From a bacterium (GTDB lineage: Bacteria; Patescibacteriota; Microgenomatia; UBA12405): DNA of 43,684 bases. Of the stretch, positions 1 to 43,684 are shown piece after piece. The position numbers and the translations under genes were made by a program. Numbering within the stretch: the first letter of the stretch is position 1; the number at the start of each line of letters is the position of its first letter. The notes beneath the pieces were generated by a model that had not been told where the DNA came from, made no database searches, and saw only the letters and a list, made by a program, of their open reading frames with translations. The DNA is taken from contig JAKQJL010000014.1 of the NCBI GenBank assembly GCA_029561175.1, forward strand, positions 1-43,684. The letters are read 5' to 3'.

Positions 1-14
1 AGTAATTTGTGAGG

Positions 15-20
15 TAGAAT
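15..20 (+). promoter_or_regulatory. putative -10 box (TAGAAT) upstream of a short leader ORF
   Basis: TAGAAT at 15-20, 14 nt before ATG at 35. Confidence 0.4.
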
Positions 21-34
21 ACACTTAGCTGATT

Positions 35-94
35 ATGCAAAGAGTAAATTTAAATATCAACTTTCCGCATGGCAGCTATGGCGTTTTAAATTAG
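35..94 (+). CDS. putative 19-aa leader peptide MQRVNLNINFPHGSYGVLN
   Basis: ATG 35-37 to TAG 92-94. An in-frame stop at 26-28 shows it is not the tail of a longer ORF. The stop abuts a terminator hairpin. Confidence 0.3.
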   Translation: MQRVNLNINFPHGSYGVLN

Positions 95-118
95 TCCCGT
101 GCAAGCGGGATTTTTTTT
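95..118 (+). terminator. intrinsic terminator
   Basis: TCCCGT-GCAA-GCGGGA stem (one G-U pair, GNRA loop) followed by 8 T. Confidence 0.75.
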
Positions 119-146
119 GGCCAAAAATTAAAAATTAAATATAAAA

Positions 147-362
147 ATGAATGTATTTGAAGAAATGGCAGAAAATATAGCTTTAGCTCAAGGGCGAAAT
201 GTTAATGGAACTATTCTTATGGAAGATGAAATACAATCATCTTTCTCTGGAATAGGAGGTGATTTAAGAAAAGGACTGGATGGAAAAACTATAGAAATTG
301 TAAGAAGAACTGATCATACTGGAAAAGCAGAATTACTTTTAAGAAGAGGGGTTAATCAATAA
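147..362 (+). CDS. hypothetical protein (71 aa)
   Basis: ATG-started ORF with purine-rich coding-like composition; 24-nt convergent overlap with the dnaE 3' end; no recognisable motif. Confidence 0.55.
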   Translation: MNVFEEMAENIALAQGRNVNGTILMEDEIQSSFSGIGGDLRKGLDGKTIEIVRRTDHTGKAELLLRRGVNQ

Positions 363-3300
363 ATTAACCTCTTCTTTTAGTTTTTCGTCGTAGCGGACAC
401 CGTAGGGAACGGGAATTTTTTTACCGTTGGGTAAAATAATTAATCCTAAATGACCGTTGGGGTTATTTTTTAATAATGAGTTTAGTTTTAACAATTGAGC
501 TTGAGAGGTGCCTTTGGGGACGGTGATGACATAATCGAAACGACTTACCCCTGGAGGAAGGCTGGATAAAAGTTGATCGATTAAAATTGATTTTTGACCA
601 TCTCTGGTATTGATTTTACCTTCAATATATACTGGCTTATTATCGGTAATTTCGTTTTCTACTTCAGCAAAACTTTTAGGGAAAATGACAGCTTCAGTAG
701 TGCTAGTATCATCGGCCAAAGTAATAAAAGCCATTTTTGAGTTATCTTTTTTAGTGCGAATTACTTTAAACTTCTCGATAACAGCTACAAATTTAACCGG
801 AGAGTTGTCGGATTTTAAAAGAACGTCAGAAATTTTAGGAAGATTGGCATCGGCAAAAGGTGAAAGCATTTTAGTAATCGGATTCTCAGTCACAAAAATT
901 CCCAACAAAGCTTTCTCGTTGGCTAATTTTTCTTTTTCATCCATTGGAGCGACGGAAATAAAATTATCTTGAGGAATAAATTTATCTTCATGCTGATCAA
1001 ACAAACCAGATTGACCGGAGTTGTTTTTTGCTTGAATTTTGTCGGTAGTAGAACGAATTTGTTCAATGCTAGCAATAATTGCATTTCTTTCACCAAAATC
1101 ATCGAAAGCACCAACTTTAATTAAACTTTCCAGTACTCGTTTATTAATTTTACGAGAGTCAACTCGAAGACAAAAATCGGTGAAGTTTTTAAAAGGTCCA
1201 TTTAAATTTCTTTCGGCAATAATATTGTCGATGGCGGCATCACCGACATTTTTAATGGCTCCCATGCCAACAATGATTGACATTTTTTCCAATGAGTTTT
1301 CATTGGGGCGCATATCAAAACCTTTATTGGATTGATTAATATTGGGTGGGTCAATAATAATGCCCATCTTGCGGCATTCTGAAATACCATCTGAGACTTT
1401 ATCAATATCGTCGGATTCGGCAGTTAACAAAGCACACATATATTCGACCGGATAATTGGCTTTCATGTAGGCGGTGCGGTAGGCCAACATTCCATAAGAA
1501 GCGGCGTGAGCTTTGTTGAAACCGTAGGAGGTGAACGGTTCAATGTAGCCCATAATTTCGGCGGCTTTTTCTGGAGTGTAACCGTTAGCCAAACAACCGG
1601 CAATAAATTTCTCTTTTTGAATGGCCATTTCTTCGGGAATTTTTTTACCAATGGCTTTTCTAAACTTATCAACTTCCACCCAGTTGTAACCAGCTAATTC
1701 AATGGCGGTATATAAACAATCATCTTGGTAAACCAAAAGACCATAAGATTTTTTCAAGTATTTTTCCATTTTAGGATCGAAGTAAGTGATTTTTGATGGA
1801 TCGTTTTTTCGGGCAATGTATTCGGGAATCATGGCCATAGGTCCAGGACGATAAAGTGCCACCATAGCCATAATATCGTCTACTCGCGAAGGTTGAAGCT
1901 CTTTTAGCCATTTGGTCATCCCCTCACCTGAAAGTTGAAATACACCCATGGTGTCGCCACGAGACAACATTTCAAAAGTTTTTTTGTCATCAAGAGGAAT
2001 TTTTCTTAAGTTGATGTCGATATTTTGGGTTTTCTTAACGTTTAGAACTGATTCTCCTAAAAATGATAAATTGCGAATTCCAAGTAAATCGAACTTGATT
2101 AAACCAACATCTTCAACGGCATGCATTTCATATTGAGTAATCATTTTGTCGCCACCAGTTTCGATTTGGGTAGGAGAAAAATCGTTGATTGTTGATGGAG
2201 AAATGACGATAGCACAGGCATGAACAGAAATGTGACGAGCGCAGCCTTCAATCATTTTAGCGGTGTCGACAATTTTTTTAGTATCAGCATCGGTATCGTA
2301 GAGTGCTTTAAGATCTGGAGTAGTGTCGAGGGCTTTATTGATCGACATAGGAAAACCCTGAGAGCCCATGGGAATCATTTTGCTGATTTTGTCGGCAATG
2401 GCGTATTCGTAGCCTAAAACTCGAGCAGTGTCGCGAACAGCTCCCCTGGCCATCATCCGTCCAAAGGTACATACTTGAGCAAAAGATTCTTTACCGTATT
2501 GATCGGCAATATGATAAAGCATTTCTTGGCGTTTGGTGTCGGAAATGTCTAAATCGATATCTGGAGGTGAAGGTCGGTCTTTGTTTAAGAACCGCTCAAA
2601 AGGTAACTGATAGATTAATGGATCAACCGAAACGATTCCCAAAACAAATGAAACTAAAGATCCGCCAGCTGAACCTCTGGTGTTGGTGGGAGTGTGATTT
2701 TCTTCGCACCAGGCAATAAAATCACGCATGATTAAAAAGTAAGCAGCATAACCTTTGGAGCAAATAACATCAAGTTCGTAATCTAATCTTTCTTTAACTT
2801 CAGGAGAAATGGTGCCGTAGTGTTCAAGAGCCGAATCATAAACTAGCTTGGTTAGTTGTGATTCAGAAGTCATGCCTTCGGGTAATTTAAACTGAGGGAA
2901 ATACCACTTACCAATTTCAATTTCTAGTTGGCATTGTTGAGCAATTTTGACAGTATTGCTAATTGCTTCTGGTAAATCACTAAACTGCTCGATCATTTCT
3001 TGGGGGCTTTTGACGTAAAAATCGGGAGTTTCCGACATGGTCATTCGGTTGGGAGAATTAAGAGTGGTTTGAGTGTTGATCATTACTAAAACATCTTGGC
3101 CAAAAGCGTCTTCTTTTTTAATGTAATGAGCATCGTTGGCGGCAACTAAAGGAATTCCTAATTCACGGCTAATTTTGATAATTCCTTCGTTGGCAATGTC
3201 GCATTCTTTAATGCCAGGATGACGTTGTAGTTCTAAATAATAGTCTTGTTGGAATAAATCGAGAAACTTTTGAGCCGAGGCTTTAGCTTTATCGTATTCT

Positions 3301-3746
3301 TTGGTTAAAATTTGAGATCCAATTTCTCCCTGTAAACAGGCGCTAGTACAAATTAGACCAGCATGATATTTTTCCAAAGTTTCCCAGTCGACTCGTGGTT
3401 TGTAATAAAAACCATCGATGTGACCGATAGAAACTATTTTCATTAAGTTTTGATAACCCTGATGATCTTTGGCAAGTAAAATTAAATGATTAGCTTTTCG
3501 ATTGGTAGAACTTTTTTCAAAACGACTTCCGGGACAGGTGTATATTTCACAGCCAATAATGGGTTTAACTTCATTTTTTTGGCAGGTTTTATAAAATTCG
3601 ATGGCACCATACATGTTGCCGTGATCGGTAATGGCAACTGTGTCCATGCCCAACTCTTTAATATAGGGAACTAGTTTTTTGATTTTAGTTAGTCCGTCGA
3701 GAAGTGAGTATTCGGTATGAAGGTGTAAATGAACAAAATCGGACAT
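339..3746 (-). CDS. dnaE: DNA polymerase III alpha subunit
   Basis: PHP domain (HLHLHTEYSLLDG, TDHG, NDAH), RGSAGGSLV, catalytic PDIDLD and KFDLLG, FNKAHA, C-terminal OB fold; 1135 aa. Confidence 0.98.
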   Translation of the reverse strand: MSDFVHLHLHTEYSLLDGLTKIKKLVPYIKELGMDTVAITDHGNMYGAIEFYKTCQKNEVKPIIGCEIYTCPGSRFEKSSTNRKANHLILLAKDHQGYQNLMKIVSIGHIDGFYYKPRVDWETLEKYHAGLICTSACLQGEIGSQILTKEYDKAKASAQKFLDLFQQDYYLELQRHPGIKECDIANEGIIKISRELGIPLVAANDAHYIKKEDAFGQDVLVMINTQTTLNSPNRMTMSETPDFYVKSPQEMIEQFSDLPEAISNTVKIAQQCQLEIEIGKWYFPQFKLPEGMTSESQLTKLVYDSALEHYGTISPEVKERLDYELDVICSKGYAAYFLIMRDFIAWCEENHTPTNTRGSAGGSLVSFVLGIVSVDPLIYQLPFERFLNKDRPSPPDIDLDISDTKRQEMLYHIADQYGKESFAQVCTFGRMMARGAVRDTARVLGYEYAIADKISKMIPMGSQGFPMSINKALDTTPDLKALYDTDADTKKIVDTAKMIEGCARHISVHACAIVISPSTINDFSPTQIETGGDKMITQYEMHAVEDVGLIKFDLLGIRNLSFLGESVLNVKKTQNIDINLRKIPLDDKKTFEMLSRGDTMGVFQLSGEGMTKWLKELQPSRVDDIMAMVALYRPGPMAMIPEYIARKNDPSKITYFDPKMEKYLKKSYGLLVYQDDCLYTAIELAGYNWVEVDKFRKAIGKKIPEEMAIQKEKFIAGCLANGYTPEKAAEIMGYIEPFTSYGFNKAHAASYGMLAYRTAYMKANYPVEYMCALLTAESDDIDKVSDGISECRKMGIIIDPPNINQSNKGFDMRPNENSLEKMSIIVGMGAIKNVGDAAIDNIIAERNLNGPFKNFTDFCLRVDSRKINKRVLESLIKVGAFDDFGERNAIIASIEQIRSTTDKIQAKNNSGQSGLFDQHEDKFIPQDNFISVAPMDEKEKLANEKALLGIFVTENPITKMLSPFADANLPKISDVLLKSDNSPVKFVAVIEKFKVIRTKKDNSKMAFITLADDTSTTEAVIFPKSFAEVENEITDNKPVYIEGKINTRDGQKSILIDQLLSSLPPGVSRFDYVITVPKGTSQAQLLKLNSLLKNNPNGHLGLIILPNGKKIPVPYGVRYDEKLKEEVNLLINPSS

Positions 3747-3763
3747 GAGTAATTATCAGTTAT

Positions 3764-4639
3764 TTAGATCATGCCTTCAAGGGCTTTGATTCGGTCTTCA
3801 ACTGGAGGGTGAGTGGAAAATAAATTAGCAATTTTGTTTTTGGTAAATGGATTGGTGATATATAGCGAAGCGGTAGCAGTTGAAGCGGTTTCAAAAATGT
3901 TGGGATCGGAAGATATTTTTTTAAGAGCACTAATTAGTCCACTTGGTTGTCGAGTAAGTAGAGCAGATTGGGCGTCGGCAAAAAATTCTCGTTGGCGGGA
4001 TATGGCTAGTTGAATTAATTGACCAATTAATGGGGCAAAGATAATTAAAATTATTCCAATTAAAGTTAAAATTGAGCTAGATGATTCTTTATTATTTTTG
4101 CGATTAAAGGTGGAATGATGGGCTAAATCAATGAGGATTGATAGGGTACCGATTAATAGAGAAACAGTGGTCATTAATAAAATATCGTAATTCTTAATAT
4201 GAGAAAGTTCATGAGCAATTACTCCTTCCAACTCAGTTCGGTCAAGTTTTGCTAGAAGTCCAGTGGTGGCACAAACTACTGCATTTTGTGGGTTTCTACC
4301 GGTGGCGAAAGCATTCATAGCTGGGGTATCGATTACATAAATTTTTGGAGTAGGAATTTGAGCGGCTAAACATAAATTTTCAGTAACAGTATAAAAATCA
4401 AAATAATCTTTTCTGGTAGCAACTTTGGCTTGATTAAGCGCTAAAACTATTTTGTCACCATAGTAGTAACTAAGAAAAGATGAACCAAAAGAAAACAGTA
4501 AAGCCAAAGGAAAAAGTTCTGCTAAATCATAACTATAAGCAATGATATAAGCCGCAAAAGAGATAAACCCAATAAACAAACTGATAATCAGAAAAGAGCG
4601 GATTTTATTCCGGCTGACTTGCTGGTAAACGTTGATCAT
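3764..4639 (-). CDS. htpX: M48 zinc metalloprotease HtpX
   Basis: NAFATG, HELSH (HExxH), SRQREFFAD, FSTHPP, TM helices; directly downstream of lemA. Confidence 0.95.
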   Translation of the reverse strand: MINVYQQVSRNKIRSFLIISLFIGFISFAAYIIAYSYDLAELFPLALLFSFGSSFLSYYYGDKIVLALNQAKVATRKDYFDFYTVTENLCLAAQIPTPKIYVIDTPAMNAFATGRNPQNAVVCATTGLLAKLDRTELEGVIAHELSHIKNYDILLMTTVSLLIGTLSILIDLAHHSTFNRKNNKESSSSILTLIGIILIIFAPLIGQLIQLAISRQREFFADAQSALLTRQPSGLISALKKISSDPNIFETASTATASLYITNPFTKNKIANLFSTHPPVEDRIKALEGMI

Positions 4640-4643
4640 AAAA

Positions 4644-5225
4644 TCAATCGAGTTTTACTTTTGGAGTAGCTGTTTCTTCTGAAGAAACAGATAAAAATTC
4701 GTTGGATACTGGAGTGCTAAAACCGGTTTTTGGTTTAAAACCGAATAACTGAGCTAACCAAACACCAGGAATAGTACTAATCTTAATGTTAAAATCAGCG
4801 GAAAGATCGATTAATGTTCGTCGGGCATACATAATTTTGTCGGAGGTATCTCGAAGCTCATTCATCATATTGGTAACTAAACCAGCAGCTTGGATTTCAG
4901 GATTTGACTCAGCAATAACCTTGATAGACCCCATGGTTTTACTGATTAACGATTCGGCGGCGTCAATGGCTTTAGGATCTTGGGAGGCAATAGCTTTGTC
5001 AATTAATTTTCGAGCATCAGCTAAAGCTTCAAAAATCCCCTTCTCATGTTTCATGTAGCCTTTAACGGATTCAATTAAGTTAGGAATTAATTCAGCTTGT
5101 CGTTTTAATTGGTTACCGATTTCTTGAATCGAGGCCCCAATTTGAACTTCGGAGGTTTTTAAACCATTGTAAAAAGAAACTAAGTAAAGACCGATAACAG
5201 CAATAATTCCTAGAATGATAAGCAT
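4644..5225 (-). CDS. lemA: LemA family protein
   Basis: N-terminal TM, LKRQAELIPNLIESVKGYMKHE; canonical lemA-htpX pair. Confidence 0.93.
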   Translation of the reverse strand: MLIILGIIAVIGLYLVSFYNGLKTSEVQIGASIQEIGNQLKRQAELIPNLIESVKGYMKHEKGIFEALADARKLIDKAIASQDPKAIDAAESLISKTMGSIKVIAESNPEIQAAGLVTNMMNELRDTSDKIMYARRTLIDLSADFNIKISTIPGVWLAQLFGFKPKTGFSTPVSNEFLSVSSEETATPKVKLD

Positions 5226-5256
5226 ATTAAAAAAATTAATAACTATTTATTGATTA

Positions 5257-5265
5257 AGTATAGCA
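5257..5265 (-). promoter_or_regulatory. extended -10 promoter for lemA-htpX
   Basis: TGCTATACT on the minus strand about 30 nt upstream of the lemA ATG; a divergent TATACT at 5273-5278 (+) precedes tRNA-Asp. Confidence 0.55.
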
Positions 5266-5296
5266 TCTTTAGTATACTTTCGAAGTCAGATCGCAA

Positions 5297-5370
5297 GGGT
5301 CCATGGTGCAGCGGTCTAGCACATCCGCCTGTCACGCGGAAGATCGTGGGTTCGAATCCCATTGGACCCG
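5297..5370 (+). tRNA. tRNA-Asp(GTC)
   Basis: acceptor GGGTCCA/TGGACCC, anticodon arm TCCGC-CTGTCAC-GCGGA, T arm GTGGG-TTCGAAT-CCCAT; CCA not encoded. Confidence 0.97.
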
Positions 5371-5374
5371 CTTT

Positions 5375-5412
5375 ACCCGCCATAGTTCCGATCTATCGGA
5401 ACGAAGGTGGGT
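5375..5412. repeat. REP-like GC-rich palindrome downstream of tRNA-Asp
   Basis: outer stem ACCCGCC/GGTGGGT, internal loop ATA/GAA, inner stem GTTCCGAT/ATCGGAAC; ACCCGCCAT recurs at 5478-5486. Confidence 0.6.
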
Positions 5413-5502
5413 TGTTTGAAAACTTTTTCCCTATATCGAAGCCTCGTTGCCTGAATGGTGGCGTGTAAATCGGGTAAACCCGCCATGATGTAAAATTTAT
5501 TT

Positions 5503-5748
5503 GTGTATTATTATGTGTACTTTTTAGTTAATTCTAAAAACAAACACTATATAGGCTGTACTAATAACCTAAAAGAAAGGATTAGAAGACATAATTTGAA
5601 ACAAGTTAGTGCGACAAAAAATGATGTTCCTTGGAAACTTAAGTCCTGTTTTATTTTTGATGAAGAACACAAAGCATTTGAGTTTGAACAGTATTTAAAA
5701 ACAGGTGCTGGAAGAGGTTTTATGAAAAGACATAAAATCTGGGAATAA
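5503..5748 (+). CDS. stand-alone GIY-YIG nuclease (UPF0213/YhbQ-like, 81 aa)
   Basis: YVYFL...HYIGCTNNLKERIRRHN, AFEFEQYLKTGAGR; GTG start 6 nt after TAAAAT. Confidence 0.88.
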   Translation: MYYYVYFLVNSKNKHYIGCTNNLKERIRRHNLKQVSATKNDVPWKLKSCFIFDEEHKAFEFEQYLKTGAGRGFMKRHKIWE

Positions 5749-5788
5749 AGTTTTTCTAAACACTGCCATGTCGTTGGCGATAACTCCG

Positions 5789-6400
5789 CTAGTCTAAGAT
5801 TCCATCAAGATTTGTATCGTAGATGATGGCTTCGGAAACGAGACGGTAATTCAAAACTTCTTCTGGAGTAAACCAAATAGCAATTTCTTTGTTGGCTTCT
5901 TCAACAGATCCGGAAGCATGAATGATATTTCTAACAGCTCGATGATCGGTATCAGCGGCACGATATGAATCGATAGTGTAGTCTCCTCGAATGGTACCAG
6001 GAACTGAAGTTAAAGGTTCAGTACCACCAGTAATTTTTCGGATAACTCCAATAGCATTCATCCCCTGCCAGACCATAGCCACTACTGGTCCACTACTTAA
6101 AAAAGTGACTAATTGTTGGCGGACACCTTCAGCTAATTCAATGGGGTCTTCGGTGGGAGGTGTTAAGCCTTTAGCTTTCCAGGCTTCGATTGATTTGGTT
6201 CCGGTTTTGAAAGCCCATTCAGGGTCGACAGAATAATGAGTGAGTGCTTTATCTTTGGAAGGTATGGCCATTTTGATAGCTACTAATTTTAGACCACTTT
6301 GTTCGTAACGGCGAATAGCTTCGCCGATGAGGCCTCGTTGAACTCCATCTGGTTTAACTAATACTAGGGTTTTTTCTTGTTTGTCGTCGTAATTTTGCAT
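5789..6400 (-). CDS. ndk: nucleoside diphosphate kinase
   Basis: TLVLVKPDGVQRGLIGE, PGTIRGD, RNIIHASGS (catalytic His); long form with insertion. Confidence 0.96.
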   Translation of the reverse strand: MQNYDDKQEKTLVLVKPDGVQRGLIGEAIRRYEQSGLKLVAIKMAIPSKDKALTHYSVDPEWAFKTGTKSIEAWKAKGLTPPTEDPIELAEGVRQQLVTFLSSGPVVAMVWQGMNAIGVIRKITGGTEPLTSVPGTIRGDYTIDSYRAADTDHRAVRNIIHASGSVEEANKEIAIWFTPEEVLNYRLVSEAIIYDTNLDGILD

Positions 6401-6474
6401 AGTTGACTATTTTATGTTGAGAAGTGGATTATTTTCAAGTATCAATAAAAAGATATCTAACGATATAATAAGTA

Positions 6475-6777
6475 ATGGATAAGATCTTTAAAGCACTGTC
6501 TGATATTAATAGAAGACGGATTATTACCATGTTGGTAAAAAATGGTCCAATGAATGTTACTCAGATTGTAGAAAATTTACCGATAGGTCAATCAACAACT
6601 TCAACCCACTTAAATATGTTAAAAAAAGCTGGCTTAGTAGAATTTTTGGTTAATAATCGGGAAAGAATTTATAAAATAAACAAACAAACGATAAAAAGTT
6701 TTGTTCAAGTGATAAATGAATTTTTTGGATCTTTGGAATCTAAAGACAATGTTGAAATAATAGTACGGAGAAAGTAA
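6475..6777 (+). CDS. ArsR/SmtB family winged-helix regulator
   Basis: FKALSDINRRRII...QSTTSTHLNMLKKAGLV; no Cys. Confidence 0.9.
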   Translation: MDKIFKALSDINRRRIITMLVKNGPMNVTQIVENLPIGQSTTSTHLNMLKKAGLVEFLVNNRERIYKINKQTIKSFVQVINEFFGSLESKDNVEIIVRRK

Positions 6778-6823
6778 GGTAGAAGTGTTTGACTATGGGA
6801 CAAAACTAGTTTATTTTTTGAGT

Positions 6824-7366
6824 ATGAAGAAAAAAGCCAAACAACAAATTTTTAATTCAACCGAAGAAGTGATTAGTATGATTTTGGGGTTGGGAGTGGT
6901 AATTGTAATTATTGCTTTGATTATTAATTTTTTTGTTAGAAGAAAGGGAGAAATAAGCATTCCTGGAATTAGTGATCAAAAAGAACTGACCATTACAAAG
7001 AATTCAGATGTGGTTAAAAGCGAAAGTGAGTATTTTTATGAAGTTAAAGCTGGCGATAGTTTGTGGAGTATTGCCCAAACAATTTATGGTGATGGGTTTA
7101 AGTATCAAGAAATAGCCGATAATAATTTGATTAAAAACCCAAGTGCAATTGAGCCGGGAATGAAATTAAAAATAAATAAAGTAGAAACCAAAGAGATGAT
7201 TGGTGGTGAATACACAATTGCTCGAGGAGATAGTTTATGGAAAATTGCTTTGAAAAGTTATGGTGACGGTTATCAGTGGGTGTTGATTTGGGAAAACAAT
7301 AAACAAAATATTAAAAATCCAAATAAACTGGAAGTTGGAACAAAAATTGTAATTCCAAAAAAATAG
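6824..7366 (+). CDS. membrane-anchored protein with two LysM domains
   Basis: TM helix, then YEVKAGDSLWSIA and YTIARGDSLWKIA repeats; ATG 6824 preferred over the GTG at 6785. Confidence 0.9.
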   Translation: MKKKAKQQIFNSTEEVISMILGLGVVIVIIALIINFFVRRKGEISIPGISDQKELTITKNSDVVKSESEYFYEVKAGDSLWSIAQTIYGDGFKYQEIADNNLIKNPSAIEPGMKLKINKVETKEMIGGEYTIARGDSLWKIALKSYGDGYQWVLIWENNKQNIKNPNKLEVGTKIVIPKK

Positions 7367-7380
7367 CAAAGATGTTTTTG

Positions 7381-7389
7381 TGCTAGAAT
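7381..7389 (+). promoter_or_regulatory. extended -10 promoter for the tRNA-Gly/tRNA-Thr pair
   Basis: TGCTAGAAT 11 nt upstream of tRNA-Gly. Confidence 0.55.
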
Positions 7390-7400
7390 TGAATGTATTT

Positions 7401-7471
7401 GCAGCTATGGTTTAGTGGTAAAACGAGTCCTTCCCAAGGATTAGTCGAGGGTCCGATTCCCTCTAGCTGCT
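7401..7471 (+). tRNA. tRNA-Gly(CCC)
   Basis: acceptor GCAGCTA/TAGCTGC, anticodon arm AGTCC-TTCCCAA-GGATT, T arm GAGGG-TCCGATT-CCCTC, discriminator T. Confidence 0.93.
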
Positions 7472-7478
7472 CTTTGAT

Positions 7479-7551
7479 GCCAGTGTAGCTCAGTTGGTAG
7501 AGCAACGCTTTCGTAAAGCGTGGGTCGGGAGTCCGATTCTCCCCTCTGGCT
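7479..7551 (+). tRNA. tRNA-Thr(CGT)
   Basis: acceptor GCCAGTG/CTCTGGC (one T-T mismatch), D arm GCTC/GAGC, anticodon arm ACGCT-TTCGTAA-AGCGT, T arm GGGAG-TCCGATT-CTCCC. Confidence 0.93.
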
Positions 7552-7587
7552 CAGATAGTTTATAATTACTGATACAATACATATCAT

Positions 7588-8307
7588 ATGGCTGAATTTA
7601 AAAGATCTAGATTAATAAATAAAGATGACGAGAATGTGACAAAAAAGACGGTAGTTTTGGGAGTATTAACGTTATTGATATTTTTATTTATCGCAATTTT
7701 TGGTTTACCAATTTTAATTAAATTTTCAATTTTATTGGGTGATTTAAGGAATAAAAATTCAAAAGAGATTAAAGAGAAAGTTCTACCTCCCATGCCACCA
7801 AGAATAGTACTTCCGCTAGAAGCGACTAATAGTAGTCGGTTGAGTGTTGGCGGTTTCGGAGAAAAAGGGACAATGATTGAATTATTGAAAAATGATTTAT
7901 CGGTGGGAAAAATGGAAGTAAGTGAAACTGGAGATTTTAGTTTTAACGATATTATGTTGGATATGGGAGAAAATACTTTTACTGCGATCGCCTTGTCTGC
8001 TGATCGAGGAAGTAGTGAGCCTTCAAAACAAGTAACAATTGCTTATGATAATGAAGCTCCAAGCTTGGAAATGTCTAATCCAAAAGAAGATAAACTGACT
8101 GTAGAATCTGCTGATTACGATATTATTGGAAAAAGCGAAAAGGGTGTTAGTGTAACCATGAATGGCAGATTGGCCATTGTGGCTGATGATGGAACTTTCA
8201 AATTAAAATTTCAACTTAATGCTGGTAAGAATGAAATTGAGATTGTAATCAAAGACAAAGCTGGAAATGAAACTAAGAAAAAAATCGAAATTACTTACGA
8301 TATTTAG
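7588..8307 (+). CDS. single-pass membrane protein with two bacterial Ig-like domains
   Basis: TM helix, Pro-rich linker, two beta-sandwich repeats (GDFSF..LDMGENTFTA; DGTFK..LNAGKNEIEI..DKAGN). Confidence 0.8.
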   Translation: MAEFKRSRLINKDDENVTKKTVVLGVLTLLIFLFIAIFGLPILIKFSILLGDLRNKNSKEIKEKVLPPMPPRIVLPLEATNSSRLSVGGFGEKGTMIELLKNDLSVGKMEVSETGDFSFNDIMLDMGENTFTAIALSADRGSSEPSKQVTIAYDNEAPSLEMSNPKEDKLTVESADYDIIGKSEKGVSVTMNGRLAIVADDGTFKLKFQLNAGKNEIEIVIKDKAGNETKKKIEITYDI

Positions 8308-9364
8308 TTTGGTTCAAAACTAAATAAACTAAAACCCAAAGGTATAAACCAGAATTAGCGAAAGAAGAATGTATTAATAGAGCAATTAAAATTGATTTAA
8401 GATAGGTTGATGAAGATTTAAACCAAACAAATAAGCCAATAAGTAGAGGAATAATTCCAAGAATACCATTGGTAATTAGTAAAGTTAATAAACTATTATC
8501 AAATCCGGATGAGGCATGAGATTCTGGATTGGAGTGAAAATGTTTTAAGTTGTTATACCCCAAACCAAAGAAAGGCGATTTTTGAGATAGTTTAAAAGCT
8601 TGTTGATAATTTTCGATTTTGGCAAAAATTGATGATGTTCTTTTTAAATTGGTACTTTCTCCTGGTACTTTGGGTAAAAGTAATATTGTTAAACTAAGAA
8701 TTAATAGAGTTTTAATAAATAGATAGCGATAGTGATAAAAAATTTCAAGAAACAAGGTTACTATTAGCAATGCAAGATAAGTTGATCGGCTATAAGTTAA
8801 AGACATTGCTAAATAACTGATACCAATTAAGATTTGCCAGAATTTTGGTTTATTTAAAAATAAAAAAAGAATAAAAAATAAATAAAGAATTCCAGTAAAG
8901 GTTGGATCAAAAAAAGTGCTAACTAAACGATATTGATGAGGATCCCAATTAAAAGCTTTGAAATAACTGAAGTCTGGCCAAAAGAAATATTGAATAAATC
9001 CAAAAATAATATTTGATAAAAGAGCGATAATTAACCAGGGTTGGTTATTTTTTATGGTAGGTGGATAGGCTAGTAAAAGAAATATAGAAGTTAGCCGTAG
9101 TTGGTAGAACAATGAATTAAAAGAAAAATATTGAAAGTTTAAAATAAAACTAAAAACAGACAAAATAACAAAGATTAAAAAAAAGATATTAGTGGGTTTT
9201 TCTTTTTTTAATAAATGGAAAAATAAGTTAAAAACTGAAAAGATTACTATTAGTAAATCTAAAATTGGTAAATTTTGTCCAAAAAGATTGATTCGAGCAA
9301 GTTGACCAAAAAAAAGACAAAGATAAATAGCGATGGTGGCTATTTGGTAGATTGTAGATGCCAT
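8291..9364 (-). CDS. O-antigen ligase/polymerase (Wzy_C/WaaL-like) membrane protein
   Basis: multi-TM; RLVSTFFDPTF, LTYSRS, PFFGLGYN, LLIHSSF motifs; downstream of two glycosyltransferases. Confidence 0.82.
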   Translation of the reverse strand: MASTIYQIATIAIYLCLFFGQLARINLFGQNLPILDLLIVIFSVFNLFFHLLKKEKPTNIFFLIFVILSVFSFILNFQYFSFNSLFYQLRLTSIFLLLAYPPTIKNNQPWLIIALLSNIIFGFIQYFFWPDFSYFKAFNWDPHQYRLVSTFFDPTFTGILYLFFILFLFLNKPKFWQILIGISYLAMSLTYSRSTYLALLIVTLFLEIFYHYRYLFIKTLLILSLTILLLPKVPGESTNLKRTSSIFAKIENYQQAFKLSQKSPFFGLGYNNLKHFHSNPESHASSGFDNSLLTLLITNGILGIIPLLIGLFVWFKSSSTYLKSILIALLIHSSFANSGLYLWVLVYLVLNQTKYRK

Positions 9365-10113
9365 AATTTAGATCTGACTAAAAAAGAATGAAAACTCATA
9401 CCTAAAGCCATAATTATGCCAGGAAGACCGTCGATAAAACCAAGTTTAAAAATATAATTAACAAAAAATTTTGCTAATGGATAGATGACTATTTCAAAAA
9501 TGTTAGTTCTTTTTTGTCGATCAAATAATTCTTGGGCGCGGATTGAAGAATAGTAGTTTATTTTTGAAAAAAATTCATTTAAGTTTTGGTGGGGAAAGTG
9601 ATTGATGGTATAGGCTAATCGAATGTGGCAACATGATGATTTCCAAACTTCATGTACTTTTCCAAAAAAAGAACCATTCTTTTTATTAAATAATCGAAGG
9701 AATCTTTGGTGACGATTTTCACCGTGCATTAATATTTTTCCTAAAAAATAATCGTTCCTAAAAAAAGAATAATTAGAGCCTTGAAAATCGAAATTGTTAA
9801 TAAAATTAAGAAGTTCTTCTGATGGGGTTTCGTCTGGGTCTATCCAAAAAATCCAATTATTAGTAGCAAGGGATATACCAAAATTTCTTTGGGAAGAAAA
9901 ATCGTTATCCAACCCCCTACTTTTAGAAATTACTTTTAAATCTTTAGATTCAAGTTTTTTCAATTTCTCAACAGTATCATCAGTGGAATTGTCATCGATA
10001 TTTACTATTTCATTAATTGCTGGACAAAGACTAAGCCATTCCTGTAGAACATCAACATTTTCAGATTCATTTTTGGTTAAGTATAAAAGAGAGATTTTAT
10101 TTGAGTTGACCAT
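9340..10113 (-). CDS. GT2 family glycosyltransferase
   Basis: TKNES, IDDNSTDDT, FSSQRNFG, WIDPDE, GKVHE, FIDGLPG. Confidence 0.92.
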   Translation of the reverse strand: MVNSNKISLLYLTKNESENVDVLQEWLSLCPAINEIVNIDDNSTDDTVEKLKKLESKDLKVISKSRGLDNDFSSQRNFGISLATNNWIFWIDPDETPSEELLNFINNFDFQGSNYSFFRNDYFLGKILMHGENRHQRFLRLFNKKNGSFFGKVHEVWKSSCCHIRLAYTINHFPHQNLNEFFSKINYYSSIRAQELFDRQKRTNIFEIVIYPLAKFFVNYIFKLGFIDGLPGIIMALGMSFHSFLVRSKLWHLQSTK

Positions 10114-11179
10114 TATTTGCGATTATCATTAGTAAATTTTTTGTATAGTTTGACCAATCTATTCTATCAAGTTGGTGTAAATTTACTATTTTCTTATTTA
10201 AATACTGTTTTATATGATAATTAGCAATTTTATCATTTTGAAACAAGATTCCGTTTAAACCATTTCTTATAAGTTCACTTGTTCCTCCTGTGTTTATTCC
10301 AAAAACAAAAAGACCTTTGTTTAAAGCTTCAAGAGTTGTTAATCCAAAAGGTTCTTTTATATTATTAGCAAGGTAAAACGAATGTTTTTTTATTATTTCT
10401 TCTTTATTTTTATTGTTTTCTTCTTGAATTATTTTTGTGTTTGGTAATAATTTTGATTGATTAAAAATATAGTTGCTTTCATCTGTTATTCTTCCGATTA
10501 TTAAAAGCTTGATACCTTTAATATTTTTTATTTGATTTAAAGAAATTTGATGTCCTTTTAAATATGAAAGTTGTCCAATAGATAAAATTTCTTTTTTTGG
10601 GTTTTTTATAATCTTTGTTTTATGAATATATTTTAATCCAGGATAAAGAACGAACCCTTTTTTGTTATAGATTTTCTTTAGTAGATAATTTGAATATTGT
10701 GAGTTTGTAATAATCAAATTGGCTTTTTTACAATTAACATAATCTATTAGTTTTAAAGGTAATCTAAAAAATTTGGCAAGTCTTTTTTTAAAATTATTTA
10801 GAAAAGCTGTTTTCTCATAAAACTCCCTTTTTGGTTCAGAAAAAATATATACTGCGTTATTTAAATAATGAAACAGATATGGAGTTTGTATATTTTTGCA
10901 CGCTCCTATAATCACAAGATCGTATTGATTATTTAATATAGTTTTTGATATTTTCTTTGCAATTTTGTTTAAAGTAAAAATTGAAAAAAATAAATCTATA
11001 ATAATATTTTTTTTATTATTTTCAGGAAAAGAATAAACATTATTATAAAATGAGATATTTTTTGGTATTTTGTGGCAATACAAATCAATACAATTATTTT
11101 TTGAGAGATTTAAACTAATATTTTCTATTTGATTTAACGCACCTCCATTATCTAGATTGTGATATATAGCTATTTTCAT
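10097..11179 (-). CDS. GT4 family glycosyltransferase
   Basis: MKIAIYH..GGA, NSQYS, EPFGLTTLEA, GGTSELI; very AT-rich. Confidence 0.88.
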   Translation of the reverse strand: MKIAIYHNLDNGGALNQIENISLNLSKNNCIDLYCHKIPKNISFYNNVYSFPENNKKNIIIDLFFSIFTLNKIAKKISKTILNNQYDLVIIGACKNIQTPYLFHYLNNAVYIFSEPKREFYEKTAFLNNFKKRLAKFFRLPLKLIDYVNCKKANLIITNSQYSNYLLKKIYNKKGFVLYPGLKYIHKTKIIKNPKKEILSIGQLSYLKGHQISLNQIKNIKGIKLLIIGRITDESNYIFNQSKLLPNTKIIQEENNKNKEEIIKKHSFYLANNIKEPFGLTTLEALNKGLFVFGINTGGTSELIRNGLNGILFQNDKIANYHIKQYLNKKIVNLHQLDRIDWSNYTKNLLMIIANNGQLK

Positions 11180-11216
11180 AATGTAATAATAATTACAAAA
11201 GAGTATTATTTAATTA

Positions 11217-13517
11217 ATGAAAAGAATAATATGTTTTCTATTATTTATATTCATTCTTTTAGCTCAAGAAGTAAGAGCTGAATGTTCTTTAAGATATTAT
11301 AATTATTTATCATCATACAGTTCTGATTTAAATTTAAACGGTGAAACTTATCCAAATATAGTGTTTGAGAATGATTCTCTTTTATTAAAAAGTAATAAAG
11401 CAACTTTTCCGTTTATTGAATTGAATAACTATGCTAATTATATAGGTCATGAAATAAAGACATGTAATAATGACGTTTTTGATGTAACTTTTAAGGTAAA
11501 TAGTATTAATCCGATGGGAAGTGGTTTGGGTTTTGGTTATTTAATTAATAATATCCCTTATAATATATTTTCTTTGTGGGCTGATTCTCCTGGTGGTTTG
11601 TATCTTATTTACAATAATTACTATAAATACAATTATGATTTTTGCAAAAACTTATCAGGTAAACCCTTTTATTCAGATTATCAATCTTTTCCTATAAACA
11701 TTACTGATAATGAGTGGCATTCTTTTAGGATTGAAAGAGATTGCCAAAGTTATCATGTTTATATTGATAAGGGATCTGCTGATCAGAAAAAGTTTTCTTT
11801 TTATGGTGCTCAGTGTATACCAGAAAATTTATGGTTTGGAAATCCATTGTCTGGTGGAGGAAGTGAGTGGACAAGTATGTCTTTTAAAAATATAAAGATA
11901 ATGAATTCTTTGGATGATTGTGTTTTACCTACACCAACTCCGTCTATGGCAAAAAAGAAAGTGGTGGTGGTGCCGGGAATGGGGGCGAGCTGGAACAGTC
12001 GAGCAATTGTTTACAATGAAAATGTTGCTGATGATCAATGGAAAATGACTCCGTTTGTGACTAATTATGATAAATTGGTGGCAGCTTTTGAAGAGAATGG
12101 GTATGTGAAAGGGGTTGATTTGTTTGTTTGGAATTACGATTGGCGAAAACCTTTATCAGAGATTGTTGGTAAATTGAATTCTTATATTGATTTGATTAGT
12201 GAGGGGGAAAAAGTTGACATAGTCGGTCATAGTTTAGGAGGATTGGTGGCAAGAGTTTGGTCCCAAGAGAATGAAAATAAATTTAATAAAATAATTAGTT
12301 TGGGTTCGCCACATAAGGGAGTGGTTGAGGCTTATGAAGCATATTATGGTGCAAAGATAGTTGATAAGTTGGATTTTTCGACAATAGGTTTAAAGATTTT
12401 ATTTGAAATTCAAAGACAAGGAAGAAAACCGATTGAGGCTATACAGAACTATGCGCCAATTTTAAAAGATATCTCCCCTACTTTTGATTTTCTTAAAAAG
12501 AACAATAAGATTGTAAGTTTTAATAAAAATAATTATTTAAATAATAAAAATATTAGTTTTTCAGGAGATTTAATGTCGATTGTTGGAAATGGAAATAAAT
12601 TGACAGAATGGATAAATCTAACTGATAGATCAGTTTTTGATAAAGTGATGGGTATTTGGCCAGAAGGAAAACCGATAAGTTATCAAAAAGGAAAAGGAGA
12701 TGGTACGGTGTTGGAAAAAAGTTCGAAGTTTGGAACTGAAATTATAGAAATAAAAAGTGAACACGGAGAATTGCCTGATTTGTCGATAAATAAAGTGTTA
12801 ACTACTTTAGGTTTAGGAATAACAGTTAGCCTGGTAACTGAAAACAGTGTTGATAAAATGGTTTATTTCATTGGTTCTCCAGCAAAAATTGTTTTAGCTT
12901 GTCCTGATGAAACCATTGAATCAGATGATTTTATTTTAAAAGATTTAGAAGATGATGATTCGTGTCAATTAAAAGTAGTTGGAACTGGCGAAGGTAAATA
13001 TCATTTATTATTTGGTAATACAAAAAATAGCGATAGTTGGATTTATAACGAAGGACAAATAAATAATGGTGATGAGGTGGCGGTTGATGGTGATTATTTC
13101 TATCGGCAAATAATAAAAGTGGCGGAAGAATTGAATCTTTTGGAACTAAAAGCTGCGGCTGAAAATAAAGATGATGAATTAATTTTAAGTTTGATTTTTA
13201 AATATCGAAAGCAATCAAAAGAGAATAGTAAAACTTGGTTAATGATTAATTGGTGGCGGCAAATATGTTTAAGTAAAGAATATGAGAATAAATTGACCAA
13301 TGATGTTTATAAAAAAGCTTTGGAAGCTAGATCTTTAGTAGATAGAATTTCTAGGCTAAAAATCAGATTTGGAATTAACCCTACCGAGTATGGAGCTAAT
13401 AGTTTTAATGAACTAGATAAATACTATGTAGAGATGGTGGCGAATAAAACAAAAGACAGATCGTTGGTGATGGCTAATGCAAAGTTAATTATCAAGTTGG
13501 CCGAAGACGTTTGGTAG
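11217..13517 (+). CDS. secreted alpha/beta-hydrolase (LCAT/PGAP1-like lipase/acyltransferase) with N-terminal ConA/LamG-like domain
   Basis: signal peptide; Cys-containing beta domain (WHSFRIER..YHVYID); PTPTPS linker; VVPGMGAS, YDWR, GHSLGG, GDGTV, EHGELP. Confidence 0.82.
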   Translation: MKRIICFLLFIFILLAQEVRAECSLRYYNYLSSYSSDLNLNGETYPNIVFENDSLLLKSNKATFPFIELNNYANYIGHEIKTCNNDVFDVTFKVNSINPMGSGLGFGYLINNIPYNIFSLWADSPGGLYLIYNNYYKYNYDFCKNLSGKPFYSDYQSFPINITDNEWHSFRIERDCQSYHVYIDKGSADQKKFSFYGAQCIPENLWFGNPLSGGGSEWTSMSFKNIKIMNSLDDCVLPTPTPSMAKKKVVVVPGMGASWNSRAIVYNENVADDQWKMTPFVTNYDKLVAAFEENGYVKGVDLFVWNYDWRKPLSEIVGKLNSYIDLISEGEKVDIVGHSLGGLVARVWSQENENKFNKIISLGSPHKGVVEAYEAYYGAKIVDKLDFSTIGLKILFEIQRQGRKPIEAIQNYAPILKDISPTFDFLKKNNKIVSFNKNNYLNNKNISFSGDLMSIVGNGNKLTEWINLTDRSVFDKVMGIWPEGKPISYQKGKGDGTVLEKSSKFGTEIIEIKSEHGELPDLSINKVLTTLGLGITVSLVTENSVDKMVYFIGSPAKIVLACPDETIESDDFILKDLEDDDSCQLKVVGTGEGKYHLLFGNTKNSDSWIYNEGQINNGDEVAVDGDYFYRQIIKVAEELNLLELKAAAENKDDELILSLIFKYRKQSKENSKTWLMINWWRQICLSKEYENKLTNDVYKKALEARSLVDRISRLKIRFGINPTEYGANSFNELDKYYVEMVANKTKDRSLVMANAKLIIKLAEDVW

Positions 13518-14021
13518 TTATTTTTTGGTGTATTTTCCGTAAATAACGATTGGAGTGCCAACTTCAGCCCAATCATAAATAACTTTAGCTTCAGGTGTTT
13601 TCATATTAATACAACCGTGTGACATTGGAGTGCCGAAGTTATTGTGCCAGTAAGTGCCATGAATGCTATAACCCATCTTTTTTGGAGTTGACTCATTGTA
13701 AAAGAATAATATATAAGGAACTTTGGGTAAATAATAATAAGTGCCGTTTTCTTTTGATCCTCCAGACATTTTTTGAGATCGAATTTTTGTCCAAATTTGA
13801 TAATCACCAACAGGCGTTCGATCCCAAGTTCCGGATGAAATTAAGTACTCATAAACTAATTTTCCATTCTCGTAGGCATACAATTTTTGATTAGTTAAAT
13901 TAACTTCAATTCTTTTTGATGAAATAGCGGTAGTATCTCCAAGAATGTTTGGTTTTGGGCTAACAATTAGAAAAGTAAAAACTACTAGGGGAAATAATAA
14001 AATCAACCATTGCTTACTCAT
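13518..14021 (-). CDS. L,D-transpeptidase (YkuD family)
   Basis: IEVNLTNQKLYAYE, ISSG, TPVG, HGTYWH...SHGCINM; N-terminal TM. Confidence 0.93.
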   Translation of the reverse strand: MSKQWLILLFPLVVFTFLIVSPKPNILGDTTAISSKRIEVNLTNQKLYAYENGKLVYEYLISSGTWDRTPVGDYQIWTKIRSQKMSGGSKENGTYYYLPKVPYILFFYNESTPKKMGYSIHGTYWHNNFGTPMSHGCINMKTPEAKVIYDWAEVGTPIVIYGKYTKK

Positions 14022-14683
14022 AGTAAGTATATGTTAGCGGTTTTGGTGGATTTAGCAATATGGATTATTGGTTGGTCGATTATTTTTTGAAAATGGTTGT
14101 CTCCGCAGAGTATGGCTGGGCCTCGAGTAATTTTGATTTCGATTACTGAGTTATCGTTAATAATTTGATTAGTTTGTGGTTTGGTGGGGTTATTAAATGC
14201 AATTCCAATGCCTTGACAAAAAATTGTTTGAGTAATGCTTTTAAAATAGCCAGTTGATCCAAACGGAGTGGCAATTACTAAGCCATCGCCAATGATTTCT
14301 TCTGAGTAAGCTTGTTGGTTGAAACGATAAATAAAACGAAGAGCTGACTGGGGGTTTTGAGTATGAATGTTAAATTCATTTAAAACATCAATTTGTTGAT
14401 TGTCGATGGTAGTAAATAATTTGGAAAAACTGGTTGGCTCAATTTGATGATTAACGATTTGTTCAAAAATTACATCTAAATTAGTAATTGGTGAACATCG
14501 AAGACAATGAGAAGAAGACCTAAGAGGCAATATTGGTTGATCAAAATTATTGGCTGCGCCAAGAATAGTGCCGTCTCCACCGACAGTAACTACTAGGTCT
14601 AGTTGATTGGTCCACTTTTCAATTGAGTCCTGAAAACTTTTTTCAATTGGACGATTTTGTGGATTAAAAAGAGTGATTGCCAT
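14018..14683 (-). CDS. nadK: NAD(+) kinase (short form)
   Basis: GGDGT, LNE, GDGLVIATPFGSTGY motifs. Confidence 0.85.
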   Translation of the reverse strand: MAITLFNPQNRPIEKSFQDSIEKWTNQLDLVVTVGGDGTILGAANNFDQPILPLRSSSHCLRCSPITNLDVIFEQIVNHQIEPTSFSKLFTTIDNQQIDVLNEFNIHTQNPQSALRFIYRFNQQAYSEEIIGDGLVIATPFGSTGYFKSITQTIFCQGIGIAFNNPTKPQTNQIINDNSVIEIKITRGPAILCGDNHFQKIIDQPIIHIAKSTKTANIYLL

Positions 14684-14686
14684 TTG

Positions 14687-14758
14687 TGGCCGCTAGTGGG
14701 ATCGAACCACTGACCTTTCCAATGTGAATGGAACGCTCTACCACTGAGCCAAGCAGCC
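14687..14758 (-). tRNA. tRNA-Val(CAC)
   Basis: minus strand: acceptor GGCTGCT/AGCGGCC, anticodon arm TTCCA-TTCACAT-TGGAA, T arm AGTGG-TTCGATC-CCACT; TATAAT at 14776-14781 upstream. Confidence 0.95.
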
Positions 14759-14807
14759 TAAAGTTGGATAGTTGGATTATACAATTTTTTAGAGTAAACT
14801 GACCATT

Positions 14808-15395
14808 ATGAATCTACATCAAAATGAAAAAGGGTTTGCCATTGGAGCCTTAATTTTAGAATTTGTTCAATCGATTGTGTTGGCACTATCGGTGTTTGTG
14901 TTAATTTATCTTTTTGTGGCTCAACCTAATGAAGTGAAAGGAAACTCGATGTTACCGAATTTTGTTAACGGTGAATATTTATTAACAGATAAAATTAGTT
15001 ATCAATTGGGTGAGCCAAAACGAGGAGATGTGGTGGTTTTTAAAGCTCCACCAAGTGAACCATGTGCTGAGGAACAGTGCGAGTATATTAAAAGAATTAT
15101 TGGCGTGCCTGGTGATAAAGTTATGGTTAAAGGCGGAGAAGTATATTTGAATGGTACAAAACTAAATCAATCATTTTTACCAAGTGATTTTGTTACTGAA
15201 GCTGGGGATTTTAATTCTGAAGGTGATGAAAAAACAGTACCTCAAGGTCAATATTTGTGTTTCGGAGATAATCGTTCACATTCTCGAGACGGTCGAGAAT
15301 TTGGACCAATTAAAAAGGAATTAATAGTTGGAAGAGCTTTTTTTAAATACTGGCCTCCTCAATCAATTGGTTTGGTGCCAACAATTAAGCTTTAA
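14808..15395 (+). CDS. lepB: signal peptidase I
   Basis: TM, GNSMLP (Ser), RGDVVVF, YIKRIIGVPGD (Lys), GDNRSHSRDGR. Confidence 0.96.
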   Translation: MNLHQNEKGFAIGALILEFVQSIVLALSVFVLIYLFVAQPNEVKGNSMLPNFVNGEYLLTDKISYQLGEPKRGDVVVFKAPPSEPCAEEQCEYIKRIIGVPGDKVMVKGGEVYLNGTKLNQSFLPSDFVTEAGDFNSEGDEKTVPQGQYLCFGDNRSHSRDGREFGPIKKELIVGRAFFKYWPPQSIGLVPTIKL

Positions 15396-16240
15396 TTTAA
15401 TTCAGAGTTAGTTAGTTCCTTTTTGCACACGGTTTGATAGAGACTTTTTAGTTCTTCAAAACGTTTATCAAGTGGGCCTCGAAATTGGAAAGTAACTTTA
15501 GTAATTACATTTGTTTGAGAGACTTTGACAGTGGTCGTTTTTTGATCAAAAACAGAGACGAGATCTTCACTGATGGTGTCTAACTTTGACTTAAGAAATA
15601 AATTAATATTTTCTTTGGTGATAGGGACGACACCTTCTTCAATTTTTTTTCTCATCCGACGAGCAATTTCTTCGGCTCGGCGAACAGAGGCTTTTTCTTT
15701 TAAGACTATTTTGTAGGCTTCAATAATTAAACGTGTATCGGTAATTGATGATAGGGCTCGGGCATGACCTTCAGTAATTAATCCAGAAAGTAAGCCATCT
15801 TTTAAAGCATCCGGTAGAGTTAATAATTTTAGACAATTGATGACATAAGGAATACTTTTTCCAACTCTTTTTGCTACTTGGGGGTGGTCAAATCCAAACT
15901 CTTCTTTTAACCTAAGAAAGGCTTTAGCTCTTTCGATTGGATTCAAATCTTTTCGCTGAAGGTTTTCAACAATAGCCATTTCAAGCATTTGTTGAGGGGT
16001 GGTTTTTTTGATAATTGCAGGGACATAGGCTAGTTTTAGTGCTCTGGCTGCACGCCAACGTCGTTCGCCGGCAATGATTTGGTAACCAGCTGGTGTTTGA
16101 GCAACAATTAAGGGTTCAATGATTCCATGTTCTTTGATTGATTCGACTAACTCAGCAATTGATTCTGGACTAATGACGCCTCGAGGCTGAAGAGGGTTTG
16201 GTTCGAGTTGATTGGTGGGGATCTGAGAGACATCTTTCAT
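15392..16240 (-). CDS. parB: ParB/Spo0J family protein
   Basis: PNPLQPR, IIAGERRWRA (CTPase arginine patch), ENLQRKDLNPIE, HTH, GHARAL. Confidence 0.92.
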   Translation of the reverse strand: MKDVSQIPTNQLEPNPLQPRGVISPESIAELVESIKEHGIIEPLIVAQTPAGYQIIAGERRWRAARALKLAYVPAIIKKTTPQQMLEMAIVENLQRKDLNPIERAKAFLRLKEEFGFDHPQVAKRVGKSIPYVINCLKLLTLPDALKDGLLSGLITEGHARALSSITDTRLIIEAYKIVLKEKASVRRAEEIARRMRKKIEEGVVPITKENINLFLKSKLDTISEDLVSVFDQKTTTVKVSQTNVITKVTFQFRGPLDKRFEELKSLYQTVCKKELTNSELN

Positions 16241-16286
16241 AGTAAAAGAATACTATGAAAATGAATGTGAAAAAAGAGATCAAAGT

Positions 16287-16538
16287 TTAGGCTTTGACGA
16301 CTGAAACTATTTTTCGACCAAATTTTTTCAAAAATTTGACAATTCCTGGTTTGATAGCGTAGATGGTAAAATCTTTTCCAAATTTGGTTCCTTCTCCGCA
16401 ATGAAAGGTTGATCCTACTTGACGGACAATAATTTCACCTGTGTTTACTTTTTGATCTCCAAATTTTTTGACACCGCGTCTTTGACCGGGTCGATTTGAT
16501 TTTTGGTTGGTTTTTCCTTGTGATTTGGTATGTGCCAT
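16287..16538 (-). CDS. rpmA: 50S ribosomal protein L27
   Basis: MAHTKS...GVKKFG..GEIIVRQ..GKDFTIYA. Confidence 0.96.
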   Translation of the reverse strand: MAHTKSQGKTNQKSNRPGQRRGVKKFGDQKVNTGEIIVRQVGSTFHCGEGTKFGKDFTIYAIKPGIVKFLKKFGRKIVSVVKA

Positions 16539-16543
16539 ATAGG

Positions 16544-16855
16544 TTAAAAGTTAAGTTTGGTAATTTTTAAATCAGTTAATTGAGCTCGAAAACCTAAATG
16601 ACGTCGGTAACGTGATTTTGATCGATAGGTACTAACTTCAATCTTTTCACCTTTAAAATCTTTGACGATTTCGTATTCGACGGTAGCTTTGTCGACAATT
16701 GGAGTGCCAACAGTGACTTTATCATCGTTGACAGTGAGTAAAACTTCTTTAATTTCACCTTTCTTTTCAGAAGTGGTAAATTTATCGATTGTGATGGTTT
16801 GACCTTCACTGACTAAAAATTGTGAGCCAGAGATGGAAATTACGGCGTATTTCAT
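16544..16855 (-). CDS. rplU: 50S ribosomal protein L21
   Basis: YAVISISGSQFLV, VGTP, KGEKI..YRSKSRYRRHLGFR; directly upstream of rpmA. Confidence 0.96.
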   Translation of the reverse strand: MKYAVISISGSQFLVSEGQTITIDKFTTSEKKGEIKEVLLTVNDDKVTVGTPIVDKATVEYEIVKDFKGEKIEVSTYRSKSRYRRHLGFRAQLTDLKITKLNF

Positions 16856-16863
16856 ACTCGGTT

Positions 16864-16872
16864 ATTATAACA
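16864..16872 (-). promoter_or_regulatory. extended -10 promoter for (near-)leaderless rplU-rpmA mRNA
   Basis: TGTTATAAT 8 nt before ATG. Confidence 0.65.
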
Positions 16873-16885
16873 TAGTAGTTTTTAT

Positions 16886-17881
16886 TTAAATGGAGAAAAT
16901 AATACCCAAAGATAAAAGCAAGGCAATTAAGGAAGAACCGCCAACTGATAAAAACGGTAAAGGGATACCAGTTACGGGCATAACACCGAGATTCATACCG
17001 ATATTAATGAAAGACTGAATCCATATTTGAAAAACCAAAGCTAAAGTAAAAAGAAACATGGGGCGGTTTTGGGTGGTATCGTAAGCTTTAGCTATTAAAC
17101 TAATAATAATTACTAGATAGCAACCTATAATGGTTGTAATACCAACAACTCCCCTTTCTTCACCAATGGCGGCAAACATAAAATCAGTATGTTTTTCTGG
17201 TAGAAAAAAAAGTTGACTTTGGCTTCCCTTTTTATAACCTTTACCCCAAAATCCTCCGGAACCAATGGCGATTTTGGATTGAATAACATTATAGCCTTGA
17301 TTAAGTGGGTCGTGATTTGGATTAATAAAATTAATAATTCGGTTACGTTGATAATCTTTTAAGACATATTTCCAAATTAAGGGTGAAAAAACTAAAAATG
17401 AAATAAAACCCAAAATAGCTAGTTTTTGAAGATATTTTTCGTAGATTAAAAAAGGAGTAAGTAATAAGCTTAACGTGATAGCACTTCCTAAATCTGGTTG
17501 AATTAAAGTCATTAGAATGGGAATGGCGGCTAAGAAATGATATTTAGTGTTAATTAAAAATAATAATAGTAAAGGTTTAATGATTTCTGATGGCTGGATG
17601 GTGGTAAAACCAATATCAATCCAGCGACGTGAACCACGAGTAAAGGTGTTCATTAGTAAGGGAACTGAGAGCAACAAACAGCAAATAATAAAAATAATTA
17701 GTTGTTTATTTTTTAGACTTTTTGGATTTAATTGAGTCCCAAAAATAAAAAAAATCAAACCAATTATCCAAGCAAGTAGTTGTTTGACGAGCAAAGATGG
17801 CGCCACCGAACTAACCATGAGCATGTTCATTAAAAACAAAACAAAAACGCTAATAAAAAAAGGTAGATAACGATTGATCAT
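16886..17881 (-). CDS. rodA: SEDS family rod-shape protein RodA
   Basis: GSRRWI, QPSE, QPDLGS, YQRNRI..DPLNQGYNVIQSKIAIGSGG, LPEKHTDF, TGIPLPFLSVGGSS. Confidence 0.92.
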   Translation of the reverse strand: MINRYLPFFISVFVLFLMNMLMVSSVAPSLLVKQLLAWIIGLIFFIFGTQLNPKSLKNKQLIIFIICCLLLSVPLLMNTFTRGSRRWIDIGFTTIQPSEIIKPLLLLFLINTKYHFLAAIPILMTLIQPDLGSAITLSLLLTPFLIYEKYLQKLAILGFISFLVFSPLIWKYVLKDYQRNRIINFINPNHDPLNQGYNVIQSKIAIGSGGFWGKGYKKGSQSQLFFLPEKHTDFMFAAIGEERGVVGITTIIGCYLVIIISLIAKAYDTTQNRPMFLFTLALVFQIWIQSFINIGMNLGVMPVTGIPLPFLSVGGSSLIALLLSLGIIFSI

Positions 17882-20658
17882 CGTGATAATTTTATCGATA
17901 AATTATCACCTTTTTCAATTGATATAGCTAATGTTTTGGCAAGTATTTGTTTTTCGAATGATTCTGGCCAATTTGGTGCGATAATTTCGATTTTATCGTT
18001 TACTTTTAGTCCAGTTTCTTTTCTCAATACTTGAATTTGTCGAACAAAGTCTCGATATTCTCCTTCGGCGATTAGTTCGGGAGTAAGATTGGTATCGATG
18101 GTGGCTGATATGACAGAAGATTGGCTAATAACTATTTCTTTAATATTTGTTTCTTCTTTGATTATTTCTAAAATTGAAGGAGACAAAATTTGAGGACAGG
18201 AAATAGTGGCTTTGGCTAATGGTTGGCGAACTTTGAGAGCAGCCTTTTGTCGTTGAGCGTGAATTTCTTGACAGATATCGCGAGCATAAGACATTTCAAT
18301 TTCTAGATTTTTATCAATTAAGCTTGAGTTTAAAGTTGGCCAGTTGGAAGTGTGGACAGTTTTGTTTGAAGTTGCGAATTCATCACCGATTAAACTATGA
18401 TAAAAAACTTCAGAAATAAAAGGCAGGAAAGGTGAAATAATCACAGTTAAATTATTAAAAACATAGTCTAAGACAAGATGATTATCGGAACGATCTCGAC
18501 TACGACGAATATACCAAGTAGATAAATCACTGACAAAAGATTGAATAGCTTCAGTGGCTTTGACGGTGGAATATTTGTCTAGAGTTTTGCTAGTAATGTC
18601 TAAGGTGTGGTGTAATCTAGATATTATCCATTTATCAAGTTGGTTGGTTACCGAGGCTGGGTCAAAATCTGTTTTTTGAAAATTATCTAAATTGGCGTGT
18701 TGAACAAAAAATTTAAATGAATTCCAAAGGATCAAGATAAAATCACGCTTAACTTGATTGGCAATGTCGTAACCAAAATTGACACTGATGTATGGTTTTT
18801 GTTGGTAGTATAGCCATCTCATAGCATCGGCAGTCATTTTTTCAACAGCATCATCAAAAGGAATACCATTCTTTTTGGTTTTGCTCATTCTTTCACCTTT
18901 TTCATCACGAACTTCGGCATGAGAAACCACATTGAGGTAAGGGGCTTGATTTTCTTGGGCAACTCCAAAGAATAGCATGGAATAAAACCAGAGTCTTATT
19001 TGTTCAATCATTTCTAAAACGCAGTCTGCGGGAAACCATTTTTTCCAATATTCTGGATGATCTAAGTAATTTAAAGTTGAAAAAGGAACTACGCCAGCAT
19101 CAAGCCAACAGTCTCCAACATCGGCAACTCTTTTAACATTTTTTCCACAGTGAGGACATTTAATTTCGATATCATCAATATAAGGACGATGAAGGCTTTT
19201 TAAAGAATCAACATTACTTGGGTTAACTGCTAAATCTTTTAATTCTTCTAAGTTTCCAATAACAGTTAAATGACCACACTCACAATCATAAAATGGTAGA
19301 GCGAGGCCATAAAAGCGTTTACGACTAATCATCCAATCTCCCATATTGTCTAGCCAATTTTGCATTCTGCGACTAGTATATTTTGGGTGCCAGTTAACTG
19401 TTTCGGCTGCTTTTTTAAGATGAGGACGGATTTCATCTGTTTTGATATACCAAGAATTTTCTAATCTAAATAAACATTTAGTTTTACAACGCCAACAATG
19501 TGGATAGCGATGAGTAATTGATTCGGTTTTAAATAGAGCGTCATTTTTTTGAAGATAATCAAAAACTTGTTGATTAACATCGTGAGCATAAAGTCCTGAT
19601 AAGTCTCCATACCCAGAGAGAAAGTGTCCAGTTTCATCTAGAGGAGCGATCATGTCTGAATTTAGTTTTTGTCCTAATTCAAAATCTTCTTGACCACATC
19701 CTGGAGCAATATGAACTACCCCGGTTCCTTCTTGGGGGTTGACTAGTTCCCAGTTAGTAATATAGTGATTAATATTTTCTTGGGCTGGTATTTGATAAAG
19801 AGATTGATATGGTTGATTTAATAGGACTTGAGGGTCGATGGTTTGATAATCAGTGAGGCCCAAACGATCGGCAGCTGTTTTAGCTAGATAAAGATATTGT
19901 TGATTACTTTTAGCTTTGACATATTCAAAATCAGTATTGATGGCTAATAAGACATTGGCCGATAAGGTCCAAGGAGTGGTTGTCCAAGCTAAAACATACT
20001 CATTTTCAGTATTAGTTAGTTTGAATTTTAAATATACTGAAGTATCGGTAATATCTTTGTATCCATCAGCTTGTTCGTGTTGAGATAAACCGGTTTCACA
20101 TCGTGGGCACCAGGTGGTAGCACTTTTTTTCTTTACTAACCAACCTTTTTGATGAATTGTTTTTAAAAAGTGCCAAATGTATAAATTATTTGTTTTTGAA
20201 TTCGTGTAATAGGAGTTTTCCCAATCCATGAACATTCCAAGTCTTTTGGATTGTTCTGTTTGAAGACTAGCAAATTTATCGACTCGAGCGACGCAAGCTT
20301 GAGTAAAGTTATCTAATCCAAAAGTTTGAATATCTTTTTTTGAATTAAAACCATTGTCTTTTTCAACTTCAACTTCAACCCATAAACCTTGGCAATCAAA
20401 ACCATTTTGGAAACGTTGTTGGTGCCCGGTAAGGTTTTTGTATCTTTGAAATAAATCTTTTAAGGCTCGACCTCGAGCGTGATGAACACCCATTGGACCA
20501 TTAGCAGTAATTGGGCCATCAATAAAAGAAAATTTTTTATCGGCTGAATCGTTTTTATGAAGATATTGATTAATAATGTCGTGTTGATACCACCATTCAA
20601 TTATTTGTTTTTCGAGTTCAGAAAAACTTGGGTTTGAAGGAAGATCAGTGTAAGACAT
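17878..20658 (-). CDS. ileS: isoleucyl-tRNA synthetase, type 2, GxHH motif variant
   Basis: DGPITANG-PMGVHH, GFDCQGL, WTTTPWTL and GTGVVHIAPG editing motifs, YPHCWRC, DWMISR, RMSKT, type-2 C-terminus. Confidence 0.96.
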   Translation of the reverse strand: MSYTDLPSNPSFSELEKQIIEWWYQHDIINQYLHKNDSADKKFSFIDGPITANGPMGVHHARGRALKDLFQRYKNLTGHQQRFQNGFDCQGLWVEVEVEKDNGFNSKKDIQTFGLDNFTQACVARVDKFASLQTEQSKRLGMFMDWENSYYTNSKTNNLYIWHFLKTIHQKGWLVKKKSATTWCPRCETGLSQHEQADGYKDITDTSVYLKFKLTNTENEYVLAWTTTPWTLSANVLLAINTDFEYVKAKSNQQYLYLAKTAADRLGLTDYQTIDPQVLLNQPYQSLYQIPAQENINHYITNWELVNPQEGTGVVHIAPGCGQEDFELGQKLNSDMIAPLDETGHFLSGYGDLSGLYAHDVNQQVFDYLQKNDALFKTESITHRYPHCWRCKTKCLFRLENSWYIKTDEIRPHLKKAAETVNWHPKYTSRRMQNWLDNMGDWMISRKRFYGLALPFYDCECGHLTVIGNLEELKDLAVNPSNVDSLKSLHRPYIDDIEIKCPHCGKNVKRVADVGDCWLDAGVVPFSTLNYLDHPEYWKKWFPADCVLEMIEQIRLWFYSMLFFGVAQENQAPYLNVVSHAEVRDEKGERMSKTKKNGIPFDDAVEKMTADAMRWLYYQQKPYISVNFGYDIANQVKRDFILILWNSFKFFVQHANLDNFQKTDFDPASVTNQLDKWIISRLHHTLDITSKTLDKYSTVKATEAIQSFVSDLSTWYIRRSRDRSDNHLVLDYVFNNLTVIISPFLPFISEVFYHSLIGDEFATSNKTVHTSNWPTLNSSLIDKNLEIEMSYARDICQEIHAQRQKAALKVRQPLAKATISCPQILSPSILEIIKEETNIKEIVISQSSVISATIDTNLTPELIAEGEYRDFVRQIQVLRKETGLKVNDKIEIIAPNWPESFEKQILAKTLAISIEKGDNLSIKLSR

Positions 20659-20664
20659 GACCTG

Positions 20665-20670
20665 ATTATA
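20665..20670 (-). promoter_or_regulatory. -10 box for leaderless ileS-rodA mRNA
   Basis: TATAAT-CAGGTC-ATG (6-nt spacer). Confidence 0.65.
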
Positions 20671-20677
20671 GCTTATC

Positions 20678-21820
20678 TTAGTTGTTTTTTCTTAAAAATG
20701 ATGGGATATCTAGTTCGTCGGCAATATCAATACCGGTAGGTAAATCTTTTTTGGATAAAAACTCTTCAACTTGTTGATTATTGGTTTGATTAATTGGAGT
20801 TTCAGTTTTTTCCTCAGAGACGGTAATAAGTTTTTTGTAAGATGAAAATGGTTTTAAACGAGAACTGTCAAAACCAGTGGCAATTACTGAAATTTTAATG
20901 GTGTCTTTTAGCTCTGGATCAATGTTGGCTCCAAAAATAATATTGGCGTCTGGAGCAGCGTGGTTGGTGATTGTTTGCGCGGCTTCTTCAATTTCAGCCA
21001 TGGTTAAATCTGGACCACCGGTAATGTTGATCAAAACTCCTCTGGCGCCATCGATATTAACTTCGACTAAAGGTAGCTCAATTGCCATCTCAACGGCCTT
21101 TGAGGCTTTGTTTTCACCGCTAGCCTCACCTACTCCCATTAAGGCAGTACCGGCGTTACTCATGATTGATTTGATATCAGCAAAGTCTAGATTGATTAAA
21201 CCTGGGGTGGTGATTAAATCGGCTATGGCTTTGGTACCTTTTTGAAGAACTGAATCGGCAATTTTAAAGGCTTCAACTAAGGTTACTTGATCGTTTACCA
21301 CCTCCATGACTTTTTGGTTGGGGATAACAATGAGAGTGTCGACATTTTTCTTTAGACGTTCAATACCTTCTTCGGCATTAGTCATTCGACGAGTACCCTC
21401 AAAAGAAAATGGTTTGGTAACGACGGCAATAGTAAGAATTCCTAATTCATTTTTAGCGATATCGGCAATAATTGGGGCAGATCCAGTACAAGTTCCTCCA
21501 CCCATACCTCCAGTAATAAAAACCATATCAGCTTCGGATAAAGTTTCTTTGATTCGGTCTTTTGATTCTTGGGCGGCTTCTTGACCAACTTGAGGATTTC
21601 CACCAGCACCCAATCCCTTGGTTAATTTTTCTCCGATTTGGATTTTTATGGGGGCTAGAGAGTTTAAAAGTGCTTGAGAATCGGTATTAATCGCAATGAA
21701 ATCAACTCCATGGATATTATCTTCAGAAATCATTGAGTTGATGGCATTGTTACCACCACCACCTACTCCTAAAACTTTAATTTTGGCAAATTGTCCTGAT
21801 AAAGTTTTTATTAGTCCCAT
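20678..21820 (-). CDS. ftsZ: cell division protein FtsZ
   Basis: GVGGGGNNA, GLGAG, GGMGGGTCTG, INLDFAD, C-terminal LDIPSFLR. Confidence 0.99.
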   Translation of the reverse strand: MGLIKTLSGQFAKIKVLGVGGGGNNAINSMISEDNIHGVDFIAINTDSQALLNSLAPIKIQIGEKLTKGLGAGGNPQVGQEAAQESKDRIKETLSEADMVFITGGMGGGTCTGSAPIIADIAKNELGILTIAVVTKPFSFEGTRRMTNAEEGIERLKKNVDTLIVIPNQKVMEVVNDQVTLVEAFKIADSVLQKGTKAIADLITTPGLINLDFADIKSIMSNAGTALMGVGEASGENKASKAVEMAIELPLVEVNIDGARGVLINITGGPDLTMAEIEEAAQTITNHAAPDANIIFGANIDPELKDTIKISVIATGFDSSRLKPFSSYKKLITVSEEKTETPINQTNNQQVEEFLSKKDLPTGIDIADELDIPSFLRKNN

Positions 21821-21822
21821 AT

Positions 21823-23070
21823 TTAAGGTAAAAGAGGTTCAATAATGCTTTTTAATTTACCGAAGATGCCAGTGAAAGAATTGGCAATTTTTTTGTTGGC
21901 AGATGGAGTGAATTGAACTTCTGTTAAGCCGTATTGTAATAAACCAATAGAGCTAACAAAGGCTGGATTTTGAATATCATCAATTACCCCACCTATTTTG
22001 GGAGGATTAGCAATTCTGACTGGTAAAGGAATTACTTTGGAGCAAGTGTCTTTAATATTTAGTATTTGAGAACCGCCACCAGTTAAGACAATTCCAGAAG
22101 GAATCAGATTGATTAAACCACTTGACTCAATTTGGTTGTAAATAATAGTAAAAATTTCTTCTAATCTAGGTTTAATGATGCCATTAATTGCGGTTTGAAG
22201 AGAGATTTTGTGTTTTTCTTCGGAAATTATGCCAAATTGAGAGATATCAATTTCATCTTCAAATTTTTGAGAATTGTTAAATTTTTCGAGTTTTAATTTA
22301 ACTTTGTCAGCGTCTTCTAAAGAAAGTCGAAGTCCAATTGCCAAATCGTTAGTAACATTGGCTGAACCGACTGGAATTACTGATGAAAAAGCTGGTTTTC
22401 CCTCAGTAAAAATAGTTAAAGAAGTAACAGTGCCACCAATATCAATCAAAGCAATTCCTAATTCTTTTTCAGTATTGGTTAAACAAGCTTTTGCTGAGGC
22501 TAAACCGGAATAAACTAAGCTATCAATTTTAATACCAACATCGTCAAAGCATTTTCGAATATTTTTAATGGCTGGTGATGAGGCAAAAATCAGATGGGAT
22601 TCAAGTTCAAGCTTAGAACCGCTCATGCCGATGGGGTTAATAACTCCGTCTTGATCGTCAACAATGTATTTTCTTGGAATTACATGGATAATTTCCTTGC
22701 CAACAGGAATACTGACTGATTTTGAGGCTTCAATTATTCGAGAAATGTCGTGCTGAATAATTTCGTTGTTGGGTGAGCTGATTGAAACAATACTATGTGA
22801 GTTTTGAGATTCAATATAATTAGCTGCAATTGAAACAACGGCGTTGTTAATTTGAAAACCAGCCATTCTTTCGGCAGCTTCAACACTTTGAGTGATGGCT
22901 TGGGTGGCCTGATCAATATTAACTATTTGTCCTTTTCGAAAACCAGCAGCTGGAGAAGATGAAACTGCCACAATATTGAATCTATCTTCAACATCAAAAT
23001 ATTGACCAATAATGGTAGTTATTTTTGTCGATCCAATGTCGATACCGTTAATTATTCTTGAATGTTGCAT
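21823..23070 (-). CDS. ftsA: cell division protein FtsA
   Basis: GIDIGSTK, IDIGG, VLTGGGS, C-terminal amphipathic helix; ATG 23070 preferred over 23094. Confidence 0.96.
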   Translation of the reverse strand: MQHSRIINGIDIGSTKITTIIGQYFDVEDRFNIVAVSSSPAAGFRKGQIVNIDQATQAITQSVEAAERMAGFQINNAVVSIAANYIESQNSHSIVSISSPNNEIIQHDISRIIEASKSVSIPVGKEIIHVIPRKYIVDDQDGVINPIGMSGSKLELESHLIFASSPAIKNIRKCFDDVGIKIDSLVYSGLASAKACLTNTEKELGIALIDIGGTVTSLTIFTEGKPAFSSVIPVGSANVTNDLAIGLRLSLEDADKVKLKLEKFNNSQKFEDEIDISQFGIISEEKHKISLQTAINGIIKPRLEEIFTIIYNQIESSGLINLIPSGIVLTGGGSQILNIKDTCSKVIPLPVRIANPPKIGGVIDDIQNPAFVSSIGLLQYGLTEVQFTPSANKKIANSFTGIFGKLKSIIEPLLP

Positions 23071-23416
23071 ATGGATGATTTTGAGCAAAATCAATTAAGG
23101 TTAATTGTTTGCCTATTATATTAGCTTTTTTTGAAAGATTTTGTAAGACAACAAATTGAGTATAAATATTTTTTTGGGTAGAAAAAATAATCTTTGTTGA
23201 ATTATCAGAAAATTCAATTTCATTTAAAAATGGACGAAAAACAAGATTTTGATAATTAAAATTTAATTTTGATGAGGTTAATTTAAATATTTGAATTTTT
23301 GAAGAAAAATCTGATGGTTGATTTTTTAAAGTGATTTTAGAGGTGTTTAAATATAGAAATAATTGAATAATAATGATCAATAACGGAAAAACAAAAAGAA
23401 AGTTATACCATTTCAT
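23048..23416 (-). CDS. minimal FtsQ-like membrane protein (positional)
   Basis: one TM; located between murG and ftsA; C-terminal LIDFAQNHP resembles the FtsQ YIDLR..P end; only 122 aa. Confidence 0.55.
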   Translation of the reverse strand: MKWYNFLFVFPLLIIIIQLFLYLNTSKITLKNQPSDFSSKIQIFKLTSSKLNFNYQNLVFRPFLNEIEFSDNSTKIIFSTQKNIYTQFVVLQNLSKKANIIGKQLTLIDFAQNHPYATFKNN

Positions 23417-24464
23417 AAAATAGTTTAAAAAATGGATGAATAGCTGAACTGGGTTTAAAATTTACTTGGTTGTTTACTTTTGATAAACGAAGAATTGAAT
23501 TAACTAATTTAGTAGAAGTGAGCTGATCTTGGTTAATGATAATAATGTTGTTAGGTGATTTGTTTTGTAGCCAGTTGGCATTGAGTTGTTGTTCGTTTTG
23601 TTGACTAAAAGGTAGGGGTATTAAAATAGCTTTTTGATTAAAAGTGAAAATTTCAAAACAAGTGTTGGCACCTGCTCGTCCGATAATTAAGTTGGCATGT
23701 TTAAAAATCCAACCAATATCTTGAGAAGAGATATATTCAGTTTGGTAGTAACGAGAGTGATGATAATTTTGAATGATGTTTTTATTTTTACCAGTTTGAT
23801 GAATGATGGTAAAGTTGGTTAGTTTTGAAAGAGAATTAATCAGATGTTGGTTGATAATCGCCGAACCTTGATTGCCGCCAGTAATATAGATAAGAGGGTA
23901 TTTTTTTATTTGCTTTTGAAGAGGGTTAAAAGTAGATCGGTTGGTTTGATATAGTTGTTGTCTGACTAAATTACCAGTAACTATAGTTTTTGAAGGTGGC
24001 AAATTGTTTTTAGTATCAAAAGAAAGAGCGATTTTATTAACAAACAATGAACAAATTTTGGTGGTTAAGCTAATAGTTAATGTTTGTTCGTGAATAATTG
24101 ATTTAATTTGATTAACTCTTGAAGCGATTATTACAGGAACTGAAACGTAACCTCCAAAAGAAACAACCAGATTTGGCTTAATTTGCCTAATTAAATAAAA
24201 ACTCCTAAAAAAAGAAAATAAAGTTAATGGGATACCTTTAATAGTGTTAAACAAAGAAATTCGATCGAGTTTACCACTGGGTATATTAATAATTTGAATA
24301 TCTTTTTTTTTAAAAACAGGATCGTCAAGATGATTGTCTGAAGAAAATTTATGAGTTAAATAAAAAATTTTCCAAGAAAAATGAGTGTCTTGACGAAGGT
24401 GATTGATTAGTTCAATGGCTGGAGTGTGATGAACTCCGGTGATGATGATGGTTTTGTTGATCAC
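23403..24464 (-). CDS. murG: lipid II GlcNAc transferase MurG
   Basis: ITGVHHTPA, SFGGYVSVP, IHEQ, TGN, TGGNQGS, GRAGANT, EQQLNA; GTG start. Confidence 0.93.
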   Translation of the reverse strand: MINKTIIITGVHHTPAIELINHLRQDTHFSWKIFYLTHKFSSDNHLDDPVFKKKDIQIINIPSGKLDRISLFNTIKGIPLTLFSFFRSFYLIRQIKPNLVVSFGGYVSVPVIIASRVNQIKSIIHEQTLTISLTTKICSLFVNKIALSFDTKNNLPPSKTIVTGNLVRQQLYQTNRSTFNPLQKQIKKYPLIYITGGNQGSAIINQHLINSLSKLTNFTIIHQTGKNKNIIQNYHHSRYYQTEYISSQDIGWIFKHANLIIGRAGANTCFEIFTFNQKAILIPLPFSQQNEQQLNANWLQNKSPNNIIIINQDQLTSTKLVNSILRLSKVNNQVNFKPSSAIHPFFKLFYEMV

Positions 24465-25548
24465 TGTTTTTTAAGTATAACAATTGTTGTTGTCGGTGAA
24501 TATTGGCGACAACTCCTAAACCTAAATATAAACTTACTAAAGAAGAACCGCCGTAAGAAATAAAAGGTAGTGGCATTCCGGTTAGAGGAATTATTGAAGT
24601 AATTGCCCCAAGATTAATTAAAGCTTGAAAAGCAATCCAGAGGCTGATTCCGATAGTAAATAGCTGAGTTGAGTGGTCGGTAAGAGTGTTTGAGAAATTA
24701 ATCAGATGACTAACTAAATACAAATAGGCAAGACAGATGATTAACATACCAATAAATCCTGTTTCTTCACCAATAACAGCAGCAATTGAATCAGTAGATA
24801 CTTTAGGTAGAAACATATATTTTTGATCTGAATTAGCGAAACCTTTACCAAAAATATGGCCTGAAGCCAGGCTGACAATTAGCTGGTTGCTGTGGTAAGC
24901 CTGAGTTGATTGTGGGTTGATTAGTGATTGAAGTCTTTTTAGACGGTATGGTGAGGTAATGGTTAAGATAATACCTAAAAATAAGGCAATAACACCGATA
25001 ATAAAAATAGATTTGATATCACCATTGGCTAGATAAAAAAGAAAAATCGAAATTGTGGCAATTAGAATGGTAGTACTTAGGTTTGGTTCGATAATGATTA
25101 AGAAAAGACCAATTACTAAAGGAATAAAAAAGTGTTTTAAATTAACATTTTTAGTGAGAATGTTGGAAAAATAAAGTATTGAAGTAAATTTAAAAAGTTC
25201 TGATGGTTGAACTCCAAAGAAACCAAAATTTAACCATCGATTGGCACCTAAGATTTTTAATCCAAACTGAGGAATGACAACTAAAAAAAGTAAGAAGAGA
25301 GAAAAATAAAATAATATCGGGGAAAATTTTTTAATTAAAGAATAATCAAGATATCGAATAATAAAAAAAATAGAGAGACCGATTAATGACCAGATTAATT
25401 GTTTTTTGGCGATGCCAAAGCTTACTCCAGTTAAGTTGATAGATTCGAATGGTGAGCTGATTGATAAAAATACTAGACCGATAAAATTTAAGAAAAATAA
25501 GTAACCAAAAATGTGCCAAAAGGATATTGGTTTATTGTTTGTGGTCAT
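24412..25548 (-). CDS. ftsW: SEDS family cell division protein FtsW
   Basis: GANRWL, QPSE, EPNLST, SPYRLKRL, LPKVSTD, PLTGMPLPFISYGGSS; upstream of murG. Confidence 0.93.
   Translation of the reverse strand: MTTNNKPISFWHIFGYLFFLNFIGLVFLSISSPFESINLTGVSFGIAKKQLIWSLIGLSIFFIIRYLDYSLIKKFSPILFYFSLFLLFLVVIPQFGLKILGANRWLNFGFFGVQPSELFKFTSILYFSNILTKNVNLKHFFIPLVIGLFLIIIEPNLSTTILIATISIFLFYLANGDIKSIFIIGVIALFLGIILTITSPYRLKRLQSLINPQSTQAYHSNQLIVSLASGHIFGKGFANSDQKYMFLPKVSTDSIAAVIGEETGFIGMLIICLAYLYLVSHLINFSNTLTDHSTQLFTIGISLWIAFQALINLGAITSIIPLTGMPLPFISYGGSSLVSLYLGLGVVANIHRQQQLLYLKNSDQQNHHHHRSSSHSSH
24474..24482 (-). promoter_or_regulatory. putative internal extended -10 promoter for murG inside the ftsW 3' end
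   Basis: TGTTATACT 9 nt before the murG GTG. Confidence 0.45.
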
Positions 25549-26653
25549 TTAGCAATTTGTTGATGTAAACCTCAGGAATTTCTTGAAAATTTTCGGGTTG
25601 ATCGACCAATTGATGATCAAAATTATATTGGTAAATAGTGGTTTGTTGTTTGTTTTTAAGATTAAGTTGGGCACCTATTAATTCTTGATTAAACCGTTGA
25701 TTTTCTTGCTGATCAGAAATATTAAAATTATGAGGGATAAATGAAAGAAGATGAAAATAAAAAAGTGGGTTGAGCGATGCTTGAATCTCAAGCTGAGTGT
25801 AAAAACTAAAAGAAGCAGTTAAACGAGGATTGCACTCTAAAAGATAAACTTTATTTTGGTTTACAAAAAAGTCTAAACCAAAAAAACCTCGATAATGATT
25901 TTCTTTTAAGATTTCTCCAAAAGAATTAGTAATTTCAAGAACTTGTGATTTTATAGACGAACTAATATTTGCAGGCCATTGACGGCCAACGGTGGTGAAT
26001 GGATTATCAGTAAGTTTTTTAATACCAGTAAATTGAAGTGCTGGTGGACTTTGAAAAAGATGTGAATCAACTAGACAGCAATTATTTAAAAGAGTGTATC
26101 CTGACAAATAGGGTGAAATTTTAATTGGAGTATTGTCGGGGAGCAGTGGTTGAAAATTTTTAAGAAAAAAAGTTGAATTACCTGCCCAACCAAAGTGACT
26201 TTGAATAACTAGAGGGGTTTGAAATTTTTCAAAAGCTTGATTAATGTTATCAGAGGTAAAGGTGGTAATTAAGTGCGGAATAATTGGGATGTTTTTTAAT
26301 GAACAAATTGTGGGAAATTTAATTTTATCTTCAAAAAAACGATTAAGCTTGCTGGAATTGGCGGCGTAAATCCATTGATATTTTTGACAAATTTTCTCGA
26401 TTTTACCAGATGGTTTAAAAGGAATAATTATATTTTTCTTATTAGTTGAGTTAGCCAAATTTTGAAGATAATCAATTGTTTTTTGGTTTTCTATAAAGAC
26501 CCCTGTATTTTTTAAAGATAAGTTTATTTTTAAAGTTATAGGGGAAATTGAATAGAAGTTTGGTAACTGAGGAAGATTAATATCTAAGAATTGATCCAGA
26601 CAAAGATAGACAAAATTATAAGGTAATGATGAGAGATAACTTAGTAAATTCAT
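25532..26653 (-). CDS. ATP-grasp domain ligase of unknown specificity
   Basis: FEDKIKF, PLVIQSHFGWAGNSTFF, YRGFFGLDFF, LLECNPR (ExNxR); lacks the Ddl N-terminal GGxSxE motif. Confidence 0.82.
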   Translation of the reverse strand: MNLLSYLSSLPYNFVYLCLDQFLDINLPQLPNFYSISPITLKINLSLKNTGVFIENQKTIDYLQNLANSTNKKNIIIPFKPSGKIEKICQKYQWIYAANSSKLNRFFEDKIKFPTICSLKNIPIIPHLITTFTSDNINQAFEKFQTPLVIQSHFGWAGNSTFFLKNFQPLLPDNTPIKISPYLSGYTLLNNCCLVDSHLFQSPPALQFTGIKKLTDNPFTTVGRQWPANISSSIKSQVLEITNSFGEILKENHYRGFFGLDFFVNQNKVYLLECNPRLTASFSFYTQLEIQASLNPLFYFHLLSFIPHNFNISDQQENQRFNQELIGAQLNLKNKQQTTIYQYNFDHQLVDQPENFQEIPEVYINKLLNDHKQ

Positions 26654-27450
26654 CTTTTAATGCCAGTAACAATTATTAATGGATAATCTCCGATATTAAG
26701 TGATTGGCTAACTTTCTTAAGGCCTGCTAAGGCTAACCCGGCTTCTGGAGAAACAAAAAGCTGATTATCAAGTAGTTCTTGATAACAGGATTTAACTTCA
26801 GAATCGTTAACCACAACTCCCCCACCATGATTTTTTAAGAGAGAAATAATTTTTTGTTTATTGGGAAGTAACTTTACAGATAAAGCATCGGTAATGGTTT
26901 TCATTTCAGAAGTGTAATCTTGATCAAAATAACTACAAATTGGACAAGAAGATGCCGGTTGGACACCAAAAAGTTTGATATTTTTGGGAAGATTTTTTGA
27001 TATTCCTAATAGAGTGGTGCCACTGCCGATAGGTAAAAAAATACTAGTTACTTGAGGTAGTTGAGTTAAAATGTCGATGGTTATCTTCTGGTAACCGATT
27101 TGAGCGTTGGGATCGGTGGATTGGCGAAGAAAAAAAGCCTGGTTTTGTTTGGCGTATTTAAAAGCTGAACTATTAGGTTGAGTTGTTTTAGTAACTTGAG
27201 ATTTAATCAAACTTAGTTTTGAAGCTGAAATATGAGGAGATACAAAAACCTGAAGTTCTAAATTTAATTGACGGCAAAAATAATCTGCTGAAATAGCGGC
27301 ATTTCCTGAAGAAGCAATTACGAATTTTTGGTAACCGAGTTTAATAGCTTGATTGATTTGAAAAGGGATGGCACGATCTTTGGCAGAGCCAGTAATATTT
27401 TGATCTTCGCGAAGATAATAAATATTTTTTATTTTGGTAATTGGAATCAT
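26650..27450 (-). CDS. fold-type II PLP-dependent enzyme, threonine synthase-like
   Basis: REDQNITGSAKDR (PLP Lys), ASSGNAA, PIGSGTT, SPEAGLALAG, terminal VTG; short (266 aa). Confidence 0.85.
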   Translation of the reverse strand: MIPITKIKNIYYLREDQNITGSAKDRAIPFQINQAIKLGYQKFVIASSGNAAISADYFCRQLNLELQVFVSPHISASKLSLIKSQVTKTTQPNSSAFKYAKQNQAFFLRQSTDPNAQIGYQKITIDILTQLPQVTSIFLPIGSGTTLLGISKNLPKNIKLFGVQPASSCPICSYFDQDYTSEMKTITDALSVKLLPNKQKIISLLKNHGGGVVVNDSEVKSCYQELLDNQLFVSPEAGLALAGLKKVSQSLNIGDYPLIIVTGIKR

Positions 27451-27487
27451 AGATGCGATATTTGATTATATATGTTATATATAGATT

Positions 27488-27643
27488 ATGGAAACAAAAA
27501 TTCTTTGTCCCGATTGTCAAACAGAAATAAAATTTGAAAAAATCGAGGTTGGTGATATTTTAGAATGTGATGAGTGTGGTACTGAAGTAGAAATTATTTC
27601 AGTTGAACCATTGAAGTACACTTTATTGGTTGAGGAGAAGTAG
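27488..27643 (+). CDS. LysW-like zinc-ribbon (amino-group carrier-like) protein, 51 aa, C-terminus EEK
   Basis: hand-translated METKILCPDCQTEIKFEKIEVGDILECDECGTEVEIISVEPLKYTLLVEEK; CxxC..CxxC with LysW-type spacing, acidic; below the ORF-track size cut-off. Confidence 0.85.
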   Translation: METKILCPDCQTEIKFEKIEVGDILECDECGTEVEIISVEPLKYTLLVEEK

Positions 27644-28180
27644 TCGGAAAAAGCCTTCTTTAAATTGTTCTTGATCTTGATTGATGTCGATTTGGCCGTA
27701 ATGAACTCCATGATTACTTAAACTGCTGTGGACATAGATTATTTGTTGATCAATTTTTTCAATAACAAATAAAACGTGATGACCTCGTTTTTGGCGGATT
27801 AAGTCTCCTGTTTTAACATCATTAATGTTAACTTTTTTTGATAAAGGAGAAGACGTGAGCATGTTAGCGTTTGTTCTTCGAACATTCAGTTGGGCATCGA
27901 AATAAAAATTTAACAACTGACAACATAGACCTGAACAATCAATTCCTAAATGATGTTTCTTTTGAAAGCGATAAATTTGATTTGAATCTAGTTCGAGTAT
28001 TTTTACTCCTTCTTGGTTGGCCAATTCGACTGTTTTTAGAGCAATTTCTTTGGCGTTTCCTTTACCTACCAAAGAAGCTTCTGGAGAACTGTTTTTATGT
28101 TTACCGGTATTCATAAAGTAAGGAATACCAATATACTTTGAAATTTCTTGTTTTAGTTCGGTTAATTTAATCCCAGCCAT
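27623..28180 (-). CDS. NlpC/P60-like cysteine peptidase, no signal peptide
   Basis: YIGIPY, GIDCSG, GDLI..HHVLFV..YVHSS (Cys-His-His); ATG 28180 overlapping the mraY end preferred over 28216. Confidence 0.78.
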   Translation of the reverse strand: MAGIKLTELKQEISKYIGIPYFMNTGKHKNSSPEASLVGKGNAKEIALKTVELANQEGVKILELDSNQIYRFQKKHHLGIDCSGLCCQLLNFYFDAQLNVRRTNANMLTSSPLSKKVNINDVKTGDLIRQKRGHHVLFVIEKIDQQIIYVHSSLSNHGVHYGQIDINQDQEQFKEGFFRLLLLNQ

Positions 28181-29196
28181 AGACCTAAAATTGCTAATAT
28201 AAAACCAGCCAACCAAGCTCTAAAGACAATTTTTGGTTCTTCCCAACCATTTCTTTGAAGAGTTAGATGGATTGGAGCAGCTGGGAAAATTTTTCGATGT
28301 AAATAGAGTTTTGAAAAGATTTGAATAGCACTGCTTAAGCCTTCGATAATAAAAATGAATCCAACCACAAGTAAGGGAATTAGTTTTCCTAAAAGAATCG
28401 CAATTAAGGCAAAAGTGGCACCAAAAGACATTGATCCCACATCACCTAACCAAATTCGAGCTGGATAAACATTGAAATATAAAAAAGCAATTAGTGCACC
28501 AATCCATAAGGCTAAAAACAAAGAAATAGGAGTGTCGAGCTGGTTGCTTGAGAGTACCCAAAAAGCAAAAAGTGAAATCATTAAAGTTCCGCAAGATAGA
28601 CCATCAAGACCATCGGTAATATTAAAAAAATTAGCAAAACCGACAATAATTGTGGTAAAAATGGGGATAGAAAATAATCCCAAAGAGACTGGACCCAAAA
28701 AAGGTAGATAGACAAAATTTATACCTAATCGAAAATAAATATGAGCTGAAACTATACCGGCAATTACGAACTGCAAGAGTAGCTTGTGTTTCATTCTTAA
28801 TCCAAAAAAACCAGATTTTTCAAAATTAAAGAATTTTAAAGCATCATCGTATAAACCCAGTAATCCAAAACTGATAAAGGTGAAAAAGATGGCTTCAACT
28901 TCTCGTTGAATTTGAAAGTTATGAGAAATAAAAATATTTGATTGCTGAAGAATAAAAAAAAGAATTGTAAAAAGAACTGTGACTGACACAATAATTAATA
29001 AGCCACCTCCCACTGGTGTACCGGCTTTAATCGCGTGATATTTATCAAAAATCGGAGTTCTTTTGTTTTGAAAATCAAGAGTTTTTTGCTTTTGGCGTTG
29101 GAATTTAAGATGATAGAGAATGTTAATAAAAGGAACAACCAAGACACTGGTGCAAATGAAAGAAAAAAGAAGCAGGCCAAGATAAAATTGGATCAT
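28162..29196 (-). CDS. mraY: phospho-MurNAc-peptide transferase MraY
   Basis: KAGTPVGGG, GLYDD, NITDGLDGL, PARIWLGDVGS, APIH..GWEEPKIV. Confidence 0.96.
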   Translation of the reverse strand: MIQFYLGLLLFSFICTSVLVVPFINILYHLKFQRQKQKTLDFQNKRTPIFDKYHAIKAGTPVGGGLLIIVSVTVLFTILFFILQQSNIFISHNFQIQREVEAIFFTFISFGLLGLYDDALKFFNFEKSGFFGLRMKHKLLLQFVIAGIVSAHIYFRLGINFVYLPFLGPVSLGLFSIPIFTTIIVGFANFFNITDGLDGLSCGTLMISLFAFWVLSSNQLDTPISLFLALWIGALIAFLYFNVYPARIWLGDVGSMSFGATFALIAILLGKLIPLLVVGFIFIIEGLSSAIQIFSKLYLHRKIFPAAPIHLTLQRNGWEEPKIVFRAWLAGFILAILGLWLGLN

Positions 29197-29205
29197 TATT
29201 GATTA

Positions 29206-29211
29206 AGTATA
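29206..29211 (-). promoter_or_regulatory. putative -10 box for mraY
   Basis: TATACT 9 nt before ATG; lies in a 17-mer shared with the lemA upstream region. Confidence 0.5.
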
Positions 29212-29212
29212 G

Positions 29213-30511
29213 TTAAATTTTAGTAAAAGTCGAGATTATACGGTTTAGAGTGTCTAAACCCTTTTTACCTCCGGAACTAAAATGGACCAAAATGTCTTGA
29301 GGTTTAAGATTGTTTTGGTAATAGTCAATTATTTGTTGGTAATCTGGCAGGTAAGTTATTTTTTTACCTAATTCTAGGTGATAATCTTGAAAAGTAGTTC
29401 TTTGGTCAACAGAAACTGATGGGGAAAATTTTATTTTACTAATAGTTATTTGGGATGCGTTTTTAAACGCCTGATTAAAACCAATTATCGAATTTTTATT
29501 TTGTAAAAAGGAAGCGTGAGGTTCAAAAAAAACTTTAATTTGGTGAGTGGGATATTGATAGTGAATTGCTTCTAAGGCTGAGGCAATTCGATCTTTAGAT
29601 TGAGCAAAATCGTCGATAAAAATAATATTATTAATGATTTTTTTGATTTCTAATCTGCGCTTAATACCACGGTAATGATTTAAAGCTGATTGAATGATTT
29701 TTGGTTTAATTCCTAAGGCGATGGCCATAGTAGTGGCTGCCATAACGTTTTCCTGATTGTGTTTACCAACTAAACAAGAATTAAAAGAAAAATTAAAATT
29801 ATAAGGAAGAGCCTGTGAGTAATTCTTAGAAATTTCTGTGGCTGATGGAGAATTTGGGTTATAAACTAAAATGCCATTTTTAGGTAATCGATTGATAAGT
29901 TTAATAAATGATTGTTTGTTTGAGCTTTGGGAAGGATAGGATTCTTTATGTTCCCAGTCGGCTGAAGTTAATAATAAATGGGTTAGCGGGTAATAATGAA
30001 ATTTTGCTTGAGTATCGAGACCATTAATAGATTCATCGGCTTCAATAATTGAATAGTCCCCAGTACTAGTGGTTAAAGAGGGAAGATGATTAATAAAACT
30101 GGCACCAACCATATAACTAGGGTTGAGTTTGGCATATTTAAAAATCCAGATTAATAATGAGGTGATGGTTGATTTTCCATAAGATCCAGCGACTAAAATG
30201 TTGATTTTTTTATCTAAAAGCTGACTTAGGTACTCAGTGGCGGATATATAAGGATAGTGGTTTTTAGTAATTAAAGCGAATTCTTCTTGACATTTGGTAA
30301 ATGATTTAAACGAAGAACCGATAATAAATAGGTCAATTTTTTGATAATCTATGACTTTATTAACAGGAATTTTGGATTTTAAAAGAATGGTGCTTATAGG
30401 AGGATAAATTTGATCTTGATCTGATCCAGATATTTGGTGGCCAAGTCGAGTTAATTCTAAAGCTAAAGGTGTGGTCATGTTGCCAGCGATTCCTAAAATA
30501 TGAATTCTCAT
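29213..30511 (-). CDS. Mur ligase, Mpl/MurC-like (closer to murein peptide ligase Mpl)
   Basis: MRIHILGIAG..GSDQDQIYPP, VAGSYGKST, IEADE, GIKRRLE, DDFAQ, FSSGG; ATG 30511 forms an ATGA overlap with the upstream stop. Confidence 0.82.
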   Translation of the reverse strand: MRIHILGIAGNMTTPLALELTRLGHQISGSDQDQIYPPISTILLKSKIPVNKVIDYQKIDLFIIGSSFKSFTKCQEEFALITKNHYPYISATEYLSQLLDKKINILVAGSYGKSTITSLLIWIFKYAKLNPSYMVGASFINHLPSLTTSTGDYSIIEADESINGLDTQAKFHYYPLTHLLLTSADWEHKESYPSQSSNKQSFIKLINRLPKNGILVYNPNSPSATEISKNYSQALPYNFNFSFNSCLVGKHNQENVMAATTMAIALGIKPKIIQSALNHYRGIKRRLEIKKIINNIIFIDDFAQSKDRIASALEAIHYQYPTHQIKVFFEPHASFLQNKNSIIGFNQAFKNASQITISKIKFSPSVSVDQRTTFQDYHLELGKKITYLPDYQQIIDYYQNNLKPQDILVHFSSGGKKGLDTLNRIISTFTKI

Positions 30512-31098
30512 AATTGTTGCCAATGATTATTTTGATAATATTCAAAACCAGGAAGGTTTCTTTTGTAATAACCGATTTTTTTATCAAGATCGAATCTACC
30601 CAAATAACAAAAATCTAAATTATTATTGGCACTATCAATGATTGTTTCAATTACCATTCTGATGGGTAAATCCTGATGAGCAAAATCTGGATTATAAAAA
30701 ACATAGGCAATATGGGAAAATTTTTGATGATAATAGCAAATGGCATAGCCAACTATTTGATCTTTAAGTTTCCAAATAAAAAGTTGATTAAAAATATGGT
30801 GATTAAAGATATATTTAACAGAACTAATTGGAAAATCCCAGCCTAAATTTTTAATCCAATGATGAATAGTTTTTTGAGTAGACAAATCGAAGGAAAAATC
30901 TGCCAAATTTATTTTTTCAAAAGAAAAATCAGTGGTTTTTCTAATGATGCGACGATTTTCAGAAGAAAGAGTAAATTGTGAGAGATTAGATCGACAACTT
31001 GATTCTTGATAGAAGAGTTGACGATCGTTACGTTGAGGTAGTAATCCTTGCTGGTATAAAGATTGATAATCTTGAGTTGCGAGAATATTGAATGTCAT
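30508..31098 (-). CDS. ATE1/Bpt-like aminoacyl-tRNA-dependent transferase (GNAT-like fold)
   Basis: SCRSNLSQFTLSSENRRIIRK and AYVFYNPDFAHQDL...LDFCYLG...YYK match ATE_N/ATE_C patterns; ATGA overlaps at both ends. Confidence 0.68.
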   Translation of the reverse strand: MTFNILATQDYQSLYQQGLLPQRNDRQLFYQESSCRSNLSQFTLSSENRRIIRKTTDFSFEKINLADFSFDLSTQKTIHHWIKNLGWDFPISSVKYIFNHHIFNQLFIWKLKDQIVGYAICYYHQKFSHIAYVFYNPDFAHQDLPIRMVIETIIDSANNNLDFCYLGRFDLDKKIGYYKRNLPGFEYYQNNHWQQL

Positions 31099-32339
31099 TG
31101 ATTTAATTTTAATCTAAAAGCAGTTCTAAAAGCTTCGGCATCTGACCAGGGGTATTCAGTATTACCCAATAAAATAGTAGTTTCGTGGCCTTTACCGCAA
31201 GCAACAATAGTATCGTGAGGTTTAGCAAGACTAATTGCTTGGTTAAAAGCTTCTTGACGGTTGGGGACATTATAATAAGAAAAGAGTTGTTTTTTAACTT
31301 TTGATTGATTGATACCATTGATTATCTGTTGGTTTATATCTTCAATTTTTTCATTTCGAGTATCATCAGAGGTAATGAAAGCGATGTTTGACAATTCGGA
31401 AACTACTTCTCCCATTAAGGGTCTTTTTGATTGATCCCGGCCACCGGTAGCGCCAAAAATAACAATTAATCTACCTGAAGTAGTTTCTCTTAATGATAAT
31501 AAAGTTTGTTTTAATGCTGCTGGAGTATGAGCAAAATCAACAATAGTTCTAATATTTAGATCGTTTTCAATATTTTGTCGACGACCTTTTGTTTCTGGAA
31601 ATTCAAGAATATTTTTGGCAACTAATTGATGATCAATATTTAGATCAGTTAACAAAGAATAGGCTGCCAGAATATTGTAAGCTTGATATTGATATGGAGA
31701 ATTGGTGATTATTTGTTTTTGATTAACTAAAAAACTTAGAGATTTTGGGGTTATTTTAAGATTTTTAGCTTGGAAATCTGATTTGGTATTAAGACTATAG
31801 GAAATTAATTTTTTAGAATCAAAAATGGATTTAATGGTTTTGGCAGAAGAATCGTCTTGATTAAAAATAATTTTGGAAGAATTTTTTAATAGTTTTAATT
31901 TGGCTTCTAAGTATTCTTTTTGAGAGGGAAAATCATCTAAATGTTCATGAGATAAATTGGTAAAAATTCCATAATTAAATTTAAACCCAAAAAATCGAAA
32001 TTGATCGAGACCGTGTGCGGTGGTTTCAATAACGGCATATTTTTTACCTTCTTTTTTCATTTTAATAAGAATAGGAAGGAGGTTCTTGGGATGAGGAGAA
32101 GTGGTGTGTAATCCGGGGCTATTGATGGTGTTAATTGAAAAAGATGGAAAACCAAGACGATTTAATAATTCATCAATGAGAACGGTGGTGGTGGTTTTAC
32201 CATCAGTTCCAGTGACGCCAATTAAGAAAAAATGACGTTGAGGAAAGCCATAACGAAGAGAATAAAATAGGCTATTTGGTAAATGCCAACAGTAATTCTT
32301 TATTTTTTGGAAAAGGTATTTAATCCAAATATTAGGCAT
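31095..32339 (-). CDS. murE: MurE-like ligase lacking the N-terminal domain
   Basis: GVTGTDGKTTT, FTNLSHEHLD, VDFAHTP, RDQSKRPLMG, CGKGHE; specificity motif DDTR. Confidence 0.9.
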   Translation of the reverse strand: MPNIWIKYLFQKIKNYCWHLPNSLFYSLRYGFPQRHFFLIGVTGTDGKTTTTVLIDELLNRLGFPSFSINTINSPGLHTTSPHPKNLLPILIKMKKEGKKYAVIETTAHGLDQFRFFGFKFNYGIFTNLSHEHLDDFPSQKEYLEAKLKLLKNSSKIIFNQDDSSAKTIKSIFDSKKLISYSLNTKSDFQAKNLKITPKSLSFLVNQKQIITNSPYQYQAYNILAAYSLLTDLNIDHQLVAKNILEFPETKGRRQNIENDLNIRTIVDFAHTPAALKQTLLSLRETTSGRLIVIFGATGGRDQSKRPLMGEVVSELSNIAFITSDDTRNEKIEDINQQIINGINQSKVKKQLFSYYNVPNRQEAFNQAISLAKPHDTIVACGKGHETTILLGNTEYPWSDAEAFRTAFRLKLNQ

Positions 32340-32344
32340 ATTTT

Positions 32345-32353
32345 ATTATATCA
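32345..32353 (-). promoter_or_regulatory. putative extended -10 promoter for murE-ATE-mpl, overlapping the ftsI stop
   Basis: TGATATAAT-AAAAT-ATG. Confidence 0.55.
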
Positions 32354-33869
32354 GATTTGAAATTATTGATGCCAGGTCAAACCAAATTGGGGCAGCGGTA
32401 CTAGAACCCCAAGGAGAAGATTTGGGGTTGTCAACAGTGACGACCATGGTTGCTTTTGGCTGATTACAGGGAAAAAATCCAATATATGAAGCCATAGTTT
32501 GATTGTTGGTGTAATTACCACCAAGGGCAACCTGTGCAGTACCTGATTTTCCACAAGCTTCAAAATTTTTTGATTTAAATTGAGCCACTGCTCCCTCTTC
32601 AACTCCGTATTTTAAAATTTCTTTTAAAGACTCAGTGGTTTTAGAAGAAAAAATCGGAAGATTGTTGGTTTTAATTTGAGTTGATAAATGTGGAGTGACT
32701 AAATAACCATTATTAGCTAAAGTGTTGAAGGTTCGGATTAATTGAATTTGAGTTAAAGCGAATCCTTGACCAAAAGAGGCTGTAGCTAAATCAATTGGAG
32801 ACCAATATTTTTTTTCAATTGGTCTTGATTCACCGGGAAGATCAATGCCGCTTTTTTGGTTGATTTCTAATTTGTCAAAATATTGCAAAAAATTATCTTT
32901 TCCAATAAGTTTGATAATTTCACTCATTGAAATATTATCAGAGTATTTAATAGTATCTTTTAAATTGGCGTGAGGGTGAAAAGTATTATCCCAGTTAGAG
33001 ATTTGGTTGTCTCCTATTTGATAAGGTTGTGAACATTGGGTGCACTGATAATTTAGATCAATAGCTTTTGATTCTAAGCCTATGGCAATGGTAATTGGTT
33101 TGAAAACTGATCCTGGTTCAAAAAGATAACTATGCTCTCGGTTGGTGGCGGTAATTCCTGAAGGTGTGGCTTCAAAGCTAGCCATAGCAATAATTTCTCC
33201 GTTTGAAGGATTTAAAATGATAGCCGAAACGGCATCGGCTTGATATTTAGTTAAACCAGTTTTTAAAGATTTTTCTAAGATAGATTGAATGGTTTTGTTT
33301 AAAGTAACTTTAAGATCTTGTCCTGAATTTGCTTTTGACTGAAGGTTGGTGATTAAGCTGCGATTTAGAGCATCTTTCTTTTCCCAAGTATATTTGGTTT
33401 TACCAGCAAGGAAATTTTGATAATAGTTTTCTAAACCATTAATAATTGGAATGGCTAATTGGTTTGGGTAGAATCTGGTGAACTTTGTTTCCCAAATGAA
33501 CCCTTTTTCTTGATTGTTAAGATAGAAATTATAGTCAAAATGATCTTTGAGAGTAATCCATTTCTGTTTGGGGTTATTAATAAAAGAATCGAGGTTGGGA
33601 AATTTAGTTTTTAAAGATTCAAGGTCTTTAATCTCTGGTTTATATAGTGAAAGTTGATAGTATAATTCATTTCCAGCCAGTAAACTGTTATCTTGAAAAT
33701 AAATATTACCTTTTTGTCCGGTTTTAATTGAAGGCTTAATTAATTGATTTGTGGCTTGAAGATTAATAGCGTCGAACTTGATAATTTGCCAATAGAACAT
33801 TCTAAAGATAATGGCAAAAAAACAAACGACGATAGTTACTTTAACTGATTTAATTCTTAAGGGTGGCAT
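32346..33869 (-). CDS. ftsI: class B penicillin-binding protein (FtsI/PBP3)
   Basis: TM, FEPGSVFK (SxxK), SDN, SFGQG, GKSGTAQ; dcw position. Confidence 0.9.
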   Translation of the reverse strand: MPPLRIKSVKVTIVVCFFAIIFRMFYWQIIKFDAINLQATNQLIKPSIKTGQKGNIYFQDNSLLAGNELYYQLSLYKPEIKDLESLKTKFPNLDSFINNPKQKWITLKDHFDYNFYLNNQEKGFIWETKFTRFYPNQLAIPIINGLENYYQNFLAGKTKYTWEKKDALNRSLITNLQSKANSGQDLKVTLNKTIQSILEKSLKTGLTKYQADAVSAIILNPSNGEIIAMASFEATPSGITATNREHSYLFEPGSVFKPITIAIGLESKAIDLNYQCTQCSQPYQIGDNQISNWDNTFHPHANLKDTIKYSDNISMSEIIKLIGKDNFLQYFDKLEINQKSGIDLPGESRPIEKKYWSPIDLATASFGQGFALTQIQLIRTFNTLANNGYLVTPHLSTQIKTNNLPIFSSKTTESLKEILKYGVEEGAVAQFKSKNFEACGKSGTAQVALGGNYTNNQTMASYIGFFPCNQPKATMVVTVDNPKSSPWGSSTAAPIWFDLASIISNLI

Positions 33870-34077
33870 TGATTGGTTTTAAATTTGTGTTTTTTGGTTG
33901 ATTCAAAAGTTCCGATTCTTTTAATAAGTTTTGAAGTTCATGGTTTAGTTTAGAGTATTGAGAAGATAAATCCTTGTAATATTGGTCAATAATAGCGATT
34001 TTATTTGAATAATAGATAGAAAAGATTAACTGAAAAACGATGGTAAAAAAACAAATAAAATAATAGAGACGAATCAT
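33850..34077 (-). CDS. FtsL-like small membrane coiled-coil protein (positional)
   Basis: TM plus Leu-heptad coil, between rsmH and ftsI, overlapping both. Confidence 0.6.
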   Translation of the reverse strand: MIRLYYFICFFTIVFQLIFSIYYSNKIAIIDQYYKDLSSQYSKLNHELQNLLKESELLNQPKNTNLKPINATLKN

Positions 34078-34943
34078 GATTCTATTATTTCATATCCACG
34101 TAGAATTGCCGAGCGCGAAGGAGGATTGATTTTTATCTCAGAAAATGAAGGTTTAATTGGTTTAATAAGAAGATTCTTTACTTTGGATTGGTTAATAAAG
34201 TTTTTTACAATTCGATCTTCCCCAGAATGAAAAGTAATAATGGCAATTTTTGTTAAAGGCTGAAGCTTGAGAGTTGATATTAGAGCTTGTTTTAAGTTTT
34301 GGTATTCTTGATTAACTTCAATTCTTAAGGCCATAAAAACTTTGGTGGCTGGGTGAATTTCTGAACGACGATGATTGTTTTGGTAAGTATTTTTAATAAT
34401 TTCAGCTAACCTAGAGGCTGAAGTAATTGGTTTTTGTTGTCGCTGATGAATAATATCTTTGGCTATTTGAACTGATAATAATTCTTGAGAATAATAAGAG
34501 AATAGTTCTACTAATTGTGATTGATCATAAGTATTAACTATTTCTTGGGCAGTTAAAGATGTGTTTGGATTTAATCTCATATCTAAAAGATCATCTTTGA
34601 AAGAAAAACCAAGATTATAATTAAGAATTTGATTAGTACTTAAGCCTAAGTCAAAAAGAATGCCGTTGATGGGTTGATTAATTTGGGAAGATATATTTTC
34701 AAGTTGATTGAAATTAGATAATAAAGGATGAAATTTAGTGGAAAGATTTGACTCTGAGATTCTTTGAGTAGCTGTTTCTAAGTTTTGTTGATTGGTGTCA
34801 ATCCCCCAAACAATAGATCCGTGTTTAAGCAATTCAAGAGTGTGACCACCATTACCAAGAGTGGCGTCGATAAAAACTTGATCTTTTTGAGGTTGAAAAA
34901 AATCAATTACTTCCGAAAGTAAGACTGGATAATGATAATTCAT
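34074..34943 (-). CDS. rsmH: 16S rRNA m4C1402 methyltransferase RsmH
   Basis: HYPVLL, DATLGNGGH, FDLGLS, LDMR, HPATKVFMALRIEVN, FHSGEDRIVK, NPPSRSA. Confidence 0.96.
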   Translation of the reverse strand: MNYHYPVLLSEVIDFFQPQKDQVFIDATLGNGGHTLELLKHGSIVWGIDTNQQNLETATQRISESNLSTKFHPLLSNFNQLENISSQINQPINGILFDLGLSTNQILNYNLGFSFKDDLLDMRLNPNTSLTAQEIVNTYDQSQLVELFSYYSQELLSVQIAKDIIHQRQQKPITSASRLAEIIKNTYQNNHRRSEIHPATKVFMALRIEVNQEYQNLKQALISTLKLQPLTKIAIITFHSGEDRIVKNFINQSKVKNLLIKPIKPSFSEIKINPPSRSAILRGYEIIES

Positions 34944-35623
34944 TATTCAAATTGATAATCTCCAAGGAATGATTCAGTACTTTTAGTGACTGATTTTGGG
35001 GAAATATCGGTCCATTTAGAATTTTGGTTACTGCTACTAAAAATAGAATATGACTGAGGATTTTTGATAAGTAGATAAGAGTCATTTCCGGAAGTATTGG
35101 CTTTGATAATTAAATTATCAAGATTATAGCTAATTCCTGATTGTTTAATTTTAGAGCCAGTTTGAAGAACAAATGGATATTCAACTGTGGCGACTTGAGA
35201 AGATTTGTTGGCGATGGTAAGAGTGATAACTCCACCAACGACTCCACTGTCATATTTATATTTACAACCATTTGTACAACTTTGAGTTCCTAGGAGTAAA
35301 TCTTTCTTAACGCTCGAATTTAATTCTGATTGTTCAATTGTTCCGGCTAGACCTTTTTCAATTTCATTACCATTGTCAATTGCTGAATAGATTAATTCAT
35401 AATCGATTTTAGAAAAATTTTTAGAAAGATTCTTAAATTCTAAGTATAACCAGTGACCGTCTAGACTTGGAGTAAGTTTGACATAAGGAATGTCTTGATT
35501 TTCAAGTGTGAAAGCTCGAGGAGTTGGGGTTGGGGAAGGTGCTGGAGCAGTTTTTTTGCCACAAGAAGATAAGAAAAAAGAAAAAATAAACAAGAGACAG
35601 AGAGTTTTAATTGTTGTTTTCAT
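34943..35623 (-). CDS. hypothetical lipoprotein
   Basis: signal peptide with LSSC lipobox, PAPSPTPTP linker, SCTNGCKY motif. Confidence 0.8.
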   Translation of the reverse strand: MKTTIKTLCLLFIFSFFLSSCGKKTAPAPSPTPTPRAFTLENQDIPYVKLTPSLDGHWLYLEFKNLSKNFSKIDYELIYSAIDNGNEIEKGLAGTIEQSELNSSVKKDLLLGTQSCTNGCKYKYDSGVVGGVITLTIANKSSQVATVEYPFVLQTGSKIKQSGISYNLDNLIIKANTSGNDSYLLIKNPQSYSIFSSSNQNSKWTDISPKSVTKSTESFLGDYQFE

Positions 35624-35624
35624 A

Positions 35625-36941
35625 TTAAGAGTTTAATTTGGATGATAACCAATTGTCAATTTCTTCAATATTGATTCTAATTTGTTCCATAGTGTCACGA
35701 TCTCGAATTGACACAGTATTGTCTTCGAGAGTTTGATAATCGACAACGGCACACCATGGGGTACCAATTTCGTCTTGGCGACGATATTTTTTACCAATAT
35801 TACTACTATCATCAAAATCAACAGAATATTTTAAAGATAGTTTTTGATAAAGATCTAATGATTTAGAAACAATCTCTGGTTTGTTGGCGGCAATTGGAAA
35901 TATAGCCATTTTATAGGCAGATACTTGTGGATTGATTTTTAAAACGGTGCGAATGTTACCATTCTCCAATTTTTCTTCGGTATAAGAATCGAGAAGTAAA
36001 AAGAAAAAGCTGCGATCAACACCACCAGACGTTTCAGTAATCCAGGGAGTATATTTTTCATTGGTAACAGGATCACGATAATCTAAATCTTGACCACTAA
36101 ATTTGGAATGTTGGGTTAAATCATAATCGGATCGCCAATGAATACCTTCCATTTCGGCCCAACCCCAAGGGGTTTGATATTCGATATCGAAAGCTTTTTT
36201 GGCATAAAAAACTAATTCGTTGGCTTCGTGCTGACGGAAACGTAAATTTTCCTTATTATTAAATAATTTTTGATACCAGACCATTCGTTGCTCTTTCCAA
36301 TATTCGTACCATTTTTCCATTTCATTGGGATGAACAAAGTATTGAATATCCCATTGTTCGAATTCGCGAGTGCGATAAAGAAAATTTTTTGGGGTAATTT
36401 CATTTCTAAATGCTTTTCCAATTTGAGCGATACCAAAAGGGATTTTGACACGACAGTTATCAACAATATTTTTAAAATCGAGATAAATAGTTTGGCAGGC
36501 CTCCCCTCTTAAATAAGCTGGAAGTTTTTCGCCTTCAATAACGCCAATTTCGGTGTGAAACAAAATGTTAAATTTTTTGGGAGCAGTAAATTCACCATCG
36601 CATTCGGGGCATTTTTTGGCATTGTCAATTAAATCGGGACGAAATCGTTTGTGACATTTCTTGCATTCAACTAATTCATCACCAAAATTTTTAACATGAC
36701 CGGAGGCTTCCCAAACACGAGGATGAGTAATAATTGAGCCGTCGATAAAGACGACATCTTGTCTTCGGGTAACATTATCACGAATCCACAAATCTTTCCA
36801 ATTCTTTTTCATTAATGAACCAATTGGGCCATAATCAAAAAAACCTTGGATACCGCCATAAATTTCTGAGTTTTGAAAAATAATCCCTCGTCTCTTTGAT
36901 AATGAGACTATTTTGGAAACGATATTGTCTTCAGTAGTCAT
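35625..36941 (-). CDS. glyS: glycyl-tRNA synthetase, homodimeric (alpha2) type
   Basis: SEIYGG..DYGP, WEASGH, PFGIAQIGKAFRNEI, REFEQ, anticodon-binding IGKKYRRQDEIGTP. Confidence 0.95.
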   Translation of the reverse strand: MTTEDNIVSKIVSLSKRRGIIFQNSEIYGGIQGFFDYGPIGSLMKKNWKDLWIRDNVTRRQDVVFIDGSIITHPRVWEASGHVKNFGDELVECKKCHKRFRPDLIDNAKKCPECDGEFTAPKKFNILFHTEIGVIEGEKLPAYLRGEACQTIYLDFKNIVDNCRVKIPFGIAQIGKAFRNEITPKNFLYRTREFEQWDIQYFVHPNEMEKWYEYWKEQRMVWYQKLFNNKENLRFRQHEANELVFYAKKAFDIEYQTPWGWAEMEGIHWRSDYDLTQHSKFSGQDLDYRDPVTNEKYTPWITETSGGVDRSFFFLLLDSYTEEKLENGNIRTVLKINPQVSAYKMAIFPIAANKPEIVSKSLDLYQKLSLKYSVDFDDSSNIGKKYRRQDEIGTPWCAVVDYQTLEDNTVSIRDRDTMEQIRINIEEIDNWLSSKLNS

Positions 36942-36946
36942 AACGG

Positions 36947-36952
36947 ATTATA
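36947..36952 (-). promoter_or_regulatory. -10 box for leaderless glyS mRNA
   Basis: TATAAT-CCGTT-ATG. Confidence 0.6.
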
Positions 36953-36959
36953 CCGTAAA

Positions 36960-37526
36960 CTAGTTAAATAACTCAGAACTAGATAATTTTTTTTCAAGTA
37001 TAGATTCAAAATATTTTTTTAATAAAGATTGGGTTTCTGAATAATTTTTTTGAGAAAAACTTAAATATATTTCAGGTGGAACACCGAAACCTAGTATTTC
37101 TAAAATATCCATTTCGTGTTTTATAAAAGAATAAAAATTGTTGGATTCAATTGAGGTAATCATACTTAAAAACTGCTGATAGATACCGTCTATTTGTTGG
37201 TTGTCTGCAACTAAGTAATCGGCAATTTCTAAAACTAAAAAAAGTAAGTTAAGTTGAACAAGTTTTTTATTATTTTTCAAAAGATGATCAATAATTCTTG
37301 TTTCAGATATCCAATAAAAATTATTTTTATGATACAACTGAACAAAAATAGTGTTACCTAATTGAAGTGAAGAACCCCTGGAGCTTCTAATACTTTTAGC
37401 GGATTTGGCAATAGCAACGATTTTACCAAAGTTTTCGGTCAATAAGGTGACAATTAGATCCGATTCACGATAGACTCGTCGTTTAATAACTATAGCTTTG
37501 GTGTTGAAATATTGATTATTTACCAA
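36960..37526 (-). CDS. recO: DNA repair protein RecO (no Zn finger)
   Basis: AIVIKRR.YRESDLIVTLLT..FGKI.AIAKSA OB fold, ILGFG; recO-glyS synteny; TTG start. Confidence 0.88.
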   Translation of the reverse strand: MVNNQYFNTKAIVIKRRVYRESDLIVTLLTENFGKIVAIAKSAKSIRSSRGSSLQLGNTIFVQLYHKNNFYWISETRIIDHLLKNNKKLVQLNLLFLVLEIADYLVADNQQIDGIYQQFLSMITSIESNNFYSFIKHEMDILEILGFGVPPEIYLSFSQKNYSETQSLLKKYFESILEKKLSSSELFN

Positions 37527-39415
37527 TTGATTTTGATCACTTTATCACCAGTCCAAGAAAAGGAATCGTATTTTTGTCCATTGACATAGATTTCATAGTC
37601 AATAGCTTTGGTTCCTGGTTGTTTTTGAAGATAAAGTTGATAGTTTTTTGAAGGTTTAATTGAAGACTGATATTGAACAGTTACCTTGGTGGAATTTTTG
37701 GCATATAAAGGATATTTATCGCCATAGAACCCTTCAAAAACTTGTTTGCCTAGTTCTTCGTACTTAAGAGGATCGACTTCAGTACCAGTCATTTTGATTA
37801 AATTCGACCCAGTTGGAAGATAAAATCTAAACCAATTGCGGTATTTTGGAGCGTTTAAACATAAATCACCTTTCTCAAGATTACAATTACTAGCTCGGCT
37901 CGGATTGGTGTAGGTAATTGAGACTTTATGTTCAATAGAACCATCTTTACTAATTATTTCATGTTTAATTTTTTGTCTAATAAAGAGATTGGTTTTAGCA
38001 CTACTCATATTAGCGTCATTAAGATGGAAATAGTCAGTATTAGAATCGGTAGTAACGATTTTACCGTTAATATTGGCTAGATCAGCTGCTTGTTGCATGG
38101 TTTCATCAGAAAAATAGAAAAGAATGTGTTTTTCAAAAATATCTTTAAAAGCAGCTTGTGCTAAAGGACCGATTTTGCTTTTTTCAGCACCCATAGCATT
38201 AGCCAAAATAGATCTCATGAGGGGGCCCAAAAATCCTTTTCGATTAGTTTCAATATAATTTCTAGGTCGACCAGCAATCCATTCTAGTTGATAGATAATT
38301 TGAGGACAACCGTCACAACGTTTATCTGGGGTGGCTTCAAAACTGCCGTAGGGATCACCAACGCCAATTTTTCCTAAAACTGAAACTAAATCAACTAAAA
38401 CTTGAGTATCAATAGCAATGACAGCGTCAACTTGATTTTTTTTGCCATAGGCTTTGTAATAGTTATCGAGAAAAAGTTTGACACTAGTGGGGAAATCTGG
38501 AGATAAATTCATGTCTCGAACATTCCAATAAGGAACATTGATGTGATAGGACTTAATTGGTCGAGGAGCTGGAATAGTGCTGTTGATTTTACTGTCGAGT
38601 GCATAGATATCATCTGAAAAAATGGGGTTTACTTTTCCTTTATCAACTTGGATAACACTAAAAGCTGTCCAGAAACCTCCAGTAGGTCGTAATTCAGCGT
38701 CGTTTTGAAATAAAAGAAGATAATTTCTAGGTTTATCTTTTCCTAATAACCATGAAGTTTTAGTTAGGATGGGTTTACCATCTTTAAGAAGTTTATAAGA
38801 ATCTGAAACTAAAGCTTGAGCTTTGATGATATTAGATTTTACTTGATAGTTTTTTATAGTTTCAGGATAACGATCGGCATCAATTTGAGATAGTTGAGTG
38901 TTAATTTCGGCTAAGTTTTTTTCAATAGTATCAAGGTGAGGCAGTACACCTTCAATAGATTGGGTTAGAAAAGTGATTCTGTCTTGAGTGGTTTGAGTTG
39001 AATCAGTTTTACCACCTTTAAGACCTAGGAAATCTTGATATGGTTCAACGGCTTGAATAAGAATTTTACTGGTATCTATTCCTAGAAAAGCAATTTTAAA
39101 GAGTTTATCTCCATCAGCATAATAATCTTTGGCATAAGGAAGATTTTTGGCAAAAGAAAAATAGCGGAATTGTTTATCTAATAATTTTAATTTAGATGAA
39201 AAGGAATCAATCTGAATATTTAATTCTTTAAGATCTTTATTTGAAATAGCCGTTTTGATTTTATCTGATTCAGAAATTAGTATTTTTGATTGTTGATAGA
39301 GTTTTTTGCCAGGGACATAGATAAAAAAGAAAAGAAGAGTGGTGGAAATGGCGCCAAAAATGATCAAAACAGAGAAAAAGCTGATAATAATATTTAAAAT
39401 ACGATTTTTGGTCAT
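37520..39415 (-). CDS. DUF4012-like membrane-anchored protein
   Basis: TM, coiled region, YLLLFQNDAELRPTGGF, RDMNLSPDFPTS, QKQPGT. Confidence 0.85.
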   Translation of the reverse strand: MTKNRILNIIISFFSVLIIFGAISTTLLFFFIYVPGKKLYQQSKILISESDKIKTAISNKDLKELNIQIDSFSSKLKLLDKQFRYFSFAKNLPYAKDYYADGDKLFKIAFLGIDTSKILIQAVEPYQDFLGLKGGKTDSTQTTQDRITFLTQSIEGVLPHLDTIEKNLAEINTQLSQIDADRYPETIKNYQVKSNIIKAQALVSDSYKLLKDGKPILTKTSWLLGKDKPRNYLLLFQNDAELRPTGGFWTAFSVIQVDKGKVNPIFSDDIYALDSKINSTIPAPRPIKSYHINVPYWNVRDMNLSPDFPTSVKLFLDNYYKAYGKKNQVDAVIAIDTQVLVDLVSVLGKIGVGDPYGSFEATPDKRCDGCPQIIYQLEWIAGRPRNYIETNRKGFLGPLMRSILANAMGAEKSKIGPLAQAAFKDIFEKHILFYFSDETMQQAADLANINGKIVTTDSNTDYFHLNDANMSSAKTNLFIRQKIKHEIISKDGSIEHKVSITYTNPSRASNCNLEKGDLCLNAPKYRNWFRFYLPTGSNLIKMTGTEVDPLKYEELGKQVFEGFYGDKYPLYAKNSTKVTVQYQSSIKPSKNYQLYLQKQPGTKAIDYEIYVNGQKYDSFSWTGDKVIKINW

Positions 39416-39445
39416 ATTTATTAGTGTAACGAATTAAAATAAGAT

Positions 39446-40087
39446 TTACCAGCGAGAAATCATGGCAAATGGGGTTTTGAAAATGATGAGAATATCTTGA
39501 ACAATAGACTGTTGGCTAATGTATTTAGCATCTAGTTCAGCTCTTTGTTGGAAATTTACATCATTTCTACCTGATACTTGCCATAAACCAGTTATTCCTG
39601 GTTTTGCAGTTCGAATGATATCAATGTGTTTTCTGGCTTGAGGATATTTTTGATAATTTTCTTTTAATTCTTCGTCTCGATAAGCTCGAGGGCCAACTAA
39701 ACTCATTTCACCTTTTAAGACATTAATAAATTGTGGCATTTCATCGATTGAAGCTGCTCGAATGTATTTACCAATTTTAGTAATACGGGGATCTTCGTTC
39801 ATAGGTAACTTCCAATCGAGTTTTTTATATTTTTCCCATAACTCAGGATATTTAGTTTTTAAAAATTCATCATTATCACCAATATACATAGATCTAAATT
39901 TATACATTAAAAAAGTTTGATTTCTACCAACTCTTTTTTGTTTAAAAATTACTGGTCCTGGTGAGGTTATTTTTATGAGAACTGCAGTAATTAACATAAT
40001 CGGAGAAAACAAAATTAAAAGGGTGATTGAAGAAACAATATCAACTAATCGTTTAAAAATAAAAAAAAGCTGGTTATTTTTGGTCAT
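39446..40087 (-). CDS. priming sugar-1-phosphate transferase (WbaP/WcaJ catalytic-domain type)
   Basis: KRLVD, FKQKRVG, YKFRSM, DPRIT, IDEMPQ..VLKGEMSLVGPR, PGITGLWQV. Confidence 0.95.
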   Translation of the reverse strand: MTKNNQLFFIFKRLVDIVSSITLLILFSPIMLITAVLIKITSPGPVIFKQKRVGRNQTFLMYKFRSMYIGDNDEFLKTKYPELWEKYKKLDWKLPMNEDPRITKIGKYIRAASIDEMPQFINVLKGEMSLVGPRAYRDEELKENYQKYPQARKHIDIIRTAKPGITGLWQVSGRNDVNFQQRAELDAKYISQQSIVQDILIIFKTPFAMISRW

Positions 40088-41144
40088 TTTTAGTTAAAAA
40101 ATATTTTTCAGTTTTTGGGCTTGAAACAATTTTAGCAACTAAATCCCTAACTGAGAAACTTTGATTTAAATCGCAAACTAATAAAGCATCAGAAGTGTCG
40201 ATAATTGCCAAATCTTTTACTCCTACTAAACCAAGCATTTTATGGTCAGAAAGGCTAACAAGACAATTACTGGAATTCTGATTGATAATTGGTGATTTAG
40301 ATAAGCTGGTGATGGTGTCTTGGCGAATAATGTTTAATAAATTTTTCCATTCTCCAACATCACTCCATTGAAAATTGCCGGGAACTAAATAAAAATTTTT
40401 TGTTTTTTCAGAGAAGGCATAATCAAAAGCAATCGAATCAATGTTTTGATATAAAGAAATGATTTTGTTTTTATTGGATTTTTTAAGTTCAAGATAAAAC
40501 GAATACAGTTTTTTTTGGTGTTGTTGGCAAATAGTTTCAATTGTAGGAACCGAAAAAGTGTATATTCCAAGATTCCACCAGGCATCTTTTTTAATTAGAA
40601 TTTTTGCAGAAGAAATATCTGGTTTTTCAATGAATTGGTCAACTTGAAATTGTTGATTAATTAGAAGATAACCATAAGAAGGATTTGGACTAGAAGCTGG
40701 TTGGCCAATAGTTACCAAAGAATGCTTTTTCTTGGCGACCTGATAAGCTTTTTGTAGACAGTGAGTGAATTTCGAAGTTGGGTAGAGATAATGATCAGAA
40801 GGTAGAGTGGTAATTATTGCTTGAGGATTTTTTTGAGAAATGATTGATGTGATATATAAGGAGGCAACTGCAGTGTTTCTTTTTTCAGGCTCGGTAATGA
40901 TATGACTTGGTAAAATTTGATTACCTAATGTTTTTTTAACTAATGATTGGTATTTTTTATTGGTAACAATATAGATGTTGTTTTTTGAACTAATGGTTTT
41001 TAAACGGTAAAAAGTTTCTTCCAACAAAGTTTTTCGAGAAAAAAGCTTAAGAAATGGTTTTGGGAAAGACGCTCTTGATAATGGCCATAATCTTGGACCG
41101 GTACCTCCACACAAAATAACAAAATAGTGATCTTTTAATTTCAT
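40074..41144 (-). CDS. manC: mannose-1-phosphate guanylyltransferase
   Basis: ILCGGTGPRLWPLSR..PK, EPEKRNTA, PSDH, FIEKP, WSDVG. Confidence 0.92.
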   Translation of the reverse strand: MKLKDHYFVILCGGTGPRLWPLSRASFPKPFLKLFSRKTLLEETFYRLKTISSKNNIYIVTNKKYQSLVKKTLGNQILPSHIITEPEKRNTAVASLYITSIISQKNPQAIITTLPSDHYLYPTSKFTHCLQKAYQVAKKKHSLVTIGQPASSPNPSYGYLLINQQFQVDQFIEKPDISSAKILIKKDAWWNLGIYTFSVPTIETICQQHQKKLYSFYLELKKSNKNKIISLYQNIDSIAFDYAFSEKTKNFYLVPGNFQWSDVGEWKNLLNIIRQDTITSLSKSPIINQNSSNCLVSLSDHKMLGLVGVKDLAIIDTSDALLVCDLNQSFSVRDLVAKIVSSPKTEKYFLTKNDQK

Positions 41145-42172
41145 ATTGAATTGATTGTCTTTTTAAAGTCTAGCATGAATTTTTTATCTGAAAAATTGAG
41201 AGCTTGTTGCCGACAATCGACTGGATTTGAGGGATGAGAGAGATAAGATTCGATTGCAGATTGAAGTTGATTAATTGAATAGAGAATACCAGTTTGGGGG
41301 GTAACCGTCTCAAGGGCTCCACCCTGATTAAGTGCAATTACTCCCCTACCGCAGGCTTGAGCTTCTAAAGAGGTTAGCCCAAAATCCTCAATTTGAGGAT
41401 GAATTAGTGCAATGCAATTTTGATAATAGGTTAACAATTCAGGATTACTAGCTTGACCGGTAAAAAAAATATTATTGCCAGTAACCATTCTTTTTAGATT
41501 CTGTTCTTCTCGTCCAGTTCCAACAATTATTAATTTATAGGGTAAATGATTAAATACTTTAATTACTTGATCAATATTTTTATGTTTAACTAAACGACTG
41601 ACGCATAAAAAATAATCGTTTGTAGGGGTAGCTATTGGTTTAAAAAAATCAATATTTATTCCAGGATAAATAATCTTGGCTTTTTGGTGTAAATAATTAT
41701 TAATACGAGACTGAACGGTTTTAGAATTACATAAAATTAAATCTGGACGATAAGAATATACCTGATCTATTTTTTGGTAGAGTTTTAGAAAAATATTACT
41801 AGTGGGGTAAAGACGACGGTTAACATTATGGTAATAACAAATAAATTTAGTGTTTGGTTTGGTTAACAAACAGTGACCGATGGTTGATGTAGTTGAAATA
41901 ACTAAATCGTAATTTGAAAAATCAAATGATTCTGCTAATAAATCATAGATAGGAGAAAATAAAGGAAAGATTTTGTTGGGAAAGCTATCGGTTAAAGTAG
42001 AAAAAACTGGAGTTGAAGGTGGTAACCAAGTTATTTTTTTAGGTTGATAATTTAAAGTATATAAATCTGCTTGAGGGTAGATTTTTAATATGTTTAAAAG
42101 AACTTTTTCAGCACCACCCCATTGATTTATCCAATCAAAAAAAATAGCAATTTTATGATAGTTGTTGTTCAT
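41141..42172 (-). CDS. GT4 family glycosyltransferase
   Basis: DWINQWGGAE, SRLVKHK, EDFGLTSLEAQACG. Confidence 0.92.
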   Translation of the reverse strand: MNNNYHKIAIFFDWINQWGGAEKVLLNILKIYPQADLYTLNYQPKKITWLPPSTPVFSTLTDSFPNKIFPLFSPIYDLLAESFDFSNYDLVISTTSTIGHCLLTKPNTKFICYYHNVNRRLYPTSNIFLKLYQKIDQVYSYRPDLILCNSKTVQSRINNYLHQKAKIIYPGINIDFFKPIATPTNDYFLCVSRLVKHKNIDQVIKVFNHLPYKLIIVGTGREEQNLKRMVTGNNIFFTGQASNPELLTYYQNCIALIHPQIEDFGLTSLEAQACGRGVIALNQGGALETVTPQTGILYSINQLQSAIESYLSHPSNPVDCRQQALNFSDKKFMLDFKKTINSI

Positions 42173-43262
42173 AAATGGCCAATGTTTGAGAAGCTGTTGT
42201 TTTCCAGCTATACTTTTTGACTTGAAGGTAACCTTTTTTAATATATTCTTGCCTTAACTTAGAATTGTTTTTGAATAGAAGAATGTTTTGAATTAATTGA
42301 TCTGAAGAGTTTGGGTCAAAGTACAAACAAGAATCTTGATATATTTCAGGAAGACAAGAAGAGTTACTTGAGATTACTGGGCAACCTAGTGACATTGCTT
42401 CTAAACCAGTTAAACTAAAACCTTCGTAAAAGGATGGGTGAACCAAACATAGTGCTTGTGAGTATATTTTTTGAAATTGGAGATCATCTATATAACCTAG
42501 GAAATCAACTTGATTTTCTAAATGCATTTTTTTAATTTTCTTTTGTAATCTGTCGGAAAAAACTGAGCGAGAACAGATAACCTTAAGTTTAATATCGGGT
42601 AGTTTTTGAAGAGAAGATAAAATTATCTCGATATTTTTATGAGGATAAAGATTGCCAGTATAGATGAGATAATTTTTGGGTTGATTTGAATTTAATGGTT
42701 TAATAATGAAGTTTGGATCAATGGCTTCATAGGTGGTAGTTACTTGGTTTGGTTTAATGGAAAAATTCTTGATTAAATAATTTCGCCAAAAATTACTAGG
42801 AACAACAAGATTGTTTGTTTTAATAACTATGTTAGTTAAAAATAGATAAGAAAAATGTTTGAGCCAATAAAGATACTTATTTTTAGTAGTTGTTTCAGGG
42901 CCAGTTGAGAAATGTTTAATTAAATCGTGAATGGTTACTACCGATTTTTTAAAATACAAAAGGGGTTTATTAAAATGAGTGAAATGGACTAAGTCTGGAT
43001 TAATTTTAAATATTAAAAATGGAAGGAATAATTGTTCTGAGAGAGAGTAATGTTTAATGGTGGTGGGGTGATAGATAAAGTGATTAGAAAGATTTTCTTT
43101 AATTTCTGGTAATTGATCTTGGTAGACCAGTAAGTGCCAGGAATATTTTTTGAAGTTTGGTTGAGTGGTTAAAGCTTGGAGAAGGTTTTTAACATAACGA
43201 CCAATACCGGTGTGTTTGGGTCCATAAAGTCGAGCATCGATTAAGATTTTTTTGCTTTCCAT
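42153..43262 (-). CDS. GT4 (group 1) glycosyltransferase, mannosyltransferase-like
   Basis: IDAR..TGIGRY, VVTIHDL, YPHKN, PSFYEGFSLTGLEAM. Confidence 0.93.
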   Translation of the reverse strand: MESKKILIDARLYGPKHTGIGRYVKNLLQALTTQPNFKKYSWHLLVYQDQLPEIKENLSNHFIYHPTTIKHYSLSEQLFLPFLIFKINPDLVHFTHFNKPLLYFKKSVVTIHDLIKHFSTGPETTTKNKYLYWLKHFSYLFLTNIVIKTNNLVVPSNFWRNYLIKNFSIKPNQVTTTYEAIDPNFIIKPLNSNQPKNYLIYTGNLYPHKNIEIILSSLQKLPDIKLKVICSRSVFSDRLQKKIKKMHLENQVDFLGYIDDLQFQKIYSQALCLVHPSFYEGFSLTGLEAMSLGCPVISSNSSCLPEIYQDSCLYFDPNSSDQLIQNILLFKNNSKLRQEYIKKGYLQVKKYSWKTTASQTLAIYEQQLS

Positions 43263-43684
43263 ATCCGATATTTTTCTAAAAAATTAATCCCCTGCCAAAT
43301 AAAAAACTGAAGTGCTTTAGGATACTTGTTAATTAAGTTTTCGGAATAAAAGATTCTCATGGCTTGAGTGGAAGCTTTAGCTGAATTAATTTTGGTTTCT
43401 ATGCTAGCTGAAGAAATGTTTTTTGATTGTTTAATAATTCCAGAAGAAACACCCTGATAATGATTTATTTTTGTGCCGGGGTAGAAAAAGAGTTGGTAAC
43501 CTTTTTGATGTAATTTATAGCAAAAGTCTAAATCTTCGCCGTAGAAAAAATATTTTTCATTCCACCAATTTATGGCCTGGCCAACAGTTTTTTTCATCAT
43601 AAAAAAAGCACCAACACAACAATCGATTTTTTGAACTTTCGAATAATCAAGATAACTCATGAGATAACCGTTAATTAATTTCCA
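43241..43684 (-). CDS. GT2 family glycosyltransferase, 5'-partial
   Basis: GAFFM, FFYGEDLDFC; the reading frame stays open upstream of ATG 43660 to the window edge. Confidence 0.85.
   Translation of the reverse strand, partial: WKLINGYLMSYLDYSKVQKIDCCVGAFFMMKKTVGQAINWWNEKYFFYGEDLDFCYKLHQKGYQLFFYPGTKINHYQGVSSGIIKQSKNISSASIETKINSAKASTQAMRIFYSENLINKYPKALQFFIWQGINFLEKYRIWKAKKS

What the first reader, a model, noticed from the sequence alone, without database searches (positions are those of the whole stretch)
25532..32339. Rewired dcw cluster: candidate carrier-protein/tRNA-dependent peptidoglycan stem-peptide pathway
Seen: the order is rsmH-ftsL-ftsI-murE-[ATE-like]-[Mpl-like]-mraY-[NlpC/P60], then [LysW-like] on the opposite strand, then [PLP enzyme]-[ATP-grasp]-ftsW-murG-ftsQ-ftsA-ftsZ. 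ATGA overlaps join murE/ATE, ATE/Mpl and PLP/ATP-grasp. NlpC/P60 overlaps mraY and the ATP-grasp gene overlaps ftsW. Established: the canonical order is murE-murF-mraY-murD-ftsW-murG-murC-ddl, so the extra genes sit in the murF and murD slots. LysW-type proteins, ATP-grasp ligases, fold-II PLP enzymes and aa-tRNA transferases are all tools for building peptides or unusual amino acids. Inference: the stem peptide is pre-assembled (possibly on the LysW-like carrier) or remodelled from scavenged host peptides, trimmed or released by NlpC/P60, and attached en bloc by the Mpl-like ligase. This would be an alternative cell-wall chemistry.
Basis: partly seen in the sequence, partly recalled or inferred. 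Interest (0 to 1): 0.92.

Follow-up and report, generated by a model that had tools for sequence, protein, structure and literature searches.

The report
MurD-less peptidoglycan precursor pathway in Patescibacteria
A cell-wall gene cluster of a tiny uncultured bacterium lacks two of the standard enzymes that build the wall's peptide stem and instead carries a tRNA-dependent transferase, a peptide-loading ligase and a small carrier-protein module, which points to an undescribed way of making an otherwise universal bacterial structure.

Summary
The window comes from a Shapirobacteria-like Patescibacterium (698 kb, 83% complete).

- **What the genome has and lacks.** It has murA, murB, murE, murF, ddl, mraY and murG. 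No MurD, no canonical MurC, no Asp/Glu racemase and no alanine racemase were found.
- **Module M1: an ATE1/Bpt-fold aminoacyl-tRNA transferase homologue plus an Mpl-like ligase.**
  - The Mpl-like ligases form one clade, separate from canonical MurC.
  - The two genes are repeatedly fused into one protein.
  - In a 400-genome sample of the phylum, all 18 genomes with the transferase lack MurD, against 312 of 401 genomes with MurD overall. Two of those 18 are single-contig genomes.
- **Module M2: a LysW-like zinc ribbon, a ThrC-like PLP enzyme and an ATP-grasp enzyme.**
  - The only invariant residue of the zinc ribbon is its C-terminal lysine.
  - M2 is separable from M1. It also occurs beside a divergent MurD, and one M1 genome lacks it.
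- **NlpC/P60.** This peptidase appears cytoplasmic and is not specific to the system.
- **Best reading.**
  - The transferase makes the L-Ala–Glu bond from Ala-tRNA, and the Mpl-like ligase loads the preformed peptide on UDP-MurNAc.
  - M2 probably supplies residue 2 through a carrier-bound intermediate.
  - All chemistry is inferred.

The parts
31095..32339 (-). murE (414 aa), lacking the N-terminal UDP-binding domain
   Evidence: TIGR01085 scores 296 bits against a cut-off of 257. The match begins at model position 77-97. Its stop overlaps the start of the ATE-like gene.
30508..31098 (-). ATE/Bpt-like aminoacyl-tRNA transferase homologue (196 aa), part of module M1
   Evidence: Sequence hits are weak: PF04377 at E 9e-4 and NCBIfam arginyltransferase models at 1e-7. 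The AlphaFold2 model has pLDDT 95.3. Its best Foldseek matches are ATE1 (E 2e-8, TMq 0.75), FemX, MprF, Sbb17/Sba18 and L/F-transferase. All 18 phylum genomes carrying it lack MurD.
29213..30511 (-). Mpl-like UDP-MurNAc ligase (432 aa from the ATG at 30511), part of module M1
   Evidence: All three Mur ligase domains are present. BLASTP gives 148 bits over the full length against E. coli Mpl and 72 bits over part of the length against E. coli MurC. It falls in a clade of 30 sequences separate from canonical MurC. It shares motifs with Mpl. It is fused to the ATE-like domain in L054, L080 and 9 further proteins.
28162..29196 (-). mraY
   Evidence: PF00953 scores 103 bits and TIGR00445 scores 158 bits.
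27623..28180 (-). NlpC/P60 cysteine peptidase with no recognisable signal peptide; an accessory gene, not specific to the system
   Evidence: PF00877 scores 27.9 bits. G, C and G of the G-x-D-C-S-G site are invariant, and D, S and the histidine are at least 90% conserved, in 21 sequences. It is fused to the Mpl-like ligase in L072. It is also present in MurD-bearing relatives.
27488..27643 (+). LysW-like zinc-ribbon protein (51 aa) ending in an invariant C-terminal lysine, part of module M2
   Evidence: PF21344 scores 43 bits. A family profile hits Thermus LysW 3wwl at E 6e-12. The C-terminal lysine is the only invariant column in 33 sequences. It lies on the strand opposite its neighbours in 15 of 15 near loci.
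26650..27450 (-). ThrC-like fold-type II PLP enzyme (266 aa), part of module M2
   Evidence: PF00291 scores 134 bits. The lysine K24 and the S-S-G-N loop are conserved. A family profile scores best against threonine synthases (118 bits), with Ser/Asp racemases at about 90 bits. It is fused to the ATP-grasp enzyme in L085.
25532..26653 (-). ATP-grasp ligase (373 aa) of an uncharacterised family, part of module M2
   Evidence: PF02655 scores 26 bits and NCBIfam PRK06524 scores 83 bits. The invariant residues are E108, K110, D261, E273 and N275. The model has pLDDT 96, and the nearest solved folds are PurK and biotin carboxylase at TM about 0.6.
23403..25548 (-). ftsW and murG, the downstream flank of the cluster
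   Evidence: TIGR02614 scores 287 bits and TIGR01133 scores 185 bits.
32346..34943 (-). ftsI, a small ORF at the ftsL position, and rsmH: the upstream flank
   Evidence: PF00905 and PF01795 hit ftsI and rsmH. The small ORF has no family hit.

Best explanation
The cluster encodes a route to the UDP-MurNAc-peptide that needs neither MurC nor MurD.

**Module M1** (ATE-like transferase plus Mpl-like ligase) is inferred to work in two steps.
1. The transferase moves L-alanine from Ala-tRNA onto the free alpha-amino group of glutamate. The glutamate may be D-Glu, free, or already linked through a carboxyl group. This is the one stem-peptide bond that an L-aminoacyl-tRNA donor can make, and the ATE family normally takes N-terminal Glu or Asp as acceptor.
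2. The Mpl-like ligase attaches the preformed peptide to UDP-MurNAc, as Mpl does with recycled tripeptide.

MurE and MurF/Ddl would then finish the pentapeptide, and MraY and MurG proceed as usual.

**Module M2** (LysW-like protein ending in Lys, ThrC-like PLP enzyme, ATP-grasp enzyme) is a separable accessory. It is inferred to provide residue 2.
1. The ATP-grasp enzyme ligates a carboxyl group of glutamate to the epsilon-amino group of the carrier's terminal lysine.
2. That leaves the alpha-amino group free, so the PLP enzyme can epimerise or otherwise modify the bound residue.

The cytoplasmic NlpC/P60 may release or trim gamma-glutamyl-linked intermediates.

**Shown:** gene content, linkage, fusions, folds and phyletic patterns. 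**Inferred:** every substrate and every reaction.
For: **1. Gene complement**
- The own genome has only three Mur-ligase genes: murE, the Mpl-like gene and murF.
- murA, murB and ddl are present.
- No Asp_Glu_race and no Ala_racemase_N were found.

**2. Relatives in the same order**
- The ATP-grasp enzyme is in 36 of 41 genomes.
- MurD scores above its cut-off in only 3 of 41, all in family f2, which has the ATP-grasp enzyme in 0 of 4.

**3. Phylum sample**
- ATE-like is in 18 of 400 genomes. None of the 18 has MurD at E<=1e-45, while 312 of 401 genomes do.
- The 18 span families f37, f52, f62, f76, f112 and f150.
- Single-contig genome G232 has FolC, MurF, MurE and the Mpl-like ligase. Single-contig genome G348 has MurF, MurE and an ATE-Mpl-like fusion. 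Neither has MurD.

**4. Linkage survives rearrangement**
- The window order is murE-ATE-Mpl-mraY-NlpC-<LysW-PLP-ATPgrasp.
- Family f37 has ATPgrasp-NlpC-mraY-ATE-Mpl-<LysW-PLP.

**5. Fusions**
- ATE with Mpl-like: L054 (645 aa), L080 (688 aa), and 9 of the 11 long homologues found in public data.
- Mpl-like with NlpC/P60: L072.
- PLP with ATP-grasp: L085.

**6. The ligase is Mpl-like**
- 30 sequences form one clade (support 93/95), apart from 6 canonical MurC sequences (95/97).
- All 30 score higher against E. coli Mpl than against E. coli MurC.
- All 30 carry G-S/T-D followed by a hydrophobic residue, Y/F, P, P. This is the position of the Mpl-specific Tyr35 described in passages of PMC3060825. 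None of the 6 MurC sequences carries it.
- They also have an Mpl-length loop and an S-x-G-G motif in the C-terminal domain.

**7. The ATE-like model** matches only aminoacyl-tRNA transferases among the 27 Foldseek rows shown, of 103 matches at E<=0.001.

**8. The LysW-like protein**
- The C-terminal lysine is invariant in 33 of 33 aligned sequences.
- The divergent LysW/PLP gene pair is conserved across classes.
- The complex model of ATP-grasp, ATP and LysW-like scored ipSAE 0.56, with a best control of 0.02, rated 'weak support'.
  - In the tool's calibration, 58 of 80 solved complexes and 2 of 110 mismatched pairs reached the mark.
  - Only 7 of those 80 solved complexes, but both mismatches that passed, scored 0.60 or under.
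  - The three runs agree in at least 80% of contacts, and the partner's pLDDT is at least 75.
  - LysW complexes are solved, so the pass may reflect memory of those structures.

**9. Asp_Glu_race** occurs in 2 of the 23 genomes with a complete trio locus, against 162 of the other 377.
Against: - No biochemical data exist for any of these proteins.
- Every family-specific curated cut-off is missed: ATE_C, Bpt, murC, mpl, lysW and thrC.
- G096 has ATE-like and Mpl-like genes but no trio, even with a profile search. The trio also coexists with MurC and a divergent MurD in 7 loci. A carrier-bound acceptor is therefore not obligatory, and the role of the trio is the weakest part of the model.
- The f2 relatives have MurD but no Asp_Glu_race and no trio. 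Lack of MurI is thus common here and does not by itself call for a new D-Glu source.
- Four of the 36 trio-bearing relatives do have an Asp_Glu_race gene.
- The PLP enzyme is closer to threonine synthases than to the known fold-II racemases.
- The ATP-grasp enzyme resembles PurK and biotin carboxylase, not LysX or RimK.
- BLAST against the E. coli pair does not separate canonical MurC well: 3 of 5 canonical sequences score equal or slightly higher against Mpl.
- In the tree, E. coli Mpl joins MurC weakly (84/82) rather than joining clade B.
- Related genomes are not independent, so the anticorrelation may rest on few evolutionary events.
- The own genome is only 83% complete.
Confidence: 0.45

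Rival explanations
1. Salvage variant. These host-dependent cells take D-Glu-containing fragments of host peptidoglycan. The cytoplasmic NlpC/P60 trims them. The ATE-like enzyme re-adds L-Ala to gamma-D-Glu-X fragments where needed, and the Mpl-like ligase reloads the peptide on UDP-MurNAc, as in E. coli recycling. The trio is unrelated to this step.
For: - The ligase shares Mpl-specific features.
- NlpC/P60 is adjacent to mraY, lacks a signal peptide on inspection, and is fused to the Mpl-like ligase in L072.
- No Glu or Ala racemase was found in the own genome.
- G096 has ATE-like and Mpl-like genes without the trio.
Against: - MurE, MurF and Ddl are all retained. That is unnecessary if tri- to pentapeptides were reloaded whole.
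- NlpC/P60 is missing from the cluster in three loci of families f5 and f6, and it is present in MurC/MurD genomes.
- No importer was examined.
Confidence: 0.2
2. The ATE-like protein is a Fem-type transferase that adds a side-chain (bridge) residue to the diamino acid at position 3. The Mpl-like protein is merely a divergent MurC that adds L-Ala. Residue 2 is added by a non-homologous enzyme, for example the ATP-grasp ligase sitting in the murD slot.
For: - FemX is among the structural matches (rank 7, TMq 0.56).
- The ATP-grasp and PLP genes occupy the canonical murD position between mraY and ftsW.
- ATP-grasp and Mur ligases both use acyl-phosphate chemistry (established knowledge).
Against: - The trio coexists with MurD in 7 loci. 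It is absent from G096, which also lacks MurD. The ATP-grasp enzyme therefore cannot be the general replacement for MurD.
- ATE-like tracks the loss of MurD perfectly (0 of 18 with MurD) and is repeatedly fused to the ligase. A bridge-adding enzyme would not be expected to behave this way.
- Clade B carries Mpl-type motifs.
Confidence: 0.12
3. The trio is a branch or modification system analogous to the enterococcal D-aspartate ligase with its racemase. The PLP enzyme makes a D- or non-standard amino acid, and the ATP-grasp enzyme attaches it to a lysine epsilon-amine or to the alpha-carboxyl of D-Glu in the precursor. The LysW-like protein acts as a regulator or substrate mimic, not as a carrier.
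For: - The PLP and ATP-grasp genes overlap and are fused in L085.
- A PLP profile hits Ser and Asp racemases at about 90 bits.
- The trio occurs with either way of installing residue 2.
- The D-Asp ligase precedent is recalled, not retrieved.
Against: - The invariant C-terminal lysine and the conserved pairing with the PLP gene argue for an active-site role of the tail.
- The complex prediction gave only weak support either way.
- Nothing links the trio to position 3.
Confidence: 0.12
4. Artefact. MurD and MurC are present but were missed, either because the assemblies are incomplete or because the genes have diverged strongly. The extra genes would then be unrelated passengers.
For: The own genome is 83% complete and lies in 43 contigs.
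Against: - Two single-contig genomes (99-100% complete) and G011, G018, G058 and G096 have only MurE, MurF and the Mpl-like ligase (plus FolC in G232), as found by a domain search that detects all Mur ligases.
- The order and the fusions are conserved across classes.
Confidence: 0.03

Closest known systems
[quoted passage not shown]
   Same: - Three-domain Mur ligase.
- Full-length 27% identity to E. coli Mpl.
- Shares the N-terminal G-S-D...Y-P-P motif at the Tyr35 position, an Mpl-length loop after E-A-D-E, and the S-x-G-G motif in the C-terminal domain.
- Predicted to load a preformed peptide.
   Different: - Scores 154 bits against the TIGR01081 cut-off of 389.
- Forms its own clade.
- The S-G-P motif and the F-F-D-K-R-S-K sequence are not kept.
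- It is the only MurC/Mpl-type enzyme in the genome, so it is biosynthetic rather than a recycling extra.
- It is coupled or fused to a tRNA-type transferase.
ATE1/Bpt and the L/F aminoacyl-tRNA-protein transferases; the FemX/MurM peptidoglycan transferases
   Same: Same fold. The predicted chemistry is the same: aminoacyl transfer from tRNA to a free amine. The ATE family's preference for an acidic N-terminal acceptor (established knowledge) fits glutamate.
   Different: - 196 aa, without the N-terminal Cys-rich region; the match starts near model position 75.
- Below all curated cut-offs.
- Predicted to make a backbone bond of the stem peptide rather than tag proteins (ATE/Bpt) or build the cross-bridge (Fem).
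LysW/LysX amino-group carrier protein system of lysine and arginine biosynthesis
   Same: Homologous zinc-ribbon globular domain. It is paired with an ATP-grasp enzyme and has a short acidic tail.
   Different: - The tail ends in an invariant Lys, not the C-terminal Glu of LysW (recalled).
- The partner ATP-grasp enzyme is not of the RimK/LysX family.
- No LysY-type dehydrogenase is found in the genome.
- The context is dcw, not amino-acid biosynthesis.
- The implied polarity is reversed: the carrier offers an amine.
MurD2/MurL alternative pathway of Xanthomonas (passages of PMC8788868 read)
   Same: It is another departure from the MurI-plus-MurD route for residue 2 in bacteria that lack a D-Glu-forming gene. 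In it, L-Glu is attached first and epimerised afterwards at the expense of ATP.
   Different: That pathway keeps a MurD-type ligase acting on UDP-MurNAc-L-Ala and uses MurL. Here no MurD homologue is present, and the enzyme families involved are entirely different.
D-aspartate ligase with aspartate racemase of Enterococcus faecium, and the YkfC-type cytoplasmic gamma-D-Glu-diamino-acid peptidases (both recalled, not retrieved)
   Same: A racemase-like enzyme is paired with an ATP-grasp ligase acting on a lysine epsilon-amine. A cytoplasmic NlpC/P60 acts on free murein peptides.
   Different: No sequence relationship was shown here. The lysine in question belongs to a 51-residue protein.

Membership tests
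Mpl (TIGR01081) | Score at or above the curated NCBIfam cut-off (388.7 bits) | tested here: not met
   153.6 bits. Other clade B members score 151 and 232 bits.
Mpl (TIGR01081) | Mpl-specific residues named in PMC3060825: Tyr35 in the N-terminal domain; the S-G-P motif; Tyr182 with the (S/T)AFFDKRSK loop; C-terminal-domain residues including S-N-G | tested here: inconclusive
   - Tyr35 position: Y or F in 30 of 30 clade B sequences, absent from 6 of 6 MurC.
- Loop: Mpl-like in length with D-x-x-x-K-F kept, but the F-F and Tyr182 are not kept in the window protein.
- S-G-P: reads S-A-T in the window and S-Y-P in another subclade.
- C-terminal domain: S-x-G-G is kept.
Mpl (TIGR01081) | Ligates a preformed peptide to UDP-MurNAc | not testable with these tools
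   Inferred only from the likeness to Mpl, the fusions, and the absence of MurD.
MurC (TIGR01082) | Score at or above the cut-off (335.1 bits) and grouping with canonical MurC | tested here: not met
   186.3 bits. Canonical Patescibacterial MurC sequences score 358 and 425 bits. Clade B is separate from MurC in the tree.
ATE/Bpt aminoacyl-tRNA-protein transferase (PF04376/PF04377) | Sequence score at or above the Pfam and NCBIfam cut-offs; presence of the N-terminal ATE_N region | tested here: not met
   PF04377 scores 20.3 bits against a cut-off of 25. The best Bpt model scores 31.8 bits against 205. The match starts near model position 75, and there is no ATE_N hit.
ATE/Bpt aminoacyl-tRNA-protein transferase (PF04376/PF04377) | Fold of the catalytic domain | tested here: met
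   The model has pLDDT 95.3. Human, yeast and K. lactis ATE1 are the top Foldseek matches (E 2e-8 to 7e-6, TMq up to 0.77).
ATE/Bpt aminoacyl-tRNA-protein transferase (PF04376/PF04377) | Uses aminoacyl-tRNA as donor | not testable with these tools
   Every structural neighbour among the 27 Foldseek rows shown uses aminoacyl-tRNA. This is an inference.
LysW amino-group carrier protein (PF21344, TIGR01206) | Zinc-ribbon globular domain | tested here: met
   PF21344 scores 43.1 bits against a cut-off of 27. The profile hits 3wwl at E 6e-12 and 5k2m at 2e-10. The four Cys are at least 90% conserved. TIGR01206 scores 43.7 bits, below its cut-off of 53.2.
LysW amino-group carrier protein (PF21344, TIGR01206) | C-terminal glutamate as the attachment site; a LysX/ArgX (RimK-family) partner; LysZ/Y/J/K enzymes | tested here: not met
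   - The C-terminal residue is Lys in 33 of 33 sequences.
- The adjacent ATP-grasp enzyme has no RimK hit.
- No Semialdhyde_dh is found in the genome.
- The two RimK-family genes of the genome lie on contig C24, in a different gene context.
Threonine synthase | NCBIfam ThrC equivalog cut-offs; full-length N-terminal region | tested here: not met
   The best model scores 77.6 bits against a cut-off of 358, and the match starts at model position 66. The PLP-binding lysine and the phosphate loop are present.
NlpC/P60 (PF00877) | Domain score; catalytic Cys and His | tested here: met
   27.9 bits against a cut-off of 23. The catalytic Cys of the D-C-S-G motif is invariant, and the histidine is at least 90% conserved.
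FemXAB | Two-domain protein of about 330 aa acting on UDP-MurNAc-pentapeptide or lipid II | tested here: not met
   The protein is a single domain of 196 aa. FemX matches at TMq 0.56 and TMt 0.35.

The most novel reading that the evidence does not exclude
The first three residues of the stem peptide are assembled off the nucleotide sugar, on a reversed-polarity carrier protein.
1. The ATP-grasp enzyme loads L-Glu by a carboxyl group onto the C-terminal lysine of the LysW-like protein.
2. The ThrC-like PLP enzyme epimerises the bound residue.
3. The ATE-like enzyme alanylates it from Ala-tRNA.
4. The N-domain-less MurE adds the diamino acid.
5. NlpC/P60 releases the peptide.
6. The Mpl-like ligase loads it en bloc on UDP-MurNAc.

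This would be a ribosome-independent, tRNA- and carrier-protein-dependent peptidoglycan peptide assembly line.
Probability: 0.1. Interest if true: 0.95.

Novelty: new variant of a known kind. Interest (0 to 1): 0.85.

Why it matters
MurC and MurD are treated as universal, essential steps of peptidoglycan synthesis and as antibiotic targets.

- **A replaced core step.** A widespread group of Patescibacteria keeps the rest of the pathway but has replaced these two ligases with a tRNA-type transferase and an Mpl-type peptide ligase. That would be a second way to build the core of the stem peptide.
- **A new role for tRNA-dependent transferases.** Until now such enzymes were known in the wall only for cross-bridges.
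- **Evolution of recycling.** It would bear on how wall recycling (Mpl) and wall synthesis evolved from one another.
- **A new carrier type.** The LysW-like protein with an invariant C-terminal lysine would be the first carrier of this family with reversed polarity.
- **Testability.** All predictions can be tested directly with recombinant proteins.

Tried and rejected
- **ATP-grasp plus PLP pair as the MurD replacement.** This was my first idea, from the anticorrelation seen. I rejected it because the trio sits beside a MurD in 7 loci of other classes and is absent from the MurD-less genome G096.
- **N-terminally short MurE as evidence for off-nucleotide assembly.** Dropped. The MurE matches of MurD-bearing f2 relatives also start late in the models (position 65-90).
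- **NlpC/P60 as a core part.** Rejected.
- **PLP enzyme as a simple replacement for alanine racemase.** Not supported. Ala_racemase_N is present in 15 of 41 relatives, many of which also have the PLP enzyme.
- **Lone ATP-grasp homologues in 11 loci.** They lie in unrelated contexts (9 of the lone-ATP-grasp loci were inspected) and were set aside as paralogues.
- **Sequence and fold searches of the ATP-grasp enzyme.** They gave only generic PurK, biotin-carboxylase and CPS matches, and the Atlas gave unnamed 'biotin carboxylase-like' clusters. No functional lead came from them.
- **Single-sequence and profile PDB searches of the ATE-like protein.** They gave only weak GNAT hits.
- **Promoter scan around the LysW-like start.** No more sites than the shuffled controls.
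- **Literature.** Seven searches found no description of this system. I saw listings only, except for passages of PMC12419801, PMC8871954, PMC8788868 and PMC3060825. PMC3268129, an ATP-grasp survey that might bear on the trio, is not held. No supplementary files were consulted.

Full report
**What is in the window**

Positions 20.6-35 kb hold a minus-strand dcw cluster.
- The order is rsmH, a small ORF at the ftsL position, ftsI, murE, an ATE-like gene, a MurC/Mpl-like ligase, mraY, NlpC/P60, a plus-strand LysW-like gene of 51 codons, a fold-II PLP enzyme, an ATP-grasp enzyme, ftsW, murG, a small ORF at the ftsQ position, ftsA and ftsZ.
- The two small ORFs have no family hit and are named by position only.
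The ATE/ligase ATGA overlap was read directly.
- Titles of related contigs place the organism among Candidatus Shapirobacteria, in the Microgenomates group of Patescibacteria.

**The rest of the genome**

The assembly is 698 kb in 43 contigs and 83% complete.
- It has exactly three genes with a Mur-ligase middle domain: murE and the MurC/Mpl-like gene in the window, and murF on contig C36 next to a clear ddl (329 bits against a cut-off of 243).
- murA and murB are present.
- No Ala_racemase_N and no Asp_Glu_race were found.
- So MurF and Ddl are not replaced. What is missing is MurD and a canonical MurC.

**Relatives in the same order**

- The ATP-grasp protein is found in 36 of 41 genomes, including the own genome. 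Family f1 has it in 23 of 24; family f2 in 0 of 4.
- MurD above its curated cut-off is found in 3 of 41 genomes, all in f2.
- I fetched twenty 20-kb loci. All 15 that hold the ATP-grasp gene show the window's gene order.
  - The LysW-like gene is on the opposite strand in 15 of 15.
  - ATE-like and the ligase are present in 14 of 15. The fifteenth locus ends at a contig edge.
  - NlpC/P60 is present in 12 of 15.
  - In three loci of families f5 and f6, murF sits between the ligase and mraY, and NlpC/P60 is absent.
- Three of the four f2 loci have canonical murC and murD, and all four have murE and mraY. Three of the four have NlpC/P60. None has any of the other extra genes.
- Two relatives, G009 and G025, have lost most Mur ligases altogether.

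**The phylum**

The sample was 400 genomes.
- A homologue of the ATP-grasp enzyme occurs in 52.
- MurD occurs in 312 of 401 at E<=1e-45.
- ATE-like occurs in 18.
- Asp_Glu_race occurs in 164.
- None of the 18 ATE-like genomes is among the MurD-positive ones.

Forty loci around ATP-grasp hits, 20 from MurD-negative and 20 from MurD-positive genomes, resolve the picture into modules.
- **State B** is found in MurD-negative genomes. ATE-like, the ligase, LysW-like, PLP, ATP-grasp, usually NlpC/P60, and mraY lie together, but in a different order in other classes. An example is ATP-grasp, NlpC, mraY, ATE, ligase, then LysW-like on the opposite strand, then PLP.
- **State A** is found in 7 loci of MurD-positive genomes.
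  - Its fullest form is mraY, a divergent MurD, LysW-like on the opposite strand, PLP, ATP-grasp, ftsW, murG and then a canonical MurC, with no ATE-like gene.
  - The divergent MurD scores about 257 bits, and its match starts at model position 77-79. The canonical MurC scores 425 bits.
- **Lone ATP-grasp paralogues** occupy eleven loci, in unrelated contexts.
- **G096**, which is 100% complete, has ATE-like and the ligase after murG, three Mur ligases, no MurD, and no ATP-grasp enzyme of this family even by profile search.

So there are two separable modules. M1 is ATE-like plus the ligase, and it alone tracks the absence of MurD. M2 is LysW-like plus PLP plus ATP-grasp.

**Completeness is not the explanation**

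- G232 (one contig) has FolC, MurF, MurE and the ligase.
- G348 (one contig) has MurF, MurE and an ATE-ligase fusion.
- G011, G018 and G058 have three Mur-ligase genes each.

**Fusions**

- ATE-like is fused to the N-terminus of the ligase in L054 (645 aa, same order as the window) and in L080 (688 aa, another class).
- Of the 11 homologues of 474 aa or more in a 5.8-billion-protein collection, 9 carry the three Mur-ligase domains. One of them is named Mpl by its source, and one comes from a Taylorbacteria MAG.
- The ligase is fused to NlpC/P60 in L072.
- PLP is fused to ATP-grasp in L085, at a contig end.

**The ligase**

- NCBIfam puts it between murC (186 bits) and mpl (154 bits), below both cut-offs.
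- In a maximum-likelihood tree of 42 sequences, the 30 state-B ligases form one clade (93/95). The 6 canonical MurC sequences form another (95/97). E. coli Mpl joins MurC only weakly (84/82).
- BLASTP of the window protein gives 148 bits over the full length to E. coli Mpl and 72 bits over part of the length to E. coli MurC.
- All 30 clade-B sequences score higher to Mpl. The 5 canonical sequences score about equally to both.
- All 30 share with Mpl the N-terminal motif containing the Mpl-specific Tyr35 position, an Mpl-length loop after E-A-D-E, and an S-x-G-G motif in the C-terminal domain. The S-G-P motif and the exact loop sequence are not kept (the features come from passages of PMC3060825).
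- That paper also reports weak activity of Mpl on L-Ala-D-Glu.

**The ATE-like protein**

- Sequence evidence alone is weak.
- The model from a 25-sequence alignment is confident: pLDDT 95.3 and pTM 0.91.
- Among the 27 Foldseek rows shown (103 matches at E<=0.001), every solved neighbour is an aminoacyl-tRNA-dependent transferase, led by ATE1.
- The family has 117 representatives at E<=1e-30 and 350 at E<=1e-10 among 1.84 billion cluster representatives.

**Chemical logic (inference)**

- An aminoacyl-tRNA transferase needs a free amine as acceptor and donates an L-amino acid through its alpha-carboxyl group.
- Of the bonds in L-Ala-gamma-D-Glu-diamino acid-D-Ala-D-Ala, only L-Ala to Glu fits both conditions. 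It is also exactly the bond made by the missing MurD.
- The product has a free alanine amine. Loading such a peptide on UDP-MurNAc is the reaction of an Mpl-type ligase.

**Module M2**

- *LysW-like protein.*
  - It is a true homologue of the LysW globular domain.
  - Its only invariant residue is the C-terminal lysine: 33 of 33 aligned sequences, and all copies seen.
  - Canonical LysW offers a C-terminal glutamate (recalled).
- *ATP-grasp enzyme.*
  - It has the catalytic residues of the superfamily but belongs to no characterised family.
- *PLP enzyme.*
  - It keeps the PLP-binding lysine and the phosphate loop.
  - It is nearest to threonine synthases, with fold-II racemases next.
- *Inferred linkage.*
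  - A PLP enzyme needs a free alpha-amine. If the substrate is carrier-bound, it must therefore be attached through a carboxyl group to the lysine side chain.
- *Complex prediction.*
  - ATP-grasp plus ATP plus LysW-like scored 0.56, against 0.02 for the best control. The tool rates this 'weak support'.
- *Asp_Glu_race.*
  - It is rarer in genomes with a complete trio locus (2 of 23) than in the rest (162 of 377).
  - However, f2 relatives have neither the trio nor this racemase.
- *Overall.*
  - The role of M2 as supplier of residue 2 is therefore a reasoned guess.

**Verdict**

It is wrong about MurF and Ddl, and the carrier-based assembly is unproven.
- I found no description of the system in seven literature searches.

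Noticed in passing
G000 contig C24, locus L191 5010-9193: A separate ATP-grasp gene set: a 7TM_transglut membrane protein, an ATPgrasp_ST protein with a C-terminal Zn_protease-like region, and two RimK-family ATP-grasp proteins in a row. These are the only RimK-type enzymes in the genome, and they are not linked to the LysW-like gene.
   Followed up: partly
window 31095-32339, and MurE genes in L057-L060, L066, L186, L188: MurE in this group starts at about model position 65-105, so it lacks or has replaced the N-terminal UDP-binding domain. This holds both in MurD-less genomes and in MurD-bearing relatives.
   Followed up: partly
L060 (G025) and L061 (G009): Two near-complete relatives (97% and 94%) keep murE and mraY (G009 also murG) but show no MurC/Mpl, MurD or MurF match. 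This suggests ongoing erosion of the pathway.
   Followed up: no
L086, L088, L091, L093: The MurD next to the LysW/PLP/ATP-grasp trio is a divergent subtype. It scores about 257 bits against 340-430 for typical MurD, and its N-terminal roughly 110 residues do not match the murD model.
   Followed up: no
G000 contig C36, locus L002 904-2929: murF (minus strand) and ddl (plus strand) are divergent, and their starts overlap by about 30 bases. They lie beside rplA, away from the dcw cluster.
   Followed up: no
loci L105, L106, L116 and many others: Many public contigs that carry this Shapirobacteria-type cluster are titled 'uncultured Gammaproteobacteria', and one is titled 'Candidatus Methanoperedens'. 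These are likely mislabelled records.
   Followed up: no
window 8000-12000: G+C drops to 0.25-0.29, against about 0.32-0.37 elsewhere in the window. The ORFs there were not examined.
   Followed up: no
window 17878-20658 and 35625-36941: The dcw cluster is flanked by a class I aminoacyl-tRNA synthetase (926 aa) and a class II one (438 aa). Four tRNA genes lie at 5.3-14.8 kb.
   Followed up: no

What the first reader, a model, noticed from the sequence alone, without database searches (positions are those of the whole stretch)
27488..27643. Unannotated LysW-like carrier protein ending in EEK instead of EDWGE
Seen: a 51-aa acidic ORF missing from the track, with CPDC...ECDECG-E-EI-S-EP. It is divergent from the PLP/ATP-grasp pair across only 37 bp and overlaps the NlpC/P60 3' end by 21 nt. 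Established: LysW/AmCP carriers load substrate on the gamma-carboxyl of the C-terminal Glu of EDWGE through a LysX-type ATP-grasp ligase. Inference: a terminal Lys cannot do this, so the chemistry would differ (an epsilon-amine acceptor, the terminal carboxyl, or Glu-Glu-Lys as a proteolytically released precursor). Glu-Lys is also the position 2-3 dipeptide of many stem peptides. No lysine or arginine pathway genes are in the window.
Basis: partly seen in the sequence, partly recalled or inferred. Interest (0 to 1): 0.82.

Follow-up and report, generated by a model that had tools for sequence, protein, structure and literature searches.

The report
Lysine-ended LysW-like carrier in wall-synthesis cluster
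A tiny zinc-binding protein, related to the LysW amino-acid carrier but always ending in lysine, sits with three enzymes in the cell-wall gene cluster of many ultra-small bacteria, where it seems to replace the usual enzymes that supply and attach D-glutamate.

Summary
The 51-aa ORF (27488..27643, +) is real. It matches Pfam Zn_ribbon_LysW above the cut-off and shows a coding pattern of conservation. It recurs in 62 of 62 related loci between a ThrC-like PLP enzyme plus ATP-grasp and an NlpC/P60 peptidase inside the dcw cluster. The terminal Lys is present in 62 of 62. In distant relatives the tail varies (VEK, VQK, DEGK, NLGK, one lineage EEKG), and only the Lys is kept. All 15 Lys-ended copies sampled across the phylum lie beside the PLP gene; 0 of 5 others do. 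In one family an otherwise syntenic cluster holds either MurI-MurD or NlpC/P60, a MurD-like ligase, the carrier, PLP and ATP-grasp. No MurI above cut-off occurs in 48 of 48 carrier-positive genomes, against 125 of 401 overall. One locus fuses a D-glutamate-cyclase-like domain to the NlpC/P60. A fold of carrier with ATP-grasp passes its controls (0.69 against 0.00). Best reading, inferred: a LysW in reverse, whose Lys epsilon-amine holds glutamate during conversion to D-Glu and coupling to L-Ala. No description was found in print.

The parts
27488..27643 (+). LysW-fold zinc-ribbon carrier, 51 aa, tail ...LLVEEK with conserved terminal Lys ('LysW-K')
   Evidence: PF21344 43.1 bits. Terminal K in 62 of 62 related loci. 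Coding pattern of codon variation.
26650..27450 (-). Fold-type II PLP enzyme (PALP), ThrC-like, 266 aa, divergent from the carrier gene across 37 nt
   Evidence: PF00291 134 bits. Best NCBIfam and PDB relatives are threonine synthases, far below their cut-offs. The PLP lysine K24 and the SSGN loop are conserved in 34 sequences. Adjacent in 62 of 62 loci.
25532..26653 (-). ATP-grasp ligase, 373 aa (PRK06524 / biotin-carboxylase-like, not RimK/LysX type); its start overlaps the PLP stop by 4 nt
   Evidence: Fused to the PLP enzyme as one 626-aa ORF in L028. Predicted to bind the carrier, with the tail at residues 47-50, 78-80, 277 and 338.
27623..28216 (-). NlpC/P60 cysteine peptidase; the likely start is the Met 12 codons in (MAGIKL...), and that start has no hydrophobic N-terminal segment
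   Evidence: PF00877 27.9 bits. The DCSG Cys, a His and an Asp are invariant in 21 sequences. Present in 61 of 62 loci. Fused to a D-glutamate-cyclase-like domain in L126.
28162..29196 (-). MraY (context: the cassette lies between mraY and ftsW, the usual place of murD)
   Evidence: PF00953 103 bits; synteny.
29213..30523 (-). MurC/Mpl-like Mur ligase with N-terminal UDP-binding domain, below both family cut-offs
   Evidence: murC 186 bits (cut-off 335) and mpl 154 bits (cut-off 389). One ORF with the ATE-like gene in L117 and with NlpC/P60 in L108.
30508..31098 (-). ATE/Bpt-like aminoacyl-tRNA-protein transferase homologue, 196 aa
   Evidence: PF04377 20.3 bits (below its cut-off of 25) and arginyltransferase NCBIfam models at 1e-7. 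Conserved next to the MurC-like gene.
31095..32339 (-). MurE without the N-terminal domain (context)
   Evidence: TIGR01085 296 bits (cut-off 257); the match starts at profile position 77-97. No PF01225 match.
24412..25548 (-). FtsW (context, downstream border of the cassette)
   Evidence: ORF; named from its sequence and place (recalled, no family scan). It matches the same position in the related loci by tblastn.

Best explanation
The ORF encodes a LysW-fold carrier protein whose working group is the lysine at the end of a short tail. It belongs to a conserved cassette: carrier, ATP-grasp ligase, ThrC-like PLP enzyme and cytoplasmic NlpC/P60 peptidase. The cassette also holds either a MurD-like ligase (type B) or an ATE-like transferase with a MurC/Mpl-like ligase (type A, this window). 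In the dcw cluster of many Patescibacteria the cassette does the job of MurI, and in type A of MurD as well: it provides D-glutamate and joins it to L-alanine as residue 2 of the peptidoglycan stem peptide. Proposed steps, all inferred. (1) The ATP-grasp binds the zinc ribbon, takes the tail into its active site and ligates the gamma-carboxyl of L-Glu to the epsilon-amine of Lys51. (2) The PLP enzyme, which needs the free alpha-amine that this tether leaves, inverts C-alpha to D. (3) The alpha-amine of the tethered D-Glu is acylated with L-Ala. In type B the MurD-like ligase uses UDP-MurNAc-L-Ala. In type A the ATE-like enzyme uses Ala-tRNA, and the MurC/Mpl-like ligase then adds UDP-MurNAc. 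(4) NlpC/P60, a family known for cutting gamma-D-Glu-diamino-acid bonds, frees the product and the carrier. (5) MurE and MurF go on as usual. Shown: the gene, the fold family, the conserved Lys, the synteny, the exchange with MurI-MurD and the fusions. Predicted: binding to the ATP-grasp. Inferred: every chemical step and the identity of the cargo.
For: The gene is real and LysW-fold (51 of 51 Lys-ended relatives match PF21344). Terminal K is present in 62 of 62 related loci; position -3 is E in 62 of 62; position -2 is E 58, Q 2, T 2. Synteny in those 62 loci: PALP 62 of 62; ATP-grasp 58 of 62, the other 4 loci ending inside PALP; NlpC/P60 61 of 62, the remaining locus ending shortly after the ORF. 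Across the phylum the Lys-ended profile hits 48 of 401 genomes. Of the 20 loci fetched, 15 carry a Lys-ended ribbon and all 15 have the PLP gene beside it; 14 of 15 have the ATP-grasp in the locus. The 5 ribbons with other tails have neither. In 36 metagenome loci, the 4 Lys-ended ribbons and the one ending Lys-Gly carry cassette genes, and the EDWGE and EEWD types carry none. Cassette exchange within family f52: G111 has NlpC/P60, MurD-like, carrier, PALP and ATP-grasp where G202 has MurI and MurD. The flanking genes are 56-81% identical, while MurD against MurD-like is 30%. MurI above its cut-off: 0 of 48 carrier-positive genomes against 125 of 401 overall. MurD above its cut-off: 2 of 61 genomes of the window's family, both in the one genus where 0 of 3 genomes have the carrier; the carrier is in 55 of 61. 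No MurD at E<=1e-40 in the 7 of 7 phylum-scan genomes whose locus shows an ATE-like hit (type A). In 7 of 7 type B loci a MurD-like ligase (214-266 bits, cut-off 212, N-terminal domain poorly matched) lies next to the carrier gene. Fusions: PALP with ATP-grasp (L028), ATE-like with MurC-like (L117), NlpC/P60 with MurC-like (L108), and D-glutamate-cyclase-like domain (201 bits) with NlpC/P60 (L126). Own genome, 83% complete: no MurD, Asp_Glu_race, Ala_racemase_N or Aminotran_4 match, but Ddl and MurF are present. Complex of ATP-grasp, ATP and carrier: score 0.69, best of 3 controls 0.00; this mark was reached by 58 of 80 solved complexes and 2 of 110 mismatched pairs; the runs agree in at least 55% of contacts; partner pLDDT is at least 78. 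Tail residues 48-51 touch 47-50, the invariant K80 region, R277 next to the conserved E273/N275, and 338. The EEKG variant inside an intact cassette (L146) favours the side-chain amine over the alpha-carboxylate. Precedent that MurI-MurD can be replaced by another cassette: MurD2/MurL (PMC8788868, section 4 read).
Against: No chemistry was tested, so cargo, linkage and order of steps are guesses. The PLP enzyme looks like threonine synthase, not like a known racemase, and many members have Thr, not Ser, before the GN of the SSGN loop. The complementarity is not strict. 237 of 401 Patescibacteria lack a MurI match at E<=1e-10, most of them without the cassette. 9 of 61 genomes of the window's family have an Asp_Glu_race protein together with the carrier. 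The MurD-positive genus g10 has neither MurI nor the carrier. In about half of the carrier-positive genomes a MurD-like gene coexists, so the cassette is not simply a MurD substitute. The D-glutamate-cyclase-like fusion is a single locus; 8 other NlpC/P60 partners scanned lack it, and the window's genome has no such domain. The complex pass may reflect likeness to solved LysW-enzyme complexes, and my own alignments and the ATP ligand differ from the calibration. Foldseek puts the ATP-grasp nearest to biotin carboxylase and PurK (TM 0.55-0.62), whose chemistry is carboxylation of an amine, not peptide ligation. Kin are not independent, so the tallies overstate the support.
Confidence: 0.4

Rival explanations
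1. There is no covalent carrier role. The PLP enzyme is a free-standing racemase or D-amino-acid-forming enzyme, and the ATP-grasp ligates a free amino acid to a nucleotide precursor. That could be residue 2 itself, or a side-chain branch on Lys as the D-aspartate ligase of Enterococcus faecium does (recalled). The zinc ribbon would be a non-covalent subunit, regulator or substrate mimic whose Glu-Lys end resembles the gamma-D-Glu-L-Lys end of the tripeptide precursor.
For: The same synteny and the exchange with MurI-MurD fit this reading. The genome shows no known racemase although Ddl and MurF are present. Binding to the ATP-grasp is predicted, but a covalent link is not.
Against: A mere subunit does not explain a terminal Lys kept across families in which every other tail position changes. 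It also does not explain the constant tail length (25 codons in 61 of 61). The predicted pose puts the tail, not only the globular part, against conserved active-site residues. An ATE-like enzyme, whose relatives modify proteins, and a cytoplasmic NlpC/P60 are left without a role.
Confidence: 0.25
2. This is a C-terminal extension scaffold. The ATP-grasp activates the alpha-carboxylate of the terminal Lys and adds amino acids to it, as RimK does on S6 or LysX on LysW's side chain, or as peptide-scaffold pathways do (recalled). The added residue is then modified and cut off by NlpC/P60.
For: A free C-terminal carboxylate is the one carboxylate present in nearly all family members. The tail is predicted to enter the ATP-grasp site. 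A peptidase is in the cassette.
Against: An amino acid joined through its alpha-amine offers the PLP enzyme no free amine. The EEKG lineage keeps an intact cassette although its Lys is not terminal. The conserved residue is specifically Lys (AAA or AAG) where any residue would supply a carboxylate.
Confidence: 0.12
3. The PLP enzyme carries out a beta- or gamma-replacement in which the carrier's Lys epsilon-amine attacks a PLP-bound aminoacrylate or vinylglycine intermediate. This would resemble SbnA with glutamate, or CysM with the CysO thiocarboxylate (recalled). It would build a diamino acid for the stem peptide on the protein; the ATP-grasp and NlpC/P60 then process and release it.
For: The PLP enzyme is ThrC/CysK/SbnA-like rather than racemase-like (threonine synthase models 77 bits, SbnA family 43 bits). 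These small genomes seem to lack amino-acid synthesis (no Semialdhyde_dh). MurE is unusual in lacking its N-terminal domain.
Against: It does not explain the exchange with MurI-MurD, the constant MurD-like or ATE-like partner, or the D-glutamate-cyclase-like fusion. The product would stay bound through a secondary amine that a peptidase cannot cut.
Confidence: 0.1
4. The ORF has no role in the pathway. It would be a generic zinc-ribbon regulator, or an antisense ORF kept only by constraints on the overlapping and neighbouring genes.
For: No RNA cover of the ORF was found and no promoter-like signal above chance. The protein is very small.
Against: Only 21 of 156 nt overlap another gene, and in many loci none do. 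It has a coding pattern of substitution. It matches the LysW Pfam model above its cut-off. It stays beside the PLP gene across at least 11 families even where gene order around it changes, including a co-directional operon in L126.
Confidence: 0.05
5. One reading: Glu-Glu-Lys or Glu-Lys is cut from the protein and used as a building block of the stem peptide.
For: A peptidase gene overlaps the 3' end. In the window's family E-E-K is nearly constant.
Against: Positions -2 and -3 are not kept in other families (VEK, VQK, DEGK, NLGK). The ribosomal product is alpha-linked and all L. One 51-aa protein per stem peptide would be very costly. MurE is present.
Confidence: 0.03

Closest known systems
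LysW / ArgW amino-group carrier proteins (AmCP) with LysX/ArgX, LysZ, LysY, LysJ, LysK
   Same: The zinc-ribbon fold family is the same (PF21344 above its cut-off; best solved matches 3wwl and 5k2m). It is a small acidic protein with a flexible C-terminal tail, paired with an ATP-grasp enzyme that is predicted to take the tail into its active site. A hydrolase in the cluster could release the product.
   Different: The tail ends in Lys, not in EDWGE with a terminal Glu, and is about 5 residues shorter. It therefore offers an amine (or an alpha-carboxylate), not a gamma-carboxylate: a carboxyl-group carrier rather than an amino-group carrier. The ligase is not RimK/LysX type. There is no LysZ/Y/J/K set. 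The context is the dcw cluster, not lysine or arginine synthesis. LysW basics are taken from passages of PMC12998189; the EDWGE motif is seen in hits.
[quoted passage not shown]
   Same: Organisms without glutamate racemase or D-amino-acid aminotransferase use a divergent MurD-like ligase plus an ATP-consuming partner encoded beside it to install D-Glu (PMC8788868, section 4 read). Here too a divergent MurD-like gene goes with the cassette, and MurI is not found.
   Different: [quoted passage not shown] Here there are a carrier protein, a PLP enzyme, an ATP-grasp and a peptidase, and in type A no MurD at all. No sequence comparison with MurD2 or MurL was made.
CysO-CysM and related protein-carrier plus fold-type II PLP systems (recalled, not read here)
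   Same: A small carrier protein presents a group at its C-terminus to a fold-type II PLP enzyme, and a peptidase frees the amino acid made on it.
   Different: Those carriers are ubiquitin-like and end in Gly-Gly thiocarboxylate, activated by adenylation. This one is a zinc ribbon that ends in Lys and is paired with an ATP-grasp.
ATP-grasp ligases that acylate a lysine epsilon-amine: D-aspartate ligase of Enterococcus faecium with its racemase; graspetide ligases (recalled, not read here)
   Same: An ATP-grasp joins a side-chain carboxyl of Asp or Glu to a Lys epsilon-amine. The enterococcal enzyme is paired with a racemase and acts in peptidoglycan precursor synthesis.
   Different: Their acceptor Lys lies in the nucleotide precursor or in a ribosomal peptide core, not at the end of a LysW-fold carrier. 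No sequence relation was tested.

Membership tests
LysW/AmCP (TIGR01206 lysW; PF21344 globular domain) | Four-Cys zinc-ribbon globular domain of the LysW type | tested here: met
   PF21344 43.1 bits, cut-off 27. 51 of 51 Lys-ended relatives match it. Profile against PDB: LysW chains 3wwl and 5k2m are best.
LysW/AmCP (TIGR01206 lysW; PF21344 globular domain) | Full-length equivalog score, including the C-terminal tail | tested here: not met
   TIGR01206 43.7 bits against a cut-off of 53.2, matching only profile positions 3-41 of 54. NF041070 23.7 bits against 75.
LysW/AmCP (TIGR01206 lysW; PF21344 globular domain) | C-terminal EDWGE with a terminal Glu whose gamma-carboxyl takes the substrate's amino group | tested here: not met
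   The tail is ...LLVEEK. Terminal K in 62 of 62 related loci. Canonical ...EDWGE tails are seen in other hits of the same searches.
LysW/AmCP (TIGR01206 lysW; PF21344 globular domain) | Partner ligase of the RimK/LysX/ArgX ATP-grasp type | tested here: not met
   The neighbouring ATP-grasp matches PF02655 and NF005096 (PRK06524), not PF08443. No LysX or RimK chain appears at E<=1 in the PDB. Foldseek top hits are biotin carboxylase and PurK. Two RimK-type genes lie elsewhere (contig C24) in a different conserved cluster.
LysW/AmCP (TIGR01206 lysW; PF21344 globular domain) | Co-occurrence with LysZ/LysY/LysJ/LysK-type enzymes | tested here: not met
   No Semialdhyde_dh (LysY/ArgC) match in the genome, which is 83% complete. 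None is among the 11 neighbours examined in the window. LysZ, LysJ and LysK were not searched on their own.
LysW/AmCP (TIGR01206 lysW; PF21344 globular domain) | Covalent loading of a substrate on the tail | not testable with these tools
   Needs intact-mass MS. Only binding to the ATP-grasp is predicted.
Generic zinc-ribbon regulators | Best match to a non-LysW zinc-ribbon family; no conserved enzymatic neighbours | tested here: not met
   All other zinc-ribbon Pfam models score below their cut-offs. The enzyme neighbours are conserved.
MurD2/MurL alternative D-Glu pathway | A MurL epimerase gene beside a MurD2 gene | not tested
   No MurL or MurD2 sequence was at hand; the comparison is by logic only.

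The most novel reading that the evidence does not exclude
A protein-tethered route to the peptidoglycan stem peptide. A LysW-fold protein working in reverse (a carboxyl-group carrier) holds glutamate by its gamma-carboxyl on the epsilon-amine of the tail lysine. On the carrier the glutamate is turned into D-Glu by a ThrC-like PLP enzyme and receives L-Ala. In the window's type that L-Ala comes from Ala-tRNA through an ATE-like transferase, so the dipeptide is built in the N-terminal direction, is then joined to UDP-MurNAc by an Mpl-like ligase and is cut free by a cytoplasmic NlpC/P60. This would be the first carrier-protein-dependent, partly tRNA-dependent synthesis of the stem-peptide core, and a third way to obtain D-Glu in the cell wall.
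Probability: 0.3. Interest if true: 0.92.

Novelty: new variant of a known kind. Interest (0 to 1): 0.82.

Why it matters
The cytoplasmic steps of peptidoglycan synthesis (MurA-F, MurI, Alr, Ddl) count among the most conserved pathways in bacteria. Only one alternative for the D-Glu step is in the papers I read (MurD2/MurL, PMC8788868). Here a five- or six-gene cassette built around a LysW-fold protein with an inverted functional group stands in the murI-murD place in many Patescibacteria: 55 of 61 genomes of the window's family and 48 of 401 across the phylum. If the carrier reading holds, three things follow. Carrier-protein-mediated amino-acid chemistry would extend from lysine and arginine synthesis to cell-wall assembly. 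A new carrier logic would be shown, with an amine rather than a carboxylate as the handle. Roles would be found for an ATE-like transferase and a cytoplasmic NlpC/P60. It would also explain how genomes without a recognisable MurD or glutamate racemase build a wall, and so correct metabolic reconstructions that score the pathway as incomplete. Every step can be tested with proteins of 51 to 440 residues expressed in E. coli.

Tried and rejected
Single-sequence AlphaFold of the ATP-grasp gave pLDDT 31 and was useless. It was repeated with a 59-row alignment.

Foldseek against the PDB gave only generic ATP-grasp neighbours. The pdb_via_wide library was not on the machine.

Sigma-70-like sites around the ORF are no more frequent than in shuffles: 4 against a mean of 3.1. 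There is no promoter evidence either way.

Expression: the runs that hold this DNA are two DNA data sets, one of which may be the source. Two RNA-labelled runs hold small shares. Laid on 25500-29200, their contigs cover only 26421-26535 and 27896-28295, and nothing covers the ORF. Contigs show presence only, so this says nothing about expression.

The idea that the cassette simply replaces MurD was dropped. 24 of the 48 carrier-positive genomes have a MurD match at E<=1e-40, and in 7 of 7 type B loci a MurD-like gene lies beside the carrier.

The idea that it replaces alanine racemase was dropped. Alr is present in 26 of 61 genomes of the family irrespective of the carrier.

A tree of 97 ribbon cores (40 columns, tails removed) is poorly resolved. 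The Lys label is clustered (13 changes against a shuffled mean of 32.4; 0 of 500 shuffles as low), but one origin is neither shown nor excluded.

The RimK-type ATP-grasps of the genome (contig C24) lie with 7TM_transglut and ATPgrasp_ST genes, not with the carrier. They are not excluded as partners, but nothing links them to it.

Literature: searches found no paper on such a system, and the three papers listed do not treat it (only PMC8788871954's relative PMC8871954 was opened: nothing relevant). Search terms were: LysW + peptidoglycan + ATP-grasp; MurD + Patescibacteria + peptidoglycan; LysW + candidate phyla radiation; glutamate racemase + candidate phyla radiation + peptidoglycan; amino-group carrier protein + ATP-grasp + C-terminal; LysW + amidoligases; ATP-grasp + threonine synthase + peptidoglycan + zinc ribbon. 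The 2009 survey of ATP-grasp amidoligases by Iyer and colleagues (recalled) is not held and may bear on this. Supplements were not consulted.
Full report
THE OBSERVATION. The window holds an ORF at 27488..27643 on the + strand. It is 51 codons long, runs from ATG to TAG, and ends ...LLVEEK. It has two Cys pairs (CPDC, CDEC) and, by my count, 14 acidic and 5 basic residues. It lies 37 nt from the start of a PLP-enzyme gene on the other strand and overlaps the 3' end of an NlpC/P60 gene by 21 nt.

The ORF is not a chance frame. It matches Pfam Zn_ribbon_LysW above the gathering score (43.1 bits against 27). A profile of it and 16 homologues finds LysW chains 3wwl and 5k2m as the best solved relatives (E 5.7e-8 and 7.2e-8). 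In 61 orthologues the third codon position varies most (entropy 0.52/0.26/1.33). The terminal Lys is written AAA 36 times and AAG 25 times, and the tail length is fixed at 25 codons after the second CxxCG in 61 of 61.

THE WINDOW'S FAMILY. The genome (698 kb, 43 contigs, 83% complete) belongs to a Patescibacteria family whose public relatives are mostly labelled Candidatus Shapirobacteria. A scan of one genome per species returned 63 loci. One of them (L064, Granulicella) has a long acidic tail and none of the neighbours.

In the other 62 the order is MurG, FtsW, ATP-grasp, PLP, then the small gene on the opposite strand, then NlpC/P60, MraY, MurA in many loci, MurC-like, ATE-like and MurE. 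The PLP gene is present in 62 of 62. The ATP-grasp is present in 58 of 62, and the other four loci end inside the PLP gene. NlpC/P60 is present in 61 of 62, and the remaining locus ends shortly after the ORF.

The tail ends in K in 62 of 62 and has E at -3 in 62 of 62. Position -2 is E in 58, Q in 2 and T in 2.

BEYOND THE FAMILY. A profile search of 1.84 billion representatives gave 653 hits at E<=1e-3. Of the best 150, 45 end in E-[EQTD]-K and 9 in another K. 16 fit a loose acidic, Trp-containing tail pattern, 7 of them ending in DWGE. All 51 Lys-ended members aligned match PF21344. With the tails removed, the Lys label is clustered on a weakly resolved tree (13 changes against 32.4 when shuffled).

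In 401 genomes spread over the phylum, the Lys-ended profile hits 48. I fetched 20 of these places. 15 hold a Lys-ended ribbon, and all 15 have the PLP gene beside it; 14 of 15 have the ATP-grasp in the locus. The 5 ribbons with other tails have neither; one of them is a canonical ...EDWGE LysW.

The tails of the 15 read EEEK, LLVEK, LYVQK, LMIEK, LMIQK, NEEK, DEEK, DEGK and NLGK. Only the Lys is common to all.

A metagenome scan with another Lys-ended subgroup (FEEEEK) gave 36 loci. The four Lys-ended ribbons (L126, L129, L133, L140) and one ending EEKG (L146) carry cassette genes. The EDWGE and EEWD types carry none. The EEKG lineage (also P0160) keeps a complete cassette although its Lys is not the last residue.

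WHAT THE CASSETTE STANDS FOR. The window's genome has three Mur ligases: MurE, the MurC-like one, and MurF beside Ddl. It has no MurD above the cut-off and no match to Asp_Glu_race, Ala_racemase_N or Aminotran_4.

In 61 genomes of the family, MurD above its cut-off occurs in 2. Both belong to genus g10, the only genus with more than one genome in which the carrier was found in none (0 of 3). The carrier is found in 55 of 61.

Across the phylum, MurI above its cut-off is found in 125 of 401 genomes but in 0 of the 48 carrier-positive ones; three of the 48 have weak matches at 1e-11 to 1e-17.

The clearest case is family f52.
- G111 reads MraY, a T2SSG-like gene, amidohydrolase, PgeF-like, NlpC/P60, MurD-like, then the carrier on the opposite strand, then PLP, ATP-grasp, FtsW, MurG, MurC, MurB.
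- G202 reads MraY, the T2SSG-like gene, amidohydrolase, a PgeF remnant, MurI, MurD, FtsW, MurG, MurC, MurB.
- The shared genes are 56-81% identical, except the T2SSG-like gene at 40% and MurB, cut by the locus end, at 48%.
- The two MurD genes are 30% identical. The G202 MurD matches TIGR01087 over positions 1-440 (376 bits). The G111 one matches only positions 77-422 (257 bits).

So {MurI, MurD} and {NlpC/P60, MurD-like, carrier, PLP, ATP-grasp} are alternatives at one place.

TWO ARCHITECTURES. Type B has the MurD-like ligase next to the carrier gene. This holds in 7 of 7 loci examined, with scores of 214-266 bits, just above the cut-off of 212, and an N-terminal domain that is poorly matched. 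Type B has no ATE-like gene.

Type A, the window's type, has an ATE-like gene and a MurC/Mpl-like ligase instead. The genomes of the 7 of 7 phylum-scan type A loci have no MurD match at E<=1e-40.

Fusions tie the parts together.
- PLP with ATP-grasp as one 626-aa ORF in L028; in the window the two genes overlap by 4 nt.
- ATE-like with MurC-like, 688 aa, in L117.
- NlpC/P60 with MurC-like, 695 aa, in L108.
- In L126, a D-glutamate-cyclase-like domain (PF14336, 201 bits) with the NlpC/P60 domain, directly between the carrier gene and the MurD-like gene.

This last fusion is a single case. 8 other NlpC/P60 partners scanned lack the domain, and the window's genome has none.

THE PROTEINS.
- ATP-grasp. 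It folds with high confidence when given an alignment (pLDDT 96.5, pTM 0.93). It has no close solved relative by sequence (best E 0.49). By fold it is nearest to biotin carboxylase and PurK (TM 0.55-0.62). It is not RimK/LysX type.
- PLP enzyme. It is fold-type II and nearest to threonine synthases, far below their cut-offs. The Schiff-base Lys, the SSGN loop and the GSG phosphate loop are conserved in 34 sequences.
- NlpC/P60. It keeps the DCSG Cys, a His and an Asp in 21 of 21 sequences. From the likely start (MAGIKL...) it shows no hydrophobic leader in the translation, so it is probably cytoplasmic.
- Complex. A prediction of ATP-grasp, ATP and carrier scored 0.69, with 0.00 as the best of 3 controls. 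That mark was reached by 58 of 80 solved complexes and 2 of 110 mismatched pairs. The runs agree in at least 55% of contacts and the partner's pLDDT is at least 78. The ribbon (residues 20-38) sits on residues 82-87 and 101-105. Tail residues 48-51 touch 47-50, 78-80 (K80 is invariant), R277 (next to the conserved E273 and N275) and 338. The pass supports binding but does not show it. Solved LysW-enzyme complexes exist, so it may partly reflect that likeness.

HOW IT MOST LIKELY WORKS (inference). A fold-type II PLP enzyme needs a free alpha-amine on its substrate. The only tail group common to all family members is the lysine, and in one lineage it is not terminal, so its epsilon-amine is the likeliest handle.

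An ATP-grasp can join a carboxylate to that amine. Glutamate tied by its gamma-carboxyl keeps its alpha-amine and alpha-carboxylate free for PLP chemistry, here inversion to D-Glu. The tethered residue would also look like an N-terminal Glu of a protein, which is the acceptor of ATE/Bpt-type transferases (recalled).

That would give the ATE-like enzyme of type A a role: adding L-Ala from Ala-tRNA. The MurC/Mpl-like ligase would then attach UDP-MurNAc. In type B the MurD-like ligase would couple UDP-MurNAc-L-Ala to the tethered D-Glu. NlpC/P60 enzymes typically cut gamma-D-Glu-diamino-acid bonds (recalled), which is the bond that must be cut to free the product.

The scheme gives every conserved gene a role, explains the exchange with MurI-MurD and fits the D-glutamate-cyclase-like fusion. 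I put the general claim at about 0.6: a Lys-handled carrier of a cassette that provides residue 2. I put the full scheme at about 0.3-0.4.

AGAINST IT. No chemistry has been tested. The PLP enzyme is ThrC-like, not racemase-like. MurI is missing from most Patescibacteria anyway (237 of 401 at E<=1e-10). 9 of 61 family genomes carry an Asp_Glu_race protein as well as the carrier. Genus g10 has MurD but neither MurI nor the carrier. The tallies count related genomes.

The rivals are: a non-covalent subunit or mimic; extension at the alpha-carboxylate; PLP-driven replacement onto the Lys amine; a released precursor; and no function. They are set out with their tests in their own section.

COMPARISON AND NOVELTY. 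The protein has the LysW fold but fails the family's defining features: the full-length equivalog score, the EDWGE tail with terminal Glu, a LysX-type ligase and the LysZ/Y/J/K partners. It may work like a LysW with the polarity of the handle reversed. The nearest functional precedent for replacing MurI-MurD is MurD2/MurL (PMC8788868, abstract and section 4 read), which uses neither a carrier nor PLP. Eight full-text searches found no description of this system. A 2009 survey of ATP-grasp amidoligases that might touch on it is not held.

No RNA evidence for the ORF could be obtained.

Noticed in passing
G000 contig C24, locus L162:3010-7190: A separate conserved cluster holds a 7TM_transglut membrane protein, an ATPgrasp_ST protein with a C-terminal Zn_protease-like region, and two RimK-type ATP-grasps in a row. 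They are the only RimK-type ligases in the genome. Nothing links them to the carrier.
   Followed up: partly
window 31095..32339 (-) and G000 contig C36 (L066:904-2076): MurE (414 aa) and MurF (390 aa) both lack a match to the N-terminal domain of their families: the profile matches start at about position 77-116, and MurE has no PF01225. The MurC-like ligase keeps that domain.
   Followed up: partly
Family f1, 61 genomes: Alanine racemase is found in only 26 of 61 genomes of the family and is missing from some that are 99-100% complete. The window's genome has Ddl and MurF but no Alr. The source of D-Ala is open, and the PLP enzyme of the cassette is a candidate.
   Followed up: partly
L104:3422-5745 and L125:6632-8643 (family f52): An amidohydrolase (NF006560/PRK09061-like, 162 bits) and a PgeF/Cu-oxidase_4 protein sit inside the dcw cluster between mraY and murD, both with and without the cassette.
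   Followed up: no
L120:7893-8168 (G258, Patescibacteria family f15): A canonical LysW with an ...EEEDWGE tail occurs in a Patescibacteria genome, without the PLP and ATP-grasp neighbours. Both tail types therefore exist in the phylum.
   Followed up: no
L114-L116 (family f88): LysW-like ribbons with yet other tails (…LFVEE, …EKDDFF, …ELEDEV) lie between mutS and a Mur-ligase-like gene of about 410 aa, with no PLP enzyme beside them.
   Followed up: no
L064:5953-6195 (Granulicella chromosome): A LysW-like protein of 80 aa has a long Asp/Glu tail ending ...EDEDA and none of the cassette genes within 6 kb.
   Followed up: no
L126:4338-5804 (-): In the one locus where the carrier and its enzymes are co-directional, a B12-binding radical SAM gene lies just upstream on the other strand, next to TPR and DUF2142 genes. 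No dcw genes were seen in the 12 kb held.
   Followed up: no
window 23048..23416 (-) to 21823..23094 (-): Between MurG and FtsA there is only a 122-aa ORF with a hydrophobic start where FtsQ would be expected. It was not analysed.
   Followed up: no
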